Shown here one piece after another: positions 1-64,000 of a stretch of DNA of 64,000 bases. The translations under genes were made by a program, and so were the position numbers. This DNA comes from Chloroflexota bacterium (GTDB lineage Bacteria; Chloroflexota; Limnocylindria; Limnocylindrales; CSP1-4). The stretch's first letter is position 1. Each line of letters begins with the position of its first letter. The notes below the pieces were generated by a model that worked only from the letters and a program-made list of their open reading frames with translations, was not told the origin of the DNA and did no database searches. Location of the stretch: NCBI GenBank assembly GCA_027364875.1, contig DAHXON010000002.1, positions 25,192 through 89,191 on the forward strand, in the 5' to 3' direction.

Positions 1-1086
1 CCGGCCCGGCTCGGCGAGACAGGCCTCGGGCTCCAGGAAGGCGTGCTCGATGGTCTGGGTGCGGAACGTGTCGGTGACCACGTGGGCGGCTCCCGCCAGG
101 GCCGCGTCGACGTCGCCGCGCCGCACGGTCGACCGCGAGAGCAGATTGCCGTCCGGGTGGATAGCCGGCGCACCCGGCTCGAGGGCGGCGAAGGGATCCG
201 TCACAGGCTCGAGGACCTCGTACTCCACGTCCACGAGCTCGGCGGCCATCCGAGCGGCTTTGCGGGAAGTGGCCGCGACGGCGGCCAGCACATCCCCGGA
301 GCAGCGGGTCGTCTCGCCCTCGGCCACCAGCTGCGGCCAGTCGGCCACTATCAGCCCCTGCTGCCGCCGGCCGGGGACGTCGCCTGCCGTGACTACGCGG
401 ACGACACCGGGGACGGAGGAGGCCCGCGACACGTCGATCTTCCTGACGCGGGCACGCGGATGGTCGGCCAGCCGCAGCGCCCCGTGGAGCATCCCCGGGA
501 CGACCATGTCTCCGACGAAGGGCCGCTCGCCCAGGGCGATCTCCCGTCCCTCGTAGCGCGCCGCCCGCGACCCCACGCCGCCGCGGCCCTCGGCGGGCAG
601 CCCGCCCGAACGCGCGCCGCCGGAAGGCTCTCCCCGCCTGGCCGCGGCCGCCGTCTCGATCGCCTCCACGATCCGGACGTAGCCGGTACAGCGGCAGAGA
701 TTCCCGGCCAGGGCGTGAGCGATCTCGTCTCGGCTCGGATTTGGCAGCCGCCGGATCAGCGCCTCGGCCTTCATGATCATGCCCGGGGTGCAGAAGCCGC
801 ATTGGACGGCCCCGGCCGCGACGAACGCGTCGGCCCAGGCTTCGCGAACCGCGGGCGCCAGCCCCTCGCGCGTCACGATGTCGCGGCCGGCCAGCCGATC
901 GGCCGGGTGGGTGCACGACACGACCGCATGGCCGTCGATCAGGATCGTGCACGCCCCGCACGACCCCTCGGGCGCGCAGCCTTCCTTCATCGAGCGCAGG
1001 CCCCGGCGGTCGCGGAAAAGCTCGAGAAGCGTTTCCCCCGGTTCGACTTCGACTTCGACCGGTTCGCCGTTCAGGGTGAAGCGCAT
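1..1086 (-). CDS. xanthine dehydrogenase/aldehyde oxidoreductase family protein, N-terminal [2Fe-2S] domains fused to molybdopterin-binding domain (3' end lies outside window)
   Basis: Absent from the ORF track because it runs off the window. Own translation of the minus strand from ATG 1086-1084: MRFTLNGEPVEVEVEPGETLLELFRDRRGLRSMKEGCAPEGSCGACTILIDG...VQCGFCTPGMIMKAEAL...GNLCRCTGYVRIVEAIE, then VPGMLHGALRLADHPRARVRKIDVS...VPGVVRVVTAGDVPG. The + ORF 43..1215 is its antisense shadow. Confidence 0.85.
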   Translation of the reverse strand, partial: MRFTLNGEPVEVEVEPGETLLELFRDRRGLRSMKEGCAPEGSCGACTILIDGHAVVSCTHPADRLAGRDIVTREGLAPAVREAWADAFVAAGAVQCGFCTPGMIMKAEALIRRLPNPSRDEIAHALAGNLCRCTGYVRIVEAIETAAAARRGEPSGGARSGGLPAEGRGGVGSRAARYEGREIALGERPFVGDMVVPGMLHGALRLADHPRARVRKIDVSRASSVPGVVRVVTAGDVPGRRQQGLIVADWPQLVAEGETTRCSGDVLAAVAATSRKAARMAAELVDVEYEVLEPVTDPFAALEPGAPAIHPDGNLLSRSTVRRGDVDAALAGAAHVVTDTFRTQTIEHAFLEPEACLAEPGR

Positions 1087-1188
1087 GACGGACGCTCCTC
1101 CGATTTCAGGCGGTCGCGGACCGTCGGGGTTGGGTTGGAGTGGCGAGAGGAGGCCGGGTCTGGCACCGGCGCGGAGGCGCGCCCGCGA

Positions 1189-1208
1189 CACGTCCAGCGC
1201 TGGACGTG
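1189..1208. promoter_or_regulatory. perfect 20-bp palindrome cacgtccagcgctggacgtg in a divergent intergenic region (candidate operator)
   Basis: Read directly; the sequence is its own reverse complement. It lies between the minus-strand XDH-family gene (start 1086) and the plus-strand PLP/carbamoyltransferase operon (start about 1436). Confidence 0.3.
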
Positions 1209-1435
1209 GGAGTAGTATCGACCCACTCAGTCGGCATGGTCTCGTCCAGAGCGGGTCGATGTGTATCCAGCCGGAACGGGGAGCATGAAACGATGTTGCT
1301 CCCGGGCAGGCTCCCCACGCAACCGGATTCTGTCCGCCCTGGCATTTCGAACGGCGTGTCTCTCCTTCGCCCACGCGTGCCTGTCTAGTGGCACTCCCAA
1401 GCGTCGCGTCCCGAAGACGATGAATGGAGCGGGTC

Positions 1436-2925
<1,490 letters not shown>

Positions 2926-2929
<4 letters not shown>

Positions 2930-4449
2930 AGGCCGAAACCCCGGCGGAGCCCGTGCTCGCGCGGGCCGAAGGCCGAGCCGCCTGGTTCGAGTGCTCGGGC
3001 TGCGGCCACCGACTCGCGCCCGGCGAGCCGGTACCGCTGCGTTGCCCCGCCTCCACCGAAGGCGACGACGTCGACCACGTGCTCGTCCGCATGCTCGACA
3101 CGGCCGCGCTCGCATTCCCGCGTGGTGACGAGCCGAGCCCGTTCGTGCGCCACCGGACCCTTTTCCATGCATGGCATGCGGCGCGCGGTCTCGGCTGGAG
3201 CGATGCCGACTACATCGCCCTGGTCGAACGGCTGGACGAGGCCGTGGCCGCCGTCGACGGGCACGGCTTCCGGGTCACGCCGTTCTTCCGCGCCGCAGAG
3301 CTGAGCGATCGCCTCGGCTTCTCGGGCGGGGGAGGGGTCTGGGTCAAGGACGAGACCGGAAACGTGTCGGGCTCACACAAGGCGCGCCACCTGATGGGGA
3401 CGCTGCTGGAGCTGGAAGTGGCCGAGGCCGCGCGCCGCGGCGCCGACGGAGGGGCGCCCGGCACCGGGGGTGTGGGCGGGCCCGGAGACGCGCCCGGCCC
3501 GGGAGGCGCGCCCGGCACCCCGCCGCCTTTCGCCGTGGCCAGCTGCGGCAACGCGGCGCTGGCCGCGGCGGTCGTGGCCCGAGCCGCCAACCGACCACTC
3601 GACGTCTTCATTCCCCCGGACGCGGACCCTGCCGTCGTGGCACGGCTGCGCGAACTCGGAGCCCGCCTCGAGGTCTGCGAGCGCAGGCCCGGGGTCGGCG
3701 GCGATCCCACCTACAACCGACTGCTCGCCGCAGTGGCGGAGGGCGCCCTGCCGTTCACCTGCCAGGGAAACCTGAACGGCTTCGCCGTCCAGGGAGGCGA
3801 GACGATGGGCTGGGAGATGGCCGCGGGGCTCGAGACCGGTGGGGCCCGGCTCGACCGGGTCTTCGTCCAGGTCGGCGGTGGCGCCCTCGCCGCCGCCGTG
3901 GGTGGCGGTCTCGCCGAGGCGCGGGCGCTGGGCGCGGCGGTGGGGCCCGGCCGCTTCCACGCGGTGCAGACACACGGTGCCCACCCGCTGGAACGCGCCT
4001 ACGAGCACGTGGCGGCGCGTGTTCGAGCCGGCGAAACGCCGGCCGCTGCCCTGGCCTATGCCGCGCGGCACCGGTCGGCTTTCATGTGGGCGTGGGAATC
4101 GGAGCCACAGAGCATCGCCCACGGGATCCTCGACGACGAGACCTACGACTGGCTGGCGGTGGTCCGGGCGATGCTCGAAACGGGCGGCTCGCCGGTCGTC
4201 GTGGACGAAGCGACTCTCGCCGAGGCCAACGACCTCGCCGTCTCGACCACCGGCATCGACGTCGATCACACTGGCTCGGCCGGCCTTGCCGGCCTGCTCG
4301 CGATGCAGCGGGACGGGGCCATCGATCCCGCCGAGACAGTCGCGGTGCTCTTCACCGGCGTGCGCCGCTCGGGCCACGCCGCCGGCGCAACCCCGTCCAC
4401 GGCCGCCGACGGCCCGTCATCAAGTCCGTCCAGGGAGGAGAGGTCATGA
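2926..4449 (+). CDS. PLP-dependent threonine-synthase-like enzyme (fold-type II) with Cys-rich N-terminus and a Gly/Pro-rich insert
   Basis: ORF 2926..4449. [16 protein letters not shown] (PLP-lysine region), [28 protein letters not shown]-terminal FECSGCGH...LRCP. Insert [30 protein letters not shown]. Confidence 0.75.
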
Positions 4450-5399
4450 GGAGCTTCATCGGTCGCGACATCCTCTCGCTCAAGGATTTCAGCCGCGACG
4501 AGTTCTTCCGGGTCTTCCAGGTCGCCGACGACCTGCGCCCGTTCGCCCGCGATCGCCGCAATACGGACCTGCTGAAGGAGAAGACGCTCCTGACCGCGTT
4601 CTACCAGCCCTCCACCCGCACGCGCCTGTCGACGGAAGCGGCGATGCACCGTCTCGGCGGGCACGTCCTGGGCTTCTCGGACTCGAAGATGACGCGGGCC
4701 GGCGACTTCTACCAGGAGTCGATCAAGGACACGTTCCACATGCTCGAGTACTACGCGGACGTGATCGCGATCCGCCACCACCAGCAGGGGGCGCCGCACG
4801 AGGCCGCGCGCTGGTCGTCCGTCCCGGTCATCAACTGCGGCGACGGCTGGGGCGAGCACCCCACCCAGGTCCTGACCGACCTCTACACGATCCTGCTCGA
4901 GAAGGGGACGCTCGACGGGCTGACGTTCGTCCTCGTCGGCGACATGCGGATGCGGACGATGCACTCGATGCTGTATTCGCTCTCGCAATTCGACTCGCGC
5001 GCGATTGTCGTCGGACCGCCGCAGATGTCGCTCCAGCCTGAGTTCAAGGCCGACCTGGACCTGATGAGCGTCGACTATCGCGAGGCCGGTGACGTTCGCG
5101 ACGTGATCGGCGAGGCGGATGTCATCTACATGGAGCCGGTCGTCCAGGCCGACTACACGCAGTCTCGCGTGGAGCGCGGCGCCGAGACCGGCAAGACCCC
5201 GCCGCAGTACCAGGTCACGCGCGAGCTGATCCGCGACAAGGGCAAGCGCAGCTCCATCGTGCTGCACTCGCTGCCGCGCATGGACGAGCTGACACCGGAC
5301 GTGGACGAGACGCGCCACCAGCGATACTGGGCCGAGGCTTTCAACGGCGTGGCCCTTCGCATGGCCCTGCTCTCGCTGGTTCTCGGCCGCGCCGAGTAG
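4446..5399 (+). CDS. aspartate-carbamoyltransferase-like catalytic chain (PyrB paralogue with altered second-substrate pocket)
   Basis: In-frame ATG at 4446 inside ORF 3171..5399, with an ATGA overlap on the upstream stop. [15 protein letters not shown]..., STRTR, HPTQ and HSLPR motifs. Aligns along its length to my recollection of E. coli PyrB, but MTRVQKER is replaced by MEPVVQAD. Confidence 0.85.
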   Translation: MRSFIGRDILSLKDFSRDEFFRVFQVADDLRPFARDRRNTDLLKEKTLLTAFYQPSTRTRLSTEAAMHRLGGHVLGFSDSKMTRAGDFYQESIKDTFHMLEYYADVIAIRHHQQGAPHEAARWSSVPVINCGDGWGEHPTQVLTDLYTILLEKGTLDGLTFVLVGDMRMRTMHSMLYSLSQFDSRAIVVGPPQMSLQPEFKADLDLMSVDYREAGDVRDVIGEADVIYMEPVVQADYTQSRVERGAETGKTPPQYQVTRELIRDKGKRSSIVLHSLPRMDELTPDVDETRHQRYWAEAFNGVALRMALLSLVLGRAE

Positions 5400-5417
5400 G
5401 ACGGGAAGGAGACTGCG

Positions 5418-6395
5418 ATGCAGACCGGCCTCCGCGGCCGCGACCTCATCTCACTCCAGGAGTGGAGCCTGGAGGAGGTCGAGACGATCCTCGAGGTCGC
5501 CGCCGAGCTCAAGCGCGACCGGGCCCTCGGCAAGCCTCATCCCTACCTTCGGGACAGAGTCCTGGCGATGCTGTTCTTCTTCTCGAGCACGCGCACGCGA
5601 GCCTCCTTCGAGGCCGGGATGGCCCAGCTCGGCGGCCACGCCCAGTTCATCGAGAGCCGCACCACGCAGATCGCCCACGGCGACACTGCCAAGGAGATCG
5701 GCGAGATCCTGGGCCGCTACAACGACGGAATCGCCATCCGCCACGTCACCTGGGGCGAGGGAAACAAATACATCCGCGAGGTCGCCTCGGCCAGCCGCGT
5801 CCCGGTTTTGAACATGCAATGCGACATGTTCCACCCCCACCAGATCCTCGCCGACCTGATGACCATGCGTGAGAAGAAGGGAGACCTGCGCGGGCTCACC
5901 ATAGACGTCAGCTGGGCCTACGCCTCGAGCTACCAGAAGCCGATCAGCGTTCCGCAGGACCTGGTCCTGGCCGCCACCCGAGCCGGGATGAACGTGCGCC
6001 TGGTCCATCCACCCGAGTACAGGCTCATGCCGGAGATCCTCGACCAAGCCGCCGAGAACGCGCGCAGGTCGGGCGGCAGCCTCGAGTCAATGGACGACTT
6101 CGACGCGGGCTTCCGCGGTGTCGACGTCGTCTACGCCAAGAGCTGGGGCCCGCTGCTGGTCGCCAAGAATGACGACGAGGGGGCATCGATCGGCCGCAAG
6201 TACACCGACTGGATCACCGACGCTCGCCGCATGGCAACGGCCGCGGACGATGCCATCTTCATGCATCCGCTCCCGGCCGACCGCAACATCGAGGTGGCCG
6301 ACGAGGTCATCGACGGCCCCAACTCGGTGGTCTACGATGAGGCGGAGAACCGCCTCCACGTCCAGAAGGCCGTCATGGCCCTGACGATGCGCTGA
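5418..6395 (+). CDS. ornithine/YgeW-type carbamoyltransferase-like protein (substrate unknown)
   Basis: ORF 5418..6395 with GAAGGAG upstream. FFSSTRTRASFE, HPHQILADL, HPLPA. The OTC ornithine motifs are not canonical (DxxxSMG becomes DVVYAKSWG; HCLP becomes HPLP). Confidence 0.8.
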   Translation: MQTGLRGRDLISLQEWSLEEVETILEVAAELKRDRALGKPHPYLRDRVLAMLFFFSSTRTRASFEAGMAQLGGHAQFIESRTTQIAHGDTAKEIGEILGRYNDGIAIRHVTWGEGNKYIREVASASRVPVLNMQCDMFHPHQILADLMTMREKKGDLRGLTIDVSWAYASSYQKPISVPQDLVLAATRAGMNVRLVHPPEYRLMPEILDQAAENARRSGGSLESMDDFDAGFRGVDVVYAKSWGPLLVAKNDDEGASIGRKYTDWITDARRMATAADDAIFMHPLPADRNIEVADEVIDGPNSVVYDEAENRLHVQKAVMALTMR

Positions 6396-6462
6396 GACAC
6401 ATCGCCCGGGAGGGACGCCTCCACAACCGAATAACACGGACCGCTTGCGCCGGAGGGACGAG

Positions 6463-7413
6463 ATGACAGGCCCCCTCATGGTGGTCGCGATCGGCGGCAA
6501 TGCGCTCATCCGCGACAGGCAGCACCAGACCGTCCCGGACCAGATGGCTGCGCTCGAGGAGACGAGCCACCACCTGTCCGCCCTCGTCGAGGACGGCTGG
6601 CGGGTCGTGATCGGCCACGGCAACGGGCCGCAGGTGGGGTTCATCCTGAGGCGGTCCGAGCTGTCCTCGAACGAGCTCCACGAGGTCCCGCTCGACGTCT
6701 GTGGGGCCGATACGCAGGGCGCGATTGGCTACGAGCTGCAGCAGGCCCTTGGGCACGACTTCTCGCGCCGGGGCCTCGATCGCCAGGCCGTCACGGTCGT
6801 GACCCAGGTGGAGGTGGATGCGGCGGACCCCGCCTTCAGCGCTCCCTCCAAGCCGATCGGATCGTTCCTCGACGACGCAACGGCTGAGAAGCGCCGCAGC
6901 GCCGGATGGACGGTCGTGGAGGATGCCGGCCGGGGGAAGCGGGTCGTGGTCGCGTCGCCCCTGCCGAAGCGGATCGTGGAGCTTCCCGCGGTCAGGGCGC
7001 TCGTGTCGGCCGGGTTCGTCGTGATAACCGTCGGCGGTGGCGGAATACCGGTGGTCGGGGACGCCCGCGGGATGCTGCACGGCATCGCGGCAGTGATCGA
7101 CAAGGACTATGCCAGCTCTCTGCTCGCCAGCGAGCTCGGCGCCGACCTCTTCGTCATCGCCACCGCGGTCGACAGGGTCGCTCTCGACTTCGGCAGGCCG
7201 GAACAGCGATGGGTCGACCGCCTCACGCTGGCGGAGGCGCGGGCCCGCCTCGCGGAGGGGACCCACTTCGCCGCCGGGAGCATGGCTCCCAAGATCGAGG
7301 CCTGCATCTGGTATCTGGAACGGGGTGGCCGCGAGGCCGTGATCACCGATTCCGAGCACCTGCGGGCAGCCGTCCACGGGGAGGCCGGCACGCATATCGT
7401 TCGCGAGGAGTGA
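6463..7413 (+). CDS. arcC: carbamate kinase
   Basis: ORF 6445..7413. A GGAGG 6 nt upstream favours ATG 6463. MTGPLMVVAIGGNAL...VIGHGNGPQVG...ITVGGGGIPV...AAVIDKDYASSLLA are typical of carbamate kinase. Confidence 0.9.
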   Translation: MTGPLMVVAIGGNALIRDRQHQTVPDQMAALEETSHHLSALVEDGWRVVIGHGNGPQVGFILRRSELSSNELHEVPLDVCGADTQGAIGYELQQALGHDFSRRGLDRQAVTVVTQVEVDAADPAFSAPSKPIGSFLDDATAEKRRSAGWTVVEDAGRGKRVVVASPLPKRIVELPAVRALVSAGFVVITVGGGGIPVVGDARGMLHGIAAVIDKDYASSLLASELGADLFVIATAVDRVALDFGRPEQRWVDRLTLAEARARLAEGTHFAAGSMAPKIEACIWYLERGGREAVITDSEHLRAAVHGEAGTHIVREE

Positions 7414-9686
7414 CTGCCCTGGATACGCACGCTCCGACTCGAATGGCTCGCACGGCACCCGAGGTGGACGCCCGCCCGGCCGGGACGATCGCCGACCCGG
7501 CGGCCGATGCCCGGTCCGTGCCGCGCGTCGACGCCGTGCCCAAGGTCCTGGGCCTGGCCCGCTTCACCGACGACCTCGTCGTCCCGGGGGCATGGCACGG
7601 CTGTACCGTCCGAGCCACCGTGCCGCACGCCCGCCTGCTCGGGATCGAGCGGGACCCCGGCTTCGATTGGAGCCGGGTGGTCGTCCTCACCGCCGCCGAC
7701 ATCCCGGGCGACAACGTGATCCACCTCATGGCGGACGATCAGCCCGTCCTCGCCGCCGACGAGATTCAGCACTTCGGTGAGCCGGTGGCGCTGGTCGCGG
7801 CCCCAACCCTCGCCCTGGCCCGGGCGGCGCGCGACCACATCCGGGTCCACGCCGACCCGCTGCCGCCGGTCCTCGACATGCTGGCCGCGGACCACATCTT
7901 CGCCTCCTACGCCATCGACCGCGGCGACGTCGAGGCCGGGTTCGCGCAGGCCGATCTCGTCGTCGAGGGGACGTACCGGACGGGCCACCAGGAACACATC
8001 TACCTGGAACCCCAGTCGATGATCGCCATCCCGCGGCCCGACGGTGGCGTGACCGTGCACGGGTCGCTGCAATGCCCTTACTACGTCCACGCCGCGCTGA
8101 AGCGGGCACTCAAGCTCGACGCCGATCGTTGCGTCGTGGTCCAGGAGGAGACGGGCGGGGCGTTCGGGGGCAAGGAGGAGTTCCCGTCCGGGCCCGCGAT
8201 CCACGCAGCCATGCTCGCGCTGGCCGTCGGGCGCCCGGTCCGGCTGATCTACGATCGCCGCGAAGACATCTCCGTATCAACCAAGCGCCATCCCTCGGTG
8301 ATCCGATACCGCACCGGGGTCACGCGCGACGGCCGCCTTGTCGCCCAGGACATCGACATCACGTTCGACGCCGGCGCCTACAAGACGCTCTCGGCGGTGG
8401 TGCTCTCGCGCGGCACGCTGCACTCCGGCGGGCCCTACGCCTGCCCGAACGTCCGCATCCGCTCGCGAGCGGTCCGGACCAACACCCCGCCCACCGGGGC
8501 GTTCCGGGGCTTCGGGGCCCCGCAGGCCGAGTTCGCCGCCGAGTTGCAGGCCGATCGCGTCGCCGAGAAGCTGGGCATCTCGCCCGTGGAGCTGCGCGAG
8601 CGCTGGGCGTATCGACTCGGAGACCGGACGCCGACCAACCAGGAGCTCCGCGAGAGCGTGTCCGCGCTCGACACGCTCCGGGCCGCCGCGCGGGCCGCCG
8701 ATTTCGAGGCTCAACGTCGGGTCTTCGCGGCGGCCCGATCGATCGACGGCGGACGGACGGTCCGGGGGATCGGGCTGGCGATGGGCTGGCACGGCGCGGG
8801 CTTCACCGGCGGCGGTGAGAAATACCTGGCCAGCGTCGCCGCGGTGGAGCTGACGGCCGAGGGCCGGATCCGGGTCCTCGTCGACTCGACCGAGATGGGC
8901 CAGGGGATGCGGACCGTCCTTGCCCAGATCGCGGCCCAGCGGCTCGGGATTCCTCTCGGAGAGGTCGAGGTCGCCCGGCAGGATACCTCGGTCGTCCCCA
9001 ACAGCGGGCCGACCGTCGCCTCCCGCACCACCATGGTGGTCGGCGGGCTGCTTGCCACCGCGGCCGATCGTCTCCGGGCGGCGGTCGAGGAACGTGCAGG
9101 CGGCCCCTTCCCCGCCACGTACTCCGCCGACGCGCGCGGCAACGGCGGCCTCCGGTTCGATGAACGGTTCGACGGATACCCCGACATCGTCTGGGACGAG
9201 ACCACCTACGTCGGCGACGCCTACCCGTGCTTCAGCTGGGCAGCCACCACCGCCGAAGTGGAGGTTGACCTCGACACTGGCGAGGTAGCGGTACGGCACG
9301 TGGTCTCGGCCGACGACTGCGGCACGGTCGTCAACCCGTTGATGGCCGCTGGACAGGTGGAGGGCGGCACTCTCCAGGGCGTCGGCTACGCGACCATCGA
9401 AGAGATGAAGGTCGAGGGCGGCCGGTTCGTCAACGACAGGCTCGCAACCTACCTGATCCCGACCGCGCAGGACGCCCCGAGGATCACCGCGGTGCTTCTC
9501 GAGAACCCGTTCTCGAACGCTCCGCACGGCGCCAAGGGCCTGGGCGAGCTACCGATGGACCTGGCCGCCCCGGCGGTCGTCGCCGCGATCGCCGATGCGA
9601 CCGGCGTCTGGATCGACGAGCTGCCGGCCACGCCCGAGCGAATACTGGCGGCCCTCGACGCCGACCGAGAGGAGGCCTCGACATGA
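7410..9686 (+). CDS. xanthine dehydrogenase family molybdopterin-binding subunit
   Basis: C-terminal 758 codons of ORF 6906..9686. Start is GTG 7410 (GTGA overlap with the kinase stop) or ATG 7443. PRVDAVPKVLGLARFTDD, IYLEPQS, ETGGAFGGKEEF, GLGELPM. Confidence 0.9.
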   Translation: MTALDTHAPTRMARTAPEVDARPAGTIADPAADARSVPRVDAVPKVLGLARFTDDLVVPGAWHGCTVRATVPHARLLGIERDPGFDWSRVVVLTAADIPGDNVIHLMADDQPVLAADEIQHFGEPVALVAAPTLALARAARDHIRVHADPLPPVLDMLAADHIFASYAIDRGDVEAGFAQADLVVEGTYRTGHQEHIYLEPQSMIAIPRPDGGVTVHGSLQCPYYVHAALKRALKLDADRCVVVQEETGGAFGGKEEFPSGPAIHAAMLALAVGRPVRLIYDRREDISVSTKRHPSVIRYRTGVTRDGRLVAQDIDITFDAGAYKTLSAVVLSRGTLHSGGPYACPNVRIRSRAVRTNTPPTGAFRGFGAPQAEFAAELQADRVAEKLGISPVELRERWAYRLGDRTPTNQELRESVSALDTLRAAARAADFEAQRRVFAAARSIDGGRTVRGIGLAMGWHGAGFTGGGEKYLASVAAVELTAEGRIRVLVDSTEMGQGMRTVLAQIAAQRLGIPLGEVEVARQDTSVVPNSGPTVASRTTMVVGGLLATAADRLRAAVEERAGGPFPATYSADARGNGGLRFDERFDGYPDIVWDETTYVGDAYPCFSWAATTAEVEVDLDTGEVAVRHVVSADDCGTVVNPLMAAGQVEGGTLQGVGYATIEEMKVEGGRFVNDRLATYLIPTAQDAPRITAVLLENPFSNAPHGAKGLGELPMDLAAPAVVAAIADATGVWIDELPATPERILAALDADREEAST

Positions 9687-11131
9687 CGCTCGTCGCCCCC
9701 GCCCGATCCACTCACCTGACCGTCAACGGGGCCGCGGTCGAGGTCGCCGTTCCCGGCGGCACGCGCCTGCTGGACGTGCTCCGCATCGAGCTGGGCTTGA
9801 CGGGCGCCAAGGAGGGCTGCGGCGAGGGTGAGTGCGGCGCGTGCACCGTGCTCCTCGACGGGCAGCCGGTGAATAGCTGCCTGGTCCCCGTTGGCCAGGT
9901 CGAGGGCCGGTCGATCACCACGGTCGAAGGGCTCGCCCGCGATGCGCGGCTCGATCCGGTCCAGGCTGCCTTCATCGATTCGGGCGGGGTCCAGTGCGGC
10001 ATATGCACGCCCGGGATCCTGATGTCGGCGCGCGCTTTCCTGGACGGTGGCGTTGAAGCTACGGACACCGCGGTCCGCGAAGCGATCGCGGGCAATCTTT
10101 GCCGCTGCACCGGCTACACGCGTGTCGTCGACGCCATCACGAACGCCGCCGCGAAGCGACCCCGCGAGATTGCGGGCGGTCAGCCGGCGGTTTCGCGCGA
10201 GATTGCGGCTTTGGGGATCCGTTCGGAGATCGAAGCCGGATCGGACGTGCGCGTTGGCGCCGCCCTGGTGCGACCGGGCACGCTCGCCGAGGCATACGCG
10301 CTGCTGGCCGACGGGGCGTGGCGACCGATCGCCGGCGGGACCGACGTCATGGTCGAGCTGGCCGGCGCCACTCACGCCGATGGGCAGCGGCTGCTGGATC
10401 TCACGGACATCGATGAACTGCGAGGCATCCGCGTCGAGCGTGGCTGCCTCGTGATCGGGGCGACGACGACGTTCGCCGAGATGCGCCGATCGCGTCTCGT
10501 GTCGGACCACCTTCCCGTCCTGGCGGAGGTGGCGGCGACCATCGGCGGCTTGCAGATCCAGAACCGCGGCACTCTGGGCGGGAACATCGCCAACGCCTCG
10601 CCGGCCGGCGATTCGCTCCCGGTTCTTCTCGCGACGGACGCCGAGATCGTTCTCGGGGGCCCGCGCGGCGAGCGAGCGGTTCCGGCGTCGGAGTTCTTCA
10701 CGGGTTACCGCGCCACTGGCCGAGGCGCCGGCGAGCTGATCGTCCGCGTCGAGATCCCGCTGCCGGCCGCCCGCCGGGTTCGTTTCCGCAAGGTTGGAAC
10801 GCGGCGCGCGCTGGCCATCTCGAAGGTGGTCATGGCGGTCTCGTGGCGGGAGGCGGAAGGTGCCGGAACTGCGCCCGATGCGGGCGCTCCGTCCGTGTGG
10901 CGCGACGTCCGGGTGGCCGTCGGCTCGGTCGCACCGGTCCCCATGCGGGCACGGGCGGCCGAGGCGATCCTCGAGGACGCCGTCCCAACCGCGCAGACTG
11001 CGGATCGGGCCGCGGCCGCGATAGCCGCGGAGATCGTTCCGATCGACGACGTTCGCTCCACGGAGGCGTACCGGCGCGCGGTCACGGCCCGGGTGCTCCG
11101 GCGGATCGTCCGGGACGCGGGCGGCTGGTGA
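9683..11131 (+). CDS. xanthine dehydrogenase [2Fe-2S] small subunit fused to FAD-binding (CO-dehydrogenase flavoprotein-like) subunit
   Basis: ORF 9683..11131 with an ATGA overlap. GCGEGECGACTVLLDG, QCGICTPG, CRCTGYTRVVDAI, then IAGGTDVMVEL and QNRGTLGGNIANASPAGD. Confidence 0.9.
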   Translation: MTLVAPARSTHLTVNGAAVEVAVPGGTRLLDVLRIELGLTGAKEGCGEGECGACTVLLDGQPVNSCLVPVGQVEGRSITTVEGLARDARLDPVQAAFIDSGGVQCGICTPGILMSARAFLDGGVEATDTAVREAIAGNLCRCTGYTRVVDAITNAAAKRPREIAGGQPAVSREIAALGIRSEIEAGSDVRVGAALVRPGTLAEAYALLADGAWRPIAGGTDVMVELAGATHADGQRLLDLTDIDELRGIRVERGCLVIGATTTFAEMRRSRLVSDHLPVLAEVAATIGGLQIQNRGTLGGNIANASPAGDSLPVLLATDAEIVLGGPRGERAVPASEFFTGYRATGRGAGELIVRVEIPLPAARRVRFRKVGTRRALAISKVVMAVSWREAEGAGTAPDAGAPSVWRDVRVAVGSVAPVPMRARAAEAILEDAVPTAQTADRAAAAIAAEIVPIDDVRSTEAYRRAVTARVLRRIVRDAGGW

Positions 11132-12654
11132 ACGCCCTGCGTACGCTGATCGTCAACGGCACCGTGGTGAACGCGGACGGCTCGCGGCTCGCGGACGTTC
11201 TCGTCGACGGCGAGAAGATCGTCGCCGTGGAGCCCGGACTGGCTGCCCTGATGGCCGGGCCTTCGGGCAGCGTCCCCGCCTCGCCTGCCCCCGGCTCGCT
11301 CGGCCCCGCGTTGCTCGGGCCCGTGGATCGCGTCATCGACGCGTCGTCGAAGCTCGTGATCCCGGGCGCGATCGATCCCCACGTTCACATGGAGCTGCCG
11401 GTCGGCGACGTCGTCTCGAAGGACACGTTCGAGACCGGCACCCGGGCCGCGGCGTTCGGTTCCACCACAACGATCATCGACTTCGCCACGCAGACCCGGG
11501 GTCGTTCGCTTCGCGAGGGGCTCGATGCCTGGCACGCAAAGGCGGACGGCCGCTGTAGCGTCGATTACGCCTTCCACATGGCCGTGTGCGACGTCAACGA
11601 CTCCACGCTCGCCGAGATGGACGCGCTCGTGGACGAGGGGGTCTCGTCGTTCAAGCTCTTCACCGCCTACCCGGGGCGCATGTACAGCGACGACGGCGCG
11701 ATCCTGCGCTCCATGTTCCGCTCAGCCGGCAACGGGGCGCTGATCATGATGCACGCGGAAAACGGACTCGCGGTCGACGTGCTGGCGGAGCGGCTCGTCG
11801 CCGCCGGGATGACCGCTCCCCGATACCACGCGGAGGCGCACCCGGCCGCGCTCGAGGGCGAGGCCACCCACCGGGTCATCGAGCTGGCGGCCATCGCCGG
11901 CGCTGCCCTCTACGTGGTCCACGTCTCGGCCGCGGAGGCCGTCGAGGAGATCGCGATGGCTCGGGCTCGCGGGGCCGAGGTCTTCGGCGAGACGTGCCCG
12001 CAGTATCTGTTCCTGTCGGTCGCGGCCCTGGCCGGCGAGAACGGCCGCGGCGAGGACTCCGGCGGCGAGGACTCCGGCCGCGACGACTCCTCCCGCGACC
12101 CCTTCGAGGGGGCCAAGTTCGTGTGCTCGCCGCCGCTGCGCGGGCTGGGGCATGCGGAGGCGCTATGGAGGGCGCTCGAGGTCGGCGATATCCAGACCGT
12201 CGGCACCGACCACTGCCCGTTCGACTACCGCGGCCAGAAGGAGCTCGGTCGCGGCGACTTCCGGCTGATCCCGAATGGCCTGCCCGGTGTGGAGGAGCGC
12301 GTGGACCTTCTGTACGACGGTGGCGTCGTGGGCGGACGCATCTCGCGCGAGCGCTGGGTCGACCTGATCTCGGCCGCTCCCGCGCGCCGGTTCGGGCTCT
12401 GGGGACGCAAGGGCGCCGTAGCGCCGGGGTTCGACGCCGACCTGGTCGTCTACGATCCCGCGATGGAGCACACGCTGTCGGCCGCCACTCACCACATGAA
12501 CGTGGACTACTCCTGCTACGAGGGACGCGAGGTCCGGGGTGGCTGCCGAACGGTCATGAGTCGGGGCGAGGTATTGGTCGAGAACGGCGAATGGCTCGGG
12601 CGCTCCGGTCGCGGTCGATTCCTGGCGAGGATGCCACAGAGGGCGGGCCTATGA
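11128..12654 (+). CDS. D-hydantoinase/dihydropyrimidinase-type cyclic amidohydrolase
   Basis: GTG 11128 (GTGA overlap) within ORF 10843..12654. IVNGTVVNADGS, DPHVHMELP, SSFKLFTAY (carboxylated Lys region), MMHAENG, YVVHVS, VGTDHCPF. Carries an acidic insert GRGEDSGGEDSGRDDSSRD. Confidence 0.9.
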   Translation: MNALRTLIVNGTVVNADGSRLADVLVDGEKIVAVEPGLAALMAGPSGSVPASPAPGSLGPALLGPVDRVIDASSKLVIPGAIDPHVHMELPVGDVVSKDTFETGTRAAAFGSTTTIIDFATQTRGRSLREGLDAWHAKADGRCSVDYAFHMAVCDVNDSTLAEMDALVDEGVSSFKLFTAYPGRMYSDDGAILRSMFRSAGNGALIMMHAENGLAVDVLAERLVAAGMTAPRYHAEAHPAALEGEATHRVIELAAIAGAALYVVHVSAAEAVEEIAMARARGAEVFGETCPQYLFLSVAALAGENGRGEDSGGEDSGRDDSSRDPFEGAKFVCSPPLRGLGHAEALWRALEVGDIQTVGTDHCPFDYRGQKELGRGDFRLIPNGLPGVEERVDLLYDGGVVGGRISRERWVDLISAAPARRFGLWGRKGAVAPGFDADLVVYDPAMEHTLSAATHHMNVDYSCYEGREVRGGCRTVMSRGEVLVENGEWLGRSGRGRFLARMPQRAGL

Positions 12655-12739
12655 CTCCGTGCCGCGGCACCGGGTACTGAGTCGGGCCTGCCGGCGGCGT
12701 CGTCGCGCGGCTTAGGCGTCGTCGCGCCGCGGGCCGTCT

Positions 12740-13375
12740 TCAGGGTCGATGGTCGCGACCGATTCGGCCGGTCGTGGACGGTGCCTCGGCGGTGCCGCGG
12801 CCGCCGTTGTATATGAGGCCACCGCCTCTGGCGTAGTCGACCAGCACCGCCGCGGCCTCCTCACGGCAGATGCCCCGCGTCACCTGGATCCCGCGGGCCG
12901 CGAGCGCCTCGGGCCAGCCGTCCGGCTTGGCGCCCTCGTCGAAGCCGACCCCCTCGGCGTCGTCGCCCGTCGCCCCGCAGAGAATGCTCTTGACGCCACT
13001 CCAGGGAATGGCTCCCAGGCACATGGCACACGGTTCCGCGCTGGTGACCAGCTGCATCGTCGGCAGCCCCGGCGCCCCCAGGTCGTAGCTGCCAATCGCC
13101 TGCTGGGCTATGGCGATGGCAACTGTCTCGGCGTGGGCGAGAGAGCAGCCCAGCGGCACCACCAGGTTGACGCCGGGAGCCACCACCCGCCCACTGCCGT
13201 CCTCAAAGACAACGGCCCCGAACGGGCCGCCGCCGCGCGCGGCGTTCTCCCGGGCGAGCGAGATGGCCAGCCTCATCCGATCTTCGGGGATCCGGAGCGC
13301 GCCGGGAGACGCATCGATCAGGTCGGACACCCACTCGGGCACCGACACGACCAACCTGGGATACAGGTGGTGCAT
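12740..13375 (-). CDS. guaD: guanine deaminase-like CDA-fold nucleobase deaminase
   Basis: ORF 12740..13375. GGGPFGAVVF, HAETVAI, SAEPCAMCLGAIPWSG and GFDEG match my recollection of B. subtilis GuaD (GGPFGAV, HAE, EPCPMCLGAI, GFDD). Confidence 0.8.
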   Translation of the reverse strand: MHHLYPRLVVSVPEWVSDLIDASPGALRIPEDRMRLAISLARENAARGGGPFGAVVFEDGSGRVVAPGVNLVVPLGCSLAHAETVAIAIAQQAIGSYDLGAPGLPTMQLVTSAEPCAMCLGAIPWSGVKSILCGATGDDAEGVGFDEGAKPDGWPEALAARGIQVTRGICREEAAAVLVDYARGGGLIYNGGRGTAEAPSTTGRIGRDHRP

Positions 13376-13494
13376 GCCCGGATTCTACTAGCCGCCAGGC
13401 CCGGTCATTCCGACCGTCGGAGGGGCTTTCGGGCGCCCCCAGAACGGTCGATTCAATGGGCGCTCGCGGTCCGCCCGGTCGAAGCGGCTGAGCC

Positions 13495-14271
13495 TCAATG
13501 CCCGCCGCCGTGCGACCCGGGCGCAGCCGCCGGTGCCGCGGGTGGAACGGCGGCCGCCGCAGGGAACGGCAGGTTCGACCGGCTGCTGCCGGCGACTTCG
13601 GCGGATCCGCGGAAGTCCCTGCGCCTTCGGTCGGAGTTCATTCGGTCGATGGCCAGGCGGAGCGCGTCCGCCAGGCTCTCCGCGCCGATCGGTTGGGCCC
13701 AGCCGACGGCCACTCGAATGGTGACCGCGCACGCTTCGAGCCAGGCGTCGGATTCCGCACGTACCCGTTCGACGTAGTTGGTCGCGGCGATCTCGCTCGT
13801 CTCGGGCAGCAGGGCGACGAAGCGGCCGTATTCGATGCTCGCGACGATGTCGGCGTTGCGAGCGTTGCGGCTGATCACGGCCGCGACGGGCGGAATGAGG
13901 CACGACGCCACGTCCTGGCCGAAGGCTGAGGCAAACCGCTCGAGCCCGTCCAGCTCGGCCACCAGGATCGTTGCCGGCCGCCGATAACGCGCCAGACGAT
14001 CTTCCTCGCGGCGCAGTGCGTCGTTCCAGGCCTGCCGGGAGGCGAGCCCGCTGATCGGATCCACGAGCGGGTTGCCGGGAAGCTTGACCCTGGACGCTGA
14101 CCAGGCGCGGATGGCCTTGCGCACGCGCGCGCTCCGCCCGAGGGTCATCACTAGAACGGTTGCCCCGGCGGCCACGGCCGCGATTGCGACGTCGAAGAGT
14201 AGCTGGTTCTCCATCCCCTGATCACCATGCGTCTCGAGCCAGGAGGATTCTGCGAGGCTCGATCCGATCAC
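13495..14271 (-). CDS. membrane-anchored degenerate GGDEF-domain protein (GGDEF replaced by EYGRF)
   Basis: ORF 13495..14271 (the start may be M20, 14214). TM segment LLFDVAIAAVAAGATVLVMTL. DPISGLASRQAW..ILVAELDGLERF..ADIVASIEYGRFVALLPE aligns to the GGDEF fold without the GG[DE]EF signature. Confidence 0.65.
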   Translation of the reverse strand: MIGSSLAESSWLETHGDQGMENQLLFDVAIAAVAAGATVLVMTLGRSARVRKAIRAWSASRVKLPGNPLVDPISGLASRQAWNDALRREEDRLARYRRPATILVAELDGLERFASAFGQDVASCLIPPVAAVISRNARNADIVASIEYGRFVALLPETSEIAATNYVERVRAESDAWLEACAVTIRVAVGWAQPIGAESLADALRLAIDRMNSDRRRRDFRGSAEVAGSSRSNLPFPAAAAVPPAAPAAAPGSHGGGH

Positions 14272-14534
14272 GCGCCGGTACGGGAGTCATGTGACCGCAC
14301 CGCGCGGCCGTGGCCGCGGCGGCTGTGCGAGCTGGCCGAGCCCGCCCGGCGGGAAGCGCGGACGACCGAGTCAGGCGGAGGCCGCGGCGTGCTCGGAGCT
14401 TCGTGTGCTTTCCCTTCGGCCGCGGCCAGCGCCCATATCAGTCCCCAAGCCGACGGCAGGGCAGGCAGACCCGGGCTGCTCCTGTCCGCCCCTTGCGGCC
14501 ACGCTCGGCTTCCCGAAGAATCCGCCTCGCGCCG

Positions 14535-15110
14535 TCACCCGTAACCGCGGCGGAGCAGATGACGAGCGCCGGCCATCATGGCGGCCTGACCTGCAACCTC
14601 AAACCCGAACACGTCCGCCAGGCGATCGGTGATGTTGAAGGCGAAGGCCACGGCCAGAGCGTCGCGGATCTGCTGGGGGGTTACACCGGCGGCCAGAGCG
14701 GCGCGGATGTCCTCCTCGTCGATGTGCTGCTCGCGGGTCAGCGTACCGAGCATCCGCAGCGTCGCCCTCAACGGCTCATCGATCGGCGCGGTCTCGAGGT
14801 TCGACAGGGTCGCGGCGACCTTCGCATCGTCGCCGTACCAGAGGCTCGAGGTGGCCGAGTGCGCCGCCACGCAGAACTGGCAGCTGTTGACCTTTGAGAC
14901 GTACGCCGCCATGAGCTCGCGGTCGCCGACCGACCACTCGGAGGGACCACGCATGGCCTCCTGGGTCAACGGACCGGCACGGTAGAAGTCAGGCCGGTAG
15001 AGGGCTACTTTCACGGCGTCGAGCACAGGCTGGCGGGACACAATGCGAATGAGCACGAAGAGTGCCCTGGTGCGCAGCCGGTGGCCCCGGTCGAGAATGG
15101 CCAGACGCAC
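14535..15110 (-). CDS. carboxymuconolactone decarboxylase (AhpD-like) family protein with CxxC
   Basis: ORF 14535..15110. VSKVNSCQFCVAAHS plus the C-terminal DEEDIRAALAAGVTPQQIRDALAVAFAFNITDRL, typical of the CMD/AhpD-like family. Confidence 0.8.
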   Translation of the reverse strand: MRLAILDRGHRLRTRALFVLIRIVSRQPVLDAVKVALYRPDFYRAGPLTQEAMRGPSEWSVGDRELMAAYVSKVNSCQFCVAAHSATSSLWYGDDAKVAATLSNLETAPIDEPLRATLRMLGTLTREQHIDEEDIRAALAAGVTPQQIRDALAVAFAFNITDRLADVFGFEVAGQAAMMAGARHLLRRGYG

Positions 15111-15113
15111 GGC

Positions 15114-15735
15114 TCAGTCCGCCGCAACGGCGCGGAGCGCCTTCAGCCCACTCTCGTACTGGCGGGTCGCCTGACCGATCGCCGCGCAGACCACGATCTC
15201 GAAGATCTGATCCTCGGTCAGTCCGGCGCTGCGGACCGACGCGATGTCGTCGTCGGTGACCATGTAGGCGTGGTAGGCGGTCTTATCGACCAGGGTCCGA
15301 AGCGGTTCATCCAGCCCGTGGAGGTCGTACGCGGCACGGCGCAGGGGACGGGGCGCCTCGCCGTCGCCATCGAGGGCCCGCCTCACGAGCGCGTCGTGCA
15401 GTCGACCGATGTCAGTCATGTTCGCCGCGAGCCCGTCTCGGGGGATCGCTGGGCTCATCGGATCGGCGCGGCTCCAACTCCCGGAGCTCATGCGCCTCGC
15501 CTGCTCCGAGCAACCCCGCCCTCGCCGTCGCGATCAGTGCCAGCCGGTCGCGCTCTTGCACGTCGACATCTCCGATTTGCCAGTCATGCGGCTTCGCCAG
15601 AATTGCGCCCGCCAGCAGGCCCGGATACCCCGCGCGCTGACGCGCTCCCATCAAACGACCCTGTGCCGGGGACGCCGCCTGACCGGACCGAAGAATGCCG
15701 CTTGCCAGGGAGTATCGGCAGGCGCCGCGGCGCAT
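15114..15735 (-). pseudogene. second CMD/AhpD-like paralogue split over two frames (possible frameshift; CxxC lost)
   Basis: ORF 15412..15735 carries the N-half (WQIGDVDVQERDRLALIATARAGLLGAGEAHE, parallel to WSVGDRELMAAYVSKVNSCQFCVAAHS). ORF 15114..15491 carries the C-half (LDEPLRTLVDKTAYHAYMVTDDDIASVRSAGLTEDQIFEIVV). The two frames overlap at 15412-15491. Confidence 0.45.
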
Positions 15736-15999
15736 GTCTCATTTCCCGGTCCGATGGGCGTTAGTCGAGGGCGCCGCCAAGAGCAACGAGTGCGCCCTCT
15801 CCAGCCGGCTGAGAGGTCGTCAAGCGGATGGCGCCGGTCGAACGAGCGCGGTTGCATGGGTGGGGCCGATCGGGTAGGCCACTGGTACGTATGTACTACC
15901 TCCGGCCCTACCTCGGCGGCTCCGTCCGGCCTAGCTTCCGTCTCGAGGGCGCCGGGCGCCAGTCCCTGACTCATCGCAGGCCCGGCGATCGGGGCATCT

Positions 16000-18396
16000 T
16001 TGAGAAGGCCGTACGCGAGCATCCGCAGTTCCGGCTTTCACCGCGTTGCGCGGGTCGGGGGCCGCCTCATTGTCGCCGTGGCAACGCTCGCCTGTACCGC
16101 GGCTCTCGCGGTCGCGCATCCTGCCGCCGTGGCCGCCGCGGATCCCACAGTCGCCGCCGCGGGAGACTATGGCTGCGACCCGCTGGACCCCGACTACAAC
16201 AACCTCGACGGCACTCCGGACGGCAAGCAGTGCGAGCAGAAGGCAACTTCGAACCTGCTGGTCAACGGGGGTTTCGACAAGGTCCTGGCGCTGGGCGACC
16301 AGCACTACTGCGGCAGTCTGGCGGAATACCAGCAGGCCTACGATCAAACCTGGGGCCGCGTCAAGGCGATCACCCGCCCCGTCCCGGGCAATCACGAGTA
16401 CCTGACCGCCGGCGGGTCGACGCCGACGACCGGCTGCGATAGCTCCAACGCCGGGGCCGCCGGCTACTTCGGCTATTTCGGTGCGGCCGCAGGAACCGCG
16501 GGTCAGGGCTGGTACAGCTACGACGTCGGTGCCTGGCATCTGATCGCGCTGAACTCGAACTGCGGGAATGTCGGCGGATGCGCCCCCAGCTCGCCTCAGG
16601 GGTTGTGGCTGGCCGCCGACCTGGCCGCCCATCCCAACCAGTGCACCCTCGCCTACTGGCACATACCCCTGTTCAGCTCCGGTGGCCGAGCGGCCCAAAA
16701 CGGCTACTGGCTCTGGCAGCAGCTCTACGCGGCCCACGCCGACGTCGTTCTCGACGGCCACGACCACATCTACGAGCGGTTCGATCCTCAGGATGCGAAC
16801 GGCCTTGCGGACGCGAACGGCATCCGCGAGTTCATCGTCGGCACGGGCGGGGCCAACCACACCTCGATCGCGGCGGTGGCGGCCAACAGCGTGGTCCGCG
16901 ACACGACGACGTTCGGCGTTCTGGCGCTGACGCTGCACTCCAACAGCTACTCATGGGTCTTCGAACCGGCGGCCGGCACGGGAACCTTCACCGACAGCGG
17001 CTCGGCGTCATGCCACAACAGCGGACCCGTGCCCAGCGCGAGCCCGAGCGTGGGCGTGACCGCGACACCGAGCGCGAGCCCGAGCCCGACTCCCAGCTCC
17101 GGGGCCTCCGGCGGCTCGATGACTTTCAATCCCGTTGCCGATAGCTACGTGGACGCTTCCGCCCCGACGGCTACGCACGGCTCTGCCGCCAGCCTCAGGA
17201 TCGACGGATCGCCGGTGGTTCGAACCTACCTGCGGTTCAACGTAAGCGGCATCGCCGGCGCTGTGATCAGCGCCACGTTGCGAGTCTGGGCCAACACCGC
17301 TCAGACCACTGGATACGACCTCTATGCGGTTTCGGACAACACCTGGAGCGAGACCATGATCACCAACGCCAACGCGCCACCGTTCGGGGCGACCAGGCTC
17401 GGGGGCTCGGGCCGCATAACCGCCGGGACGTGGACGAGCGTGAGCGTGACCTCGGCGATCAGGGCCAACGGCACGTTCAGCTTCGGGCTCTCCACGACGA
17501 ACAGCACCGCGGTTTCATTCTCGTCGCGTGAGGGTCCGTATCCCGCGCAGCTGGTCATCGTCTACTCGGGCGCGGGCGGCACGCCGAGCTCCTCGCCGAC
17601 CGGAACCGCCACGACCCCGCCGACAAATCCGCCCACGGCAACGCCGACCCCGAGCCCCACCGGGACGCCGACCGCGAGCCCGACAGCCTCGCCCTCCCCC
17701 ACGCCGGTGCCGACCACTACGCCGATCGGATCTTCCGGCAGCGCGACGTTCACCCCCGTCGCCGACAGCTACGTGGACGCATCGGTCCCCGCCGGCAATT
17801 TCGGCAAGTCAGCTCAGGTCCGCATCGACGGCTCGCCGGTCGTCCGGACATATCTGCGGTTCAGCCTCACGGGGATCAACGGGACCGTGACGTCGGCGGT
17901 CCTGCGCGTGTACGCCAACTCCGCTCAGACGCTCGGCTACGACGCCTACCCGGTCGCCGGCAACACCTGGGTCGAGAGCGCGATCACGAATGCGAACGCC
18001 CCGTCCTTCGGCGCCGGCAGGCTTGGAAGCTCGGGCCGCATAACCGCTGCCACCTGGACCAGCGTCGACGTGACTTCCGCGATCAGCGGCAGCGGCGTCT
18101 TCAGCTTCGGCCTCTCGACGACCAGCAGCACCGCCGTCTCGCTGTCGTCGCGAGAGGGTGCCCATCCGCCTCAGCTGGTGATCACCTGGACGAGCGGCGC
18201 TTCGCTTGTCGCGCCAATGCAGCCGAGCCGTGGCGAGCCGTGGCCGGCAACGCTATCGCTTCTGGCGACCCTGCTCGGAGCAGCGCTGCTGCGCTTCGCG
18301 AGCTGGCCACCGCGCCGGCGAGAAGCCGCCGGTCGACGCGCGGGCTGCCGGTCGATCGGCGTCGTTGCCCCGGCGATCAGGCCGGCCCGGGGCTGA
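16000..18396 (+). CDS. secreted calcineurin-like metallophosphoesterase with two tandem DNRLRE-like beta-sandwich domains, PT-rich linkers and a C-terminal hydrophobic anchor
   Basis: ORF 16000..18396 (TTG start). Signal-like LIVAVATLACTAALAVAHPAAVAAA. GDQHY, PVPGNHEY and GHDHIYER metallophosphoesterase motifs. Two approximately 150-aa repeats end in SSREGxxPxQLVI. C-terminus PWPATLSLLATLLGAALLRFASW followed by an Arg-rich tail. Confidence 0.8.
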   Translation: MRRPYASIRSSGFHRVARVGGRLIVAVATLACTAALAVAHPAAVAAADPTVAAAGDYGCDPLDPDYNNLDGTPDGKQCEQKATSNLLVNGGFDKVLALGDQHYCGSLAEYQQAYDQTWGRVKAITRPVPGNHEYLTAGGSTPTTGCDSSNAGAAGYFGYFGAAAGTAGQGWYSYDVGAWHLIALNSNCGNVGGCAPSSPQGLWLAADLAAHPNQCTLAYWHIPLFSSGGRAAQNGYWLWQQLYAAHADVVLDGHDHIYERFDPQDANGLADANGIREFIVGTGGANHTSIAAVAANSVVRDTTTFGVLALTLHSNSYSWVFEPAAGTGTFTDSGSASCHNSGPVPSASPSVGVTATPSASPSPTPSSGASGGSMTFNPVADSYVDASAPTATHGSAASLRIDGSPVVRTYLRFNVSGIAGAVISATLRVWANTAQTTGYDLYAVSDNTWSETMITNANAPPFGATRLGGSGRITAGTWTSVSVTSAIRANGTFSFGLSTTNSTAVSFSSREGPYPAQLVIVYSGAGGTPSSSPTGTATTPPTNPPTATPTPSPTGTPTASPTASPSPTPVPTTTPIGSSGSATFTPVADSYVDASVPAGNFGKSAQVRIDGSPVVRTYLRFSLTGINGTVTSAVLRVYANSAQTLGYDAYPVAGNTWVESAITNANAPSFGAGRLGSSGRITAATWTSVDVTSAISGSGVFSFGLSTTSSTAVSLSSREGAHPPQLVITWTSGASLVAPMQPSRGEPWPATLSLLATLLGAALLRFASWPPRRREAAGRRAGCRSIGVVAPAIRPARG
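17119..17568 (+). repeat. intragenic domain repeat unit 1 (DNRLRE-like)
   Basis: MTFNPVADSYVDASAPTATHGSAASLRIDGSPVVRTYLRFNVSGI...SFSSREGPYPAQLVIVYS. Paralogous at protein and DNA level to 17746-18192. Confidence 0.8.
17746..18192 (+). repeat. intragenic domain repeat unit 2 (DNRLRE-like)
   Basis: TFTPVADSYVDASVPAGNFGKSAQVRIDGSPVVRTYLRFSLTGI...SLSSREGAHPPQLVITWT. Confidence 0.8.
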
Positions 18397-18523
18397 TCAC
18401 GGTTTCCTCCGCCGGCTGCCGAAGGACCGTCTCAAGGAGGTCTTGGGCGCGCGAGGACGACAAACAGGCAGCGCCGCTGTCTAGACTCGACTGACCAACA
18501 AATCGGATAGGAGGCGCAGCCAG

Positions 18524-18925
18524 ATGGCCGCTTTGACGGGAAACGCGCCCGACGTGTCAGGGGCTATCTACGACCAGAAGAGCCAGTACGACCAGATTGT
18601 GCCCTGGCTTGTCGGCGGCGAACGGCTCTACGCGGTATTCGATCTGAAGGGGTCAGGGACCGGTTTCATCGCCCTCACCAACAAGCGCCTGATGTTCTAC
18701 GACAAGGCCTTTGTGGGAAAGCGCAAGGCGTTGACGAGCGTTCCGTTCAACAAGATCACGTCTGTGTCGAGCGTGGATGAGGGGAGAGGGCTGTTCGGAG
18801 CAACCAGCGAACTTGTGGTGAAGGCATCCTCAGAGATCTTCGAGTTCGAGTTTCGGGGAGGCGACAAGGCTCAGCGCGCCTATCAACTGATCATGTCCGA
18901 GATCCTGCAGAACGAACCGGCGTAG
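18524..18925 (+). CDS. bacterial PH-domain (YokE/bPH_3-like) protein
   Basis: ORF 18524..18925 with TAGGAGG upstream. LVGGERLYAVFDLKGSGTGFIALTNKRLMFYDK...VPFNKITSVSS fits the bacterial PH/GRAM-like pattern. Local GC is visibly lower than the flanks. Confidence 0.7.
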   Translation: MAALTGNAPDVSGAIYDQKSQYDQIVPWLVGGERLYAVFDLKGSGTGFIALTNKRLMFYDKAFVGKRKALTSVPFNKITSVSSVDEGRGLFGATSELVVKASSEIFEFEFRGGDKAQRAYQLIMSEILQNEPA

Positions 18926-19035
18926 GCGCAGATGGATAGCCGTCAACCGTCCCGCTGAACTGCCTGTCGCGGTCGGGGAGATTCTCCATCAGCATTCGCA
19001 AGAGTCGGGCGCGTGGGACTGGAGGAGCGAATACG

Positions 19036-19674
19036 TCAGCGGCCGAGAGCGACGGCCGTCCAGACGGCTGCGATGCCCACGACGAGGACGGCGATCTCGA
19101 GGTAGAGGAAGCCGAGCACTCCTCGCAGGGTCGATCCGATTCCGACCGGCTGGCCGTCTTCAAGCGTCTTGATTCCTAGCTCCTTGTGCGAAAGGTACTC
19201 GCGGATTTTCGGATCCACGGCCTCGCCCAGCATCAACCCCCGGATCAGGTTCACCTTCTTCCGGTACCTGATGTTGGCCCTGCGCTCGGCTGAAAGCATG
19301 TGCAGGAAGGAGAATCCGATAATCACGACCATCGCGAACAGGATGGTCACGACTGCGGCCGATACCGCGCTCACCTTCTCGGAGTTCGCCACGAAGCTGG
19401 CTGCCACGGCAACTACACCGGCGAAGATGGCCGAGTAGTACTCGATGAACTTGAACCGGCGCTCGTCAATGGCCAGGATCATCGACCAGGCCTGGTCGAA
19501 CTCCTTCAGCAGGAACTCACGCTCGCGGTCTTCCACGCGCCGAACCTGACAAACGGCAGCGCGATGCAGCTGAGCGACTGTCGATCTGGACTGCCCGAGC
19601 AAGAATACCGGGTCCTCGTGGGAGCCGACGCGGGCGCCCGGCTCTAGCCATTCCCCGGTAGATGGCAGCTGCAA
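19036..19674 (-). CDS. hypothetical membrane protein (about 3 TM segments), no family recognised
   Basis: ORF 19036..19674. Hydrophobic segments YSAIFAGVVAVAASFVA, VSAAVVTILFAMVVIIGFSFL and VLGFLYLEIAVLVVGIAAVWTAVAL. Lower GC. Start uncertain. Confidence 0.5.
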   Translation of the reverse strand: MQLPSTGEWLEPGARVGSHEDPVFLLGQSRSTVAQLHRAAVCQVRRVEDREREFLLKEFDQAWSMILAIDERRFKFIEYYSAIFAGVVAVAASFVANSEKVSAVSAAVVTILFAMVVIIGFSFLHMLSAERRANIRYRKKVNLIRGLMLGEAVDPKIREYLSHKELGIKTLEDGQPVGIGSTLRGVLGFLYLEIAVLVVGIAAVWTAVALGR

Positions 19675-19700
19675 GCGTTGGCATGACGCTCGCCGGTGTG

Positions 19701-19716
19701 TTGGCGCGCCCGGAGG
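19701..19716. repeat. 16-bp direct repeat ttggcgcgcccggagg (left copy; putative target-site duplication)
   Basis: Identical to 21043-21058. The left copy is an orphan duplicate of the 3' end of the tRNA-like gene. Confidence 0.8.
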
Positions 19717-21042
19717 TGTCGCCCGGAGGTGTCAGAGTTCAGGACATAGGTGACAACTGATCGGTTACTGGTGAGTCGGGACATGCGTGACAGTCCGCTG
19801 CATGTCGAAGCACCAGGTTGCCGTCATCAAGGTCGTCTCAGCGCAGCTGTCCGTCACCGCCGCGGCGGCCCAGTGCGGCATTAGCCGCGGCCACCTGCAC
19901 CGGCTCCTTGCCCGATATCGCGAAGGTGGCCTACCGGCCATCGAACCGCGATCCCGGCGGCCGCGTGGCAGTCCGCAGCAGACGTCGCTCGCAGTGCGCG
20001 AGCGGATCGTCGAGCTCCGAACCGACCTTGTCGCCCGCGGTCTCGACGCGGGCCCGGCCACCATCGGCTGGCACCTCGAGCGCGAGGGCCTGGCCGTTCC
20101 GTCGAGCTCAACGATCCGGCGCATTCTCCATGGCGCAGGGCTCATCACGCCCGAGCCGCACAAGCGCCCGCGCAGCTCCTGGATCCGCTTCGAGGCCGCC
20201 GCTCCAAATGAGGTCTGGCAGTCCGACTTCACCCACTGGCACCTCGCCGACGGCGGCGAGGTCGAGATCATCAGCTGGCTCGATGACCACTCCCGCTACC
20301 TGCTGGCCTGCTCGGCCTTCACCCGCGTCGCGGGAGACGACGTGGTCGCGACGTTCACCGCGGCCGGCGACGCTCACGGCTGGCCCGCCGCCACGCTCAC
20401 CGACAACGGGGCTGTCTACACGTCGCGCTTCACAGGTGGACGCAACGGCTTCGAGTATCTGCTCGCCTACCTCGGCATCCGCCAGAAGAATGGCGCACCG
20501 AACCACCCGCAGACCCAGGGCAAGATCGAGCGCTTCCACCAGACCCTCAAACGCTACCTGGGCCGGCGGCCGGAAGCGAGCAACCTCGCCGGGCTTCAGA
20601 GCCAGCTCGACACCTTCCGCCTCGCCTACAACGAGCAGCGTCCGCACCGGGCGGTCGGCCGGGCGACACCGGGTGAGGCCTACCGGGCGATACCGAAGGC
20701 GCGGCCGTCGGAAGCCGGCAGGGGCCACTTCCGGCTCCGTTACGACATCACCGACAGCAAGGGCGCGATGACCCTGCGGCGCGGTGGCCGGCTCTATCAC
20801 CTCAAAGTTGGAGCCAGCCATGCCCGCCGTCGCGTCCTGGCCATCGCCGATGAGCGAGAGGTCACCGTCGTCGCTCTCGACACTGGCGAGATCCTCTCGA
20901 CACACCTCATCGAACCCGCCAAGGGCTACTGGCGCAACCAACAACGAGACCCCGGCCGATGGCCGGGGTCCGGAGCGACTAGCTGATCACCGGTGTCACG
21001 GATGTCGCGACTCAGGTGTCACCGATGTCGCGACTCAAGACA
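19717..21042 (+). mobile_element. IS481-family insertion sequence (about 1326 bp)
   Basis: Termini are TGTC...GACA. A 23-bp subterminal motif ggtgtcac(g/c)gatgtcgcgactca occurs twice in tandem at 20992-21037, with an inverted copy tgagtcgggacatgcgtgaca at 19772-19792. Single DDE transposase ORF. Flanked by the 16-bp direct repeat. Confidence 0.75.
19802..20986 (+). CDS. IS481-family transposase (HTH plus rve integrase-core domain)
   Basis: ORF 19787..20986 (ATG 19802 is more likely than GTG 19787). MSKHQVAVIKVV..., WQSDFTHW, DDHSRYLLAC, LTDNGAVYTS, PNHPQTQGKIERFHQTLK, YNEQRPHRA. Confidence 0.9.
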   Translation: MSKHQVAVIKVVSAQLSVTAAAAQCGISRGHLHRLLARYREGGLPAIEPRSRRPRGSPQQTSLAVRERIVELRTDLVARGLDAGPATIGWHLEREGLAVPSSSTIRRILHGAGLITPEPHKRPRSSWIRFEAAAPNEVWQSDFTHWHLADGGEVEIISWLDDHSRYLLACSAFTRVAGDDVVATFTAAGDAHGWPAATLTDNGAVYTSRFTGGRNGFEYLLAYLGIRQKNGAPNHPQTQGKIERFHQTLKRYLGRRPEASNLAGLQSQLDTFRLAYNEQRPHRAVGRATPGEAYRAIPKARPSEAGRGHFRLRYDITDSKGAMTLRRGGRLYHLKVGASHARRRVLAIADEREVTVVALDTGEILSTHLIEPAKGYWRNQQRDPGRWPGSGATS

Positions 21043-21058
21043 TTGGCGCGCCCGGAGG
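21043..21058. repeat. 16-bp direct repeat ttggcgcgcccggagg (right copy; overlaps the 3' end of the tRNA-like gene)
   Basis: Identical to 19701-19716. Confidence 0.8.
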
Positions 21059-21137
21059 GATTCGAACCCCCGACCCTCTGATCCGAAGTCCCCTTCCCGT
21101 CAGAGGGGTCGCAGCCGGCCGATTCCTGCGCGGGCGA
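21044..21137 (-). tRNA. tRNA-like gene, Arg(UCG)-related but non-canonical (possible pseudogene or tRNA-derived structured RNA)
   Basis: Minus strand: TCGCCCG CGCAG GAATCGGCCGG CTGCG ACCCC TCTGA CGGGAAGGGGACTTCGGA TCAGA GGGTC GGGGG TTCGAAT CCCTC CGGGCGC G CCA. The T-arm, variable loop, 3' acceptor and CCA are canonical. Position 1 is mispaired (T:C). The D-like stem abuts the acceptor. The anticodon loop is 18 nt (an 11-nt insertion before CTTCGGA). Confidence 0.4.
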
Positions 21138-21427
21138 CGGCCTCGCGAGAGAGCGCCATCGTCGATACCGGGGTGAGTCAGATTCCCGCCCCGAAGAGAG
21201 TTTTCGTCCCGTCGTGGAGAACCGAAAGAGTCCGATGCCCTCGGCGGGTTCGGGTTCTTCAGATGCCCACGACGAGAGGAGGATTGTAGGGCGAGTTGAG
21301 CGAGCCGCCAAACCCAGATGACCGACTCAACCCAGGCGTCTCGTTTGGGACGCTCGCAACCGGGTGCGGTCTGACGTCTGGGCCTGCTGGAAGTAGGCGA
21401 CGTTTTCCGGAGTGGGCGCTCCGAGAA

Positions 21428-22231
21428 TCAAGCCAGGAGTAACTTCAATTCCGCCCCAATGCCGACGGAGATGATGGCCGCGCGCAAGGCCGTGGGTGGC
21501 AAGCGACGCCCCACTCCGGAGCCGAGCTGCCCTCCGGCGGTCGAGCCGACGGCGATCAAGAGGGCGACCTGCAGATCGACTGGCCCAACCGCGAGGAACA
21601 TAAGGCCGGCCGCGCCGTTGATGATGGCCGCCAGGACATTCTTCAGGCCATTCAGGCGCTGGATATCGTCCGGAAGGAAGAGCGTCAGCAGGGAGATCAT
21701 GATGATCCCCATGGCGGCTCCGAAGTAACCACCGTACACGGCCGTCGCGTAGAACGCGGCCATCATCGGCCAGGACTTGTGGGCTTCGGGATGTCGGTGC
21801 CGGGCGAGCACGCGGGATAATCGGGGCCCGGCAGCTACCAGGACCAGCGCCACTCCGACGAGGGCCGGCACCACGACGGCGAACGCCCCGGGCAAGATCC
21901 GCAGGAGTATTGCCCCGGTCAGTCCGCCAGCCGCCGCGGCCGCTCCTAGCCGCAAGACACGGGGGCGCTGGCCGGCAAGCTCGCGCCGATACCCAAACGC
22001 CCCGCTGAGGGAACCAGGCACCAGGCCGACGGTATTCGAGACGTTGGCGATGAGCGGCGAGTAGCCCATGGCCAGCAGGGTCGGAAACGTCACGAGCGAC
22101 CCAGAGCCAACGATCGTGTTGATCGTGCCAGCGGCGAATCCCACTCCCAGGATTGCGCCTGCCTCGAGCGGCCCCATCATGCGGCTGTGAAGACCGCGAT
22201 ATGAGTGGCGCGCCTGAACGCCCGCCAGCAC
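21428..22231 (-). CDS. TSUP (TauE/SafE) family anion exporter
   Basis: ORF 21428..22231 (start possibly M18/M19). GFAAGTINTIVGSGSLVTFPTLLAMG and AVYGGYFGAAMGIIM are typical TSUP repeats. Lies 19 nt downstream of lpdA on the same strand. Confidence 0.85.
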   Translation of the reverse strand: MLAGVQARHSYRGLHSRMMGPLEAGAILGVGFAAGTINTIVGSGSLVTFPTLLAMGYSPLIANVSNTVGLVPGSLSGAFGYRRELAGQRPRVLRLGAAAAAGGLTGAILLRILPGAFAVVVPALVGVALVLVAAGPRLSRVLARHRHPEAHKSWPMMAAFYATAVYGGYFGAAMGIIMISLLTLFLPDDIQRLNGLKNVLAAIINGAAGLMFLAVGPVDLQVALLIAVGSTAGGQLGSGVGRRLPPTALRAAIISVGIGAELKLLLA

Positions 22232-22249
22232 CGGGAGTCCGGCCGGCGC

Positions 22250-23680
22250 CTAGACATTGATGGACTGGCCCGACACCGCCATGGCCGCCTCGGCCAGAGC
22301 CTCCGACAGCGAGGGATGGGGATGAACCGTGTGGGCGAGCTCCTGGACTCGCGCCGCCAGGTTCATGCCCAGGGAGCCTTCGGCAACCAGATCGGTCACG
22401 TGCGGCCCGATCAGGTGAATGCCGAGTATCTGCCCCGTCTCGGCATGCGCAAGCACTTTCGCGAAGCCCTCGTGGTCGCCGCCGATGACCGCCTTGGCGT
22501 TGGCCAGCCAGGGGAACTTGCCTGCCACATACGGAACGGAGTCACGCGTCAGCTCTGCCTCGCTCCGGCCCACCGAAGCGATCTGAGGCCTGCAGTACGT
22601 TGCCCTCGGCATGATCGAGTAGTCAACCGGCTCCGGGTCCAGCCCGGCGATCGTCTCCACGGCGACTATCCCTTCGTGAGCGGCGACGTGGGCCAGGAGC
22701 AAGCCGCCGACGAGATCGCCTATCGCGTAGACATTGGGTTCCGCGGTCCGCATGTACGGGTCGACGCGGATGACTCCGGACTCCACGACCACCTGCGTGT
22801 TTTCCAGGCCGATTCCGGAGACGTTGGCTGACCGCCCGGTCGCCACGAGCAGCTGGGCCGCATGTAACTCGCGCCGCCCGACGCCCGCCACTGTCTCTAC
22901 CGAGACCGTGACCCCGGCGTCATCCGCGACGGCGGCCTCAGGGTCGAGCCGAGCACCGACCATCACCTCGATCCCCCGGCGCCTGAAGGCACGCTCGAGG
23001 ACGCGACCGATCTCCGCGTCTTCGAGGGGAACCAGCGACGAGAGGTACTCGACCAGCGTCACCTCTGTTCCCATATCCCGGTAGAACGAGGCGAACTCAA
23101 CTCCCACCGCGCCGCCACCCACCACGATCAGGCTTGGGGGGATTACCTCGCTCGTGAGCACGTCGTCGCTCGTGACGATCCGCCGCCCATCAGGGACGAG
23201 ACCGGGCAGACTTCGGGGGCGGCTGCCCGTCGCCAGTATCAGGTTCGTGGCTTGAATGACGCGTTCACCTTCAGCCAGCCCGTCCGGGCCGGCCAGAGCA
23301 ACCCGGACGACGCGGGAGCTCTCGAGCACTCCGCGCCCGTGGATCAGTTCGACGCGGTTCTTGCGAACCAGGCTCATCAGGCCGCCCGTCAGCCGGTTCA
23401 CGGTATCCGTCCGCCGGCGCGCGATCGCGGCCATGTTCGCTCCGACACCGGCAGCCTCGAGACCGAACGCGCTCGCGTCGCGCATGCGCGCCAGGAGATC
23501 CGCCGACTCGAGCATTACCTTGGTTGGTATGCAGCCCCTGTGAAGGCAGGTCCCTCCGATCAGGTCCGCTTCCACGAGAGCCGTCCGGAGTCCCAGCTGA
23601 CTCGCCCGGAATGCCGCGGTGTAGCCGCCAGTGCCGCCGCCGAGCACGATGAGATCGAACTGGTCCGCAGGTGATTCCAT
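22250..23680 (-). CDS. lpdA: dihydrolipoyl dehydrogenase (E3)
   Basis: ORF 22250..23701. A GGGAG 4 nt upstream favours ATG 23680. FDLIVLGGGTGGY, GGTCLHRGCIPTK, and the C-terminal HPHPSLSEA interface motif. Confidence 0.95.
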   Translation of the reverse strand: MESPADQFDLIVLGGGTGGYTAAFRASQLGLRTALVEADLIGGTCLHRGCIPTKVMLESADLLARMRDASAFGLEAAGVGANMAAIARRRTDTVNRLTGGLMSLVRKNRVELIHGRGVLESSRVVRVALAGPDGLAEGERVIQATNLILATGSRPRSLPGLVPDGRRIVTSDDVLTSEVIPPSLIVVGGGAVGVEFASFYRDMGTEVTLVEYLSSLVPLEDAEIGRVLERAFRRRGIEVMVGARLDPEAAVADDAGVTVSVETVAGVGRRELHAAQLLVATGRSANVSGIGLENTQVVVESGVIRVDPYMRTAEPNVYAIGDLVGGLLLAHVAAHEGIVAVETIAGLDPEPVDYSIMPRATYCRPQIASVGRSEAELTRDSVPYVAGKFPWLANAKAVIGGDHEGFAKVLAHAETGQILGIHLIGPHVTDLVAEGSLGMNLAARVQELAHTVHPHPSLSEALAEAAMAVSGQSINV

Positions 23681-23696
23681 CCGACTCCCACAAGGC

Positions 23697-23722
23697 TCCA
23701 AAGGTTCCGCGAAACGTTTAAC
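23697..23722. promoter_or_regulatory. 26-bp bipartite LacI-type operator, site a
   Basis: tccaaaggttccgcgaaacgtttaac. Lies 17 nt upstream of the lpdA ATG and 153 nt upstream of the first CoA-transferase gene. Confidence 0.6.
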
Positions 23723-23874
23723 ATGATACCCTGTTCACTGCTCGGCCCGCAGGTTGCAGGCTGGAAGGGAGTCTCGAGTGACGTGGTGCGGGGTCTGCGT
23801 CTCGGCGTAGCGCCACCCCCGCGGACACGGAGCCATGGCGGCTACACCACCGAGTGCTAGGAGAGACAGAGGCG

Positions 23875-25065
23875 ATGGGAGCCCCACTCGAAGGGATCAG
23901 GGTCCTGGATGTCAGCCGGGTTCTGGCTGGCCCGTTCTGCTCGATGCTGCTCGGAGACATGGGAGCCGACGTCGTCAAGGTCGAGCGCATTGGGCGCGGC
24001 GACGACAGCCGATCCGTCGGCGAGAAGGTGGGCGGCGAGAGCACCTACTTCATGGTGATGAACCGGAACAAGCGCGGGGTCACCGTCGACTTCCGGAACC
24101 CTGAAGGGATTGAGTTGCTCAAGCGCCTCGCCTGCGAGGCTGACGTCCTGGTCGAGAACTTCCGAGCCGGCACGTTGGAGGAGATGGGTCTTGGCTGGGA
24201 GACCCTCCACAAGCTCAACCCGCGCCTGATCCTGGCCAGCATATCGGGCTTCGGGCAGAGCGGACCCTACGTGGACTACGCCGCATTCGACATGATCATC
24301 CAGGCCATGAGCGGCATGATGGACATGACCGGCGAGCCGGATCGTCCTCCGGTCACCACCGGCACGTTCCTCGTCGACTACGCCACGGGCCTGTACACCG
24401 CGTTCGGCATCCTGGGTGCCCTCCGCGCCCGAGATCAGACCGGTCAGGGGCAGCGCGTCGACATGGCCCTGCTCGACACGGCCTTCTCGTTCCTCGTCAC
24501 GGCCATCCCGGATTGGCTGCTGCTGCACAAGAAGATGGCGCGGCGTGGCAATCGCGACCGATACTGCGCACCCACGAACCTCTTCACCTCGAAGGATGGA
24601 CGGTACGTGTTCGTCGCGGCGGCGACAGACGGGCTGTTCCCTCGCCTGGCCAGAGTGATCGGGCGCGAGGATATGCTCACCGACCCGCGCTACTCCACGA
24701 ACGTGGAGCGGATGAAGCGGATCGAGGAGACCGAGAAGATCCTTGGCGATTGGGTTGCCGAGCGGACCGCGGATGAAGTCATCGAACTCGTCCGGGCCGC
24801 CGGGCTGCCGTGTGCCAAGGTCGCCACGATAGACGAGGTCGTCGAGGATCCCCAGCTGAAGCACCGCGAGATGTTGGTAGAGATCGACCACCCCGCCGCG
24901 GGCAAGTTCCCGATGCACGGCCTGAACGTCCACTTCTCGGACACGAAGGAAGAAATTCGAAGGCCGGCACCCCTTCTCGGCCAGCACAACAAGGAGATCT
25001 ACGGCGAGTGGTTGGGGATGACAGATGAGGAGCTCGCTCGGCTCAGGGGGAAGGGCGTGATCTGA
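23875..25065 (+). CDS. family III CoA-transferase (CaiB/BaiF-like), copy 1
   Basis: ORF 23854..25065. An AGGAG about 12 nt upstream favours ATG 23875. [50 protein letters not shown]. Ends LRGKGVI*. Confidence 0.9.
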   Translation: [396 protein letters not shown]

Positions 25066-25141
25066 TCGTCGCATCCAGCCCGCGCCGCAGGGCTCGGGCC
25101 GCCAGCTGCTCCACGCGAAAACAGACGAGAGGCAGAGGAAC

Positions 25142-26023
25142 ATGAAGTCCAAGCTCGTATCCATGGCTGAGGCCGCCGCCCTGGTCCCGTCGGGAAGCTC
25201 GATCGCGATAGGCGGAAGCATCATCCGCCGCTCCCCGGTCGCCCTGATCCGGGAACTGATCCGGCAGGGCAAGAAGGACTTCACCGTCCTTGCCTATCCG
25301 GCCGGGTTCACCACGGACATGCTCGCCGGGGCCGGCGCCCTCAAGCGCGTCGAGGCCGTCTACGAGGGGCTCTTCCAGTTCGGGCAGTCGTACAACTTCC
25401 GCCGCGGCGTCGAGGCCGGGGTCATCGACATCCGCGACTTCAGCGAAGTCGCGATGGCCGCGCGGTTCCGTGCCGCAGCGTCGGGCCTCCCCTTCATGCC
25501 GACCGACGCGCTGCTGGGCACGGGGATGGCCGCGAACAATCCCGAACAGATCCGCGAGATCACCTGCCCGTTCACTGGTCGCAGGTTGCACGCGGTGGAG
25601 CCGGCCAACCCGGATTTCACGCTTCTGCACGGCTACATCGGCGACGAATACGGCAACGTCCAATTCCCCCTCGTCCGCGACGCGGACGACCTGGACCCCG
25701 TGTTCGCCAAGGGAGCAAAGCGGCTGATCGTGACCGTCGAGAAGATCGTGCCGCACTCCGAGATCCTGAAGAACCCAAACCTCACCTACATACCCCACGT
25801 GTGGGTCGAGGCGATCGTCGAAGCCCCCTTCGGCGCCCACCCGCTGAGCTGCGACGGGTACTACGACGAGGACGAAGAGCACATGTACTACTACCAGGCT
25901 TGCTCCAAGCCCGGGAATTTCGCGGAGTACGCGGACAGGTACATCTACGGCACCAAGGACCACTGGGACTACCTGGCCAAGGCCCTCACCCCCGAGCGCA
26001 TCTTTGCGCTCTCCGCCCGATAG
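25142..26023 (+). CDS. family I CoA-transferase subunit A (glutaconate CoA-transferase GctA-like), copy 1
   Basis: ORF 25142..26023. AEAAALVPSGSSIAIGG, PDFTLLHGYIGDEYGNV, VEAPFGAHP. Confidence 0.85.
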   Translation: MKSKLVSMAEAAALVPSGSSIAIGGSIIRRSPVALIRELIRQGKKDFTVLAYPAGFTTDMLAGAGALKRVEAVYEGLFQFGQSYNFRRGVEAGVIDIRDFSEVAMAARFRAAASGLPFMPTDALLGTGMAANNPEQIREITCPFTGRRLHAVEPANPDFTLLHGYIGDEYGNVQFPLVRDADDLDPVFAKGAKRLIVTVEKIVPHSEILKNPNLTYIPHVWVEAIVEAPFGAHPLSCDGYYDEDEEHMYYYQACSKPGNFAEYADRYIYGTKDHWDYLAKALTPERIFALSAR

Positions 26024-26034
26024 GAGGCCGAACG

Positions 26035-26844
26035 ATGGCGTACGCCGACGACTACACGCTCAACGAGCTGATGGTGGTTGCCGCCTCCCGGGAGCTTCGC
26101 GACGGGGACCTGATCTTCATCGGGGTCGGGACCGCGGGTCGGGCTTTCACGGTGGCGGTGGGGATACCGATCGCCGCCGCCAGATTGGCCCAGGAAACCC
26201 ATGCCCCCAACCTGGCCATCTACTGGAACAACCTGCTCAGCCCGGACCTGAGCCAGATCCCGCCGCGGCTGACGCAGCATCACCTGACGACCTGGCCCAC
26301 GTCCGCGCAGCTGCACAACTGCAGCGACAAGAACGACATGCTTTCGAGACGGCTGTTCGACGTCTCGTTCGATTCCGCTCCGCAGGTCGATCGCTACGGC
26401 AACCTGAACATCACTGCCATCGGCGACTACCGCCACCCTAAGCCCCGCCTGATCGGCTGCCTGGCGCAGACCGACCATTTTGCATACGTGAAGCGACCCA
26501 TAGTCCTCACCGACCTGAAGAAGCGCACATTCGTTGAGAAGGTTGACTTCATCACCAGCGTGGGCCACCTGAACGGCGGCAAGTCCCGTGAAGAGGCCGG
26601 GCTATATCCTGGCGGGCCGTGGCGGGTCATCACCGACAAGGCCATCTTCGGCTTCAACGAGAAGTCCAAGGAGATGGAGATCCTGTCGATCCATCCCGGT
26701 GTGACGCTGGATCAAGTGCTGGCCGAGATGAGCTTCCGACCGCTGACCCCCGACTCGATCCCCTCGACGGAATCGCCTACGACCGAACAGGTACGGCTGA
26801 TTCGCGAGGCTATCGACCCGAACCACATACTCCTGGTCGCCTGA
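26035..26844 (+). CDS. family I CoA-transferase subunit B (GctB-like), copy 1
   Basis: ATG 26035 (TAGGAGG upstream) within ORF 25801..26844. MAYADDYTLNELMVVAASREL...QVDRYGNLNITAIG. Confidence 0.85.
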   Translation: MAYADDYTLNELMVVAASRELRDGDLIFIGVGTAGRAFTVAVGIPIAAARLAQETHAPNLAIYWNNLLSPDLSQIPPRLTQHHLTTWPTSAQLHNCSDKNDMLSRRLFDVSFDSAPQVDRYGNLNITAIGDYRHPKPRLIGCLAQTDHFAYVKRPIVLTDLKKRTFVEKVDFITSVGHLNGGKSREEAGLYPGGPWRVITDKAIFGFNEKSKEMEILSIHPGVTLDQVLAEMSFRPLTPDSIPSTESPTTEQVRLIREAIDPNHILLVA

Positions 26845-26860
26845 CGCCAGGAGTTGCCCT

Positions 26861-26902
26861 CTGGCGGTCCGCTCCGGCTCTCTCTACGGGGCGGACCGCC
26901 AG
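26861..26902 (+). terminator. GC-rich stem-loop (12-bp perfect stem, 18-nt loop) between gctB-like and the next CoA-transferase gene; candidate terminator or attenuator without a U-tract
   Basis: ctggcggtccgc (26861-26872) pairs with gcggaccgccag (26891-26902). It begins 17 nt after the stop at 26844. Confidence 0.35.
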
Positions 26903-26969
26903 CATCCAAACCGCGGATATCGTGGAGCTTCGCCGGCTCCCGGCCCATTGACGACGCGCCTCAGACGAG

Positions 26970-28172
26970 ATGGAAACGACGATGACGGCACTGATGCCCC
27001 TGGACAACATTCGGATCCTTGACCTGTCGCGGTTCATCGCGGGTCCCTATTGCGCGGCGCTGCTCGCCGACATGGGCGCCGATGTCGTCAAGGTTGAGCG
27101 GCCGGGCGGCGAAGACAGCCGGCGCGTCGCGCCGTTCTTCAAGGGCCAGGCCACCTACACGCTGGCCTTCAACCGCAACAAGCGCGCCGTCACACTTGAC
27201 ACGCGCGCGGCCGAGGGCCAGGCCATCCTGCGCCGGCTCGTCGCCTGGGCGGACGTCGTCGTCGAGAACTACCGACCCGGAACGATGGAGCGTATGGGCC
27301 TGGGCTTCGCCGAGCTCCAACGCATCAACCCCCGGATCATCCTGACTTCCATCTCCGGGGTCGGCCAAACGGGTCCGGATCGAGACTCGGCCATGTTCGA
27401 TTGCATCGCCCAGGCCAAGTCCGGCCTGATGTCGCGGAACGGAGAGTCGCCCGACCGACCTCAGCTCGCCGGGACGTACATCGGTGACTACCTGACCGCC
27501 GTATACGCCGCGCTCGGCACCATGTTCGCCCTCTACACACGCGAGCGGACCGGGATCGGCCAGCTCGTGGATGTGGCCCTCCTGGATTCGATGTTCTCGA
27601 GTGTCGGGATGTTCGCGCTGCAGCAGGCGCTCCTCGGCGAAGCGCTGCCAAAGAGAGGCAACCGGGATCTGAATGCGGCGCCTGCCAATCTCTTCGCCGC
27701 CCTTGACGGAAAGATCTACGTCCACGCCGGAACGGATCCCCTGTTCGAGCGATTTGCCGACCTGGCGGGCCGGCGAGACCTGCTCGACGACGAGCGATTC
27801 CGAACGCTCGCGGACCGCATGGCTCACGCGGATGAGATCGAAGCCATCGTGGCCGATTGGGTCGGCCGGCGGACCACGGCCGACGCGGAGCGGATGCTCA
27901 ATGAGGCCGGCATCCCTTGCAGCACCGTGCTGGACCTTGACGCCGTCGTCAAGAGCCCCCAGCTGGAAGCCAGAGAGATGCTCGTCTCCGTGGCGCACGC
28001 AAAGCTCGGCGCGCTCGTGGTTCCCGGCATCCCGGTGAAGCTGAGCGCTACCCCGGGATCCGTTCGGCAACCACCCCCAATGGTCGGCGAGCACAACCGA
28101 GAGATCTATCGCGATCTTCTCGGGATGTCGGATGACGACCTCGACGCTCTTCGCGCGAAGGGCGTCATCTAG
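26970..28172 (+). CDS. family III CoA-transferase (CaiB/BaiF-like), copy 2
   Basis: ORF 26970..28172. [39 protein letters not shown]. Ends LRAKGVI*. Confidence 0.9.
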   Translation: [400 protein letters not shown]

Positions 28173-28223
28173 CCCAAATCAATCCGCCTCGAAAGCGCGC
28201 CCGAGGCACCTTCGAAGTCTTGC

Positions 28224-28249
28224 GTGAAACGATTCGCGAACCGTTTCCT
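28224..28249. promoter_or_regulatory. 26-bp bipartite LacI-type operator, site b
   Basis: gtgaaacgattcgcgaaccgtttcct. Lies 16 nt upstream of the likely EamA start at 28265. Confidence 0.55.
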
Positions 28250-28264
28250 ATGAATGGAGGGACC

Positions 28265-29242
28265 ATGGAGTCGGTCTTTGCCACTGGCCTGCGATCAGCT
28301 GCCCGGAGTCCGAGCCGCCTGGCTTACCTGAGGGGAGCGCTGCTCGTACTGGGGACTGGGGTTCTCTTCGGGACCATCTCGACTCTGACCAACCTTGCGG
28401 GACGAGAGGGTATGAGTTCGTCCACGTTCACGACCCTTCGAGCGCTGATCGGCGTCCTGGGCCTGAGCGTGGTAGTGGCATGGAATGCCGAGGACTGGTC
28501 CTGGTCGAGCACTCCGACTCGCCAGCGCATCGCTCTCCTGATCGCCGCGACTGCGAACGGGCTGACTAACCTGGCGCTCTTCGCCTCATACGGCCTCATG
28601 GCTGTTGCTTTTGCCGTTGCGATCTACTTCTCCTATCCGGTGCTGGTGACCGTGATGTCCGTCTGGCTCGGACGCGAACGTCTGACCGGTGCTCGAATCG
28701 CCGGTGTCGTCATTACCCTGGGCGGGTTGCTGCTGGTCCTGTTGAGCCGGGCGAGTGGCGCGGCCAGCCTTTCCGCTCTCGGGCTGGCCTGCGCGGGCGC
28801 GGCGGCCGCGTCCCAGGCTGTCTATTTCGTGGTCTCGCGGGCCGGCTACCCGTCGGTGCCGCCGGAACGAGCCATTCGGATCATCCTGCTGGTTGGCGGA
28901 CTCATCTCCCTCGCTGTGGTGGCCGTCCTGGGCGAGTTGAGTCCGGGCGGACTCAGATGGGTTGGCTCTCCGGCCGCCTGGCTGATCGCGCTGGCCGGAG
29001 GCATAGGGACCGCCGCTGTGGCCAAGGTGTGGCTGCTCCGGGGCATCCGTGTCGTTGGCGCGACACGGGCGGCCACGCTGATGACCAGCGAGCCGCTTCT
29101 GGGCGTGGTCCTGGCCGCCGTGGTCCTGGGCCAGCCGGTCACCGCCCTCGTGGCGATAGGTGGCTGTTGTGTCGTCGTCGGGGTCCTGCTGTCCCAGCGT
29201 CCGGCCGCCGGTGCGAAGCCGGTTACCTCGCCGGCCCGCTAG
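28265..29242 (+). CDS. EamA/DMT-family transporter
   Basis: ORF 28220..29242. The TTG at 28220 lies just upstream of the operator, so the operator would fall inside that reading frame; ATG 28265 (GGAGG upstream) is preferred. About 10 hydrophobic segments with a duplicated EamA-like architecture. Confidence 0.8.
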   Translation: MESVFATGLRSAARSPSRLAYLRGALLVLGTGVLFGTISTLTNLAGREGMSSSTFTTLRALIGVLGLSVVVAWNAEDWSWSSTPTRQRIALLIAATANGLTNLALFASYGLMAVAFAVAIYFSYPVLVTVMSVWLGRERLTGARIAGVVITLGGLLLVLLSRASGAASLSALGLACAGAAAASQAVYFVVSRAGYPSVPPERAIRIILLVGGLISLAVVAVLGELSPGGLRWVGSPAAWLIALAGGIGTAAVAKVWLLRGIRVVGATRAATLMTSEPLLGVVLAAVVLGQPVTALVAIGGCCVVVGVLLSQRPAAGAKPVTSPAR

Positions 29243-29255
29243 CCGGTTGAACGAC

Positions 29256-30086
29256 CTACCAGGCCGTCCACCCGCCGTCGACGATGAGGTTCGAGCCGGT
29301 CATGTAGGCAGAGGCATCCGAAACCAGGAAGATCATCGCGCCGTTGAAATCGTCCGCCCTGGCCATGCGACCGATCGGGATGCGGGCGGTGTAGTTGGCC
29401 TGGAAGGTGGCATCCTGCGTCTCGCGTCCGACGCCGGAGGGGGTCAGCGTGTTGACCCGGATCCCCTGGCGGCCCCAGTAGGTGGCGCAGTAGCGAGTCA
29501 GGTTGTAGACGCCCGATTTGGCGGCGCTGTAGGCGACCGGTTTGACGAACGCGATGCCGGTCCGTTCCTTTCGGTAGGCGTAGATGTCCTGAACCGGCGA
29601 GACCATGCCGTAGATCGAACCGACGTTGACGATCGAACCCGGTTTGCCGGCCTTGCGCATTCGTGCTCCTACCGCCTGAATCATCAGGAACGTGCCGACG
29701 AGGTTTACCTCCACCACCTCGCGGAAGATCTCCTCGGGGAAGTCCTCGAACGGGCCGGAGACTTCGGGCGGGGCGCTCGGTTGCGTATCCAGGCCGGCGT
29801 TGTTGATGAGCGCATCGGGCACGCCCCATTTCGCCTCGAGGGCGTCGAGGCCAGCCCGGATCGATTCCTTGTCGGTGATGTCCACGGCGTGCAGGGACAC
29901 CCGGTCGTCGGACGCGATCTCGCCCAGAACCGGCCGGGCCGCTTCGACCGACGCGCTGCGTGAGAAGACGGCCACGCGCGCGCCTCGGGCGTTGAGCGCC
30001 CTGACCATCTCGGAGCCGATCTGGCCGAGACCACCCGTCACGACCACAACTTTGTCCATGACGGAGAAGAGCGGATCCTGAATCAT
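29256..30086 (-). CDS. SDR-family oxidoreductase
   Basis: ORF 29256..30116. An AGGAGG 5 nt upstream favours ATG 30086. VVVVTGGLGQIGS, NNAG, YSAAKSG (YxxxK). Confidence 0.9.
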   Translation of the reverse strand: MIQDPLFSVMDKVVVVTGGLGQIGSEMVRALNARGARVAVFSRSASVEAARPVLGEIASDDRVSLHAVDITDKESIRAGLDALEAKWGVPDALINNAGLDTQPSAPPEVSGPFEDFPEEIFREVVEVNLVGTFLMIQAVGARMRKAGKPGSIVNVGSIYGMVSPVQDIYAYRKERTGIAFVKPVAYSAAKSGVYNLTRYCATYWGRQGIRVNTLTPSGVGRETQDATFQANYTARIPIGRMARADDFNGAMIFLVSDASAYMTGSNLIVDGGWTAW

Positions 30087-30159
30087 CGATCCCTCCTGGT
30101 CTGGCGCCGAGCTCAACTGCTCGACGGTGGGGCGGCCGAGCCGGGCCTGATTGACCAGC

Positions 30160-31074
30160 CTAGAGCCCTATGCCGGCCATGATTGCGAGAACCTCCCGAG
30201 CCGCGGCCTCAGGGTAGGGCGCCAGCGGCAGACTGACTGTCGTCGTCGCGATCGTACCGGCGTTGCGGAGTACGGTCTTGAGGGCGCCAAGCTGCGAGGC
30301 ATGGAGGCCCAGGCCGTACTTCTGGCCGACGTTCAGGATCGAGCTCACGACCGCGATGTGCTCCGCACGGCGCTGCATCTCCGCCTTGTCGCCACGGAGG
30401 TGAGCGTCGTAAAGGCCGACGAACAGGTCCGAGCAGACGTTCCCGATGCCGGGTACGACGCCGTCAGCACCGCCTTCGAGCCAGTCTCCGGCGCCCTTGT
30501 CGGTGCCGCAGATCATGGACTTGCCAGATCGATCGCCCATCTCGCGCAGGATTCGGAAAAACCCCGCTATGTCGCCGGACGTGTCCTTCAGTCCGGCGAT
30601 GACGTTCGCGCGCAGCAGCTCGATGGTCACGTCGGCGGAAAGCCTCCGGCCGACGTTGCCGGGGATGTCGTAGGCGATGATCGGGAACCTGCTTGCGGCC
30701 GCGACGGTCGCAAAGTGGGTAATGGTCTCCGCGTCGCTCACATTGGCGTAGAACGGCGCAGTCACCACGATCGCGTCTACCGGGAAATCCGAGATCCAGC
30801 GCACCTGCTCGATCACACGCGCCGTCGAGCCGTCGACGGCGCCCGCGAAGACGGGCACAGCTCCGGCTACGCTGCCGACTACGACCTCGAGCACCTGCCT
30901 GCGCGCGGCATCGTTAAGGTAGATGGCCTCGCCGCTCGACCCGAGCGCAAACACGCCGTGGACGCCCGCATCGAGCTGCCGGCGGACCAGCCGCTCCAGG
31001 CTGCTCCTGTCGACGGATCCGTCCGCGGCAAGAGGGGTGCATAGGGGCGGAATGATCCCCTTGAACGCCGTCAT
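30160..31074 (-). CDS. dihydrodipicolinate synthase/N-acetylneuraminate-lyase family aldolase (2-keto-3-deoxy-sugar-acid aldolase candidate)
   Basis: ORF 30160..31074. GIIPPLCTPL, VFALGSSGEAIYL, YDIPG, GLKDTSGD (Schiff-base Lys region). Confidence 0.85.
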   Translation of the reverse strand: MTAFKGIIPPLCTPLAADGSVDRSSLERLVRRQLDAGVHGVFALGSSGEAIYLNDAARRQVLEVVVGSVAGAVPVFAGAVDGSTARVIEQVRWISDFPVDAIVVTAPFYANVSDAETITHFATVAAASRFPIIAYDIPGNVGRRLSADVTIELLRANVIAGLKDTSGDIAGFFRILREMGDRSGKSMICGTDKGAGDWLEGGADGVVPGIGNVCSDLFVGLYDAHLRGDKAEMQRRAEHIAVVSSILNVGQKYGLGLHASQLGALKTVLRNAGTIATTTVSLPLAPYPEAAAREVLAIMAGIGL

Positions 31075-31093
31075 GTGGAGTTCCTCGTTCTCG

Positions 31094-32185
31094 TCAGGAG
31101 ACGCGGTGCTTCTCGAAGTACTCCTTGTCCCAGTCCAGGCCGTGGCCCGGCAGGCCGTTGGGAGTCATGTATCCGTCGATCACCTTGATGGGGTTGCGCA
31201 AGGCGTGAAGCGCGCTCAGCGAGCCCCCGTCGGTGTCCTCGGCAATGTAGCCGTTCGGCAGTGCGCAAAGGATCGGGGCGGAAAGCTCGAGCATGAAATG
31301 CGGCGCCATCGGCCGGCCGAAGGCCAGTGCCAGGTCCGCGATCTCCAGGTAAGGAGTGATGCCGCCGACCCGCACGAGGTCCGCCTGCACGTAGTCCACG
31401 GCGTTCTGGACCAGATAGTCGCGGAACTGGTACATCGTGTAGACGTTCTCGCCGATCCCGATCGGGGTGTCGATCTGGCGACGAAGGGCCGCGTGAGCCG
31501 GGATGTCGTCGGACTTGAGCGGTTCCTCGACCCAGGTCAGGTCGAGTCCCCGCAGCGGATTGATCCGGCGTGCGGCATATTCCGGACCCCAGCCCTGATT
31601 GGCGTCGGTCATAAGTGGCAGGTGGCCGATCACTTCGCGGATCTTCGTCAGGCGCTCGATGTCCTCGGCCACGTCGGGCTTGCCGATCTTGACCTTGAAG
31701 GACCGGTAGCCGGCGTCGTACCAGCCCTTGACCTGGTCGATCAGCTCCGACTCGGTAAGGCCGAGGTTGATGCCGCTCGCGTAGACGGGGATCTTCTCGC
31801 GGAAGCGGCCGAGCATATCCATGATGGACCGGTTCTGGGCGCGACCGACGAGGTCCCACAGGGCAATGTCCACGGCGCCGAGGGCATGCGTGGTCACGCC
31901 GGCGCCTCCCAGGTCGTGAAGGAAGTGCCAGGCCTCATGCCAGAGGGCGCGAGGCGAGATCTCCTTCCCGACCAGGAAGGGCGTCAGGCTGTACTTGATG
32001 ACCGACTCGATCGTCTTGCCGCCGTCGCCGGACGTGTGGCTGATACCGGTGCCGACGACTCCGGTGTCGGATCTGATCTCCACCAGCACCAGCTCGATGT
32101 GAGTCACGTGGTGGATCGTGTCGCGCCAGTCCCCCTTGAGCAGGGGGAGCCGGGCGACGGTCGTTTCGATGGACTCGATTCTCAT
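31094..32185 (-). CDS. enolase-superfamily (mandelate racemase/muconate lactonizing) sugar-acid dehydratase candidate
   Basis: ATG 32185 within ORF 31094..32542. MRIESIETTVARLPL..., FKVKIGKP, MTDANQGW, WVEEP, IGIGEN. Confidence 0.9.
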   Translation of the reverse strand: MRIESIETTVARLPLLKGDWRDTIHHVTHIELVLVEIRSDTGVVGTGISHTSGDGGKTIESVIKYSLTPFLVGKEISPRALWHEAWHFLHDLGGAGVTTHALGAVDIALWDLVGRAQNRSIMDMLGRFREKIPVYASGINLGLTESELIDQVKGWYDAGYRSFKVKIGKPDVAEDIERLTKIREVIGHLPLMTDANQGWGPEYAARRINPLRGLDLTWVEEPLKSDDIPAHAALRRQIDTPIGIGENVYTMYQFRDYLVQNAVDYVQADLVRVGGITPYLEIADLALAFGRPMAPHFMLELSAPILCALPNGYIAEDTDGGSLSALHALRNPIKVIDGYMTPNGLPGHGLDWDKEYFEKHRVS

Positions 32186-32238
32186 GCGGGGCGGCCTTTC
32201 ATCGGTCTTGCTGTCCGGGGAGGTTGGAGAGCCTGCGG

Positions 32239-33096
32239 TCAGCCCTTGACGGCTCCGGACGACAGGCCGGCGACAAGTCCCTTCTGGGCGTACATGAAGC
32301 CGATCAGGATCGGGATCGAGGCAAGGACGCCGCCCGCGGTCAGGAACTCCCAGCGGATCAGGTTCTCGCCGACGAACAGGCTCAGTCCAACCGGCATAGT
32401 CCGAGTGGAATTGCTGAAGGTGAACGTCATCGCGAACAGGAACTCGTTCCAGGAGTAGATGAACGCGTAGGTGGCGGCGGCAGTGATCCCCGGGCGGGCG
32501 AGCGGCAGAATGATGTGCCGGAACGCCTGCCACTTGGAGCAACCGTCCACATAGGCCGCCTCTTCTATCTCCCGCGGGATCTGATCGACGAAGCCCTTGA
32601 TCAGCCAGGTGCTGAACGCTAGCGCGAACGCGGTGTCGACAAGTACCAGGCCGATCTTGTTGTCGATGAGCCCGATCGTCTTGAGCTCCACGTACAGCGG
32701 GACGATCAGCAGAATGCTCGGGAACAGCTGCATGAACAGCACCCCGGCCAGCACGACGCTACGTCCCCGGAACCTGTAGCGGGACAGGGCCGTACCGGCC
32801 AGGAGGGCACAGGCGACCGTCAGCACGACCGTGCCGACCGCCACCTCGATGCTGTTCACCAGGTACTCGAAGAAGGGCGTCTCGGTGAGGAGTGACGGGA
32901 AGGCCGCCAGGGTCGGGTGGCTCGGGAAGAGGATGATCGAGGACAGATCGGACGGCGGCGTGATCGAGGTGATGAACATCCATACGTACGGACCGAGCAC
33001 TCCCACCAACCAGGCCGCGATCAAGAAGTAGATCGGGCGGATTCTGCTGAGCTGGGGGACCTTCGAGACGGAGGCTCGAGAGTTGGCGGCGCTCAT
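32239..33096 (-). CDS. carbohydrate ABC transporter permease (MalG/UgpE-like)
   Basis: ORF 32239..33096. EAAYVDGCSKWQAFRHIILPLARPG (EAA loop). ATGA overlap with the upstream permease. Confidence 0.9.
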   Translation of the reverse strand: MSAANSRASVSKVPQLSRIRPIYFLIAAWLVGVLGPYVWMFITSITPPSDLSSIILFPSHPTLAAFPSLLTETPFFEYLVNSIEVAVGTVVLTVACALLAGTALSRYRFRGRSVVLAGVLFMQLFPSILLIVPLYVELKTIGLIDNKIGLVLVDTAFALAFSTWLIKGFVDQIPREIEEAAYVDGCSKWQAFRHIILPLARPGITAAATYAFIYSWNEFLFAMTFTFSNSTRTMPVGLSLFVGENLIRWEFLTAGGVLASIPILIGFMYAQKGLVAGLSSGAVKG

Positions 33097-33896
33097 GCGA
33101 TGTCGCTCTTCCTAATCTGGCGCATGTAGAGGACCACGAGGATCGCGAGGAACGCGGCCTGGGCGACCGCCAGAGCCGCACCCAGTCCGAAGTCCATGCC
33201 TCGGTAGGCAGTCTGGTAGGCGTAGAGCGGAACCGTCAGCGAGGCGTTCGCCGGACCGCCGTTGGTCAGGATCAGGATCAGGTCGAAGAAGTTGGCGGTC
33301 CAGATGAGGCGCAGCGTGGTGGTGATCAGCACCGCGGGAAGGATCAGCGGGAGCACGACGCGCCAGAACGTATTCCAGGCATTCGCGCCGTCGATCCTGG
33401 CCGCCTCGAGAAGCTCATGCGGTACTGACTGCAGCGCCGCGAGAATCATCACCGCGAAAAACGGGATGCCGAACCAGACGTCGATGAAGATGAGGGTCGG
33501 CAGCGCCGTCCCCGGGTCGGAGAGCCATGGCTGGGCGCCGATCCCGATGAACCCCAGCATCCGGTTGGCGATGCCGAGGTTGGGATCGAGGATCCACATC
33601 CACATCAGGGCGATGAGGACGCTCGGCGTGGCCCAGGGCAGCAGGACCAGGCCGCGAATGAGACCGCGGAACTTGATGTTCTGGTTCAGGGCGAGCGCGC
33701 CGATCATTCCGAAGAGGAGCTGGAAGAAGACGGCGCCGAAGGTCCACCAGAGCGAGTTGACCAGGGCGGTGTAGAAGACCGGATCCGCCAGCATCGCCCT
33801 GAAGTTGTCCAGGCCGATGAGGGTCTGTTCGCTCAGGTTCAGCAGGTTCGTGGACGTGAACGACAGATACACCGCGTTGATCGCCGGCCAGATCAT
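33093..33896 (-). CDS. carbohydrate ABC transporter permease (MalF/UgpA-like), N-terminus unusually short
   Basis: ORF 33093..33896. EAARIDGANAWNTFWRVVLPL (EAA loop). Only 11 sense codons (ITEALLILIGF) lie upstream of the ATG before an in-frame stop. Confidence 0.8.
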   Translation of the reverse strand: MIWPAINAVYLSFTSTNLLNLSEQTLIGLDNFRAMLADPVFYTALVNSLWWTFGAVFFQLLFGMIGALALNQNIKFRGLIRGLVLLPWATPSVLIALMWMWILDPNLGIANRMLGFIGIGAQPWLSDPGTALPTLIFIDVWFGIPFFAVMILAALQSVPHELLEAARIDGANAWNTFWRVVLPLILPAVLITTTLRLIWTANFFDLILILTNGGPANASLTVPLYAYQTAYRGMDFGLGAALAVAQAAFLAILVVLYMRQIRKSDIA

Positions 33897-33934
33897 GAAC
33901 CCGATCAGGATCAGGAGCGCCTCGGTGATCTAGC

Positions 33935-35257
33935 CTATTTGCCGGTTGACAGCGTGTTGCCCACACCGTCGATGACGGCGTCGGCGCTGTTCTTCCCGGT
34001 CAGTGCGCCCTGGAACAGGGGCTGCCAGGTCTTCTGGGTGGCGACGGTAGTACCGGGGATCGGCGGCCAGGCGGTGACGGAATTCGCCGCGGCCTGGATC
34101 GAGATCTGCATGTACTTGTTGGAGGCGAACTGCGGGTCGTTGGCGACCGAGGTCACGACCGGCAGGTAGCCGTTGGTCGACTTCGTGATCGCCAGCTGCG
34201 CCTGCGTCTCGGCAAGGAAGGAAATCCACTTGAAGGCGGCTTCCTTCTTGGTGCTGGCGGCGAGGACGGCATTGGCGTTCATGGTGCCCATGTACGTCGT
34301 CTTGGTCGGGTCGCCGGTGGCGGACGGGATCAGGGCGACGCCGGTCTTGGCGGAATCCCACTTGTCGAGGGTCTTGGCGAGCCCGAGGTGGTTGATGATC
34401 ATGGCTGCGGTGCCGGCCTCGAAGTTCGAGGTGATCTGGGCGTAGCCGTCGTTGATGGCGCCAGGGTTGGTGTAGTCAGGGTACGTCGAGATGTACAGGT
34501 TGTTCGAGGTCTTGGCCGCTGCGCTGCTGAATGCAACCTTGCCGGTCGAGTCCAGGAACTGCGCGCCGCCCGCAACGAGGAAGGCAGCCCACTGGTCCTG
34601 GCCGTTCGCGCCACCCCGGATGTCGAAGCCATAGACCTTGTCGGACGGGTGGGTCAGGGCCTTGGCGGCCGCGACGAACTCTTCCTGGGTCTTCGGGACG
34701 GTGACGCCGTACTTCTGGAAGAGGTCGATGCGGTAGTACATGTAGAACATGAGGAACTTGTTCGGCATGGCGTAGATCGTCTGGCCGTCGGGTCCCTTGA
34801 CGAACGACCACATGCTCGGGATGACGTCGGCCTTGCCGGACCAGGCATCGATCTGGGTGTTCAGCGGCTCCAGGACCTTGGCCTGGATCAACTGGCCGAA
34901 CATGTTCGTGTTGAGGTGGGTGGCGTCGGGCGCATTGCCGGCGGCAATCGCGTTGACCAGGCTCTGGTAGAAGTTCGGCTGGGCGATCGACGACTGAATG
35001 TTGACGTGGATCCCGTACAGCTGCTCGAACTGGTTCGCCAGCGTCTGGATGGTCGTGTCAGTGACGTCGTCCTGCCAGTACCAGTAGTTGATGCTGGTGA
35101 CCTTGGCGGGCGCGGCCGTCGGGGTAGCCGTCGGGGCGGCCGTCTGCGGCGCTCCGGAAGCAGCGTTGGTGGTCGGCGACGGAGTCGTGCTCGCACTCGA
35201 GCATCCGGCGACCACGAGAGCGACTACGGTCGCGATGGTTGCCATGCGTCTTAGCAT
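33935..35257 (-). CDS. ABC transporter extracellular sugar-binding lipoprotein (family 1 SBP)
   Basis: ORF 33935..35290. A GGAGAGGA upstream favours ATG 35257. Lipobox MLRRMATIATVVALVVAGCSS followed by a Thr/Pro/Ala linker. Confidence 0.9.
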   Translation of the reverse strand: MLRRMATIATVVALVVAGCSSASTTPSPTTNAASGAPQTAAPTATPTAAPAKVTSINYWYWQDDVTDTTIQTLANQFEQLYGIHVNIQSSIAQPNFYQSLVNAIAAGNAPDATHLNTNMFGQLIQAKVLEPLNTQIDAWSGKADVIPSMWSFVKGPDGQTIYAMPNKFLMFYMYYRIDLFQKYGVTVPKTQEEFVAAAKALTHPSDKVYGFDIRGGANGQDQWAAFLVAGGAQFLDSTGKVAFSSAAAKTSNNLYISTYPDYTNPGAINDGYAQITSNFEAGTAAMIINHLGLAKTLDKWDSAKTGVALIPSATGDPTKTTYMGTMNANAVLAASTKKEAAFKWISFLAETQAQLAITKSTNGYLPVVTSVANDPQFASNKYMQISIQAAANSVTAWPPIPGTTVATQKTWQPLFQGALTGKNSADAVIDGVGNTLSTGK

Positions 35258-35620
35258 TTGCGTGTCCTCTCCCCTGAAGATGTGGGCCAAGCCATCCTGG
35301 ACGTACGTACCGGAAGTCCCGGCGCCTTAGAGACGATAGGCTCGGGAATCAGGCGGACTCCACCTCCTTCGACCGCTCATGGCGCAGGGGCATCAGTGGC
35401 CACTTCGTGTAACGGGTCTGCCGTCAGGGAACTCGGGAACCGCGATTTGGGCTCGCCCTAGATGAGCCATGAACTTGCCTTCGCGATGGACGCAGCTTCA
35501 GGCAGAGGCGCCACACGGCCGTCGAACGTCATTCGGGGTTCGTGGAAACGGCAGGAGAACCTCGGAAGTGACGACGATACGGCCGCGGCCACATGGGCGC
35601 TTTCTGCGTTGCTACCGCGT

Positions 35621-35646
35621 ACAAAACGCTTCGCGAAACGTTCCAC
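35621..35646. promoter_or_regulatory. 26-bp bipartite LacI-type operator, site c
   Basis: acaaaacgcttcgcgaaacgttccac. Lies 364 nt upstream of the SBP start inside a 617-bp non-coding gap. Confidence 0.5.
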
Positions 35647-35874
35647 ACCGCGCAGTGTACCCAATTTGTCAAGGCACCGTCGGGACACTGCGGCAGGAAG
35701 CCGCCGAGGGGTCGAACCCTCCCGGTAGGTGGGTCCGCGCGCAATCTTCCCGTCTCACGGGGAGGTCGGCGAACAGCCGGCGCCCCAACCGCCAGGCTCA
35801 CGGCCTGCGATTTCGGCCGTCAGGCACGATGCCGAGAGCGGCCCGGCCGTGGGTCGTATCACCGGGGAGTCGGT

Positions 35875-36736
35875 TCAGCTGGTGAAGCAATCACGGAGGA
35901 GGCGCAGGGCCGGCGCCGCCTGTTCGGGCGTGACGTCCTGGACTATCAGCGGAGCGCTCAGGCCGAGCCTCGAGTAGAGCTGAGCCACGTGGCGGTAGTC
36001 GACGACTCCTCGACCCTCGAGCGCCTCCTGCCACGGGATGACGTCTTTGGCGTGGAGGCAGACGATCCGGTCGGCGAGGGCTACGAAAGAACGCTCGAGC
36101 ACTTCGTGATGAGTGGCCCGCGAGTGTCCGGCGAGCAGGTTCGCCGAGTCGGCTACGATTCCCACGAGGTCACCGTCGCGGCCAAGCTCTGAGTAGAGTC
36201 GCACCGCAGCCTCGGCGTCGTTGATCACATTCCCGTGCTCGGGCTCGATCCCGAGCACCCCCCCCCCCCCCCCCCCCCACGCCCGCGGGCGCCGCGGCGG
36301 CCAGCAGGATGTCGAGCTCCGCCCGCATGTCTCCCCAGGCCGCCTTGCTCGAGTTGTCCGGGTGATAGGCCCACATGCGGTCGGGGTGCCTGCTGCCCGT
36401 ACAGAGCGTCACCGCCCGCGCCCCAAACGCGGCGGCGTGGCCGATCAGCTCGACGGCCTTCTCGGTGCCTGAGCGGCGGACGGTCGGATCAGGGTGGGCC
36501 ATGTTGTAGGAACAGGAGACACCCCAACAGGACACACCGGCGGAGGCGAAAGCGGCACGCACAATCGCCGGATCAAGCTGACGCCACTCGGCGGGCTCCG
36601 GGATGGTCGAGAAGCCGATGGCCTTGAGGTTGAGTTGGGCGAGTGTGTAGCCCGCGTCCGCGATCGCCTTTGCGACGTTCGGGGCAGGCCCGATCGGAAA
36701 GACCCGGGCGAAGATTCCGAACTCCGGGGCCGTCAT
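35875..36736 (-). pseudogene. xylose-isomerase-like TIM-barrel sugar-phosphate isomerase/epimerase (IolE/IolH-like) interrupted by a frameshift in a poly-G/C tract
   Basis: N-part is ORF 36170..36736 (MTAPEFGIFARVFP...LLAAAAPAGVGGGGGGG then out of frame). C-part is ORF 35875..36258 (VLGIEPEHGNVINDAEAA...CLHAKD). The two frames meet exactly at the C21 run; a run of 20 or 23 would restore a single ORF. Confidence 0.75.
36258..36278. repeat. homopolymer: 21 consecutive C (G21 on the coding strand)
   Basis: Counted directly: 3 C at 36258-36260, 10 at 36261-36270 and 8 at 36271-36278. Confidence 0.95.
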
Positions 36737-37785
36737 CGCAGCGACACCCTGCGTCCCTGGTTCGCGCAGCTATCCGCCACGGCCTCGATCAATCGGACTG
36801 CCGCGACGCCTTCCTGCGGTGACGGGTCCGTGGGCAGGTCGTCGAGGACGGCCCGCCCGAACGCCTCGAGCTGTCGCTTGAACGGATTCGTGTCGCCGAA
36901 ATGCGGTACCTGCGCGACCCGTTCCGACTCGACATACAACTCGACATAGCTGCCGGCCTTCGTAAACACGTACGGCGAGCGGACCTTGATGTGGCCCAAC
37001 TCCCCGTAGATGTCGGTTCCTTCGGACCACTCACTGTGAACGCTGGCCGATATTTCGAACGAAGCGAGGCCGCCGCCGGCGGCGATGCCCGCGGTGCCGT
37101 GCCAGGTGTAGTCCCCATCCCGAGTCGCGGTGTGGGCGCTGATCCAGTCGAACTCGCCGCCGAAGAACTGCATCGTGTCCAGGACGTGGGCGCCGTGCGT
37201 CGCCAGCCGGTAGCGCATCGCGTCGGCTTTGACGCCGGCCTCGACCTTCTTGACGGCCTCGTCTTCGACGACGATCGGGTAAAGGGTCTGCAGGATCTCG
37301 GCACGAGAGGCCTTCATGACGCGATACCACGTGACCAGACTGAGGATCCGGCCGATCCGATCCAGGTTGGACCGGGCATAGGCAAGGCCCGGGTCATGGC
37401 GCTTCATCGTGCCCGTCTGCAGCTTGACGCCGCGTGCCGCCGCGGCATCCGCCAGCTGCCGCGCCTCGGCCGAAGTGGTCGCAAGAGGCTTTTCCATGAG
37501 GACGTGCTTGCCGAGCTCGATGGCGCGCAAACCCAGCTGAAGATGGAAACGATCCGGCGCCGCCACGATGACCGCGTCGAGATCCTGGGCCAGCAGCTCC
37601 TCGGTGACCGTGAACGACGGGACGCCGTACTGTGCTCCGACCGCCGTGGCCAGCCGCGTGGATGGATCGCTCACTCCCACGAGCCGAACGTTCGAGGTCT
37701 TCGCTATCGCGGGCAGATGGGCGATCTGAGCGATGCGCCCACAACCGATTACGCCGATTGCGATCTGTCGGCCGGTTCTAGTCAC
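36733..37785 (-). CDS. Gfo/Idh/MocA-family oxidoreductase (inositol 2-dehydrogenase-like)
   Basis: ORF 36733..37785. IAIGVIGCGRIAQIAHLPA, HVLMEKPLA. Confidence 0.9.
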   Translation of the reverse strand: MTRTGRQIAIGVIGCGRIAQIAHLPAIAKTSNVRLVGVSDPSTRLATAVGAQYGVPSFTVTEELLAQDLDAVIVAAPDRFHLQLGLRAIELGKHVLMEKPLATTSAEARQLADAAAARGVKLQTGTMKRHDPGLAYARSNLDRIGRILSLVTWYRVMKASRAEILQTLYPIVVEDEAVKKVEAGVKADAMRYRLATHGAHVLDTMQFFGGEFDWISAHTATRDGDYTWHGTAGIAAGGGLASFEISASVHSEWSEGTDIYGELGHIKVRSPYVFTKAGSYVELYVESERVAQVPHFGDTNPFKRQLEAFGRAVLDDLPTDPSPQEGVAAVRLIEAVADSCANQGRRVSLR

Positions 37786-38773
37786 GCGTCATCTCCCTCT
37801 GGAATCTGGCCGCGGCGAGCATGGCAGCACCGGTGGCGGCCGCGTAGGGACCGATCGAATCCATTACGAGTTGTGGAAGCCGCCGCGCTGGCGCGAACGA
37901 CCAGCGGTTCTTCATCTCCTCGACCGCGGCCGGGAGGAGCCATGAGCTCGTGGCGTGGCCGAAGCTGCCGCCGATGATGACCGTGTCCGGATCGAGCACG
38001 ACCGACAGCACCGAGATCGCCCGGCCCAGCATCGTGCCGGCCACCCTGAGCAGGTCGGCAGCCCATGGATCGCCCCGCTCCGCCGCGGTGACTATCTGGG
38101 GAGACGCGTAGGGCGGGGTGGCTCCCAACTCGGCGAGCATGGCGCGGCTATCCGGCGGCGGCGGGCGAAGCTCGGCCATCTCGCTGATACCGCGGCCGCA
38201 GGAGAAGTTCTCGACACAGCCCCTGTTCCCGCATACGCACCTGCGCTCGTCGGCGAAGTCGACGATGACGTGGCCCAGTTCGGACGCCAGGCCGTGATCG
38301 CCCACTACGATGGTGTCGTCGACCATGAACGCGCCGCCGACGCCGGTGCCGAGCGTGAGGAGAAGGGTCACCCGACTGCCTACCGAATCGTCGGGGCGAA
38401 CCCCTGCGTGCTTGACGTGGCCGTAGAGGGTGGCGTTTGCGTCATTCACGACGAGCACAGGGCGGCCGAGCCGGGGCCGGAGCTGTCCGGCAAGGTCGAG
38501 ATAGCCCTCGCCGAGCATCCGGGACTGGACCAGCGTGGCACCGTCGTTGCTCACCAGGCCGCATACTGCGATTCCATACGCCTGGACACTCTCCGGCGGC
38601 ACGTGCGCCTCCGCCATCAAGCCGCGTGTCGATGCCAGCACGGTGTCGGCGAGCTTGCCCTTCCACGCACCCTGATGCTCCCGCCAGTGGGTGCCCAGAA
38701 CGGACCCCCCTTCGTCGATGAGGGCGGACGCGCTCTTGGATGCCCCAACGTCCACACCCACGAAGTAGCTCAT
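37778..38773 (-). CDS. ROK-family sugar kinase (no N-terminal HTH)
   Basis: ATG 38773 within ORF 37778..39253 (ATGA overlap with the upstream stop). MSYFVGVDVGASKS, LGTGVGGA, HVIVDFADERRCVCGNRGCVENF (ROK zinc motif). Confidence 0.85.
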   Translation of the reverse strand: MSYFVGVDVGASKSASALIDEGGSVLGTHWREHQGAWKGKLADTVLASTRGLMAEAHVPPESVQAYGIAVCGLVSNDGATLVQSRMLGEGYLDLAGQLRPRLGRPVLVVNDANATLYGHVKHAGVRPDDSVGSRVTLLLTLGTGVGGAFMVDDTIVVGDHGLASELGHVIVDFADERRCVCGNRGCVENFSCGRGISEMAELRPPPPDSRAMLAELGATPPYASPQIVTAAERGDPWAADLLRVAGTMLGRAISVLSVVLDPDTVIIGGSFGHATSSWLLPAAVEEMKNRWSFAPARRLPQLVMDSIGPYAAATGAAMLAAARFQREMTRD

Positions 38774-39600
38774 CGGTGCTCCACCATCGGGGCGGCCTTC
38801 TGAGCGACGAACTGGGCGATGGAGCTGCGGGCGAGGGCCCAATGGCCCGCAGGGTCCTCGTCGACCGAGGGAAGCGTTACCAGGCTCGAGCCGGAGATAC
38901 GCGAATGCCACTCCTCGGCCACCGCGACCGGGTGCAACGGATCTTGCGAGGCCGCCAGTATCAACGAAGGTACGTTGCGCTCCACCTTCTCGCCGGCGCT
39001 GAAGGCCATCCAGAACGCTCCCCGGTCCAGCCGCATCAACCTTTCGGCCGAGCGTGGCTTTGTCACCTTCTCGCGAAGCGAGAGGGCGGCCCTTTCGGAC
39101 GCTGCCGCCGCGGCCTCGTACTCGTCCGTGGCAATCAGCCTGGCGAGCGCGGTCGATGGGTCTTCGAGCAGGTACGAGGCGATCAGGGCGTTGACCCGCA
39201 GGTGCGGCGGCGGGACTGCCGAATGAGCCGGCCGGACGAAGACGGCCCCGCACACTTCGAGCGTCGCGTCCCGCAGGAGCTGAAGTGCCACGGTAGCGCC
39301 GAGCGACACCCCCATGAGGCAGATCGGCCTGGAAGCCAGGCCGAGACGGCGGAGCAGCGCCGTCACGTCGTCAGCAAGCTGGACCGGGCCGAAGTCCTCG
39401 GGACGGCCCAGGAACTCGGTGTCGCCGTGTCCGCGCAGGTCCGGAGCGAGCGTGCCGAACTCCGGCGAGTCGGAATCCTCGAGGTACCGCAGCGGCTGAG
39501 CTCTGGTCCCCGTCAGGCCGTGGAGGCCGACGATGAGCCCGGGCCTCTCCGGATGCAGGAGCGAGAAGGCGGCAACGTCCGCGTACTCAGGCATCCCCAC
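38770..39600 (-). CDS. alpha/beta-fold hydrolase
   Basis: ORF 38770..39600. GLHGLTG, PDLRGHGDT, nucleophile elbow LMGVSLGA. Confidence 0.8.
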   Translation of the reverse strand: MGMPEYADVAAFSLLHPERPGLIVGLHGLTGTRAQPLRYLEDSDSPEFGTLAPDLRGHGDTEFLGRPEDFGPVQLADDVTALLRRLGLASRPICLMGVSLGATVALQLLRDATLEVCGAVFVRPAHSAVPPPHLRVNALIASYLLEDPSTALARLIATDEYEAAAAASERAALSLREKVTKPRSAERLMRLDRGAFWMAFSAGEKVERNVPSLILAASQDPLHPVAVAEEWHSRISGSSLVTLPSVDEDPAGHWALARSSIAQFVAQKAAPMVEHR

Positions 39601-40573
39601 CGCCCCAACGCCGGGATCCCGGCTGGCGTCCCAGCAGATCCTCTATCTCGGCGAGCGTCGGCATCGCGGTCGCGCATTCGCGCCTTCCCGCGACCAGGGC
39701 GCCCGCGGCTCCCGCGAAACTGAGCATCTCCTCGAGGCCCATCCCGGTCAGGAGCCCGTGGCAGAGGGCTCCGCCGAAGGCATCCCCGGCACCGAGGCCG
39801 TTGACCACTTCTACCCTTACCGGAGCCGCGACTGCTTGCTGATCGCGCGTCCTGGCCATGACACCGGCGGACCCCATCTTGACCACCGCAAGTTCCACGC
39901 CCGCCGCTATCAGGGCATCGGCAGCCTTCTCCGGCTCTGACTCACCCACCACGATCTGGCATTCCTGCAGGTTCCCGACGGCCACGCTTACCTGCTCGAG
40001 CGCTCGACGGCCTTCCAGGCCCGCCGCCTGCTCCGACGCCCAGAACGACGGCCTGTAGTCGAGATCCAGCACCGTGAAAGGCCGCCGGTTGCGGGTGCGC
40101 CAGGCCGCATAGTGGGCAGCGCGCGCGGGCTCCGCGGATATGCCCGACAGCGTCGACCAGTAGACGCCCGCCTGCTCCACCGCTGCCAGGTCGAGCTCGC
40201 GCGGCTCGATCAAGAGTTCGGGCGATGGCGAGTCACGCCAGTAGTAGAGCGGGAAGTTGTCGGGCGGGAGTATCTCGCAGAAGGCGATCGTCGTCCGCTT
40301 TCCGGGCACGTCGACGACGTAGTCTGCCCGCACACCCAGGCGGACCAGCTCGTCGCGTACGAAACGGGCGAACGGATCGGACCCGGTGCGCGTTATCAGC
40401 GCCGCCGAATGCCCGAGTCTCGCCGCGGCCACGGCCACGTTGGCGGAGCTACCCCCGAGATATCGCCCGAACGAATCGACTCGGTCCAGGGTGACCCCGT
40501 CGAGGAACGGATACAGGTCGATTCCGACCCGCCCGATGGTCAGGACGTCCAGCTGGACCGGCGGCTCAACCAC
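39587..40573 (-). CDS. iolC: PfkB-family 5-dehydro-2-deoxygluconokinase
   Basis: ORF 39587..40636. GTG 40573 (8-nt overlap with the tkt stop) is preferred over ATG 40636. LTIGRVGIDLYP, GGSSANVAVAAARLG, FCEILPP, LDLDYRPSFW, GLGAGDAFGGA, AMPTLAEIEDLL; parallels my recollection of B. subtilis IolC. Confidence 0.85.
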   Translation of the reverse strand: MVEPPVQLDVLTIGRVGIDLYPFLDGVTLDRVDSFGRYLGGSSANVAVAAARLGHSAALITRTGSDPFARFVRDELVRLGVRADYVVDVPGKRTTIAFCEILPPDNFPLYYWRDSPSPELLIEPRELDLAAVEQAGVYWSTLSGISAEPARAAHYAAWRTRNRRPFTVLDLDYRPSFWASEQAAGLEGRRALEQVSVAVGNLQECQIVVGESEPEKAADALIAAGVELAVVKMGSAGVMARTRDQQAVAAPVRVEVVNGLGAGDAFGGALCHGLLTGMGLEEMLSFAGAAGALVAGRRECATAMPTLAEIEDLLGRQPGSRRWGGGDA

Positions 40574-42620
40574 GGCTGCCCGCGGCCTCGGCCGAAGCCT
40601 GCGGACGGCGCGACCGCGCCACGCGTTCCGCGGCATCGGCGACCTGCTCGGCCGTGAAGCCGTACTCGCGCAGCAGAACGTCGGGTGGCGCCGAAGCTCC
40701 GAATCGGGATATGCCGTAGACCTCGCCGTCGGCTCCGGCCAGCTGCCAGAGGGATTGCGGATGAGCGGCTTCGACCACGAGCCGGGGCCGGCCCGGAGCG
40801 AGGATTGCGTCGCGGTAGCTCAGGGGCTGCGCGAGGAAGACTTCCTGGGAGGGCATCGACAGAACCTGCGCGACGATGCCTCGCTCGGCAAGGAGCTCGG
40901 CCGCTCCTACCGCCAGCGAGACCTCGGACCCGGATGCCACGATGTCCATGTCCGGATCTACCCCGTCCGGGGCCGGTCGCAGGAGGTATCCGCCTCGCCG
41001 GGCATCGCCGACCTGGCGCGACCGGTCGAGACGTGGCAGCGCGCTGCGCGACATGATCAAGGCGGATGGACCCGAACGATTGCTGAGCGCCATCGCCCAG
41101 CAAGTGATTGCCTCGGCGCCGTCCCCGGGCCGCAGGACCAGCGTGTTGGGCGTGGCCCGAAGCATGGCCAGCTGCTCTATCGACTGGTGCGTGGGTCCAT
41201 CCTCACCCACCGTGATGCTGTCGTGGGTGAAAACGTGGATGACCGGCAGCCCCTGGAGGGCAGCCATTCTCAGGGCGTTGGCCTGGTAGCTGGCGAACAC
41301 GAGGAACGTGCTGGTGAACGGCCGGAAGAGACCGTGCAGCGCAATGCCGTTCGCGATGGCGCCCATTGCGTGCTCTCGCACGCCGAAGCGGATGTTTCGG
41401 CCGGATCGATCCTCGGCCGAGTAGTCACCGCCGCCGCCAAGGTACGAGATCGTCGCGGCAACCAGGTCCGCCGCCCCGCCCACCAGTTCGGGACGAGCCT
41501 CGCACAATGCGTTGAGGATGCGACCACTGGTGAAGCGAGCTGCCTCAGGTTCCGCCAGCGGCTCGACGAGCCTGAGAATCTGCTCGTCGCTTACGGGCTC
41601 GGGCGACTGCCACCGTTCGAACTGGGCGACCGTCTCGGGTTGCGCCGCCCTTGCGGCCTCGAGCCGCTTGTCCCAGTCCGCATGGGCTGCCGATCCCCTT
41701 CGCGCGAAGCTCGTCCAGAACTCGCGCACATCAGCCGGCGGCCCGAAGGGCTCGAGGAATTCCTCACCGAGGATTGTCTTGATCCTGCGGGCTTCGGCCT
41801 CGTCGAGGGCGCCTCCGTGGATCTTCGACGTGCCCGCGAAGGTCGATCCGTAGCCGATGGTCGTCACGACACGGATGAGTGACGGCTGGTCGGTTACGTC
41901 TATGGCCCGCTGCGTTGCGGCGGCGATGGCCTCCACGTCGTTCCCGTCGATCGGCGCAGAGACGTGCCAGCCGTAGGCCCGCAGCGCGCCGCACACAGCG
42001 TCCGAGCTGTGGGTCGCTGCTGCCGGCGTGTCGATGACTACGCCGTTGTCGTCGTAGTAGACGACGAGTCTGCCGAGCTTGAGCACGCCGGCGAGAGCTG
42101 CGGCCTCGAGCGCAACGCCCTCCATGAGGTCGCCATCCGACACGAGAGCGAACGTCCGGTGATCTATGAGCGAACCGCCCACGCACTCGAGCCGTGCCCG
42201 CGCCATCGTCTCCGCGATTGCCATCCCGACCGCATTGGCCAGACCCTGGCCCAGTGGGCCGGTGGTCGCGTCGACGCCGGGAGTGCGTCCGTGTTCAGGA
42301 TGGCCCGGCGTTTTGCTTCCCCACTGCCGGAACCCGCGCAGGTCGTCGAGGGCGACGTCGTAGCCGGCCACGTGCAGCAAGGCATAGAGCAGTGAGGAGC
42401 CATGTCCCGCCGAAAGTACGAAGCGATCTCGATTCACCCAGTCGGGCCGGTCTGGGTCCGAGACGAGGAAGCGGCTGAAGAGGGTGTGGACGATCGGCGC
42501 TGCCCCCAGGGCCATTCCGGGGTGTCCGCTCCTGGCGGTCTGGACCTGGTCGAGCGCGAGACTGCGGAGGGTCGCGACGGACCTGGCATCTGCAACGGAC
42601 ATGACTGGCTCGCTGGACAC
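40566..42620 (-). CDS. tkt: transketolase
   Basis: ORF 40566..42620, 684 aa. SGHPGMALGAAPI, LSAGHGSSLLYALLH, GHPE, TTGPLGQGLANAVGMA, DGDLMEGV, THDSITVGEDGPTHQ. Confidence 0.95.
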   Translation of the reverse strand: MSSEPVMSVADARSVATLRSLALDQVQTARSGHPGMALGAAPIVHTLFSRFLVSDPDRPDWVNRDRFVLSAGHGSSLLYALLHVAGYDVALDDLRGFRQWGSKTPGHPEHGRTPGVDATTGPLGQGLANAVGMAIAETMARARLECVGGSLIDHRTFALVSDGDLMEGVALEAAALAGVLKLGRLVVYYDDNGVVIDTPAAATHSSDAVCGALRAYGWHVSAPIDGNDVEAIAAATQRAIDVTDQPSLIRVVTTIGYGSTFAGTSKIHGGALDEAEARRIKTILGEEFLEPFGPPADVREFWTSFARRGSAAHADWDKRLEAARAAQPETVAQFERWQSPEPVSDEQILRLVEPLAEPEAARFTSGRILNALCEARPELVGGAADLVAATISYLGGGGDYSAEDRSGRNIRFGVREHAMGAIANGIALHGLFRPFTSTFLVFASYQANALRMAALQGLPVIHVFTHDSITVGEDGPTHQSIEQLAMLRATPNTLVLRPGDGAEAITCWAMALSNRSGPSALIMSRSALPRLDRSRQVGDARRGGYLLRPAPDGVDPDMDIVASGSEVSLAVGAAELLAERGIVAQVLSMPSQEVFLAQPLSYRDAILAPGRPRLVVEAAHPQSLWQLAGADGEVYGISRFGASAPPDVLLREYGFTAEQVADAAERVARSRRPQASAEAAGSRG

Positions 42621-42790
42621 TCGCGCTTTCTCCTAGTTTCATGACCGGTCGCGACCGCCAATGTCGCCTGCCGACACGCTGCCCGCGGGTTCTCGCGCTT
42701 CCTTGCGAGGGGGTTTGGAGACGGAATCGAGACGCGGATGGTAGGCTGGCTTCGCCCTGAACGTCTTCTATGATGCCACGTTTCCATCGA

Positions 42791-42816
42791 GAGAAACGCT
42801 TCGCGTAACGTTTCTC
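42791..42816. promoter_or_regulatory. 26-bp bipartite LacI-type operator, site d
   Basis: gagaaacgcttcgcgtaacgtttctc (itself a near-perfect 26-bp palindrome). Lies 171 nt upstream of tkt and 18 nt upstream of the divergent EamA-like gene. Confidence 0.6.
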
Positions 42817-42833
42817 GCAGCTCCGGTTGCCCG

Positions 42834-43903
42834 GTGACCATCCGAGAACCAGCGATCCCGCACGCCGACGCCGCTCCGGTCGCCGTTTCGGCCCGGGACG
42901 AGATCCGTGTGCCTTCGGCCGACATACTGCTCATGGGAGCGACCCTGCTCTGGTCGCTGAACACTCCCGCGGTCAAGGTCGGGGGGCCGAGATCAGCCCT
43001 CTCGCAATCCCGGTAATCCGGTTCGGGCTTGGCAGCCTGGCGCTATTCGCGATCGTGAAGATTCGCGAGGGTACGCTCGGGATCGAACTGCGAGACCTGC
43101 CGCTGCTGACGCTCTGCGGCGTCCTGGGGGTGACCGTCAACCAGGCCTGCTTCGTCTATGCCCTTACCAATACCGGTGCCAGCGATGTGGCCTTCCTTTT
43201 CGCGACCGGCCCTCTCATCACATCCATCCTGGCTACGGCCGTCGGCCTCGAGCGGCTGGGGCGACGCCACTGGTTGGGGGTTCTGGCGGGGCTCACAGGG
43301 ATCGCCCTGATCGTCGGGGGCCGGACCGGCGCGGGGGTCGGCACCGATCTGCTGGGCGCAATTCTTGCGATCGCCGCGGTCGTCTCGTCGAGCGCGTCGG
43401 CCCTGCCGATCCGGCACCTGCTGGGCAGGTATTCGGCCTGGCGGATCCTGGCCTATGAGCTGGGGATCGGCAGCCTGATCCTCGTGCCGTTCGCGGTCCC
43501 CTCGCTTGCGTCGCAAGACTTCGGACGGGTGTCGCCGGCCGCCTGGACCGCCCTCGCCTACACGGTGGTCTTCACCGGGGTGGTGGCCAACATTCTGTAC
43601 TTCACGGCCATCGGTAGGGTCGGCCCGTCACGAGCATCCATGTTCGGCTACCTGCAATCCGTGCTGGCCGTGGCGTTCGCGGTCATCCTGCTCGGCGAGC
43701 GAGTGATGCCCCTGCAGCTCGTTGGCGGGCTGATCGTCATCGGAAGCGTCATTCTCAGCCGGAGGGAGAAACCGTTGCCAGGGCAGCGCCTGCTACGGAA
43801 GGGCGATCTCTTCACCGATCCGCCGGCCGGGCGGTTGGCCGCGGCGACCGGCCGCGTGTCCCGGCTGCGCGACCGGGGACGGAGGCGAATTCCGGGCCCT
43901 TGA
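42834..43903 (+). pseudogene. EamA/DMT-family transporter with an apparent -1 frameshift in a G6 run
   Basis: ORF 42834..43016 encodes TM1 (ILLMGATLLWSLNTPAVKVGG). ORF 42827..43903 continues with AEISPLAIPVIRFGLGSLALFAI and the rest of the fold. The frames switch at GGGGGG 42981-42986; one extra G would give ...AVKVGGAEISPL... Confidence 0.65.
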
Positions 43904-43919
43904 TTGCCCGTCCGTCCGC

Positions 43920-44849
43920 TCAGCTCTCCCTCAGATATGGCAGGCGTGGATCGATGGCCTCGCCCTCGAATGTGGTCCGGACCCACGCATGTGCCGGATC
44001 CTCGCATACCAGCCAATCGCGTCTGCCGGACGGCCCGGCCATTACGTTCAGGAAGTAGAGGTCGCTGCCTGGTGACGCGATCGTCGGACCGTGGTAGGCG
44101 TAGGGACAGAGGCAGACGTCTCCAGTCCGAACGGGGACCGTGTAGTCGAGCTCGCGGTCCTCGGACGAGTAGGCGCGCATGAACCCGATCGGATCCGCGG
44201 CCGGGCGCGACTGGAGGCCGCGGCTCGTCGACGTCTCGAAGTAGTAGATCTCCTCGAGCGCCGTTTCCAGCCCCGCGAGATCGCGGTCGTGCTTGTGCGG
44301 TGGGAACGACGACCAGTTCATCCCGGGCGTGATGACCTCGACCACCATGAAACGCGAGGCCGCCAGGTTGGCGGGCGTGCCGAAGTTGTGAACCTGGCGG
44401 CTGTTCCGGCCACTGCCGCGAAGCTCGATCTTGATCGACTCGCGAGGCACGTAGATGGCCGGCAGAGCTTCCGGCGTAGGTGCCTCGGCGACGGCCACTC
44501 GTCCGCTGCCGCCGATCTCCGCCTCGCAGAAGGCGCCCAGGTACAGGACGTCGGAGGGACCCTTGAAGACGGATTCGCGCCCTTCGAGGTCTCGCGTTGC
44601 GAGCGGCTTCCCTCGTTCGCGATAGCTCACAGAGAACGATCCGGCCAGAGGCACTACGAGGCGCTCGGTCGGCGAGGCCGGAAGAGTTCGCTTGTCTCCG
44701 GGGCCCAGATTGGCGACTCGAAGGCCGGTCCACCGCCAACCCTTGATGCTGGCGTCGACGATCGTCTCCCAGCCGTCGCGTGCCAGGTCGCCGGCGACGA
44801 AAGTCCAGCGTCCTCGCGCGCTGCCGGAAGTGCCGCGTTCCTCGATCAC
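43920..44849 (-). CDS. iolB: 5-deoxy-glucuronate isomerase
   Basis: ORF 43920..44849. NWSSFPPHKHD, EEIYYFE, YFLNVMAGP and DPAHAW match my recollection of B. subtilis IolB (NWSSYPPHKHD, YYLNVMAGP, DPAHEW). Confidence 0.9.
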   Translation of the reverse strand: MIEERGTSGSARGRWTFVAGDLARDGWETIVDASIKGWRWTGLRVANLGPGDKRTLPASPTERLVVPLAGSFSVSYRERGKPLATRDLEGRESVFKGPSDVLYLGAFCEAEIGGSGRVAVAEAPTPEALPAIYVPRESIKIELRGSGRNSRQVHNFGTPANLAASRFMVVEVITPGMNWSSFPPHKHDRDLAGLETALEEIYYFETSTSRGLQSRPAADPIGFMRAYSSEDRELDYTVPVRTGDVCLCPYAYHGPTIASPGSDLYFLNVMAGPSGRRDWLVCEDPAHAWVRTTFEGEAIDPRLPYLRES

Positions 44850-44910
44850 GATTCGCTCCTCGGTGTGCCCTTGCGTTGCTCGTGGCCGGGTCCGCCCGGC
44901 GCGTCATTTC

Positions 44911-45834
44911 TCATCGCTCGTGGACCAGTCGGGCGGCGATGTCGACATTAGCGGCGACGTCGCCGTCATTCGGGTAGAGCATGCTGCGCCCGACCACCAG
45001 CCCTCTGACTCCGGGCAGGTGGAGTGCGTCCGCCCAGGTTGCGTATGTCCGCTCGGGATCGCTGGGCGAGTCGCCGCCGAGCAGTAGCATCGGCAAGGTG
45101 GTCGCCGCGACTACACGCTCCATCTCCGCTACGACCGGGATCTTCAACCAGGTGAAGGCCGAGCTGCCGCCGAGGCCGCTCGAGATGGCCACCGAGTGAG
45201 CGACCGAGGCCGCGTCCAGGGACGTCCTGAGCTTGCCGTCGACCCAGCTGGCCATGAATGGCTCGATGAGCATCCTCATCCCCGCTTCGGCCGCCGCGTC
45301 GACGAGGGCAGCTGTCCTCTCGAGCGCGCCGGCGGTCCGTTCGTCCTCCAGGCAGATCCGCAGCAGGACCTTCCCACCGTCCAGTCCCGATCGAACCAGG
45401 GACGCGACGTCGTAGCCTGTCAGCCGATCGTCGATCTCGAAGCTCGAGCCGGCGAGGCCGCCGCGGTTGACGGCCCCGATGGCCAGCTTGTCGTCAAGCG
45501 CGCCGACGATCGCGAGATCCTCGAGAATGTCGGACGTGGCCAGGACCCCATCGACTCCGGGCCGCGACAGGGCGACCACCAGGCGTCGGAGCAGCTCGCC
45601 CCGATCCGACATCACGTCGCCTTGGGACCCTACGGTGAAGACACCGCGCGCCGTATGATCCGCGGCCACGATGAGCAGCCGGCCGTCGCCGCGTACGAAT
45701 GGGCGTCGGGCTCGTGCCTGGAGAAGTCGACGAATGGTTTCCGGCCGTTCGACGCGGGTCGTGCGAATGAGGTCCAGGTCCACGCCAGGTGGCCTGCTGG
45801 CGACCCCTCCCGCCGGATCTGAGGGCACCGTCAA
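44911..45834 (-). CDS. class-I-aldolase-like (beta/alpha)8 protein (Cgl0159/DeoC-LacD-like); candidate 5-dehydro-2-deoxyphosphogluconate aldolase
   Basis: ORF 44911..45834. LLIVAADHTARG, GVDGVLAT, LKIPV, LLLGGD. Sits between iolB and an epimerase. Family assignment is from memory of iol clusters in actinobacteria. Confidence 0.65.
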   Translation of the reverse strand: MTVPSDPAGGVASRPPGVDLDLIRTTRVERPETIRRLLQARARRPFVRGDGRLLIVAADHTARGVFTVGSQGDVMSDRGELLRRLVVALSRPGVDGVLATSDILEDLAIVGALDDKLAIGAVNRGGLAGSSFEIDDRLTGYDVASLVRSGLDGGKVLLRICLEDERTAGALERTAALVDAAAEAGMRMLIEPFMASWVDGKLRTSLDAASVAHSVAISSGLGGSSAFTWLKIPVVAEMERVVAATTLPMLLLGGDSPSDPERTYATWADALHLPGVRGLVVGRSMLYPNDGDVAANVDIAARLVHER

Positions 45835-46868
45835 CTTGCATCCTCCATCAACTCGAACTCACGCTGGGCCTGGCCCAGTCCACGCTTCCAAACCTCGATC
45901 AGGCGGTCCCACCGGGCGTCCGTCGCGGCGTCGATCTCCTGCCTGGCGGGGTCGGCGTCGAACCACTCGATTGCCCACCGGATGCCCTCCGAGAAGGGCA
46001 CCGATGGACGGAAATCGGGCACGAGGCTACGCAACTTGCTCGTGTCGAAGATCGAGCTGACCGATCCGTCGCCGAGCAGGCGCCCGGAAATCTCCGGCAT
46101 GCACGCGGCGATGAAGTCGGATGTGACGTGGACGGGCGCCAGCTCGGCGCCGGCGGCCTCGGCCGTCTGTCGGTAGATCTCGTCCCAGCTCAACGCCTCG
46201 CTGGACATGATGTTGAAGGCCTGGCCCAGGGTCTGCTGGAGACCCAGCAGGCCAACGAGGCCAACCGCGAAATCCCGCCTGTGTGTGAGTGTCCAGAGCG
46301 ACGAACCGTCGCCGGGCACTATCACCGCTTTACCGGACCGCATCCGGGCGATCGACGTAAACGGGCGGGTCAGGCTACGGACGGCCAGCGGGATGGACTG
46401 CTCGCCGTAGGTGTGGGATGGCCGGACGATCGTGGCGGGCAACCCCTCCTCGCGGAAAGCGCGATTGACCCGGTCCTCGCAGGCGATCTTGTCTCGCGCG
46501 TATTGCCAGTAGGGATTCGAGAGCGGCCAGTCTTCGCGTATCGGCCAGCCGCGGAGGGGCTTCTGGTAGACCGTCGCGGAACTCACGAAGACGTACTGGC
46601 GGGTGCGGTCGCGGAACAGGCGGATGTCGCGCTCGATGTCGTCGGGCCGGAAGGCGATCCAGTCCACGACGGCGTCGAACCGGCGCCCGGCCAGGGCCTC
46701 CTTAGCCCCAGCCTCGTCGTGAATATCCGCCAGCAGCGTGGTCAGACCGAGCTTGTGGCTCGGGTGGCTGCCCCGGTTGAGGTGGAAGACCTCGATGCCA
46801 CGCGCCAGGGCCAGGTCGGTGCAAGCAGTACTGATCAGCCCCGTCCCACCCACGAAGAGGATCTTCAT
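45831..46868 (-). CDS. NAD-dependent epimerase/dehydratase (extended SDR)
   Basis: ORF 45831..46868. MKILFVGGTGLIS, YARDK (YxxxK). 4-nt overlap with the downstream aldolase-like gene. Confidence 0.9.
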   Translation of the reverse strand: MKILFVGGTGLISTACTDLALARGIEVFHLNRGSHPSHKLGLTTLLADIHDEAGAKEALAGRRFDAVVDWIAFRPDDIERDIRLFRDRTRQYVFVSSATVYQKPLRGWPIREDWPLSNPYWQYARDKIACEDRVNRAFREEGLPATIVRPSHTYGEQSIPLAVRSLTRPFTSIARMRSGKAVIVPGDGSSLWTLTHRRDFAVGLVGLLGLQQTLGQAFNIMSSEALSWDEIYRQTAEAAGAELAPVHVTSDFIAACMPEISGRLLGDGSVSSIFDTSKLRSLVPDFRPSVPFSEGIRWAIEWFDADPARQEIDAATDARWDRLIEVWKRGLGQAQREFELMEDAS

Positions 46869-46968
46869 GTTCCGTCCTCATCCTTCGGCCCGGCGCGGGG
46901 GGCAAACGTGGCGGGGATCGAGCTGGGCAACCACGGCGATCCGGGCGGTCCGGCTCGACTCCATCACA

Positions 46969-46994
46969 GTGTACCTACGCGCGAAACGTTTCGC
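46969..46994. promoter_or_regulatory. 26-bp bipartite LacI-type operator, site e (contains the perfect 14-bp palindrome gcgaaacgtttcgc at 46981-46994)
   Basis: gtgtacctacgcgcgaaacgtttcgc. Lies 101 nt upstream of the epimerase start. Confidence 0.6.
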
Positions 46995-47033
46995 TAATGG
47001 TTCCACGGGCGCGGCGCAGGCCCGGCCGACGCG

Positions 47034-48167
47034 TCATCCGAACCAGCGGGTGAGGTCGGCGCCGGTCAACGGTGCCGGACGGTCGAGCGTGGTCGAGATG
47101 CTGATGGCTCGCGACTCGTCACTCGCGCGCTGAATCGCTTCGAGGACCTCGAGGGAATGCAGGCCCAACTCGCTGCTTGTGCGGCAAGGACGGCCCGATA
47201 GCGACTCGACCAGATCGAGGACACCCAGCCCGCGCGTCAAGGGGAAACGTTGCCGGCCGGGTTGAATATCCGGCAGGACCGTCGGCACCAGTCGCCATTC
47301 GTCGTCCCTGTGGAGGCGGACGAAGACGTCCCCGTCGTACCAGGCGGGATGGCCGGATTCAAGGGTCCCGTTCTCGCCGTAGATCTCGAAGTCCGGCAAA
47401 TGATGCGGATCCCATATGTCGAAGCTGGCGACGAAGGTGCCCACAACGCCGGACGCATGGGTCAGCGTCGCCGAGGCATGCGTCGGAACGGACACCGGGA
47501 TCTCGAACATCCCGGTCGGCCTGGTGACGCGCCTCACGCTTGCGCCTATGCGCGTCCGCCCCGAAACGGAGGCGATGGGGCCAAACAGGTTGACGAAGGC
47601 GGCGATGTAGTAGGGACCGAGGTCGAGCAGCGGTCCTCCGCCGGGCTGGAAGAGGAAGCCCGGGTTAGGGTGCCTCTCTTCCACTCGTCGATACGTCGAG
47701 AACGCCGTGTAACCGATGATCTCGCCCAGTTCTCCGCCATCGATCACGGCACGAGAGGTCTGATGAACCGGGCCGAGGAATGTGTCCGGGGCGCACGCCA
47801 GGCTGATGCCGTGCCTCGCTACGACCTCGAGGGCCGTGCCGGCGCGCAGCGTCGTCGCGGATAGCGGCTTCTCAGTGAAGATGTGCCGGCCGGCCGCGCT
47901 CGCCTGCCTGATCACCTCGTCGTGCACGGTCGGTGGCGTGAGATTGACAACGACATCTACTTCGGGGTCGGCCAGCAGGTCCGGCAGAGTCCCGGGCTTT
48001 CCAACACCGTAGGTCGATGACGCGGCTTCGGCTCGAGTGCTGTCCGCGTCGGCGAAGCGAACGACGCGGACGAGCTGGCTGGCTCTGGCCAGGCCGGTCA
48101 TGTAAGCGGCGAGGATGTTGCCGCAACCCACGATGCCCAAACCAGCCGGCAGATCGACGTTGCGCAT
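47034..48167 (-). CDS. Gfo/Idh/MocA-family oxidoreductase
   Basis: ORF 47034..48167. GLGIVGCGNILAAY, HIFTEKPLS. Confidence 0.9.
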   Translation of the reverse strand: MRNVDLPAGLGIVGCGNILAAYMTGLARASQLVRVVRFADADSTRAEAASSTYGVGKPGTLPDLLADPEVDVVVNLTPPTVHDEVIRQASAAGRHIFTEKPLSATTLRAGTALEVVARHGISLACAPDTFLGPVHQTSRAVIDGGELGEIIGYTAFSTYRRVEERHPNPGFLFQPGGGPLLDLGPYYIAAFVNLFGPIASVSGRTRIGASVRRVTRPTGMFEIPVSVPTHASATLTHASGVVGTFVASFDIWDPHHLPDFEIYGENGTLESGHPAWYDGDVFVRLHRDDEWRLVPTVLPDIQPGRQRFPLTRGLGVLDLVESLSGRPCRTSSELGLHSLEVLEAIQRASDESRAISISTTLDRPAPLTGADLTRWFG

Positions 48168-48278
48168 TCGAGGCCTCCCTGGTTCCGGGTGTCCGAGGAT
48201 TCCGACGATGGCAGGCCATCCCGCAGGGCCGGACTCCGAGGCGTTGGCGTTCAGCCTTTGCCAGTTCTGCGTTGATGC

Positions 48279-50081
48279 TCAACGGCGCCCGTAGAGGGGG
48301 CCGAAATTGGTGCAGGCGCGGAAGTCGGCACTCTCCGGGTCGGCGGTGCCCATGTTTGACCAGGCCGTTGGCCGGAAGACGTCCCCGTCGGGGATGTTGT
48401 GCATGTGAACCGGGATCCGCAGGATCGAGGCAAGGGTGATCAGGTCAGCGCCAATGTGCCCGTAGCTGATCGCCCCGTGGTTGGCAGCCCAGTTGGCCAT
48501 AACGGAGTAGACGTCGGTGAAGGGACCGCTTCCGGTGACGCGAGGAACGAACCAGTGGGTGGGCCACGTGGGATCTGTCCGCTCATCGAGGATCTGGTGG
48601 ACCCTGTCGGGCAGTTCCACCGTCCAACCTTCGGCGATCTGAAGAGTAGGACCCAGGCCGGCGGTGAGGTTCAGGCGGGCCATCGTCACGGGCATGCCGC
48701 CCTTGGTGACGAAATGTGACGAGTAGCCACCTCCGCGGAAGTAGTCTCGGTTGGCGGGGTACCAGGTCGTCGCTGCAAGGGCGGCTTCGACCTCGGCGGG
48801 GACGATCTCCCAGAACGGCTTGATCGCCGGCTGACCGTCGCCGGTCATGGCTCCGGTGGCATCGAGGGCCGCCGCACCCGAGTTGATCAAGTGGATGATG
48901 CCACCTGCGGCCGCGCCTACCAGCTTGTGTCCCGTCACTCGCTCGACGGCCTCCGGACTCCAGTACGTTCGAACGTCCGCGAATATCTGGGCTCGACTGG
49001 ACACCAGGTAGTTGAGCAGCATCGTGGCGCCGTTGAGGCTGTCGTTCTCGGTCGCAAAGACGAATGGAGCGCGGATTCCATTCCAGTCGAAGGACGAGTT
49101 GAGGATTGCCTCCGTGAAGTCGCCGTTGGGGAAGTGATCCGTCCATTGACGCTGACCCTGGAAGCCGGCGGCAATCGCGTTGTGCCCCATCGCCTCCTCG
49201 CCGAAGCCGAGGCCCGCGAGTCGGGGGTTGCCGACCATCAGATCGCGAGCGATCAGGGTCATCCTGACAACGGTGTCCCAGTCGGCGTCCTTCTCCGCTC
49301 TGTTCTTGACCTTGTCCGGCCTGTTGCGGTCAGAGCCTTCGCGGCAATGAGTCCTGGTCCAAGCGATCGCCCTGTCGTACTCCTCGTGGTCGTAGATCGA
49401 CTCGTCGAGCCGCCGGGCGAACTCGGACATGTCGACCGACTCGACCCGCATGCCGAGGTACTTCTCGAAGAAGGACTGGTCGACGATCGAACCGGCGATG
49501 CCCATCGACACGCTGCCGAGCGAGAGGTAGGACTTCCCGCGCAGGATTGCGGCGGCGAGGCCTGCTCTGGCGAAGCGGAGCAGTTTCTCCTGGACGTCCT
49601 GCGGGATGGTCGAATCGCCCGCATCCTGGACGTCGCGGCCGTAGATGCCGAAAGCCGGCAGACCCTTCTGCGTGTGCGCGGCGAGGACGGCTGCCAGATA
49701 GACGGCCCCGGGACGCTCCGTGCCGTTGAAGCCCCAGATCGCCTTTGGCGTCAGAGGATCCATGTCCATGGTCTCCGACCCGTAGCACCAGCAGGGCGTC
49801 ACGCTTATCGAGACGGCTACGCCCTCCTTGCGGAACAGTTCCGCCGCTTTGGCTGCCTCATAGACGCCGCCGATGGAATGGTCAGGGACCACGATGTCCA
49901 CAGGCGCGCCGTCTGGGTACCTCAGATTTGCCTTCAGCAGCTCGGCGGTCCTGTGCGCCATTGTCATCGTCTGATCTTCGAGCGACTCGCGGATCCCGTT
50001 CATACGCCCATCGATGACCGGGCGAATGCCTATCTTCGGCCAGTCGCCAACCAAACGACCGGCGGTGTTGATCGTCGTCAT
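48279..50081 (-). CDS. fucI: L-fucose isomerase
   Basis: ORF 48279..50081, 600 aa. Near-colinear with my recollection of E. coli FucI: [113 protein letters not shown]. Confidence 0.95.
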
Positions 50082-50120
50082 CAGCGATTCCCTGTCCTGC
50101 TTGTGGGGCGAAAAGGTGGA

Positions 50121-50146
50121 CTGTAACGATTAGCTTGACGTTTCAC
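50121..50146. promoter_or_regulatory. 26-bp bipartite LacI-type operator, site f (most degenerate copy)
   Basis: ctgtaacgattagcttgacgtttcac. Lies 40 nt upstream of the fucI start. Confidence 0.45.
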
Positions 50147-50256
50147 CTAGCATGGCCATTGTCGGCGCCCGATGCAACCTGCCCGGTCCGCTCTGGCGAC
50201 CCGCATGTCGACGGCGAACCGGCCGACCGCGGTGATGCGCAGTTCGCCATTCGAGC

Positions 50257-51264
50257 CTACGGTCGCATGCGCCGAGGTCGCGCGCGACCCTCAGCGTCAG
50301 GAACCTGGTTCCGGGCGTGGTAGCTCGACCGCACCAGCGGCCCGGACTCGACGTGCTTGAAACCCAGCGCCATGGCTTCTTCGCGCATCTCGACGAACTC
50401 GTCGGGACGGTAGTAGCGGTCAACGGGAAGATGCTCCAGCGAGGGCCTCAGATACTGCCCAAGCGTCAGGATGTCACAGTCGACCGCGCGCAGGTCCACA
50501 AAAGTCTGGTGCAGCTCCTCGCGCGTTTCGCCGAGGCCAACCATGATCGACGATTTGGTATGGACGGCCGCAGGACGCCCGTCAGCCCCAAAACCAAGCT
50601 CCGCCGCCATCGATTTCGCCCGGGCCAGAACGCCAACAGAGCGGTCGTAGCGCGCCCGCTTGCGAACCGGCTTCTGAAGCCTGCCCACCGTCTCGATGTT
50701 GTGGTTCAGGATGTCAGGGCCGGCAGACATCACAGCCCGGAGGGGCTCATCCTCGCCGTTGAAATCGGGTATCAGAACCTCGATCCCCATTCCGGGGCAC
50801 TCCGCCCGCAATCGCCGGATCGTCTCCGCGAAGATACTCGCGCCGCCATCGGCAAGGTCGTCGCGGGTCACGCTCGTGACCACGACGTGGTCCAGATCCA
50901 GTCGCTTGATTGCTTCGGCCACGCGCCGCGGCTCGTCCAGGTCGTAGACCGTCGGCTTGCCGGTCTTGATGGCACAGAACCCGCAGGCGCGGGTGCAGGT
51001 GTCGCCCAGGATCATGACCGTCACGGTTCGCTGGTCCCAGCACTCGCCCACGTTCGGGCACCCGGCCTCAGCGCAGACGGTGTTGAGATTGAGCCCCCTA
51101 AGCAGCCGTCGCACATCGTCGTAGGTCTCGCCCGATGGAATCCTGGCCTTGACCCAATCCGGATGCCGGCGCGCCGCAGTGCTTCCCTCGGATGACGCGG
51201 CGATGGTGCTTTTCACGGGGATTTCCAACAATGAGTCCCTGTGCTGGTCGAGTGGATCTGTCAT
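50257..51264 (-). CDS. lipA: lipoyl synthase
   Basis: ORF 50257..51264. CAEAGCPNVGECW and CTRACGFC (auxiliary and radical-SAM clusters), TSVTRDDL, SSIMVGLGET. Confidence 0.95.
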   Translation of the reverse strand: MTDPLDQHRDSLLEIPVKSTIAASSEGSTAARRHPDWVKARIPSGETYDDVRRLLRGLNLNTVCAEAGCPNVGECWDQRTVTVMILGDTCTRACGFCAIKTGKPTVYDLDEPRRVAEAIKRLDLDHVVVTSVTRDDLADGGASIFAETIRRLRAECPGMGIEVLIPDFNGEDEPLRAVMSAGPDILNHNIETVGRLQKPVRKRARYDRSVGVLARAKSMAAELGFGADGRPAAVHTKSSIMVGLGETREELHQTFVDLRAVDCDILTLGQYLRPSLEHLPVDRYYRPDEFVEMREEAMALGFKHVESGPLVRSSYHARNQVPDAEGRARPRRMRP

Positions 51265-51319
51265 CAGTCTTTGGCCTGTGCCCGCTAGTTAGGTGGTGTC
51301 AGCGGCCGGCCTGGAACAG

Positions 51320-51345
51320 GCTAAAGGTTACGCGAAACGTTTCAC
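51320..51345. promoter_or_regulatory. 26-bp bipartite LacI-type operator, site g
   Basis: gctaaaggttacgcgaaacgtttcac. Lies 56 nt upstream of the lipA start. Confidence 0.6.
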
Positions 51346-51577
51346 AAGGTATCTTACCAGGGCTTGCCTCGCCAACACTGTCTTGCGCGCGCAGGGTCCG
51401 CCCGTCCCGGGATGGTGCCCGCAAGGACGCGATCGAGGTCAAGAGGCGGCCGTCGGTTGCCGACTCGCCGACTCAGCTGCCGCAGCTTCTCCGCGAGGCC
51501 GGGTACACCCAGCGCGGCCGCGATCACCGGGATGTCAGCCCCTGGACCTGGGTCTGCTGCCGGCCCCCTGTACGTCC

Positions 51578-52600
51578 CTATTCGCCGGCGGTTCGGCCTA
51601 TCTCAGACAAGCGCGTCGCGAGGCTCGGCCGTGTCAGGACTTCACGGTTCGCGACGAACGCCGGCACGCGACCGCGACTCACGTCAAGGATCGCCCGGAT
51701 CGCGCTGGCTGCCACGTCTTCGAGCATCTGGTCGGTCTGCGACAGCCCGTGCGGGCTCAGGCTGACATTGGCCAGTCGAGTGAGACGGTCGTCGGCGGAA
51801 AGGGGCTCGCGTTCGAAGACGTCGAGGCCGGCGCTCGCGATCGCACCGGTCTCCAGGGCCGTGACGAGTGCCTCATGTTCGACGATCGGACCTCGTGCGA
51901 CGTTGACGAGACTCGCCGTCGGCTTCATTCGAGCCAGTTCGCGTCTCCCGATCAAGTGATAGGTCTCGGGCGTCAGTGGGCAGAGGATCACAACGACGTC
52001 CGAGCGTTCGAGCAACTCGTCGAGATCGACCAGCTCCACTCCCAGGCTGGCAGCCTCGTCGGAGGTACGGTAGGGATCCCTCGCGATGACGTGAACACGC
52101 AGCGGCGCCAGTAGATCCAGCAAGACGGATGCGATGTTGCCGAGACCTATCAGGCCTATCGTGCGGCCGGCGAGACCATGGCCAAGCCAGCGTCGACGTT
52201 CTCGCGTCCAGATGCCATCCCGGACCATCGAGTCCTTCGCATGCAGGTTCAGTGTCGCCGCAAGGATGTGTGTCAATGCCGTAACGGCCACGGGACGGGC
52301 GATGGCGTCTGGGGTGATGCTGACTATGACGTCATGGCGGGTACATGCCCCCAGGTCAAGGACGTCCGTGCCTACCCCGAACCGGGCCAGAAGCAACGGG
52401 GGCGGACTGGCGGCCTCGATTGCGCCGCCCGTCACGCGGGCATTTCCTGTCAGGAAGGCGGCGTGCCTGCTCAGTTGACTCGAGCTGAGGCTCCCGTCTT
52501 CGACCGGATCAACTGTCTCCCACGGGACCCCGGCCCGATCCAGCTCCGTCAGGAGCTCAGGGCTTGAGAGTTCGCGAGAACCGGCGAAGTCGGATGTCAC
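51578..52600 (-). CDS. D-isomer-specific 2-hydroxyacid dehydrogenase family protein
   Basis: ORF 51578..52600. GLIGLGNIA, LVNVARGPIV, AGLDVFEREP, SPHG. Confidence 0.9.
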   Translation of the reverse strand: MTSDFAGSRELSSPELLTELDRAGVPWETVDPVEDGSLSSSQLSRHAAFLTGNARVTGGAIEAASPPPLLLARFGVGTDVLDLGACTRHDVIVSITPDAIARPVAVTALTHILAATLNLHAKDSMVRDGIWTRERRRWLGHGLAGRTIGLIGLGNIASVLLDLLAPLRVHVIARDPYRTSDEAASLGVELVDLDELLERSDVVVILCPLTPETYHLIGRRELARMKPTASLVNVARGPIVEHEALVTALETGAIASAGLDVFEREPLSADDRLTRLANVSLSPHGLSQTDQMLEDVAASAIRAILDVSRGRVPAFVANREVLTRPSLATRLSEIGRTAGE

Positions 52601-52945
52601 GCCGACGGTGAACCGTCCGAGAATCCTCCCATTCGCACCGCTCTGTCTCGTTGTGGTCCCTCCCTTTGTCTGCGTAGTGTGTCTCGCGACGTCTCCAGGG
52701 AGTCGACGGCGTGGACGCCTCAGTTGCCCGGGAAGACGCTGTCGCGCTGTGCTCGCACTCCATTCTCCAACGTAGCTTGTTCACGGACGACAACGCCCGC
52801 CAGAGCCGGCTCGCGGTCCGGATGAGCCGTCGACATGGCCCTTCCACTGCTGGATTTCGCACGGCAGTCGCCCGACGGCGTTCGAGAGACCTATGAACCA
52901 GGGTGCTCTCTCGTGAAGCGGCAGTGCCGCCTGAGAACGGTCGCC

Positions 52946-53911
52946 TCAGGTGATGGCGATCGCGTTGGCGGTCGAGCCCGCCCCGCCTGGCATGTTGAGG
53001 GGCGCCGAGACGAATAGGCCCTCGTGGACCGCCGTGGCGGCACACTCTTCCGCCAGGGCATCCAGCGCGAAGAGCTCTCCGACGGCCAATCCAAGGAATG
53101 TGACGAGCCGGTAGTGAAGGAATCCATCGAGGGATCCCCGGTCGAACGGCATCGACTCGAGGGCGGGAGAATCGGAGGCGACGGCCGCAACGTGGTTGTC
53201 CCACAGCCACTCGGCTGTGCGCTCGGCTGCCTCCAGGCCCGGGGCGGCGAACATCTCCTGGGCCGCCAGCCATTCGCGTCGAGATGGATCCAGTCGCTCG
53301 TACCAACGGACCCAGCCGAATCGAAGCAGAAGGATGTCCCCCGCTTGGAGCACAGAACCCTGGCGGGCGAGTATCTGCTGGAGCTCATCGACGCCAATCG
53401 GCGTCTGCTGATCCTGCCTGATCGGGTTGCCGAGGTTCGCCCGGTAGCGGTCCACGTCGAGGAGCACGAAGCGACCCACGATCCCGCGATTGGCCCAGTG
53501 TTCTATGCCCAACCGCGGCGCCCCGAGCTCGGCCGGGTCCTCAAGCGGCAGGCCATTGTAGTAGCCGTACGCTTCGTGCCCGACGTGGCGGAGGGCATCC
53601 CACTGGCTCGAAGCCTGCGGGTAGAAATTGTCGTAGTAGTCGTCCGTGCCCGGCTGAAGATCCTTCATTACATGCCGCGTGGCGCCCCGGCCGAGAAGCG
53701 GCGGATTGGGCATCGCCAGCGACCAGTCGAGGGGAAAGACGTTTCCAAGGCGGACCAGGGCGGCGGCACGTCGAACGACGTCCGGCTGCAAGAGGTTGAT
53801 CGCCCCGACTTCGTCATCGGTTCCGAACAAACCCCACGCGGTCCGCGGCGAATCGGCACCCGCGATCCTGGCCAGCTCTCTGTAGCGGGGAAGCCGAGGC
53901 GTGGGGTCCAT
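52946..53911 (-). CDS. cyclase-family (arylformamidase-like) protein
   Basis: ORF 52946..53911. Family assignment is from overall resemblance (GAINLL..., NVFPLDW, WDALRHVGH, FVLLDVDRY, LLLRFGW). Not motif-proof. Confidence 0.6.
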   Translation of the reverse strand: MDPTPRLPRYRELARIAGADSPRTAWGLFGTDDEVGAINLLQPDVVRRAAALVRLGNVFPLDWSLAMPNPPLLGRGATRHVMKDLQPGTDDYYDNFYPQASSQWDALRHVGHEAYGYYNGLPLEDPAELGAPRLGIEHWANRGIVGRFVLLDVDRYRANLGNPIRQDQQTPIGVDELQQILARQGSVLQAGDILLLRFGWVRWYERLDPSRREWLAAQEMFAAPGLEAAERTAEWLWDNHVAAVASDSPALESMPFDRGSLDGFLHYRLVTFLGLAVGELFALDALAEECAATAVHEGLFVSAPLNMPGGAGSTANAIAIT

Positions 53912-53915
53912 CAGC

Positions 53916-54995
53916 TTACGATTCCCGCCCGAACGCCGTGGCGCCTATGCCCTCGACCGGCTGGCCGGCCTCGGCTGTGCCCGTGCTGACGCTCTCCGGG
54001 GAGCAGCCGCACGACTGCCGGTGCACGAACTCGGCTCGGAGCCGTACCCATCGCGGCGGCGCGTCCGGCGACTCCACGCGTCGAAGCAGGAGGCGCATGG
54101 CCTCTCGGCCCATCGCGAAGCTCGGCTGAGCGACAGCCGTGAGCGGCGACCCCAGCACGCCCGCCCAAGGTACGTCGTCGAGCGAGACGATGGCGATGTC
54201 CGACGGGATGCTCAGGCCGAGCGTAAGAATGGCCTCGAGGGCGCCCAGCGTCATCTCGTTGTTGGTGACTATCAGAGCGTGGGGCCGATCGGGCTTGCTC
54301 AGAGCTTCCACGACGGCTAGCCGGGCCAGTTCGCGCCGCGAGCCACCCGCGATCACTAGGCTTTCGTCGAACGCAATGCCGGCGGCCTCGAGGCCCGCTC
54401 GATAGCCGGATAGGCGGTCCTCAGCCGTCGAGATGCCGCGGACGCCGGCAACGATGCCGATGCGGCGATGGCCGATGTGGAGGAGATGGTCGACCATGAC
54501 CTTCGCCGCGACGTCGTTGAGGACCGTGACCTGGTCCACGCCGGTGGGGCCGGCCCTGTCGACGAGGACGAATGGCTTCTTCGAGTTCTGCAGGTTCCGG
54601 ACAAGGTCGGGAGGCGTCTGGCGGGTCAGGCCGATGATGAACCCATCGACGCGCTGGGCCCGCAGTTCTCGCAGACTCGCTACCTCGCGCTCGGGGTCTT
54701 CTCCGGTGTTAACCATGAGTAGACTCTGGCCGCTCGCCCTCGCCTCAGCTTCGACCCCGTCGATCACGGCCGTGAAGAACGGGTTGCGCAGATCTGGAAG
54801 GACGAGCGCCACGGTCTGCGACCGGGCGGAGCGGAGCGCCCGGGCGACGGCATCCGGAGTGTAGCCCGTCTCCGCAACGGCCTCGAGCACCCGTCGCCTT
54901 GTCTCTTCCCCGACGGACCGCGAGCCGGTGACCACGTATGAGGCCGTCGATATCGAAACGCCGGCCTTTCGAGCGACGTCCACAAGTCGCGCCAC
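53916..54995 (-). CDS. LacI-family transcriptional regulator
   Basis: ORF 53916..54995. N-terminal HTH MARLVDVARKAGVSISTASYVVTG...YTPDAVARALRS followed by a periplasmic-binding-protein-like sugar-binding fold. Confidence 0.95.
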   Translation of the reverse strand: MARLVDVARKAGVSISTASYVVTGSRSVGEETRRRVLEAVAETGYTPDAVARALRSARSQTVALVLPDLRNPFFTAVIDGVEAEARASGQSLLMVNTGEDPEREVASLRELRAQRVDGFIIGLTRQTPPDLVRNLQNSKKPFVLVDRAGPTGVDQVTVLNDVAAKVMVDHLLHIGHRRIGIVAGVRGISTAEDRLSGYRAGLEAAGIAFDESLVIAGGSRRELARLAVVEALSKPDRPHALIVTNNEMTLGALEAILTLGLSIPSDIAIVSLDDVPWAGVLGSPLTAVAQPSFAMGREAMRLLLRRVESPDAPPRWVRLRAEFVHRQSCGCSPESVSTGTAEAGQPVEGIGATAFGRES

Positions 54996-55120
54996 TACAA
55001 GCCTCCCTCACTCTGCCCGGCTCGCCCGGCTGGGCGGGGACGGCTTTGCCAAGCCGCGAGCGGGTCGTTCCGAGATAGCGTGATCCAGTCCGTCATTTGT
55101 GGTTTGCGACTCCGGGGCTT

Positions 55121-56659
55121 CTAGAGCCCCCCGTTCGCGGGTTTTCCGTTGGCAAGTTCGTGGACGATGGGACGCGTCGCGCGGAACAGCTCTCGATAGA
55201 GTTCGTAGCGCCGAGCGTACACGTTTCGATTGTCTGCGTTGGGTTCGATACGGACCTTGGTTCGCACCCAGGAAGGACTCTTGCCGTCCACCAGGCCGAT
55301 AGCCTCGGCAGCGATGTAGGCATCTCCGTAAGCGGCGCCCAACTGCCTGTCGGGAACTTCCTGGGTAATGCCCGTAACGTCGGAGACGATCTGGAGCCAA
55401 AGCCGGCTGGCCGTCCCGCCTCCGACCGCAACCGCGCATCTCGGTGCCGTGTCCGAGTCGACCATCGACTCCAGGTTGTGCCGGACTCCGAATGCCGTAG
55501 CTTCGAGGATGGCTCGATAGAGATCGCCGCGGTCGTGTGAGAGGTTCAAGCCGGCGATTACGCCCCGAGCCTGCGGGTCGTTGAATGGGCTCCTTTCGCC
55601 GCTGAAGTAGGGCAGCAGAAGCAGGCCCCTGGCTCCGGGCGGTGACGCCTCGGCCTCCCGGCAAAGCTGCGCGTGCGCTTCGCTTGCGTCAGCAAAGGTA
55701 CTCTGCGGGAGTTCCTTGGCGAATTGCCCGCGGAACCAGCTTGTTATGGAGCCAGTCGTAGCCATTGCGGTGGTCAGGAAGTACTCGCCTTCCCTGGCAC
55801 CGCGGGTCATCCACAGGTCCGGCACACGCCGATACTCGTCCGCCACGAGAACGAGATAGGACGTGCTCCCGTAGGACACCATCAGATCACCCGGCCGGAT
55901 CACGCCAACCCCGACCGCCTCCGCCGCGCCGTCAGTCGTGCCGCCCGTGACTGGGGTCCCCTGCGGTATGCCCGTCGCTGCGGCTGCTTCGGCCGTCACC
56001 CTGCCGACGATCTCGCTGGTCCAGCACAACTCCGGCAGCATCTCGGGGGCTACCTGGCCGTCGGCGAAGCGAAGATCCCAGCGCATTCGCTTGATGTCGT
56101 AGAACGGGGCGAAGTAGGACGCCGTGTGGTGGTCGATAGAGTGCTCGCCCGTCAATCGGTAGACGACGTACCCGGTCGAGGTCACGAAGCGAGCCGTCTC
56201 GGCGAAAACCTCCGGCTCGTTCTCTTGAATCCACAGGACCTTTGGTCCGACGGCCTGACTGGTCAAGCGCGCTCCGCTTAGGCGCCTTATCGCGGGGCCG
56301 AATGAACGCTCGAGTCGAGCGGCTTGCTCCGAAGCGCGCACGTCCACCCCGTACAGGATCGCGGGCCTGAGTGGCAGGCTGTGCCTGTCGAGTGGCAGGA
56401 GGCAGGGCCCGATCGCGCTGATACCGACCGCGGCGATCCTGGTCCCGCTCGGCACGGAATCCATGAGGCGTCGGCTGATCCGGACAACGTCTCGCCACCA
56501 AACGTCGTCGGCATCATGCTCCATCTGGCCGGGCGCCGGGATCGAGACTCCGTGCTCGACGCGAGCTTCCGCCAGGATGGAGCCGTCCGCCAGGCTGACG
56601 ACACCCTTCGAGCTGTAGGTGCCGATGTCGATGCCGATCACCGCATCCCTGAAAGCCAC
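55121..56659 (-). CDS. FGGY-family carbohydrate kinase (xylulo-/fuculokinase-like)
   Basis: ORF 55121..56710 (TTG). GTG 56659 gives VAFRDAVIGIDIGTYSSKG, the usual spacing. MEHDADDVWW, GGTTDGAAEAVG, VAVGGGTAS. Confidence 0.85.
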   Translation of the reverse strand: MAFRDAVIGIDIGTYSSKGVVSLADGSILAEARVEHGVSIPAPGQMEHDADDVWWRDVVRISRRLMDSVPSGTRIAAVGISAIGPCLLPLDRHSLPLRPAILYGVDVRASEQAARLERSFGPAIRRLSGARLTSQAVGPKVLWIQENEPEVFAETARFVTSTGYVVYRLTGEHSIDHHTASYFAPFYDIKRMRWDLRFADGQVAPEMLPELCWTSEIVGRVTAEAAAATGIPQGTPVTGGTTDGAAEAVGVGVIRPGDLMVSYGSTSYLVLVADEYRRVPDLWMTRGAREGEYFLTTAMATTGSITSWFRGQFAKELPQSTFADASEAHAQLCREAEASPPGARGLLLLPYFSGERSPFNDPQARGVIAGLNLSHDRGDLYRAILEATAFGVRHNLESMVDSDTAPRCAVAVGGGTASRLWLQIVSDVTGITQEVPDRQLGAAYGDAYIAAEAIGLVDGKSPSWVRTKVRIEPNADNRNVYARRYELYRELFRATRPIVHELANGKPANGGL

Positions 56660-56743
56660 TTCCCGGTCTACTCCCTTCCCAGCCGCGAGAACACCCTCTT
56701 GCCGGTCCAAGGTCGCGACGGACCTACGGTTGACACACCGCCA

Positions 56744-57721
56744 TCAAGCCGAGATGGCCCTCTGAGCTGCTTGGACTATGTCCTGTTCGCTGGGCAGATA
56801 CTCATCGATCAGCACCTGGCCGAATGGGATGGGCGACCAGGCACCGCCCAGACGTTCGATGGGGGCGGCGAGATAGCCGAACGCCTGCGCGCCAACCGCG
56901 GCGGCAACCTCGGCCCCGAACCCGCCGAATACCGGCGCCTCATGAACTACGACCAGCCGACCAGTGCGAGTCACGGACCCCACGATCGTTTCGACGTCGA
57001 GTGGAAGGACCGAGCGAGCGTCGATCACCTCGGCGCTGTGTCCGCCGGCGGCCAGCGCATCGGCTGCGGACAGAGCACGGTCGACCATGTAGCCGGTGGC
57101 GACGATCGTGACGTCCTGCCCCGGTCGACGGACAGCCGCCTTCCCGATCGGCACGAAGAATTCCTCGTCGGGGACGTCTTCCTTCTTTCCGTACAGCTGC
57201 TTGTTTTCCAGGACAACGACCGGGTCCGGCGAACGTATCGCAGACTTGAGCAGCCCGACCACGTCGTATGGCGTGGACGGCATCACGATCGTCAGCCCCG
57301 GTACATTCATCAGCCAGGCTTCGACTGATTGGGTGTGCTGGGCTCCCCAACGGGCCCCTGCGCCATAGGACATCCTCACAACCATCGGGGCGGAGAACTC
57401 GCCGCCGGACAGGAACCGGGCCTTGGCGGCGGAGTTGACGATCGCGTCCATGGCGATCGTCGTGAAGTCCGCGAACATCACCTCGACGACCGGCCGCATC
57501 CCCATCATGGCCGCCCCCACGGCAGCCCCAACTATCGCGGACTCGCTGATCGGCGTGTCAAAGACCCGCGTCGGCCCGAATTCTTCCAGCAGGCCCTTCG
57601 TTGCCTTGAAGACTCCGCCTGCCTCGGCAACGTCCTCTCCAAAGAGGAAGACGGCCGGATCGCGTCGCATCTCCTCGCGAAGCGCACGCTGGACGGCTTC
57701 ACGGTAGGCGATCGTGGTCAT
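56744..57721 (-). CDS. 2-oxoacid (acetoin/pyruvate/branched-chain type) dehydrogenase E1 beta subunit
   Basis: ORF 56744..57721. FLFGEDVAEAGGVFKATKGL, RVFDTPISESAIVGAAVGAAMMGMRPV. Confidence 0.95.
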   Translation of the reverse strand: MTTIAYREAVQRALREEMRRDPAVFLFGEDVAEAGGVFKATKGLLEEFGPTRVFDTPISESAIVGAAVGAAMMGMRPVVEVMFADFTTIAMDAIVNSAAKARFLSGGEFSAPMVVRMSYGAGARWGAQHTQSVEAWLMNVPGLTIVMPSTPYDVVGLLKSAIRSPDPVVVLENKQLYGKKEDVPDEEFFVPIGKAAVRRPGQDVTIVATGYMVDRALSAADALAAGGHSAEVIDARSVLPLDVETIVGSVTRTGRLVVVHEAPVFGGFGAEVAAAVGAQAFGYLAAPIERLGGAWSPIPFGQVLIDEYLPSEQDIVQAAQRAISA

Positions 57722-58755
57722 CGTGCTGCCTCACTCGTCTCGGCCGGCGCGTAGACGTCTCTGTAGAGCTCGGCTGGATCGGGGAGAGGACTATCTACTG
57801 CAAATCGGACGGCGTCCTCGATCTCCTCGGCCACCGAAGCGTCGATCAAAGCCAGGGCTCCGCCGCCAAGCAGGCCTCTGTGCGCGAGCTCGGCCTTGAA
57901 CAGCAGGATCGGATCACGCTTCAGCCAACTCTCGACCTCCGCGGGGTCGCGCCCTTCTGTCGGCGGGTGGCTTGAAGAGTGGCCTCGCTGCCGGTACGTC
58001 ATGCATTCCAGGAGGGTGGGCCCTTCGCCGGCGCGAGCCCGCGCGACCGCCTCACTCATAGCGTCGTAGACGGCCAGAACGTCGTTGCCGTCCACGGTAA
58101 CGCCGGGGAAGCCATATCCCTCGGCCCTGGCAGCAAGGCTGGTTCCCGCGAAGTGCTTCGATATCGGGGTGAATTCCGCGTAGAGGTTGTTTTCGATAAC
58201 GAAGACGGCCGGCAGCTTCATTACACCAGCGAGGTTGAGGCCCTCATGGAAGTCGCCACGCTCAGTCGCCCCGTCTCCAAAGAAGCAAACCGAGACTCGA
58301 TCCTCGTCCCTCATCTTGAACGCGAGCGCGGCTCCCGCGGCAACCGGAATGGACGAGCCGACAAGTGCGCTCCCGAGCAGTATCCCGGCGTCTTTCGAGC
58401 CCATGTGATGGGCGGTTGCCTTCCCCTTCGCCGCCCCTGTCGCCTTGCCAAGCATCCCCGATAGGAACTGCCGGACGGACACTCCTCGAACCAGGAACGC
58501 CGCCCGTGTTCGAAGCGAGGGGATGATGACGTCGTCGGGCCGCAGTCCGTAACAGACTCCGACCCCGATCGCCTCCTGGCCCTGACTTCCGTGAAGGGAC
58601 TCCACTACGAGACCCTTGCTCCACAGTTCCTGAGCCCGATCTTCATAGGCCCGGGTCAGGAGCATCCACCGGAGGATCTCCAGTAGATCTTTCTGTTCGA
58701 GTTGATCCGAGGGTCTCAAGTTGCTCCCTGAACTTTCAGTGGGATTTGCCTTCAC
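57718..58755 (-). CDS. 2-oxoacid dehydrogenase E1 alpha subunit (TPP-binding)
   Basis: ORF 57718..58755. FFGDGATERGDFHEGLNLAGVMKLPAVFVIENN (TPP motif), YRQRGHS. Confidence 0.9.
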   Translation of the reverse strand: MKANPTESSGSNLRPSDQLEQKDLLEILRWMLLTRAYEDRAQELWSKGLVVESLHGSQGQEAIGVGVCYGLRPDDVIIPSLRTRAAFLVRGVSVRQFLSGMLGKATGAAKGKATAHHMGSKDAGILLGSALVGSSIPVAAGAALAFKMRDEDRVSVCFFGDGATERGDFHEGLNLAGVMKLPAVFVIENNLYAEFTPISKHFAGTSLAARAEGYGFPGVTVDGNDVLAVYDAMSEAVARARAGEGPTLLECMTYRQRGHSSSHPPTEGRDPAEVESWLKRDPILLFKAELAHRGLLGGGALALIDASVAEEIEDAVRFAVDSPLPDPAELYRDVYAPAETSEAAR

Positions 58756-59939
58756 TTCGCGATCTCGCTCGCGACATCTTCGAGGCGTGACTTGACAGCG
58801 GCCAGGAACCTGACGGCCGTGGAGCCATCGACCACCCTGTGGTCGTAGCTCAGGCAGAGGTACATGACCTTGCCGGGCACGACCTGGCCCTCTCTTATGA
58901 CCGGCACGTCGGCCACGCGGCCCACTCCCAGGATGGCGACCTCGGGCACGTTGATGATCGGAGTGAAGAAGAGGGAGCCGAACGTGCCGGAGTTCGTCAG
59001 GGTGAACGAGGCACCGGACACGTCTTCCGGCTTGATCTTGCCCTGTCTAGCCTGATTAGCGAGGCGATCGATCTCAGCCTCGATCCCGACGAGGGTCCTG
59101 GTGCCGGCGTCGCGGACGACGACCACCACCAGACCCGAGTCGAGAGCCACCGCCACGCCGAGACTGACAGTGCGATGACGGAGAATCTGATCATCGACGA
59201 AGGTCGCGTTGATGTCGGGGAACTCGGGCAACGTGCGCGCCACAGCCCAGGCGACGTACGTCGTGTACGACAGGTGCGACTCCCGGCGAGCGTTCGCGAC
59301 GACGCTCATGTCGACGTCGATCACGGTCGTGACGTCAGCCGCTGTCCTTCGGCTGAGCGACATCCGATCCGCGATTCGCCGACGGATCCCTTCGAGCGGG
59401 ACGACCTCCACGTCATCATGCTTCGAGAGCGAGCCGACAGCATTACGGTCGGCGTAGGCCCTGACGTCCGCCTCGCCGATGAGGCCGCCCTGTCCGCTGC
59501 CGCGTACCTGACCGATGTCGATGCCCAGCTCCCTGGCGACACGCCGGGCGACCGGAGAAGCGGGGTCACGGCCGGCCACATTGGCGATGGGCGGATTCGA
59601 GTCGGACAACTGATGCGAAGCGGCAGGAGAGGTGCTGGATGCGCTTGCCGAAGCAGGATCGGGCTGGGCGGAGGCGCCGGTCGGCACGCCGACATCCTCT
59701 CCCTCGGCACCGATGACCGCCAGCGGGGCGCCGATCATCGCATCCGTTCCGACCGGCACGAGGATCCGGATCAGGACACCGGCCTCGGTCGCCTCCACGT
59801 CCATGTTGGCCTTGTCCGTTTCAACGGTCAGGACCGGCTCGCCAGGCTCGACGCGATCGCCTTCCTTCTTGAGCCATTCGACGACCCTGCCCGACTCCAT
59901 GTCCTGCGACAGGCGCGGCATGGTGAGTTCAGTGGCCAA
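58752..59939 (-). CDS. dihydrolipoamide acyltransferase (E2) with a single lipoyl domain
   Basis: Within ORF 58752..60122. Start is TTG 59939 (LATELTMPRLSQDMESG) or ATG 59921. Lipoyl motif VETDKANMDVEA, E3-binding PVARRVARELGIDI, catalytic DHRVVDG. Confidence 0.9.
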   Translation of the reverse strand: MATELTMPRLSQDMESGRVVEWLKKEGDRVEPGEPVLTVETDKANMDVEATEAGVLIRILVPVGTDAMIGAPLAVIGAEGEDVGVPTGASAQPDPASASASSTSPAASHQLSDSNPPIANVAGRDPASPVARRVARELGIDIGQVRGSGQGGLIGEADVRAYADRNAVGSLSKHDDVEVVPLEGIRRRIADRMSLSRRTAADVTTVIDVDMSVVANARRESHLSYTTYVAWAVARTLPEFPDINATFVDDQILRHRTVSLGVAVALDSGLVVVVVRDAGTRTLVGIEAEIDRLANQARQGKIKPEDVSGASFTLTNSGTFGSLFFTPIINVPEVAILGVGRVADVPVIREGQVVPGKVMYLCLSYDHRVVDGSTAVRFLAAVKSRLEDVASEIAK

Positions 59940-59951
59940 CGGAGCCCTCCG

Positions 59952-59977
59952 GTGTAACCATTCGCGAAACGTTTCGG
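59952..59977. promoter_or_regulatory. 26-bp bipartite LacI-type operator, site h
   Basis: gtgtaaccattcgcgaaacgtttcgg. Lies 13 nt upstream of the TTG start of E2. Confidence 0.6.
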
Positions 59978-60194
59978 CCAGTATAGACCAGACGTCAACG
60001 AGGCGAGTGAGGTTTCGACAGGAAACCGCCCGAGACCACGTAGCCGGGCAGCTCAGGGCACCGTCCGCCCGGCACGCGATCCTGTCCCTGCCGGATATCG
60101 GCAGCGGCCAGCCGCGACACACCTGCGTCCGGCTGTCGCGCGGAGGACCCTGGCGGACGCGCCTCCGGGCGAATCCATCCGATCAAAGCCACCT

Positions 60195-60220
60195 CCCAAA
60201 GGTTTCGCGAAACGGTTAAC
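60195..60220. promoter_or_regulatory. 26-bp bipartite LacI-type operator, site i
   Basis: cccaaaggtttcgcgaaacggttaac. Lies 163 nt upstream of the second gctA-like gene. The surrounding 40 bp are 34/40 identical to site a. Confidence 0.6.
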
Positions 60221-60382
60221 ATGATAGCGCGTTCGCTGGTGTCATTGACGCAGACGTCCGCGTCAAATGACCTGGGTGAAGGCGGCGCGCTGGCAAGCGC
60301 GGAGGGCAAGATGCAGGTCGGCGCCGTCCCGCGATGGCACTCCAGCCCGGGGCGATGCCAAGCAGAGTGGAGCACGATTAGC

Positions 60383-61303
60383 GTGAGCGTCATCGTTCGC
60401 AAAGTTCGCGCGACCAAAGTCCGGACCATGAGAGAGGCTGCGGCCCTGGTACCGGACGGGGCACGGGTGGCGCTCGGTGGGCAGTCTGTCTACCAACGAC
60501 CGATGGCATTCGTGCGGGAGCTCATACGACAGGGCCGGCGCGATCTCGTCGTGGTCGGCGTGCTGAACGGGCCGGAGCTCGACATGGCCGCCGCGGCCGG
60601 CTGCGTCGGCAAAGTCGAGACGTCGTACGTCGGACTCGAGCAGTTCGGACTCGCGAGGAACTTCCGCAGACTCGTAGAACGCGGGGCCATCGGCATCGAC
60701 GACTACTCCGAGATCACCGCGTTCGATCGCTTCCGGGCGAGTGAGGCCGGGTTGACCTTTCTGGCCAGCCCACATCTGGGCGGCAGTGACGTAGCCGCTC
60801 GCAACCCGAACGCGGTCGTTTTCGCCTGTCCTCTCACGGGGCGTCCCTACATTGCCGTCCCCCCGGCCGATCCGGACGTGGTTGTCATACACGCCGCGGC
60901 GGCCGATCAATACGGCAATGTTCTGGCCGCCCCCGCGAAGCTTCTGCCGCAGGACTTCGACCAGACCGTGGCTCGGAGTTGCGAGAAGGTGATCGTTACC
61001 GTCGAGAAGCTGGTGGACAACTCATACGTACGCCGGCACGCGGAAAGGACCGTCATTCCCGGGTTCCGAGTGGCCGCGGTCGTGGAGGCCCCCTGGGGCG
61101 CTCACCCATGCCACTCGCTTGGCTTCTACACCCTGGACAAAGCCCATTTCGAGGAGTACGTGGCCGCCTCATCCGACGACGTGGCTTTCAGGTCGTACCT
61201 GGACAAGTACGTATATGGACCGCCCGACGAGAGCGCCTACTTGGAGCTGATCGGGATGAGTCGGCTACGCTCGCTCTCTACCGTGACAGGAGTCGTCCTA
61301 TGA
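60383..61303 (+). CDS. family I CoA-transferase subunit A (GctA-like), copy 2
   Basis: Within ORF 60221..61303. GTG 60383 (GGAG 10 nt upstream) or ATG 60428. REAAALVPDGARVALGG, PDVVVIHAAAADQYGNV, VEAPWGAHP. Confidence 0.85.
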   Translation: MSVIVRKVRATKVRTMREAAALVPDGARVALGGQSVYQRPMAFVRELIRQGRRDLVVVGVLNGPELDMAAAAGCVGKVETSYVGLEQFGLARNFRRLVERGAIGIDDYSEITAFDRFRASEAGLTFLASPHLGGSDVAARNPNAVVFACPLTGRPYIAVPPADPDVVVIHAAAADQYGNVLAAPAKLLPQDFDQTVARSCEKVIVTVEKLVDNSYVRRHAERTVIPGFRVAAVVEAPWGAHPCHSLGFYTLDKAHFEEYVAASSDDVAFRSYLDKYVYGPPDESAYLELIGMSRLRSLSTVTGVVL

Positions 61304-62115
61304 AGGCGTCCGTGGCGGAGCTTCTTGCGGTGACGATCGCCCGGACCTTGCGGGACGACGACGTAGGTTTCACCGGCCTGGCAACTGGTCCGCGCGCGGC
61401 GCTGTACGCGACCTTGATCCCGCTCGCGGCGATGCAGTTTGCCCAGGCCACGCACGCCCCGGGCCTGACCTGTCTCCTGGCCGGCTGGTGTCACAACCCT
61501 TCCCCCGGGTCCATCACCCAGCTCCCGGACGCCGAGTTCGACCCGAATCTGCTGGCTCTACCCTGCGACGCGCGCGATCTCGGTTACCCTCCGCAGTACG
61601 TTGTCAAACGGGGCGATGTGAGCGTGGGCTTCTGCTCGGCGGCCCAGGTGGACCGCGAGGGCAACGTCAACACGGTCTGCATCGGAGATCCGGCCGCCCC
61701 CGATGTCCGGCTGGTCGGTCCGATCCTCATTCCCGAACACATGGCCTTGTTCGGTCGAGAGATCGTCATGATGCCGCGCCACGAGAAACGGATGTTCGTC
61801 GCGAGAGTAGATCACCGGACAGGGGTTGGATTTCCCGGCGGGCGCAGGGGACGAGCTGAACTCGGTCTTCGGGGAGGTGGCCCGGAACTCGTCGTCACGC
61901 CCAAGTGCATCTTCGCGTTCGACGCCGGCGGACGCATCTTCGTCCGTTCGATTCACCCTGGCATTTCGACAGAAGACGTGCGCGACAGCACCGGTTTCGA
62001 TCTGCCGGGTCTCGAATTCGCGCCCGTGACGGAAGAGCCCGGCCAGGAGGAGCTCGCGTTCCTGCGCGAGCACGTGGATCCGCATGGGCTGCTCCGTATG
62101 GACACGGCCGCTTGA
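61300..62115 (+). CDS. family I CoA-transferase subunit B (GctB-like), copy 2
   Basis: ATG 61300 (ATGA overlap) within ORF 60979..62115. MKASVAELLAVTIARTL...QVDREGNVNTVCIG. Confidence 0.85.
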   Translation: MKASVAELLAVTIARTLRDDDVGFTGLATGPRAALYATLIPLAAMQFAQATHAPGLTCLLAGWCHNPSPGSITQLPDAEFDPNLLALPCDARDLGYPPQYVVKRGDVSVGFCSAAQVDREGNVNTVCIGDPAAPDVRLVGPILIPEHMALFGREIVMMPRHEKRMFVARVDHRTGVGFPGGRRGRAELGLRGGGPELVVTPKCIFAFDAGGRIFVRSIHPGISTEDVRDSTGFDLPGLEFAPVTEEPGQEELAFLREHVDPHGLLRMDTAA

Positions 62116-62198
62116 CGTAACCCAGGCGCGGCGGAGGCGAGCGGCCGCTGGGTCGGCAGCGCTTTTCGGAATCCGGTGACGAATCAGGAGTGTTTCGC

Positions 62199-63746
62199 AT
62201 GAGTCAATCGCAGGGCCACGTCTCACCCGTCAGCGGTCCCCTCGCCGGGATCCGAATCCTGGACCTGTCCCGGTTCATTTCCGGCCCCATGTGCGGCAGC
62301 TTGCTGGCGGAGATGGGGGCGGACGTCATAAAAGTCGAACGACCCGGCGGCGAAGACTCGAGGCATCTGGGTCCTGCGCTCAACGGCATGAGCCTCTACA
62401 CGATGAACTACAACCGCAACAAGCGGGCGGTCACTCTCAACACCCGTTCGGAGCAGGGACGCGCCGTGCTCAGCCGTCTGGTGGCATGGTCGGACGTCGT
62501 CATCGAGAACTACCGACCGGGAACGATGGAGCAGATGGGTCTTGGCTACCCGCAGCTGGACGCTATCAAGCCCGGCATCATCCTTACTTCCGTTTCCGGC
62601 TTCGGCCAAACCGGCCCGTACAAAGACCGAGGCCTTTTCGATTTTCTGGCCCAGGCGATGTCCGGGCTCATGTCGCTGAACGGTTCTGAGGAAGATCCGC
62701 CGCTGCTTACCGGCGTGTTCATCACAGACTGTGTCGCTGCGATATACGCCGCTTTCGGCACTGCGGTCGCTCTTTTCGAACGACAGCGATCCGGCAAGGG
62801 GCAGGTCGTGGACGTTGCCCTGCTCGACTCGATCTTCTCCTGCATGGGCACGGCGGTGCCGGCCTATCTGATGGCCGGCCTCATGCCCGAGCGATTCGCG
62901 AACCGCGATCCGTGGGCCGCGCCGGCGACGGTGTTCGCCGCCAAGGACGGCGCCTCCCTGCTGGTCGCGGCCGGCACAGACCCGCTCTTCGTCAGGTTGT
63001 CCCAGGTGCTCGGCATGCCCGGCCTGCCGTCCGATCCGCGTTTCAACTCGATCGAGAGTCGAGTCGCCAATCGCGTCGAACTGGAGTCGATGGTCGCGGA
63101 TTGGGTCCGCGAGCGCGACGCCGAGGCAGCTTACGAGACGCTCGCCGACGCGGGGATACCGTGCGGGATAGTGGCGGATGTCCCTTCGGCGGTCCGAAAC
63201 CCCCAGCTGCACGCGCGCGAGATGCTCGTCGAGATGCAGCACCCGATTGTCGGACGCACGGTTCAGCCCGGAGTAACGGTGAAGCTCACCAGGACCCCCG
63301 GCGCGATCCGGATGGCCCCGGCTCTGGTTGGCGAGCACAATCGCGACGTCTACTGCGGGCTGCTGGGTCTGTCAGAGGCGGAGCTCGTGGTACTCCAGGC
63401 CTCCGGCGCTATCTACCGCCCCTTCGGGCCCATCGATCCGGCTAGCCCCGAAGCTCCGGCCTCGGCTGGAAATCCTCGCTCAATGCCCACGGCTGCGGCA
63501 TCGGGACGACCCATCGCACGGCGACGTCGAGTATCTGGAAGCGCCATTCGCCGTTTCTGCGCGAAACGCCGACCCGGTAGTGGCCGGCGAGAACCGTGCC
63601 GGCCAGACCGAGTGACGTCGACCGATTGTACAAATCCCACAGATAGGTTTCGGCGGAGGCAGTCCCGGACCCGTCGGGCTCGGTATCCAGGTCCGCGACC
63701 TCGACGACGATGTTCACGGCGTAGTGAAGCATCTCGGTGTGATTGA
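62199..63746 (+). CDS. family III CoA-transferase (CaiB/BaiF-like), copy 3, with a roughly 110-codon read-through extension
   Basis: ORF 62190..63746. A CAGGAG 8 nt upstream favours ATG 62199. GIRILDLSRFISGPMCGSLLAEMGADVIKVERPGGEDSR. Homology to copies 1 and 2 ends at ...LQASGAI (63413); a TAC at 63414-63416 replaces their stop codon. Confidence 0.8.
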   Translation: MSQSQGHVSPVSGPLAGIRILDLSRFISGPMCGSLLAEMGADVIKVERPGGEDSRHLGPALNGMSLYTMNYNRNKRAVTLNTRSEQGRAVLSRLVAWSDVVIENYRPGTMEQMGLGYPQLDAIKPGIILTSVSGFGQTGPYKDRGLFDFLAQAMSGLMSLNGSEEDPPLLTGVFITDCVAAIYAAFGTAVALFERQRSGKGQVVDVALLDSIFSCMGTAVPAYLMAGLMPERFANRDPWAAPATVFAAKDGASLLVAAGTDPLFVRLSQVLGMPGLPSDPRFNSIESRVANRVELESMVADWVRERDAEAAYETLADAGIPCGIVADVPSAVRNPQLHAREMLVEMQHPIVGRTVQPGVTVKLTRTPGAIRMAPALVGEHNRDVYCGLLGLSEAELVVLQASGAIYRPFGPIDPASPEAPASAGNPRSMPTAAASGRPIARRRRVSGSAIRRFCAKRRPGSGRREPCRPDRVTSTDCTNPTDRFRRRQSRTRRARYPGPRPRRRCSRRSEASRCD

Positions 63747-63969
63747 GCCTGTCTCGACGGAAGTAGTCTTCGATCGCGCCGGTTCCCACCCATTCCTGGT
63801 CCCCGAACCGAAAGGTGCCGTCAGGCCAGAAGCACGCGACGATGCCTTCAAAGTCCGCGTGATCGAGCGCCCAGGTGTATCGAAACAAGAGGTGGCGGAT
63901 GTCCTCCGCCGCCTCCAGCCTCGCAACGCGCTGCTCCAGAGTCGTTCGCCGCGAGTCGTTGAGCTCCAT
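63442..63969 (-). CDS. SnoaL-like / NTF2-superfamily protein
   Basis: ORF 63442..63969. LEQRVARLEAAEDIRHLLFRYTWALDHADFEGIVACFWPDGTF... is typical of SnoaL_4/NTF2-like proteins. Coding-like composition, unlike the overlapping + frame. Confidence 0.65.
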   Translation of the reverse strand: MELNDSRRTTLEQRVARLEAAEDIRHLLFRYTWALDHADFEGIVACFWPDGTFRFGDQEWVGTGAIEDYFRRDRLNHTEMLHYAVNIVVEVADLDTEPDGSGTASAETYLWDLYNRSTSLGLAGTVLAGHYRVGVSRRNGEWRFQILDVAVRWVVPMPQPWALSEDFQPRPELRG

Positions 63970-64000
63970 GTGTGTCTCACTCTCATGCGTTGATGGGCCG

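Follow-up and report, generated by a model that had tools for sequence, protein, structure and literature searches.

The two-gene alpha/beta fold of the class I CoA-transferases serves more than one chemistry. GctAB of Acidaminococcus fermentans (PDB 1poi) is a true transferase, in which the Glu of a beta-subunit ESG/SENG motif forms the enzyme-CoA thioester. IpdAB of Mycobacterium and Rhodococcus (PDB 6co6, 6coj, 6con), a steroid ring-C-opening hydrolase of the KstR2 regulon, lacks this residue; it acts downstream of CoA activation, on a cyclic enoyl/oxo-CoA of steroid catabolism, and a Glu of its alpha subunit is catalytic. AibAB of Myxococcus xanthus (PDB 5mzw), the 3-methylglutaconyl-CoA decarboxylase, is a further non-transferase of the same fold, biosynthetic (isovaleryl-CoA) rather than catabolic; AibB likewise lacks the transferase Glu. 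The family III CoA-transferases Frc, YfdE and SUGCT are full-length PF02515 proteins with a catalytic Asp.

The stretch of DNA analysed here (the window, 64,000 nt, from a Chloroflexota bacterium) was initially annotated as having two paralogous modules of family I and family III CoA-transferases. This gene content is borne out by Pfam (CoA_transf_3, CoA_trans A and CoA_trans B domains), with PF01144 alpha and beta subunits side by side in both modules; gene starts were refined with public gene calls (CaiB2 start at 26982; Table 1). CaiB3 homology ends near 63413, and a 111-aa Arg/Pro-rich read-through tail follows. The paralogy also holds: the peptides quoted for it, including VEAPFGAHP/VEAPWGAHP, are present, and the suggested pairwise comparison gives identities of 43.5% for A1/A2, 36.7% for B1/B2, and 49.7, 55.7, and 44.6% for CaiB1/2, CaiB2/3, and CaiB1/3. 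The hairpin behind B1 is real (16-bp stem, -39.6 kcal/mol, z = -4.7; it has no T tract), the leaders, put at about 150 nt, measure 155 and 165 nt, and each module does lie divergently from part of a lipoamide-dependent complex (lpdA for module 1, E2-E1alpha-E1beta for module 2). A recent duplication of the gene modules is not what the sequences indicate: A1B1 and A2B2 fall into separate, old orthologous groups, which co-occur across phyla (Proteobacteria, Firmicutes, Actinobacteria).

Table 1. Features of the window, by position in the 64,000-nt stretch.
Feature	Position	Strand	Remarks
TauE/SafE-family anion exporter	21428-22231	-	3' of lpdA
lpdA, dihydrolipoyl dehydrogenase (E3)	22250-23680	-	TIGR01350 487 bits, cut-off 409
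Promoter/operator cassette copy 1	23668-23741		lpdA start codon, operator 1, conserved TTAACATGATA
Operator 1 (AAAGGTTCCGCGAAACGTTT)	23700-23719		between lpdA and caiB1; PWM 32.2 bits
CaiB1, family III CoA-transferase (CoA_transf_3)	23875-25065	+	Pfam, catalytic Asp
A1, GctA/IpdA-like alpha subunit (CoA_trans A)	25142-26023	+	Glu102 at IpdA Glu105 position
B1, GctB/IpdB-like beta subunit (CoA_trans B)	26035-26844	+	without transferase Glu
Intercistronic hairpin, 16-bp stem	26861-26902	+	
CaiB2, family III CoA-transferase (CoA_transf_3)	26982-28172	+	Pfam, public gene calls
Operator 2	28227-28246		19 nt 5' of EamA1 start
EamA-family transporter 1	28265-29242	+	
Operon SBP - 2 permeases - MR_MLE dehydratase - DHDPS-family enzyme - SDR	29256-35326	-	
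Operator 3	35624-35643		upstream of SBP operon; kept in L070, L072
Operon tkt - iolC - alpha/beta hydrolase - ROK kinase - GFO/IolG-like dehydrogenase - AP_endonuc_2	35875-42632	-	AP_endonuc_2 frameshifted
Operator 4	42794-42813		between tkt and EamA2
EamA-family transporter 2	42809-43903	+	
Operon epimerase - Cgl0159-like class I aldolase - iolB	43920-46877	-	
Operator 5	46984-47003		one strong half; also readable as GCGAAACGTTTCGC
Operon lipA - fucI - GFO dehydrogenase	47034-51288	-	
Operator 9 (weak)	50124-50143		within lipA - fucI - GFO dehydrogenase operon span
Operator 6	51323-51342		upstream of lipA
Operon E2 - E1alpha - E1beta - FGGY kinase - LacI-family regulator - cyclase-like hydrolase - 2-hydroxyacid dehydrogenase	51578-59939	-	
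Operator 7	59955-59974		directly upstream of E2; then conserved AGTATAG
Cassette copy 2	60166-60239		orphan lpdA start remnant, operator 8, TTAACATGATA
Operator 8	60198-60217		within cassette copy 2
A2, second GctA/IpdA-like alpha subunit	60383-61303	+	Glu kept in DDYSE
B2, second beta subunit	61300-62115	+	Ala replaces transferase Glu (CLLAGW)
CaiB3, family III CoA-transferase	62199-63746	+	Pfam CoA_transf_3

The A/B pairs keep similar company elsewhere. Across 63 loci from many phyla, their neighbours include CaiB (46), LacI (29), an ALS-like ThDP enzyme (25), Dak1/2 (21/19), MaoC (18), and E1alpha/E1beta (13/12). Accompanying the pairs across phyla are a transferase of CaiB1 type, a ThDP enzyme, and a kinase for small sugars. 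CaiB1 is the CaiB type conserved beside A1B1. An E1alpha-E1beta-CaiB-A1-B1 string is found in Firmicutes and Spirochaetota, A2-B2-A1-B1 is a single operon in Erwinia, Pantoea, and Sodalis, and in close relatives either CaiB1-A1-B1 or A2-B2 lies divergently from the E2 operon. The linked E2 lacks a lipoyl domain in Spirochaetota and another MAG, and in Proteobacteria an ALS-like ThDP enzyme takes the place of E1alpha-beta. That the enzyme set maps to no described route, as first suggested, agrees with our searches: NCBIfam equivalog cut-offs were not reached, a literature search found no paper on it, and neither a curated family nor a described pathway came to light. The core set recurs in many bacterial phyla, yet without a described pathway.

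The three family III assignments stand. CaiB1-3 match PF02515 at full length (profile positions 1-366, E-values 1e-120 to 1e-133), and all 53 of 53 homologues have the catalytic Asp (D175 in 403-aa numbering, equated with Frc Asp169 by means of the Frc alignment offset). By these marks all three are genuine family III CoA-transferases, with predicted activity. Their best matches are SUGCT (8e-84) and YfdE (9e-78), but they score far below the cut-offs of seven NCBIfam equivalogs (Frc, YfdE, succinate-glutarate, mesaconate, and carnitine types; scores of 319 and 314, for instance, compare with cut-offs of 750 and 442), and their specificity is therefore possibly new.

The shared upstream element had been described as a two-copy operator, which understates its distribution. 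Within the 40-bp element lies a 20-bp palindrome (halves AAAsGnTTCG and CGAAnCsTTT), with eight strong copies and one weak one, from 23.7 to 60.2 kb; together these delimit a regulon some 37 kb long. The motif gave 15 strand-hits, at 8 loci, where 0.22 would be expected; the PWM scores eight sites at 22-34 bits and one at 15.5 bits, all intergenic and adjoining operon starts. As in LacI-family regulons, a palindrome with a central CG precedes operons more often than chance would have it. It differs from LacI/RbsR-type systems in that the 20-bp form is two AAACGTTT boxes 12 bp apart, in that conservation across genomes is stronger in these outer boxes than in the centre, and in serving 8-9 sites and about ten operons; the sub-motif GCGAAACGTTTCGC presumably resembles the E. 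coli rbs operator. The sites occupy homologous positions in relatives L070-L073 (operator 1 at the same place in L070-L072), and in Chloroflexia MAGs related palindromes precede CaiB, GctA, or MaoC operons, as they do LacI-linked clusters in Shinella. Among annotated genes from 21 to 64 kb, the sole regulator is LacI/RbsR-like (53916-55007; best profile scores against RbsR, CytR, and PurR models, under every equivalog cut-off), and we therefore read the operator span as its regulon of about ten operons. This repressor, which we infer to be the binding protein, probably controls about ten transcription units through the palindrome.

The upstream 40-mers of the two modules (23701-23740 and 60199-60238) are indeed 34/40 identical, without gaps, on proper alignment. 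Eighteen of the 34 identities come from the palindrome itself, as two independently acquired copies of one operator would predict. The similarity goes beyond a shared operator, however, because the 60 nt flanking the palindrome have 36 identities between these two sites, compared with 17.3 +/- 3.9 in all the remaining pairs of operator sites. It also extends leftwards across the lpdA start codon (ATGGAATCACC in module 1), which is retained as an orphan in module 2 (ATGGATTCGCC), and relative L073, with the same E2/A2 layout, has operator 7 and lacks the second operator. Independent origin of the two operators is accordingly very improbable; as judged from the alignments, what was recently duplicated is a promoter cassette of about 70 bp, and not the gene modules.

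The two A/B pairs had been taken for family I CoA-transferases, so that all five proteins would shuttle CoA among dicarboxylic or hydroxy acids. The PF01144 and PF02515 matches fit this, as does the fact that, among solved structures, B1 and B2 come closest to a true transferase subunit, GctB (2e-30 and 6e-26), which they resemble, with their partners, in fold and subunit size. The thioester-forming Glu is nevertheless missing: IIVESG of GctB aligns with AIYW-NN in B1 and CLLAGW in B2, and in an alignment of 68 homologues this column holds a gap in 38 (B1 type), Ala in 16 (B2 type), and Glu in 11, the transferase Glu being absent from 54 of the 68. Where the beta subunit keeps Glu, its alpha partner in this set has His at the column of the IpdA Glu; over 77 alpha subunits that column is Glu in 62, and the Glu is invariant in 10 of 10 homologues. 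Glu102 of A1 and the DDYSE Glu of A2 align with the residue that separates IpdA 6co6 (REMDEG) from its variant 6coj (REMDAG), where true GctA has Gln; relative to GctAB, the window proteins are reversed at both positions. Neither B1 nor B2 matches any NCBIfam transferase model. A purely CoA-shuttling role for all five proteins is quite improbable, and the pairs probably act on acyl-CoAs as C-C hydrolases or lyases.

The absence of the beta Glu is shared with both IpdAB and AibAB. A1 is about equidistant from AibA (1.4e-36), GctA (4e-35), and IpdA (4e-30), so the IpdAB analogy rests on two active-site columns. Similarity to IpdAB (E about 1e-30 for alpha, about 1e-15 for beta) comes with a different setting: two distinct paralogous pairs together, among sugar and cyclitol genes under LacI, and nothing steroid-like in the window; a steroid-catabolic (KstR2) context was rejected on these grounds. 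With AibA as top solved match of A1, one or both pairs might instead be AibAB-like decarboxylases of glutaconyl-CoA-type (vinylogous beta-carboxy) acyl-CoAs supplied by the CaiB enzymes, whose nearest relatives (e.g., SUGCT, YfdE) use C4-C6 dicarboxylates, and the MaoC dehydratases of the proteobacterial clusters could produce the enoyl-CoA. But at the column of the invariant Glu of A1 and A2, AibA has Gly, and B1 and B2 match AibB weakly (1e-8 to 1e-10), making such a decarboxylase unlikely. Loss of the canonical catalytic residue could also mean that the pairs are catalytically inactive relics or serve the CaiB enzymes as structural partners. Against this, their reading frames are intact with a GC3 bias of coding type, many polar residues are invariant, conservation and synteny of the pairs reach from Archaea-labelled MAGs to Enterobacterales, and both known Glu-less relatives are active enzymes; we give a catalytically dead role hardly any credence.

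The genes around the modules point to sugars. The SBP-to-SDR gene set also adjoins CaiB/A1B1 in Pedococcus and in relatives; the relatives also keep the gene order of the E2-to-2-hydroxyacid dehydrogenase operon. A 2-oxoacid/acetoin dehydrogenase complex is complete (E1alpha, E1beta, E2 with lipoyl, E3-binding, and catalytic domains, and E3), with lipA co-regulated; it resembles pyruvate/acetoin-type complexes in composition, but is embedded in and co-regulated with the sugar island, and its E1alpha and E2 are under the PDH and OGDH equivalog cut-offs. IolB and IolC score above their cut-offs, and there are genes for a Cgl0159-like aldolase and for IolG-like dehydrogenases, besides an IolE-like gene with a frameshift. 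A complete myo-inositol pathway (iolG, E, D, B, C, J, A) was rejected: iolD and iolA were not found within the window.

We lean modestly towards a LacI-controlled island for sugar catabolism, about 37 kb in extent and running from 21.4 kb to at least 63.7 kb, with the palindrome at the start of some ten units, CaiB transferases, and C-C-cleaving, non-transferase A/B pairs. CaiB1-3 would form or recycle the CoA thioesters of a hydroxy- or keto-acid that derives from sugar. A1B1 and A2B2, acting at two different steps of a presumed order, would cleave beta-oxo- or beta-hydroxyacyl-CoA intermediates, most likely through retro-Claisen or retro-aldol reactions, with hydration as a possible prior step. 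The E1alpha-beta/E2/E3 complex, with its own lipA, may supply the acyl-CoA substrate or CoA donor, and the co-regulated kinase may phosphorylate a small neutral product. Candidate substrates are 2-deoxy or keto-deoxy aldonates (e.g., inositol-derived 5-dehydro-2-deoxygluconate), L-fucose-derived keto-deoxy acids, and quinate- or shikimate-type acids. One argument against this proposal is that, if A1B1 is an acetyl-CoA-releasing hydrolase, three CaiB paralogues remain unexplained. The ThDP partner, moreover, varies among lineages (E1alpha-beta with full E2/E3, E1alpha-beta with a lipoyl-less E2, or an ALS-like enzyme), which makes a single common reaction hard to write.

A consensus scan for sigma-70-type promoters found none. 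The reverse complement of TTAACATGATA in cassette copy 1 gives a -10-like hexamer for lpdA (TATCAT), and that of AGTATAG beside operator 7 gives TATACT, also -10-like. An RNA contig starting at 23699 is at odds with TAACAT as a rightward -10. The source habitat has yielded low-depth metatranscriptome contigs that cover tauE, caiB1 and its leader, caiB2, and E2/E1alpha, as well as the spacer between operators 7 and 8.

Pfam assignments bear out the gene lists of the initial annotation: CoA_transf_3, CoA_trans (A), CoA_trans (B) and CoA_transf_3 for module 1 (caiB1-A1-B1-caiB2), and CoA_trans (A), CoA_trans (B) and CoA_transf_3 for module 2 (A2-B2-caiB3). Starts of lpdA, CaiB1, CaiB2 and EamA were set from public gene calls on the identical contig. 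The modules are paralogous, as first noted, with identities of 43.5% between the alpha subunits A1 and A2, 36.7% between the beta subunits B1 and B2, and 49.7% (CaiB1/2), 55.7% (CaiB2/3) and 44.6% (CaiB1/3) among the family III CoA-transferases. Each also lies divergently from part of a lipoamide-dependent system: module 1 from lpdA, which scores above the dihydrolipoyl dehydrogenase cut-off, and module 2 from an E2 gene (lipoyl, E3-binding and catalytic domains) followed by E1alpha and E1beta. The hairpin reported after B1 is real (16-bp stem, z = -4.7, without a T tract); the window has a G+C content of 67%. Both module leaders are not unusually structured (z = +1.95 and -1.06), and an Rfam search of the window returned no families.

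The description of A1B1 and A2B2 as family I transferases probably does not hold. The nearest solved relatives of A1 are AibA (1.4e-36), GctA (3.7e-35) and IpdA (4.4e-30), and those of B1 and B2 are GctB, IpdB and AibB. The catalytic Glu of GctB (IIVESG) is missing from both beta subunits, aligning to AIYW-NN in B1 and CLLAGW in B2; in an alignment of 68 beta-subunit homologues drawn from the surveyed loci, this column holds a gap in 38 (B1 type), Ala in 16 (B2 type) and Glu in 11. On the alpha side, A1 Glu102 (RDFSEV) aligns with the single residue distinguishing IpdA 6co6 (REMDEG) from 6coj (REMDAG), a sequence difference used here to locate what is reportedly the catalytic Glu105 of IpdA (Crowe et al., 2018). 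A1 and A2 both have Glu in this column, whereas GctA has Gln and AibA has Gly. The alpha-subunit Glu is invariant in ten diverse homologues, A2 included, and present in 62 of 77; the exceptions carry His, and are mostly partners of Glu-bearing beta subunits. It is mainly on this reciprocal pattern, beta Glu absent and alpha Glu present, that A1B1 and A2B2 are called IpdAB-like: they are probably C-C hydrolases or lyases acting on acyl-CoAs, not transferases.

A third, distant GctAB type (L026, L029, L036, L039-L041, L060-L062, L066) keeps the beta Glu. Where its alpha partner was resolved, the IpdA-Glu column usually holds His (EDHSHFGM), and pairs of this type, which lie beside the Glu-less ones, are probably genuine transferases. 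The family III catalytic Asp is kept in CaiB1-3 and is invariant in 53 of 53 homologues; against NCBIfam equivalog models the three proteins fall far under every cut-off. CaiB3 has no stop at the equivalent of the CaiB2 end (...LQASGAI), and 111 Arg/Pro-rich residues follow in a read-through tail that overlaps a convergent SnoaL-like gene.

The core of the 40-mer upstream of each module is a 20-bp palindrome with the half-sites AAAsGnTTCG and CGAAnCsTTT. A 14-mer search of the window with two mismatches gave 15 strand-hits at 8 places (0.22 expected), and a PWM derived from the six best-defined copies recovers eight sites of 22-34 bits, plus a weak ninth (TAACGATTAGCTTGACGTTT, 15.5 bits) at the fucI start, within the lipA-fucI operon. 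The sites are all intergenic and immediately ahead of operons, and they occur at homologous positions in four close relatives. Palindromes of the related form AAACGTTT-N4-AAACGTTT precede CaiB, GctA or MaoC operons in Chloroflexia MAGs and LacI-linked clusters in Shinella. The sole regulator in the operator-bearing span is a LacI-family gene, scoring best against RbsR, CytR and PurR models; its product is the candidate binder of the palindrome. With its 8-9 operators, the window would hold a LacI-type regulon of clear outline.

Features of the window, with units preceded by an operator marked OP (locus numbers denote homologous loci in other genomes)
Feature	Position (strand)	Remark
PLP enzyme/molybdoenzyme cluster	1424-12654	outside regulon
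Metallophosphoesterase-CBM96 gene	16000-18396 (+)	
IS-type integrase gene	19787-20986 (+)	rve + HTH
Cassette copy 1	23668-23741	
lpdA-tauE	lpdA start 23680	OP
Strong operator sites	23700, 28227, 35624, 42794, 46984, 51323, 59955, 60198	
caiB1-A1-B1-caiB2	23875-28172	OP; CaiB1 start 23875, CaiB2 start 26982
Rearranged region after caiB2	28220-30116	
eamA1	start 28265	OP
SBP, two permeases, MR_MLE, DHDPS, SDR		OP
MR_MLE ORF	31094-32758 (-)	true start near 32185
tkt, iolC, hydrolase, ROK, GFO, AP_endonuc_2		OP
AP_endonuc_2 (IolE-like)	35875-36736 (-)	split near 36260-36300
eamA2		OP
epimerase, Cgl0159-aldolase, iolB		OP
lipA(-fucI-GFO)		OP
Weak ninth operator site	50124-50143	
E2, E1alpha, E1beta, FGGY, LacI, cyclase, 2-hydroxyacid dehydrogenase		OP
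LacI-family gene	53916-55007	
RNA contig between operators 7 and 8	59947-60179	
Cassette copy 2	60166-60239	
A2-B2-caiB3	from 60383	OP
CaiB3 read-through tail	63413-63746 (+)	
SnoaL-like gene	63442-63999 (-)	
E2 catalytic domain only	L017:5668-6384; L019:3204-3917	238 aa

The claim of a duplicated promoter/operator region is confirmed but incomplete. The upstream 40-mers are indeed identical at 34 of 40 positions, and a whole cassette was copied: the flanks of operators 1 (between lpdA and caiB1) and 8 (before A2) match at 36 of 60 positions, against 17.3 +/- 3.9 for other site pairs. The operator itself, with eight strong copies and one weak, is not a two-copy feature. The common flank has TTAACATGATA to one side of the operator. 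To the other side it has GGATGGA(A/T)TC, which is the lpdA start codon in copy 1 and is orphaned in copy 2. In three relatives the E2 operon is divergent from caiB1-A1-B1, with both operator-7-like and operator-1/8-like sites (lpdA is upstream in one of the three), while the relative sharing the window's E2/A2-B2 layout has operator 7 only. From these layouts, copy 2 is a lineage-specific copy of the lpdA/caiB1 cassette, placed ahead of A2; it is a promoter/operator caught in the act of being copied to recruit an operon. The integrase gene at the left edge of the regulon, adjoining tauE, may mark a rearrangement that parted lpdA from the E2 operon.

The window sequence comes from a mine-drainage metagenome, and a metatranscriptome is available from the same study. 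Low-depth RNA contigs, for which DNA carry-over is possible, cover tauE, the caiB1 leader and gene, caiB2, E2/E1alpha, the 2-hydroxyacid dehydrogenase and cyclase genes, and the spacer separating operators 7 and 8, where the signal would fit leftward transcription out of cassette copy 2. Within the cassette, TTAnCAT is invariant in all five cassettes aligned, and TATCAT (reverse complement of the cassette TTAnCAT) would serve well as the -10 of the gene to the left. In every relative TATACT is placed much alike beside operator 7, 6 nt from the operator versus 3 nt for TATCAT. These promoter assignments are tentative, since scanning for consensus promoters and terminators gave no hit at the two cassettes, and a low-depth RNA contig starts at 23699, which argues against TAACAT as a rightward -10.

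A neighbourhood survey, scanning one genome per species and annotating the common ORF clusters, gave 63 loci and indicates, as the initial annotation had proposed checking, that the modules are old and travel together. CaiB adjoins in 46 loci, LacI in 29 and an ALS-like ThDP enzyme in 25, followed by ribose-type ABC transporter parts (13-23), Dak1/Dak2 (21/19), MaoC-like (18), SDR (16), GFO (15), E1alpha/E1beta (13/12) and PfkB (9) genes. These recurrent neighbours define a constant core in which one or two IpdAB-like pairs are joined by a CaiB1-type transferase, a ThDP enzyme and a small-sugar kinase. The A1B1 and A2B2 types are distinct orthologous groups; they co-occur in Azospirillum, Microvirga and Cupriavidus, and form a single A2-B2-A1-B1 operon in Erwinia, Pantoea and Sodalis. 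In Clostridium sp. KNHs216, two pairs are accompanied by two CaiB genes, the ThDP enzyme, FGGY and an Fe-ADH. In Actinobacteria, A1B1 (Pedococcus, Subtercola) or A2B2 (Phytohabitans) is linked to a common block of DUF2090 aldolase, FGGY, shikimate-DH-like, cyclase, ADH and aldehyde dehydrogenase genes, and the string E1alpha-E1beta-CaiB-A1-B1 recurs in Lachnospiraceae (with Fe-ADH, an AbfD-like protein and a 4-hydroxybutyrate-type CoA-transferase) and Spirochaetota. Carriers belong to many phyla and include bacteria from soil and gut as well as plant-associated and insect-associated ones. The window contains no homologue of the MaoC, Dak, ALS-like ThDP enzyme, ShikDH, Fe-ADH or AbfD genes that other loci carry. 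Two MAGs, one of them from Spirochaetota, encode within the cluster an E2 that has a catalytic domain and lacks a lipoyl domain. It sits immediately ahead of E1alpha-E1beta-CaiB-A1-B1 at locus L017 and ahead of PfkB at locus L019, which suggests a lipoate-independent use of E1.

The island's fucI, tkt, iolB and iolC score above equivalog cut-offs, and it also has a Cgl0159-like aldolase, two IolG-like dehydrogenases and a frameshifted IolE-like gene; no iolD or iolA is found in the window. The ABC transporter, MR_MLE dehydratase, DHDPS-family enzyme and SDR point to an aldonate or keto-deoxy-acid branch. On the best reading, the compound processed as its CoA thioester would be a sugar acid of the keto-deoxy or 2-deoxy kind, or else an alicyclic acid related to these: the CaiB enzymes would load or transfer CoA, the E1/E2/E3 complex would be the source of the acyl-CoA or of the donor, A1B1 and A2B2 would cleave C-C bonds, and the kinase would capture a small neutral fragment. 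Several schemes are chemically consistent, and sequence alone selects none: 5-dehydro-2-deoxygluconyl-CoA could give dihydroxyacetone and 3-oxopropanoyl-CoA; a keto-deoxy-aldonate could undergo oxidative decarboxylation and then beta-oxidation-like cleavage; or shikimoyl-CoA could give dihydroxyacetone and 4-oxobutanoyl-CoA.

Known routes fit poorly. For an anaerobic quinate/shikimate route no paper was found; shikimate-dehydrogenase-like genes occur at 10 of the 63 loci, and the window has none. TauE together with transketolase raised the idea of sulfoquinovose, which neither literature nor gene content supports, there being no sulfoglycolysis genes. In the Anaerostipes inositol-to-propionate pathway, OxcT is grouped by its authors with Pct-type propionate CoA-transferases, apparently not the GctAB family. 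The deoxyribonate pathways (Price et al.) are a precedent for CoA chemistry on sugar acids, using a synthetase, dehydrogenase and thiolase instead of these genes. That the initial annotation could map the modules to no described route agrees with the literature searched, in which this gene set was not found. The boldest reading, given a probability somewhat short of even, is that CaiB1, A1B1, A2B2, the ThDP enzyme and the small-sugar kinase form a widespread, undescribed, CoA-dependent and oxygen-independent route for a sugar- or cyclitol-derived acid (e.g., a keto-deoxy or 2-deoxy aldonate, or quinate/shikimate), in which IpdAB-type C-C cleavage, outside steroid metabolism, would yield an acyl-CoA and a triose or tetrose.

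To our knowledge, among characterised proteins of the CoA-transferase fold only IpdAB and AibAB have ceased to be transferases. Here IpdAB/AibAB-like non-transferases were apparently recruited to carbohydrate-type catabolism: two further subfamilies bear the IpdAB residue signature, lie in carbohydrate-type clusters, are constantly accompanied by a family III CoA-transferase and a ThDP enzyme, and are without curated function. None of the NCBIfam models (June 2026) is specific for A1, B1, A2 or B2, and source annotations call such subunits "glutaconate CoA-transferase" or "CoA transferase subunit A"; a substrate assignment would add a new catabolic route and correct the widespread "glutaconate CoA-transferase" misannotation.

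Several smaller features concern gene structure. The AP_endonuc_2 gene is split across two reading frames by a frameshift or assembly error, since the relatives' gene is intact (278-286 aa). The MR_MLE ORF has 554 open codons with the domain beginning at residue 214 (relatives, 362-363 aa), and the part upstream of its true start overlaps the permease gene. After caiB2 (or B1 if there is no caiB2), relatives have an SDR gene read in the same direction. The window instead has an inserted EamA gene at this place, preceded by an operator of its own, and its SDR (85% identical) lies in reversed orientation at the end of the SBP operon. Outside the regulon, a separate cluster of two PLP enzymes, a carbamoyltransferase, a carbamate-kinase-like gene, an amidohydrolase and xanthine-dehydrogenase-type molybdoenzyme subunits resembles a gene set for degrading purines or N-heterocycles. 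One gene, with an internal direct repeat of about 300 nt (74% identity, 624-nt spacing), encodes a protein of about 800 aa that has a metallophosphoesterase domain and two CBM96 domains.

Follow-up and report, generated by a model that had tools for sequence, protein, structure and literature searches.

The run of 21 guanines that splits an isomerase gene in the 64 kb of DNA analysed here (the window) is most probably a sequencing and assembly artefact, formed at a hairpin where short reads fail, and not part of the genome. It acts like the poly-G artefact of two-colour sequencing combined with a sequence-specific error. The tract is private to this assembly and one contig end, the breakpoints of other assemblies coincide with it, a hairpin and a GGC motif adjoin it, the terminal miscalls at the site are biased toward G, and there is a second aberrant join in the same region. 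The sequence-only reading of the window had listed an assembly or basecalling artefact third among its explanations; the breakpoints, the hairpin and the tract-free sister assemblies now favour it over the others.

The run occupies positions 36258–36278 on the minus strand (C21 on the plus strand), exactly where 21 consecutive C had been reported. It is the only homopolymer of at least seven bases in the 64 kb, all the other runs being six bases at most, and from the base composition the expected number of runs of at least 21 C or G is ~9e-6. On the minus strand the sequence across the tract reads GGCGT, then G21, then TGCTCGGGATCGAG. The gene and the two open reading frames into which it falls are these:

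35875–36736, minus strand: xylose-isomerase-like TIM-barrel gene (PF01261), 280 aa when intact, split by the tract

36170–36736, minus strand: N-terminal ORF, 188 aa, ending ...AAAAPAGVGGGGGGGARDR...

35875–36258, minus strand: C-terminal ORF, 127 aa, beginning VLGIEPEHGNV

Both ORFs exist as first described, and the gene is indeed split. Relative to the sister assemblies a single base (C or A) has been exchanged for 20 G, giving a net gain of 19 nt, and apart from the replaced base nothing around the tract is lost. Tract lengths of 2 + 3n generate a single ORF of 280 + n aa, so that the lengths of 20 and 23 proposed earlier to be in frame are arithmetically right. A length of two corresponds to the wild-type protein, while 21 is out of frame. 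In a protein cluster listing, fragments of 188 and 117 aa are found together on one NCBI contig.

What kind of protein is interrupted? When joined, the two halves form one PF01261 (AP_endonuc_2) domain that scores 74.3 bits against a gathering cut-off of 31.1, and the joined protein covers positions 4–248 of the 249 in the profile. It is identical to an intact protein of 280 aa (P0137) that is present on two NCBI contigs, and the JGI name for the gene is ‘sugar phosphate isomerase/epimerase’. An AlphaFold2 model of the intact isomerase has a pLDDT of 97.5, with strands and helices in alternation. In this model the insertion falls between V153 and V154, in the turn from the helix 131–151 to the strand 154–157, and this strand leads to the invariant E158-P159-E160. 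None of the NCBIfam models reaches its cut-off with the isomerase; the best is L-ribulose-5-phosphate 3-epimerase, at 19.6 bits compared with the 317 required, and the sole sequence match in the PDB is D-tagatose 3-epimerase (E = 4e-4). Thus the earlier description of the protein as IolE/IolH-like is good at the level of the superfamily and does not carry over to a specific family. Judged from its sequence, the gene is a generic member of PF01261.

The gene stands last in a minus-strand series comprising transketolase, PfkB kinase, hydrolase, ROK, GFO/IDH/MocA oxidoreductase and the TIM-barrel gene itself, and after it come an ABC sugar transporter, an enolase-superfamily enzyme, a DHDPS-like aldolase and an SDR. 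This group of genes is a sugar-catabolism cluster. More broadly, the window from ~26800 to 50100 is a large sugar-catabolism island whose products include an L-fucose-isomerase-like protein, two GFO/IDH/MocA oxidoreductases, an epimerase and a Cgl0159-family protein. Further genes of the island encode a KduI/IolB-like isomerase, a fused transketolase, a PfkB kinase and a ROK protein, and the remainder an ABC transporter, an enolase-superfamily enzyme, a DHDPS-like aldolase and an SDR.

How widespread is the tract? The comparison drew on the sister metagenome-assembled genome (MAG) contig DAIDTW010000001.1 (L083; GCA_027457025.1), on DAIDTX010000013.1 (L097) and DAIDTX010000080.1 (L086) of the sister MAG DAIDTX, on the Logan contigs SRR9320188_19862 (L084), SRR9320188_245219 (L087) and SRR9320187_67774 (L088), and on SRR28012198_41070 (L099), which comes from a different lineage and another run. 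Upstream of the site L083 matches the window at 99.6% identity, and for 13.7 kb downstream the identity is 100%; at the site itself it has GGCGTCGTGCTC and no tract, and it encodes the intact 280-aa protein. L097 reads GGCGTAGTGCTC, again with no tract. The tract is thus missing from sister assemblies that are near-identical to the window (99.6–100% DNA identity). A 96%-identical protein (P0001), also of 280 aa, reads ...AAAAPAGVVLGIEPEHG..., and its contigs L081 and L082 (94% DNA identity) have GGCGTCGTGCTCGG where the window has GGCGT-G21-TGCTCGG. The tract was sought in L083, L097, L081, L082 and L099 and is absent from all of them, and an insertion or Gly run at its position is found in none of 120 protein homologues. 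The sequence-only reading had held that orthologues free of a Gly run, together with a tract traceable to an assembly join, would speak against a genuine tract. This is essentially what is observed, given the 120 homologues, the four contigs (near-identical or 94% identical) that have no insertion, and the contig ends at or next to the tract.

Outside the window, G21 forms the last 21 bases of L084, and 21 is the sole tract length seen in these two. A scan of JGI metagenome contigs for both flanks lying 1–31 nt apart gave no match, and hence no further data on tract length. A literature search for SRR9320187, SRR9320188, GCA_027457025 and DAIDTW returned nothing relevant.

L097 has some differences of its own. 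It carries TAG in place of GAG at 12996–12998, which is codon 47 of the same isomerase gene, and within the final 45 nt of the contig it differs twice more, each time by a change from C to A. The three substitutions all belong to the G>T / C>A class; they could be genuine variation, or else errors made close to a contig end with low coverage.

The distribution of the tract bears directly on the phase switch that had been suggested for the gene. This would require a heritable G-tract subject to slipped-strand mispairing, with the isomerase ON at 20 or 23 G (carrying an insert of six or seven glycines) and OFF at 21. From 21 G the loss of one base or the gain of two would indeed restore the frame, and an in-frame insert located at the helix-to-strand turn of the model might be tolerated. 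Yet none of the relatives examined has the tract, not even the assemblies at 99.6–100% identity; just the one length of 21 is seen; the 64 kb contain no second long homopolymer; and the gene belongs neither to the surface nor to the restriction-modification genes, its product being a cytoplasmic catabolic enzyme. All the evidence for an artefact counts against a phase switch as well. With the tract missing both from near-identical sisters and from the 120 homologues the suggestion is not supported, and we consider a phase-variable locus highly improbable. Slippage from a seed repeat is rejected as the origin of the run. The relatives have GTCGTG or GTAGTG at the site, and GTCGTG contains no seed repeat from which slippage could have built it.

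The preferred explanation, an artefact, draws on the sequence that adjoins the tract on either side:

36235–36258: GC-rich hairpin adjoining the tract, CGTGCTCGGG-ATCGAG-CCCGAGCACG in the sister assemblies

36280–36291: 12-nt palindrome CGCCCGCGGGCG with a GGC motif, immediately upstream of the tract on the minus strand

In the sister assemblies the hairpin has a stem of 10 bp and a loop of 6 nt, with a calculated DNA folding energy of -13.1 kcal/mol (z = -3.55). The run begins where this stem begins, on the same base, and the stem in the window is 9 bp long because its outermost C is the base that the run replaces. Counting this one, the 64 kb contain just eight distinct perfect hairpins whose stems reach 9 bp or more, and the chance that the tract would abut one of them is ~1e-3. 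On the other side, the GGC lies 2 nt upstream of the run. The fold of the palindrome is no better than that of shuffled sequence; it is therefore rejected as a second hairpin, and it is the GGC motif that matters there. Inverted repeats and GGC motifs trigger sequence-specific errors in Illumina sequencing, in which consecutive miscalls begin at a fixed position, leading to coverage loss, gaps and hindered assembly (Nakamura et al. 2011; PMC3141275).

The tract site is a breakpoint of independent assemblies, from the same read set and from another. L084 ends with ...GCGGGCGT followed by G21 (GGCGT + G21), at window position 36258. Beyond the tract other contigs begin, L086 at a distance of 21 nt, L087 at 48 nt and L088 at 147 nt. 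L097 crosses the site free of the tract and stops 26 nt later, where it overlaps L086 by 6 nt. L099 ends with ...GGCGTCGGG where its lineage has GGCGTCGTGC. No contig was found that reaches the tract from the opposite side as a C-run. The window, L084 and the tract-free L097 have in common an A allele at position 36470. L097 thus has the same background without the tract, and still ends past the hairpin, showing that the hairpin itself causes the breaks.

These observations suggest a route by which the run could have been made. Reads of the minus strand would meet the GGC-containing palindrome and then the base of the 10-bp GC hairpin, whereupon extension would fail. On a two-colour Illumina instrument the lost signal would be called as G, and the reads would become ...GGCGT followed by Gs. 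Normal coverage over the hairpin would be lost, leaving dead ends in the de Bruijn graph on both sides, and we infer that the assembler bridged these through a poly-G k-mer. The length of the run is exactly 21 G, and SPAdes and MEGAHIT by default take 21 as their smallest k, while BayesHammer also works with a k of 21. Dark-cycle miscalls would give G-runs in register with the right flank, and a few of them would be enough because the flanks are G-rich; just three of the eight bases before TGCTC are other than G. A flow-cell bubble, in which bases are replaced by Gs, is rejected as a single-read event since no downstream bases are lost, and may have been a contributor of G-run k-mers.

Some features stand against an artefact. 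The right flank resumes exactly in register, with only the replaced C lost. Permanent dark-cycle tails by themselves do not explain this, so reads or k-mers must exist in which Gs are followed by TGCTCGGG..., and the origin of these k-mers is not explained with certainty by the artefact account. Moreover, there are exactly 21 G both in the window and in L084, the latter assembled with k = 31, and a real G21 molecule is the simplest account of that count. One possibility is that Logan stopped at 21 G through in-branching from poly-G contexts sharing the last 9–10 bases. Lastly, the run is linked to one strain background by the A at 36470, in L084 and the window.

The same features can be read in favour of a real insertion. 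Here ~19–20 G would have been inserted at the base of the hairpin in one sub-population, for example while a fork that had stalled there was repaired or restarted, with inactivation of the isomerase; the resulting G21, being hard to sequence, would then break short-read assemblies. The in-register join, the identical 21 G in two assemblies from different software and the link to the 36470 A allele are in keeping with this, as are other lesions of the cluster in the same assembly, namely a 159-nt deletion with an imperfect direct repeat and a 1-nt deletion in an EamA gene (both discussed below). Together with the TAG stop at codon 47 in DAIDTX, these lesions could mean decay of the cluster. Against this, we know of no mechanism that would make a 19-nt homopolymer out of GTCGTG, where there is no seed run. 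L097 shares the A-allele background and ends past the hairpin without any tract, L099 likewise ends in spurious Gs at the site despite its different lineage and run, and no contig meets the tract as a C-run from the other side. On this evidence we think a real, strain-private insertion unlikely. In its more specific form, a very recent in vivo insertion at the hairpin base that knocks out the isomerase in one strain, we hold it to be distinctly unlikely. If it were true, non-templated or reiterative synthesis where a fork had stalled or broken might, for instance, have produced the insertion, which together with the hairpin-associated loss of 159 nt 2.3 kb away would mark a hairpin-driven gene decay. 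A real tract would be an unusual de novo long homopolymer in the high-GC genome of an uncultured bacterium.

A second anomaly in this assembly is likewise associated with a hairpin:

33917–33918: aberrant junction, 159 nt of the sister contigs missing in the window, ~2.3 kb from the tract

The missing 159 nt are present in L086 (2321–2479) and in L082. They include an 11-bp GC hairpin, CCGGCGCGGGC-TCG-GCCCGCGCCGG, after the gene for a sugar-binding protein, along with the ribosome-binding region and codons 1–41 of an ABC permease, which is 308 aa in the sisters compared with an ORF of 267 aa in the window. The calculated fold of this hairpin (-22.6 kcal/mol, z = -5.3) is stronger than that of the hairpin at the tract. 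L087 and L088 both end at it, and DAIDTW010000001.1 has a gap of 10 N there. Once again G is miscalled at the base of the stem: the first stem base, a C, is read as G in L088 (GCGTTGC) and in DAIDTW (GCGTTG), where the true sequence is GCGTTCC. Since breaks occur at both hairpins, the 2.3-kb piece between them is a separate contig in other assemblies, and in the window this piece has an aberrant junction on each side. On either side of the 159-nt deletion lies one copy of an imperfect direct repeat of 8 nt, GGCGTTCC / GGCGCTCC. The loss is probably a collapse at a coverage dropout, the alternative being a slippage deletion, either real or made during PCR.

Elsewhere the window differs from the sister assemblies mostly by clustered SNPs, and by three small indels besides the tract. 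Patches of SNPs are found at 47214–47268 (10 in 55 nt) and 43105–43485 (~14 in 380 nt), and the combinations of alleles are mosaic in three assemblies, while other stretches are 100% identical over 13.7 kb. From the sequences, such clustering and mosaicism suggest either a consensus over mixed strains or recombination. Long-read homopolymer error is rejected as a source of the run, because over 13.7 kb the window agrees with a short-read scaffold at 100% identity and the differences are dominated by SNPs.

Two further frameshifts had been proposed, and these fared differently. The first, in the G6 run at 42981–42986, results from the loss of 1 nt in this assembly alone. An extra base is present there in L083, L084 and a DAIDTX contig (on the minus strand, CCACCCC compared with CCCCCC in the window). 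The deletion alters the opening codons of an EamA transporter gene on the plus strand (42827–43903) and leaves the EamA domains intact; 323 aa are called in the sisters, while the ORF in the window is 358 aa from a TTG. The second, a split in a CMD gene, is not confirmed. The ORF at 14535–15110 on the minus strand (191 aa) is by Pfam a complete CMD-family protein, and a Pfam search with the neighbouring minus-strand ORFs at 15114–15491 and 15412–15735 gave no match.

Our analysis gives the tract small biological weight. What the organism really carries is most likely the intact isomerase of 280 aa found in the sister assemblies, an ordinary sugar isomerase/epimerase. The significance of the tract lies rather in quality control. 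In the deposited MAG two GC hairpins appear to have given rise to assembly faults, a poly-G bridge at one and a 159-nt collapse at the other, which between them create two false pseudogenes, the isomerase and the ABC permease. When MAGs are scanned for phase-variable tracts or pseudogenes, long G or C runs that abut hairpins and have a length near the k-mer size should be suspect.

Homopolymeric contingency loci are represented by the poly-G/C tracts of Neisseria, Campylobacter and Haemophilus, and by the 7C tract of mycobacterial glpK. Like these, the present run is located within an ORF whose reading frame depends on the tract length, 2 + 3n being in frame and 21 out. Unlike them, it is not conserved, its gene class is atypical, it coincides with an assembly breakpoint and it is seen in one length. 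To our knowledge, 21 nt is also far longer than the known tracts in high-GC Actinobacteria. A contingency locus should be heritable, at the same site in relatives, and here five contigs and 120 homologues lack the tract; it does not qualify as such a locus.

The run behaves instead like known sequencing errors. As in the errors of Nakamura et al. (PMC3141275), a GGC lies directly upstream, a 10-bp inverted repeat begins at the first aberrant base and assemblies are interrupted in several data sets, although those errors were substitution miscalls on the four-colour Genome Analyser while here there is an apparent 19-nt insertion. In the poly-G artefact of two-colour Illumina instruments (NextSeq/NovaSeq) lost signal is called as G (PMC13218037). 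The present run likewise consists of G on the strand that is read and has an abrupt, fixed start; one contig ends in the run, and nearby ends carry spurious Gs. It differs in being internal, with the correct flank in register, for which we infer an additional step of assembly. The run starts at an inverted repeat and a GGC, and independent assemblies break at the site while others (L083 and L097) cross it with no run, just as would be expected of such an artefact.
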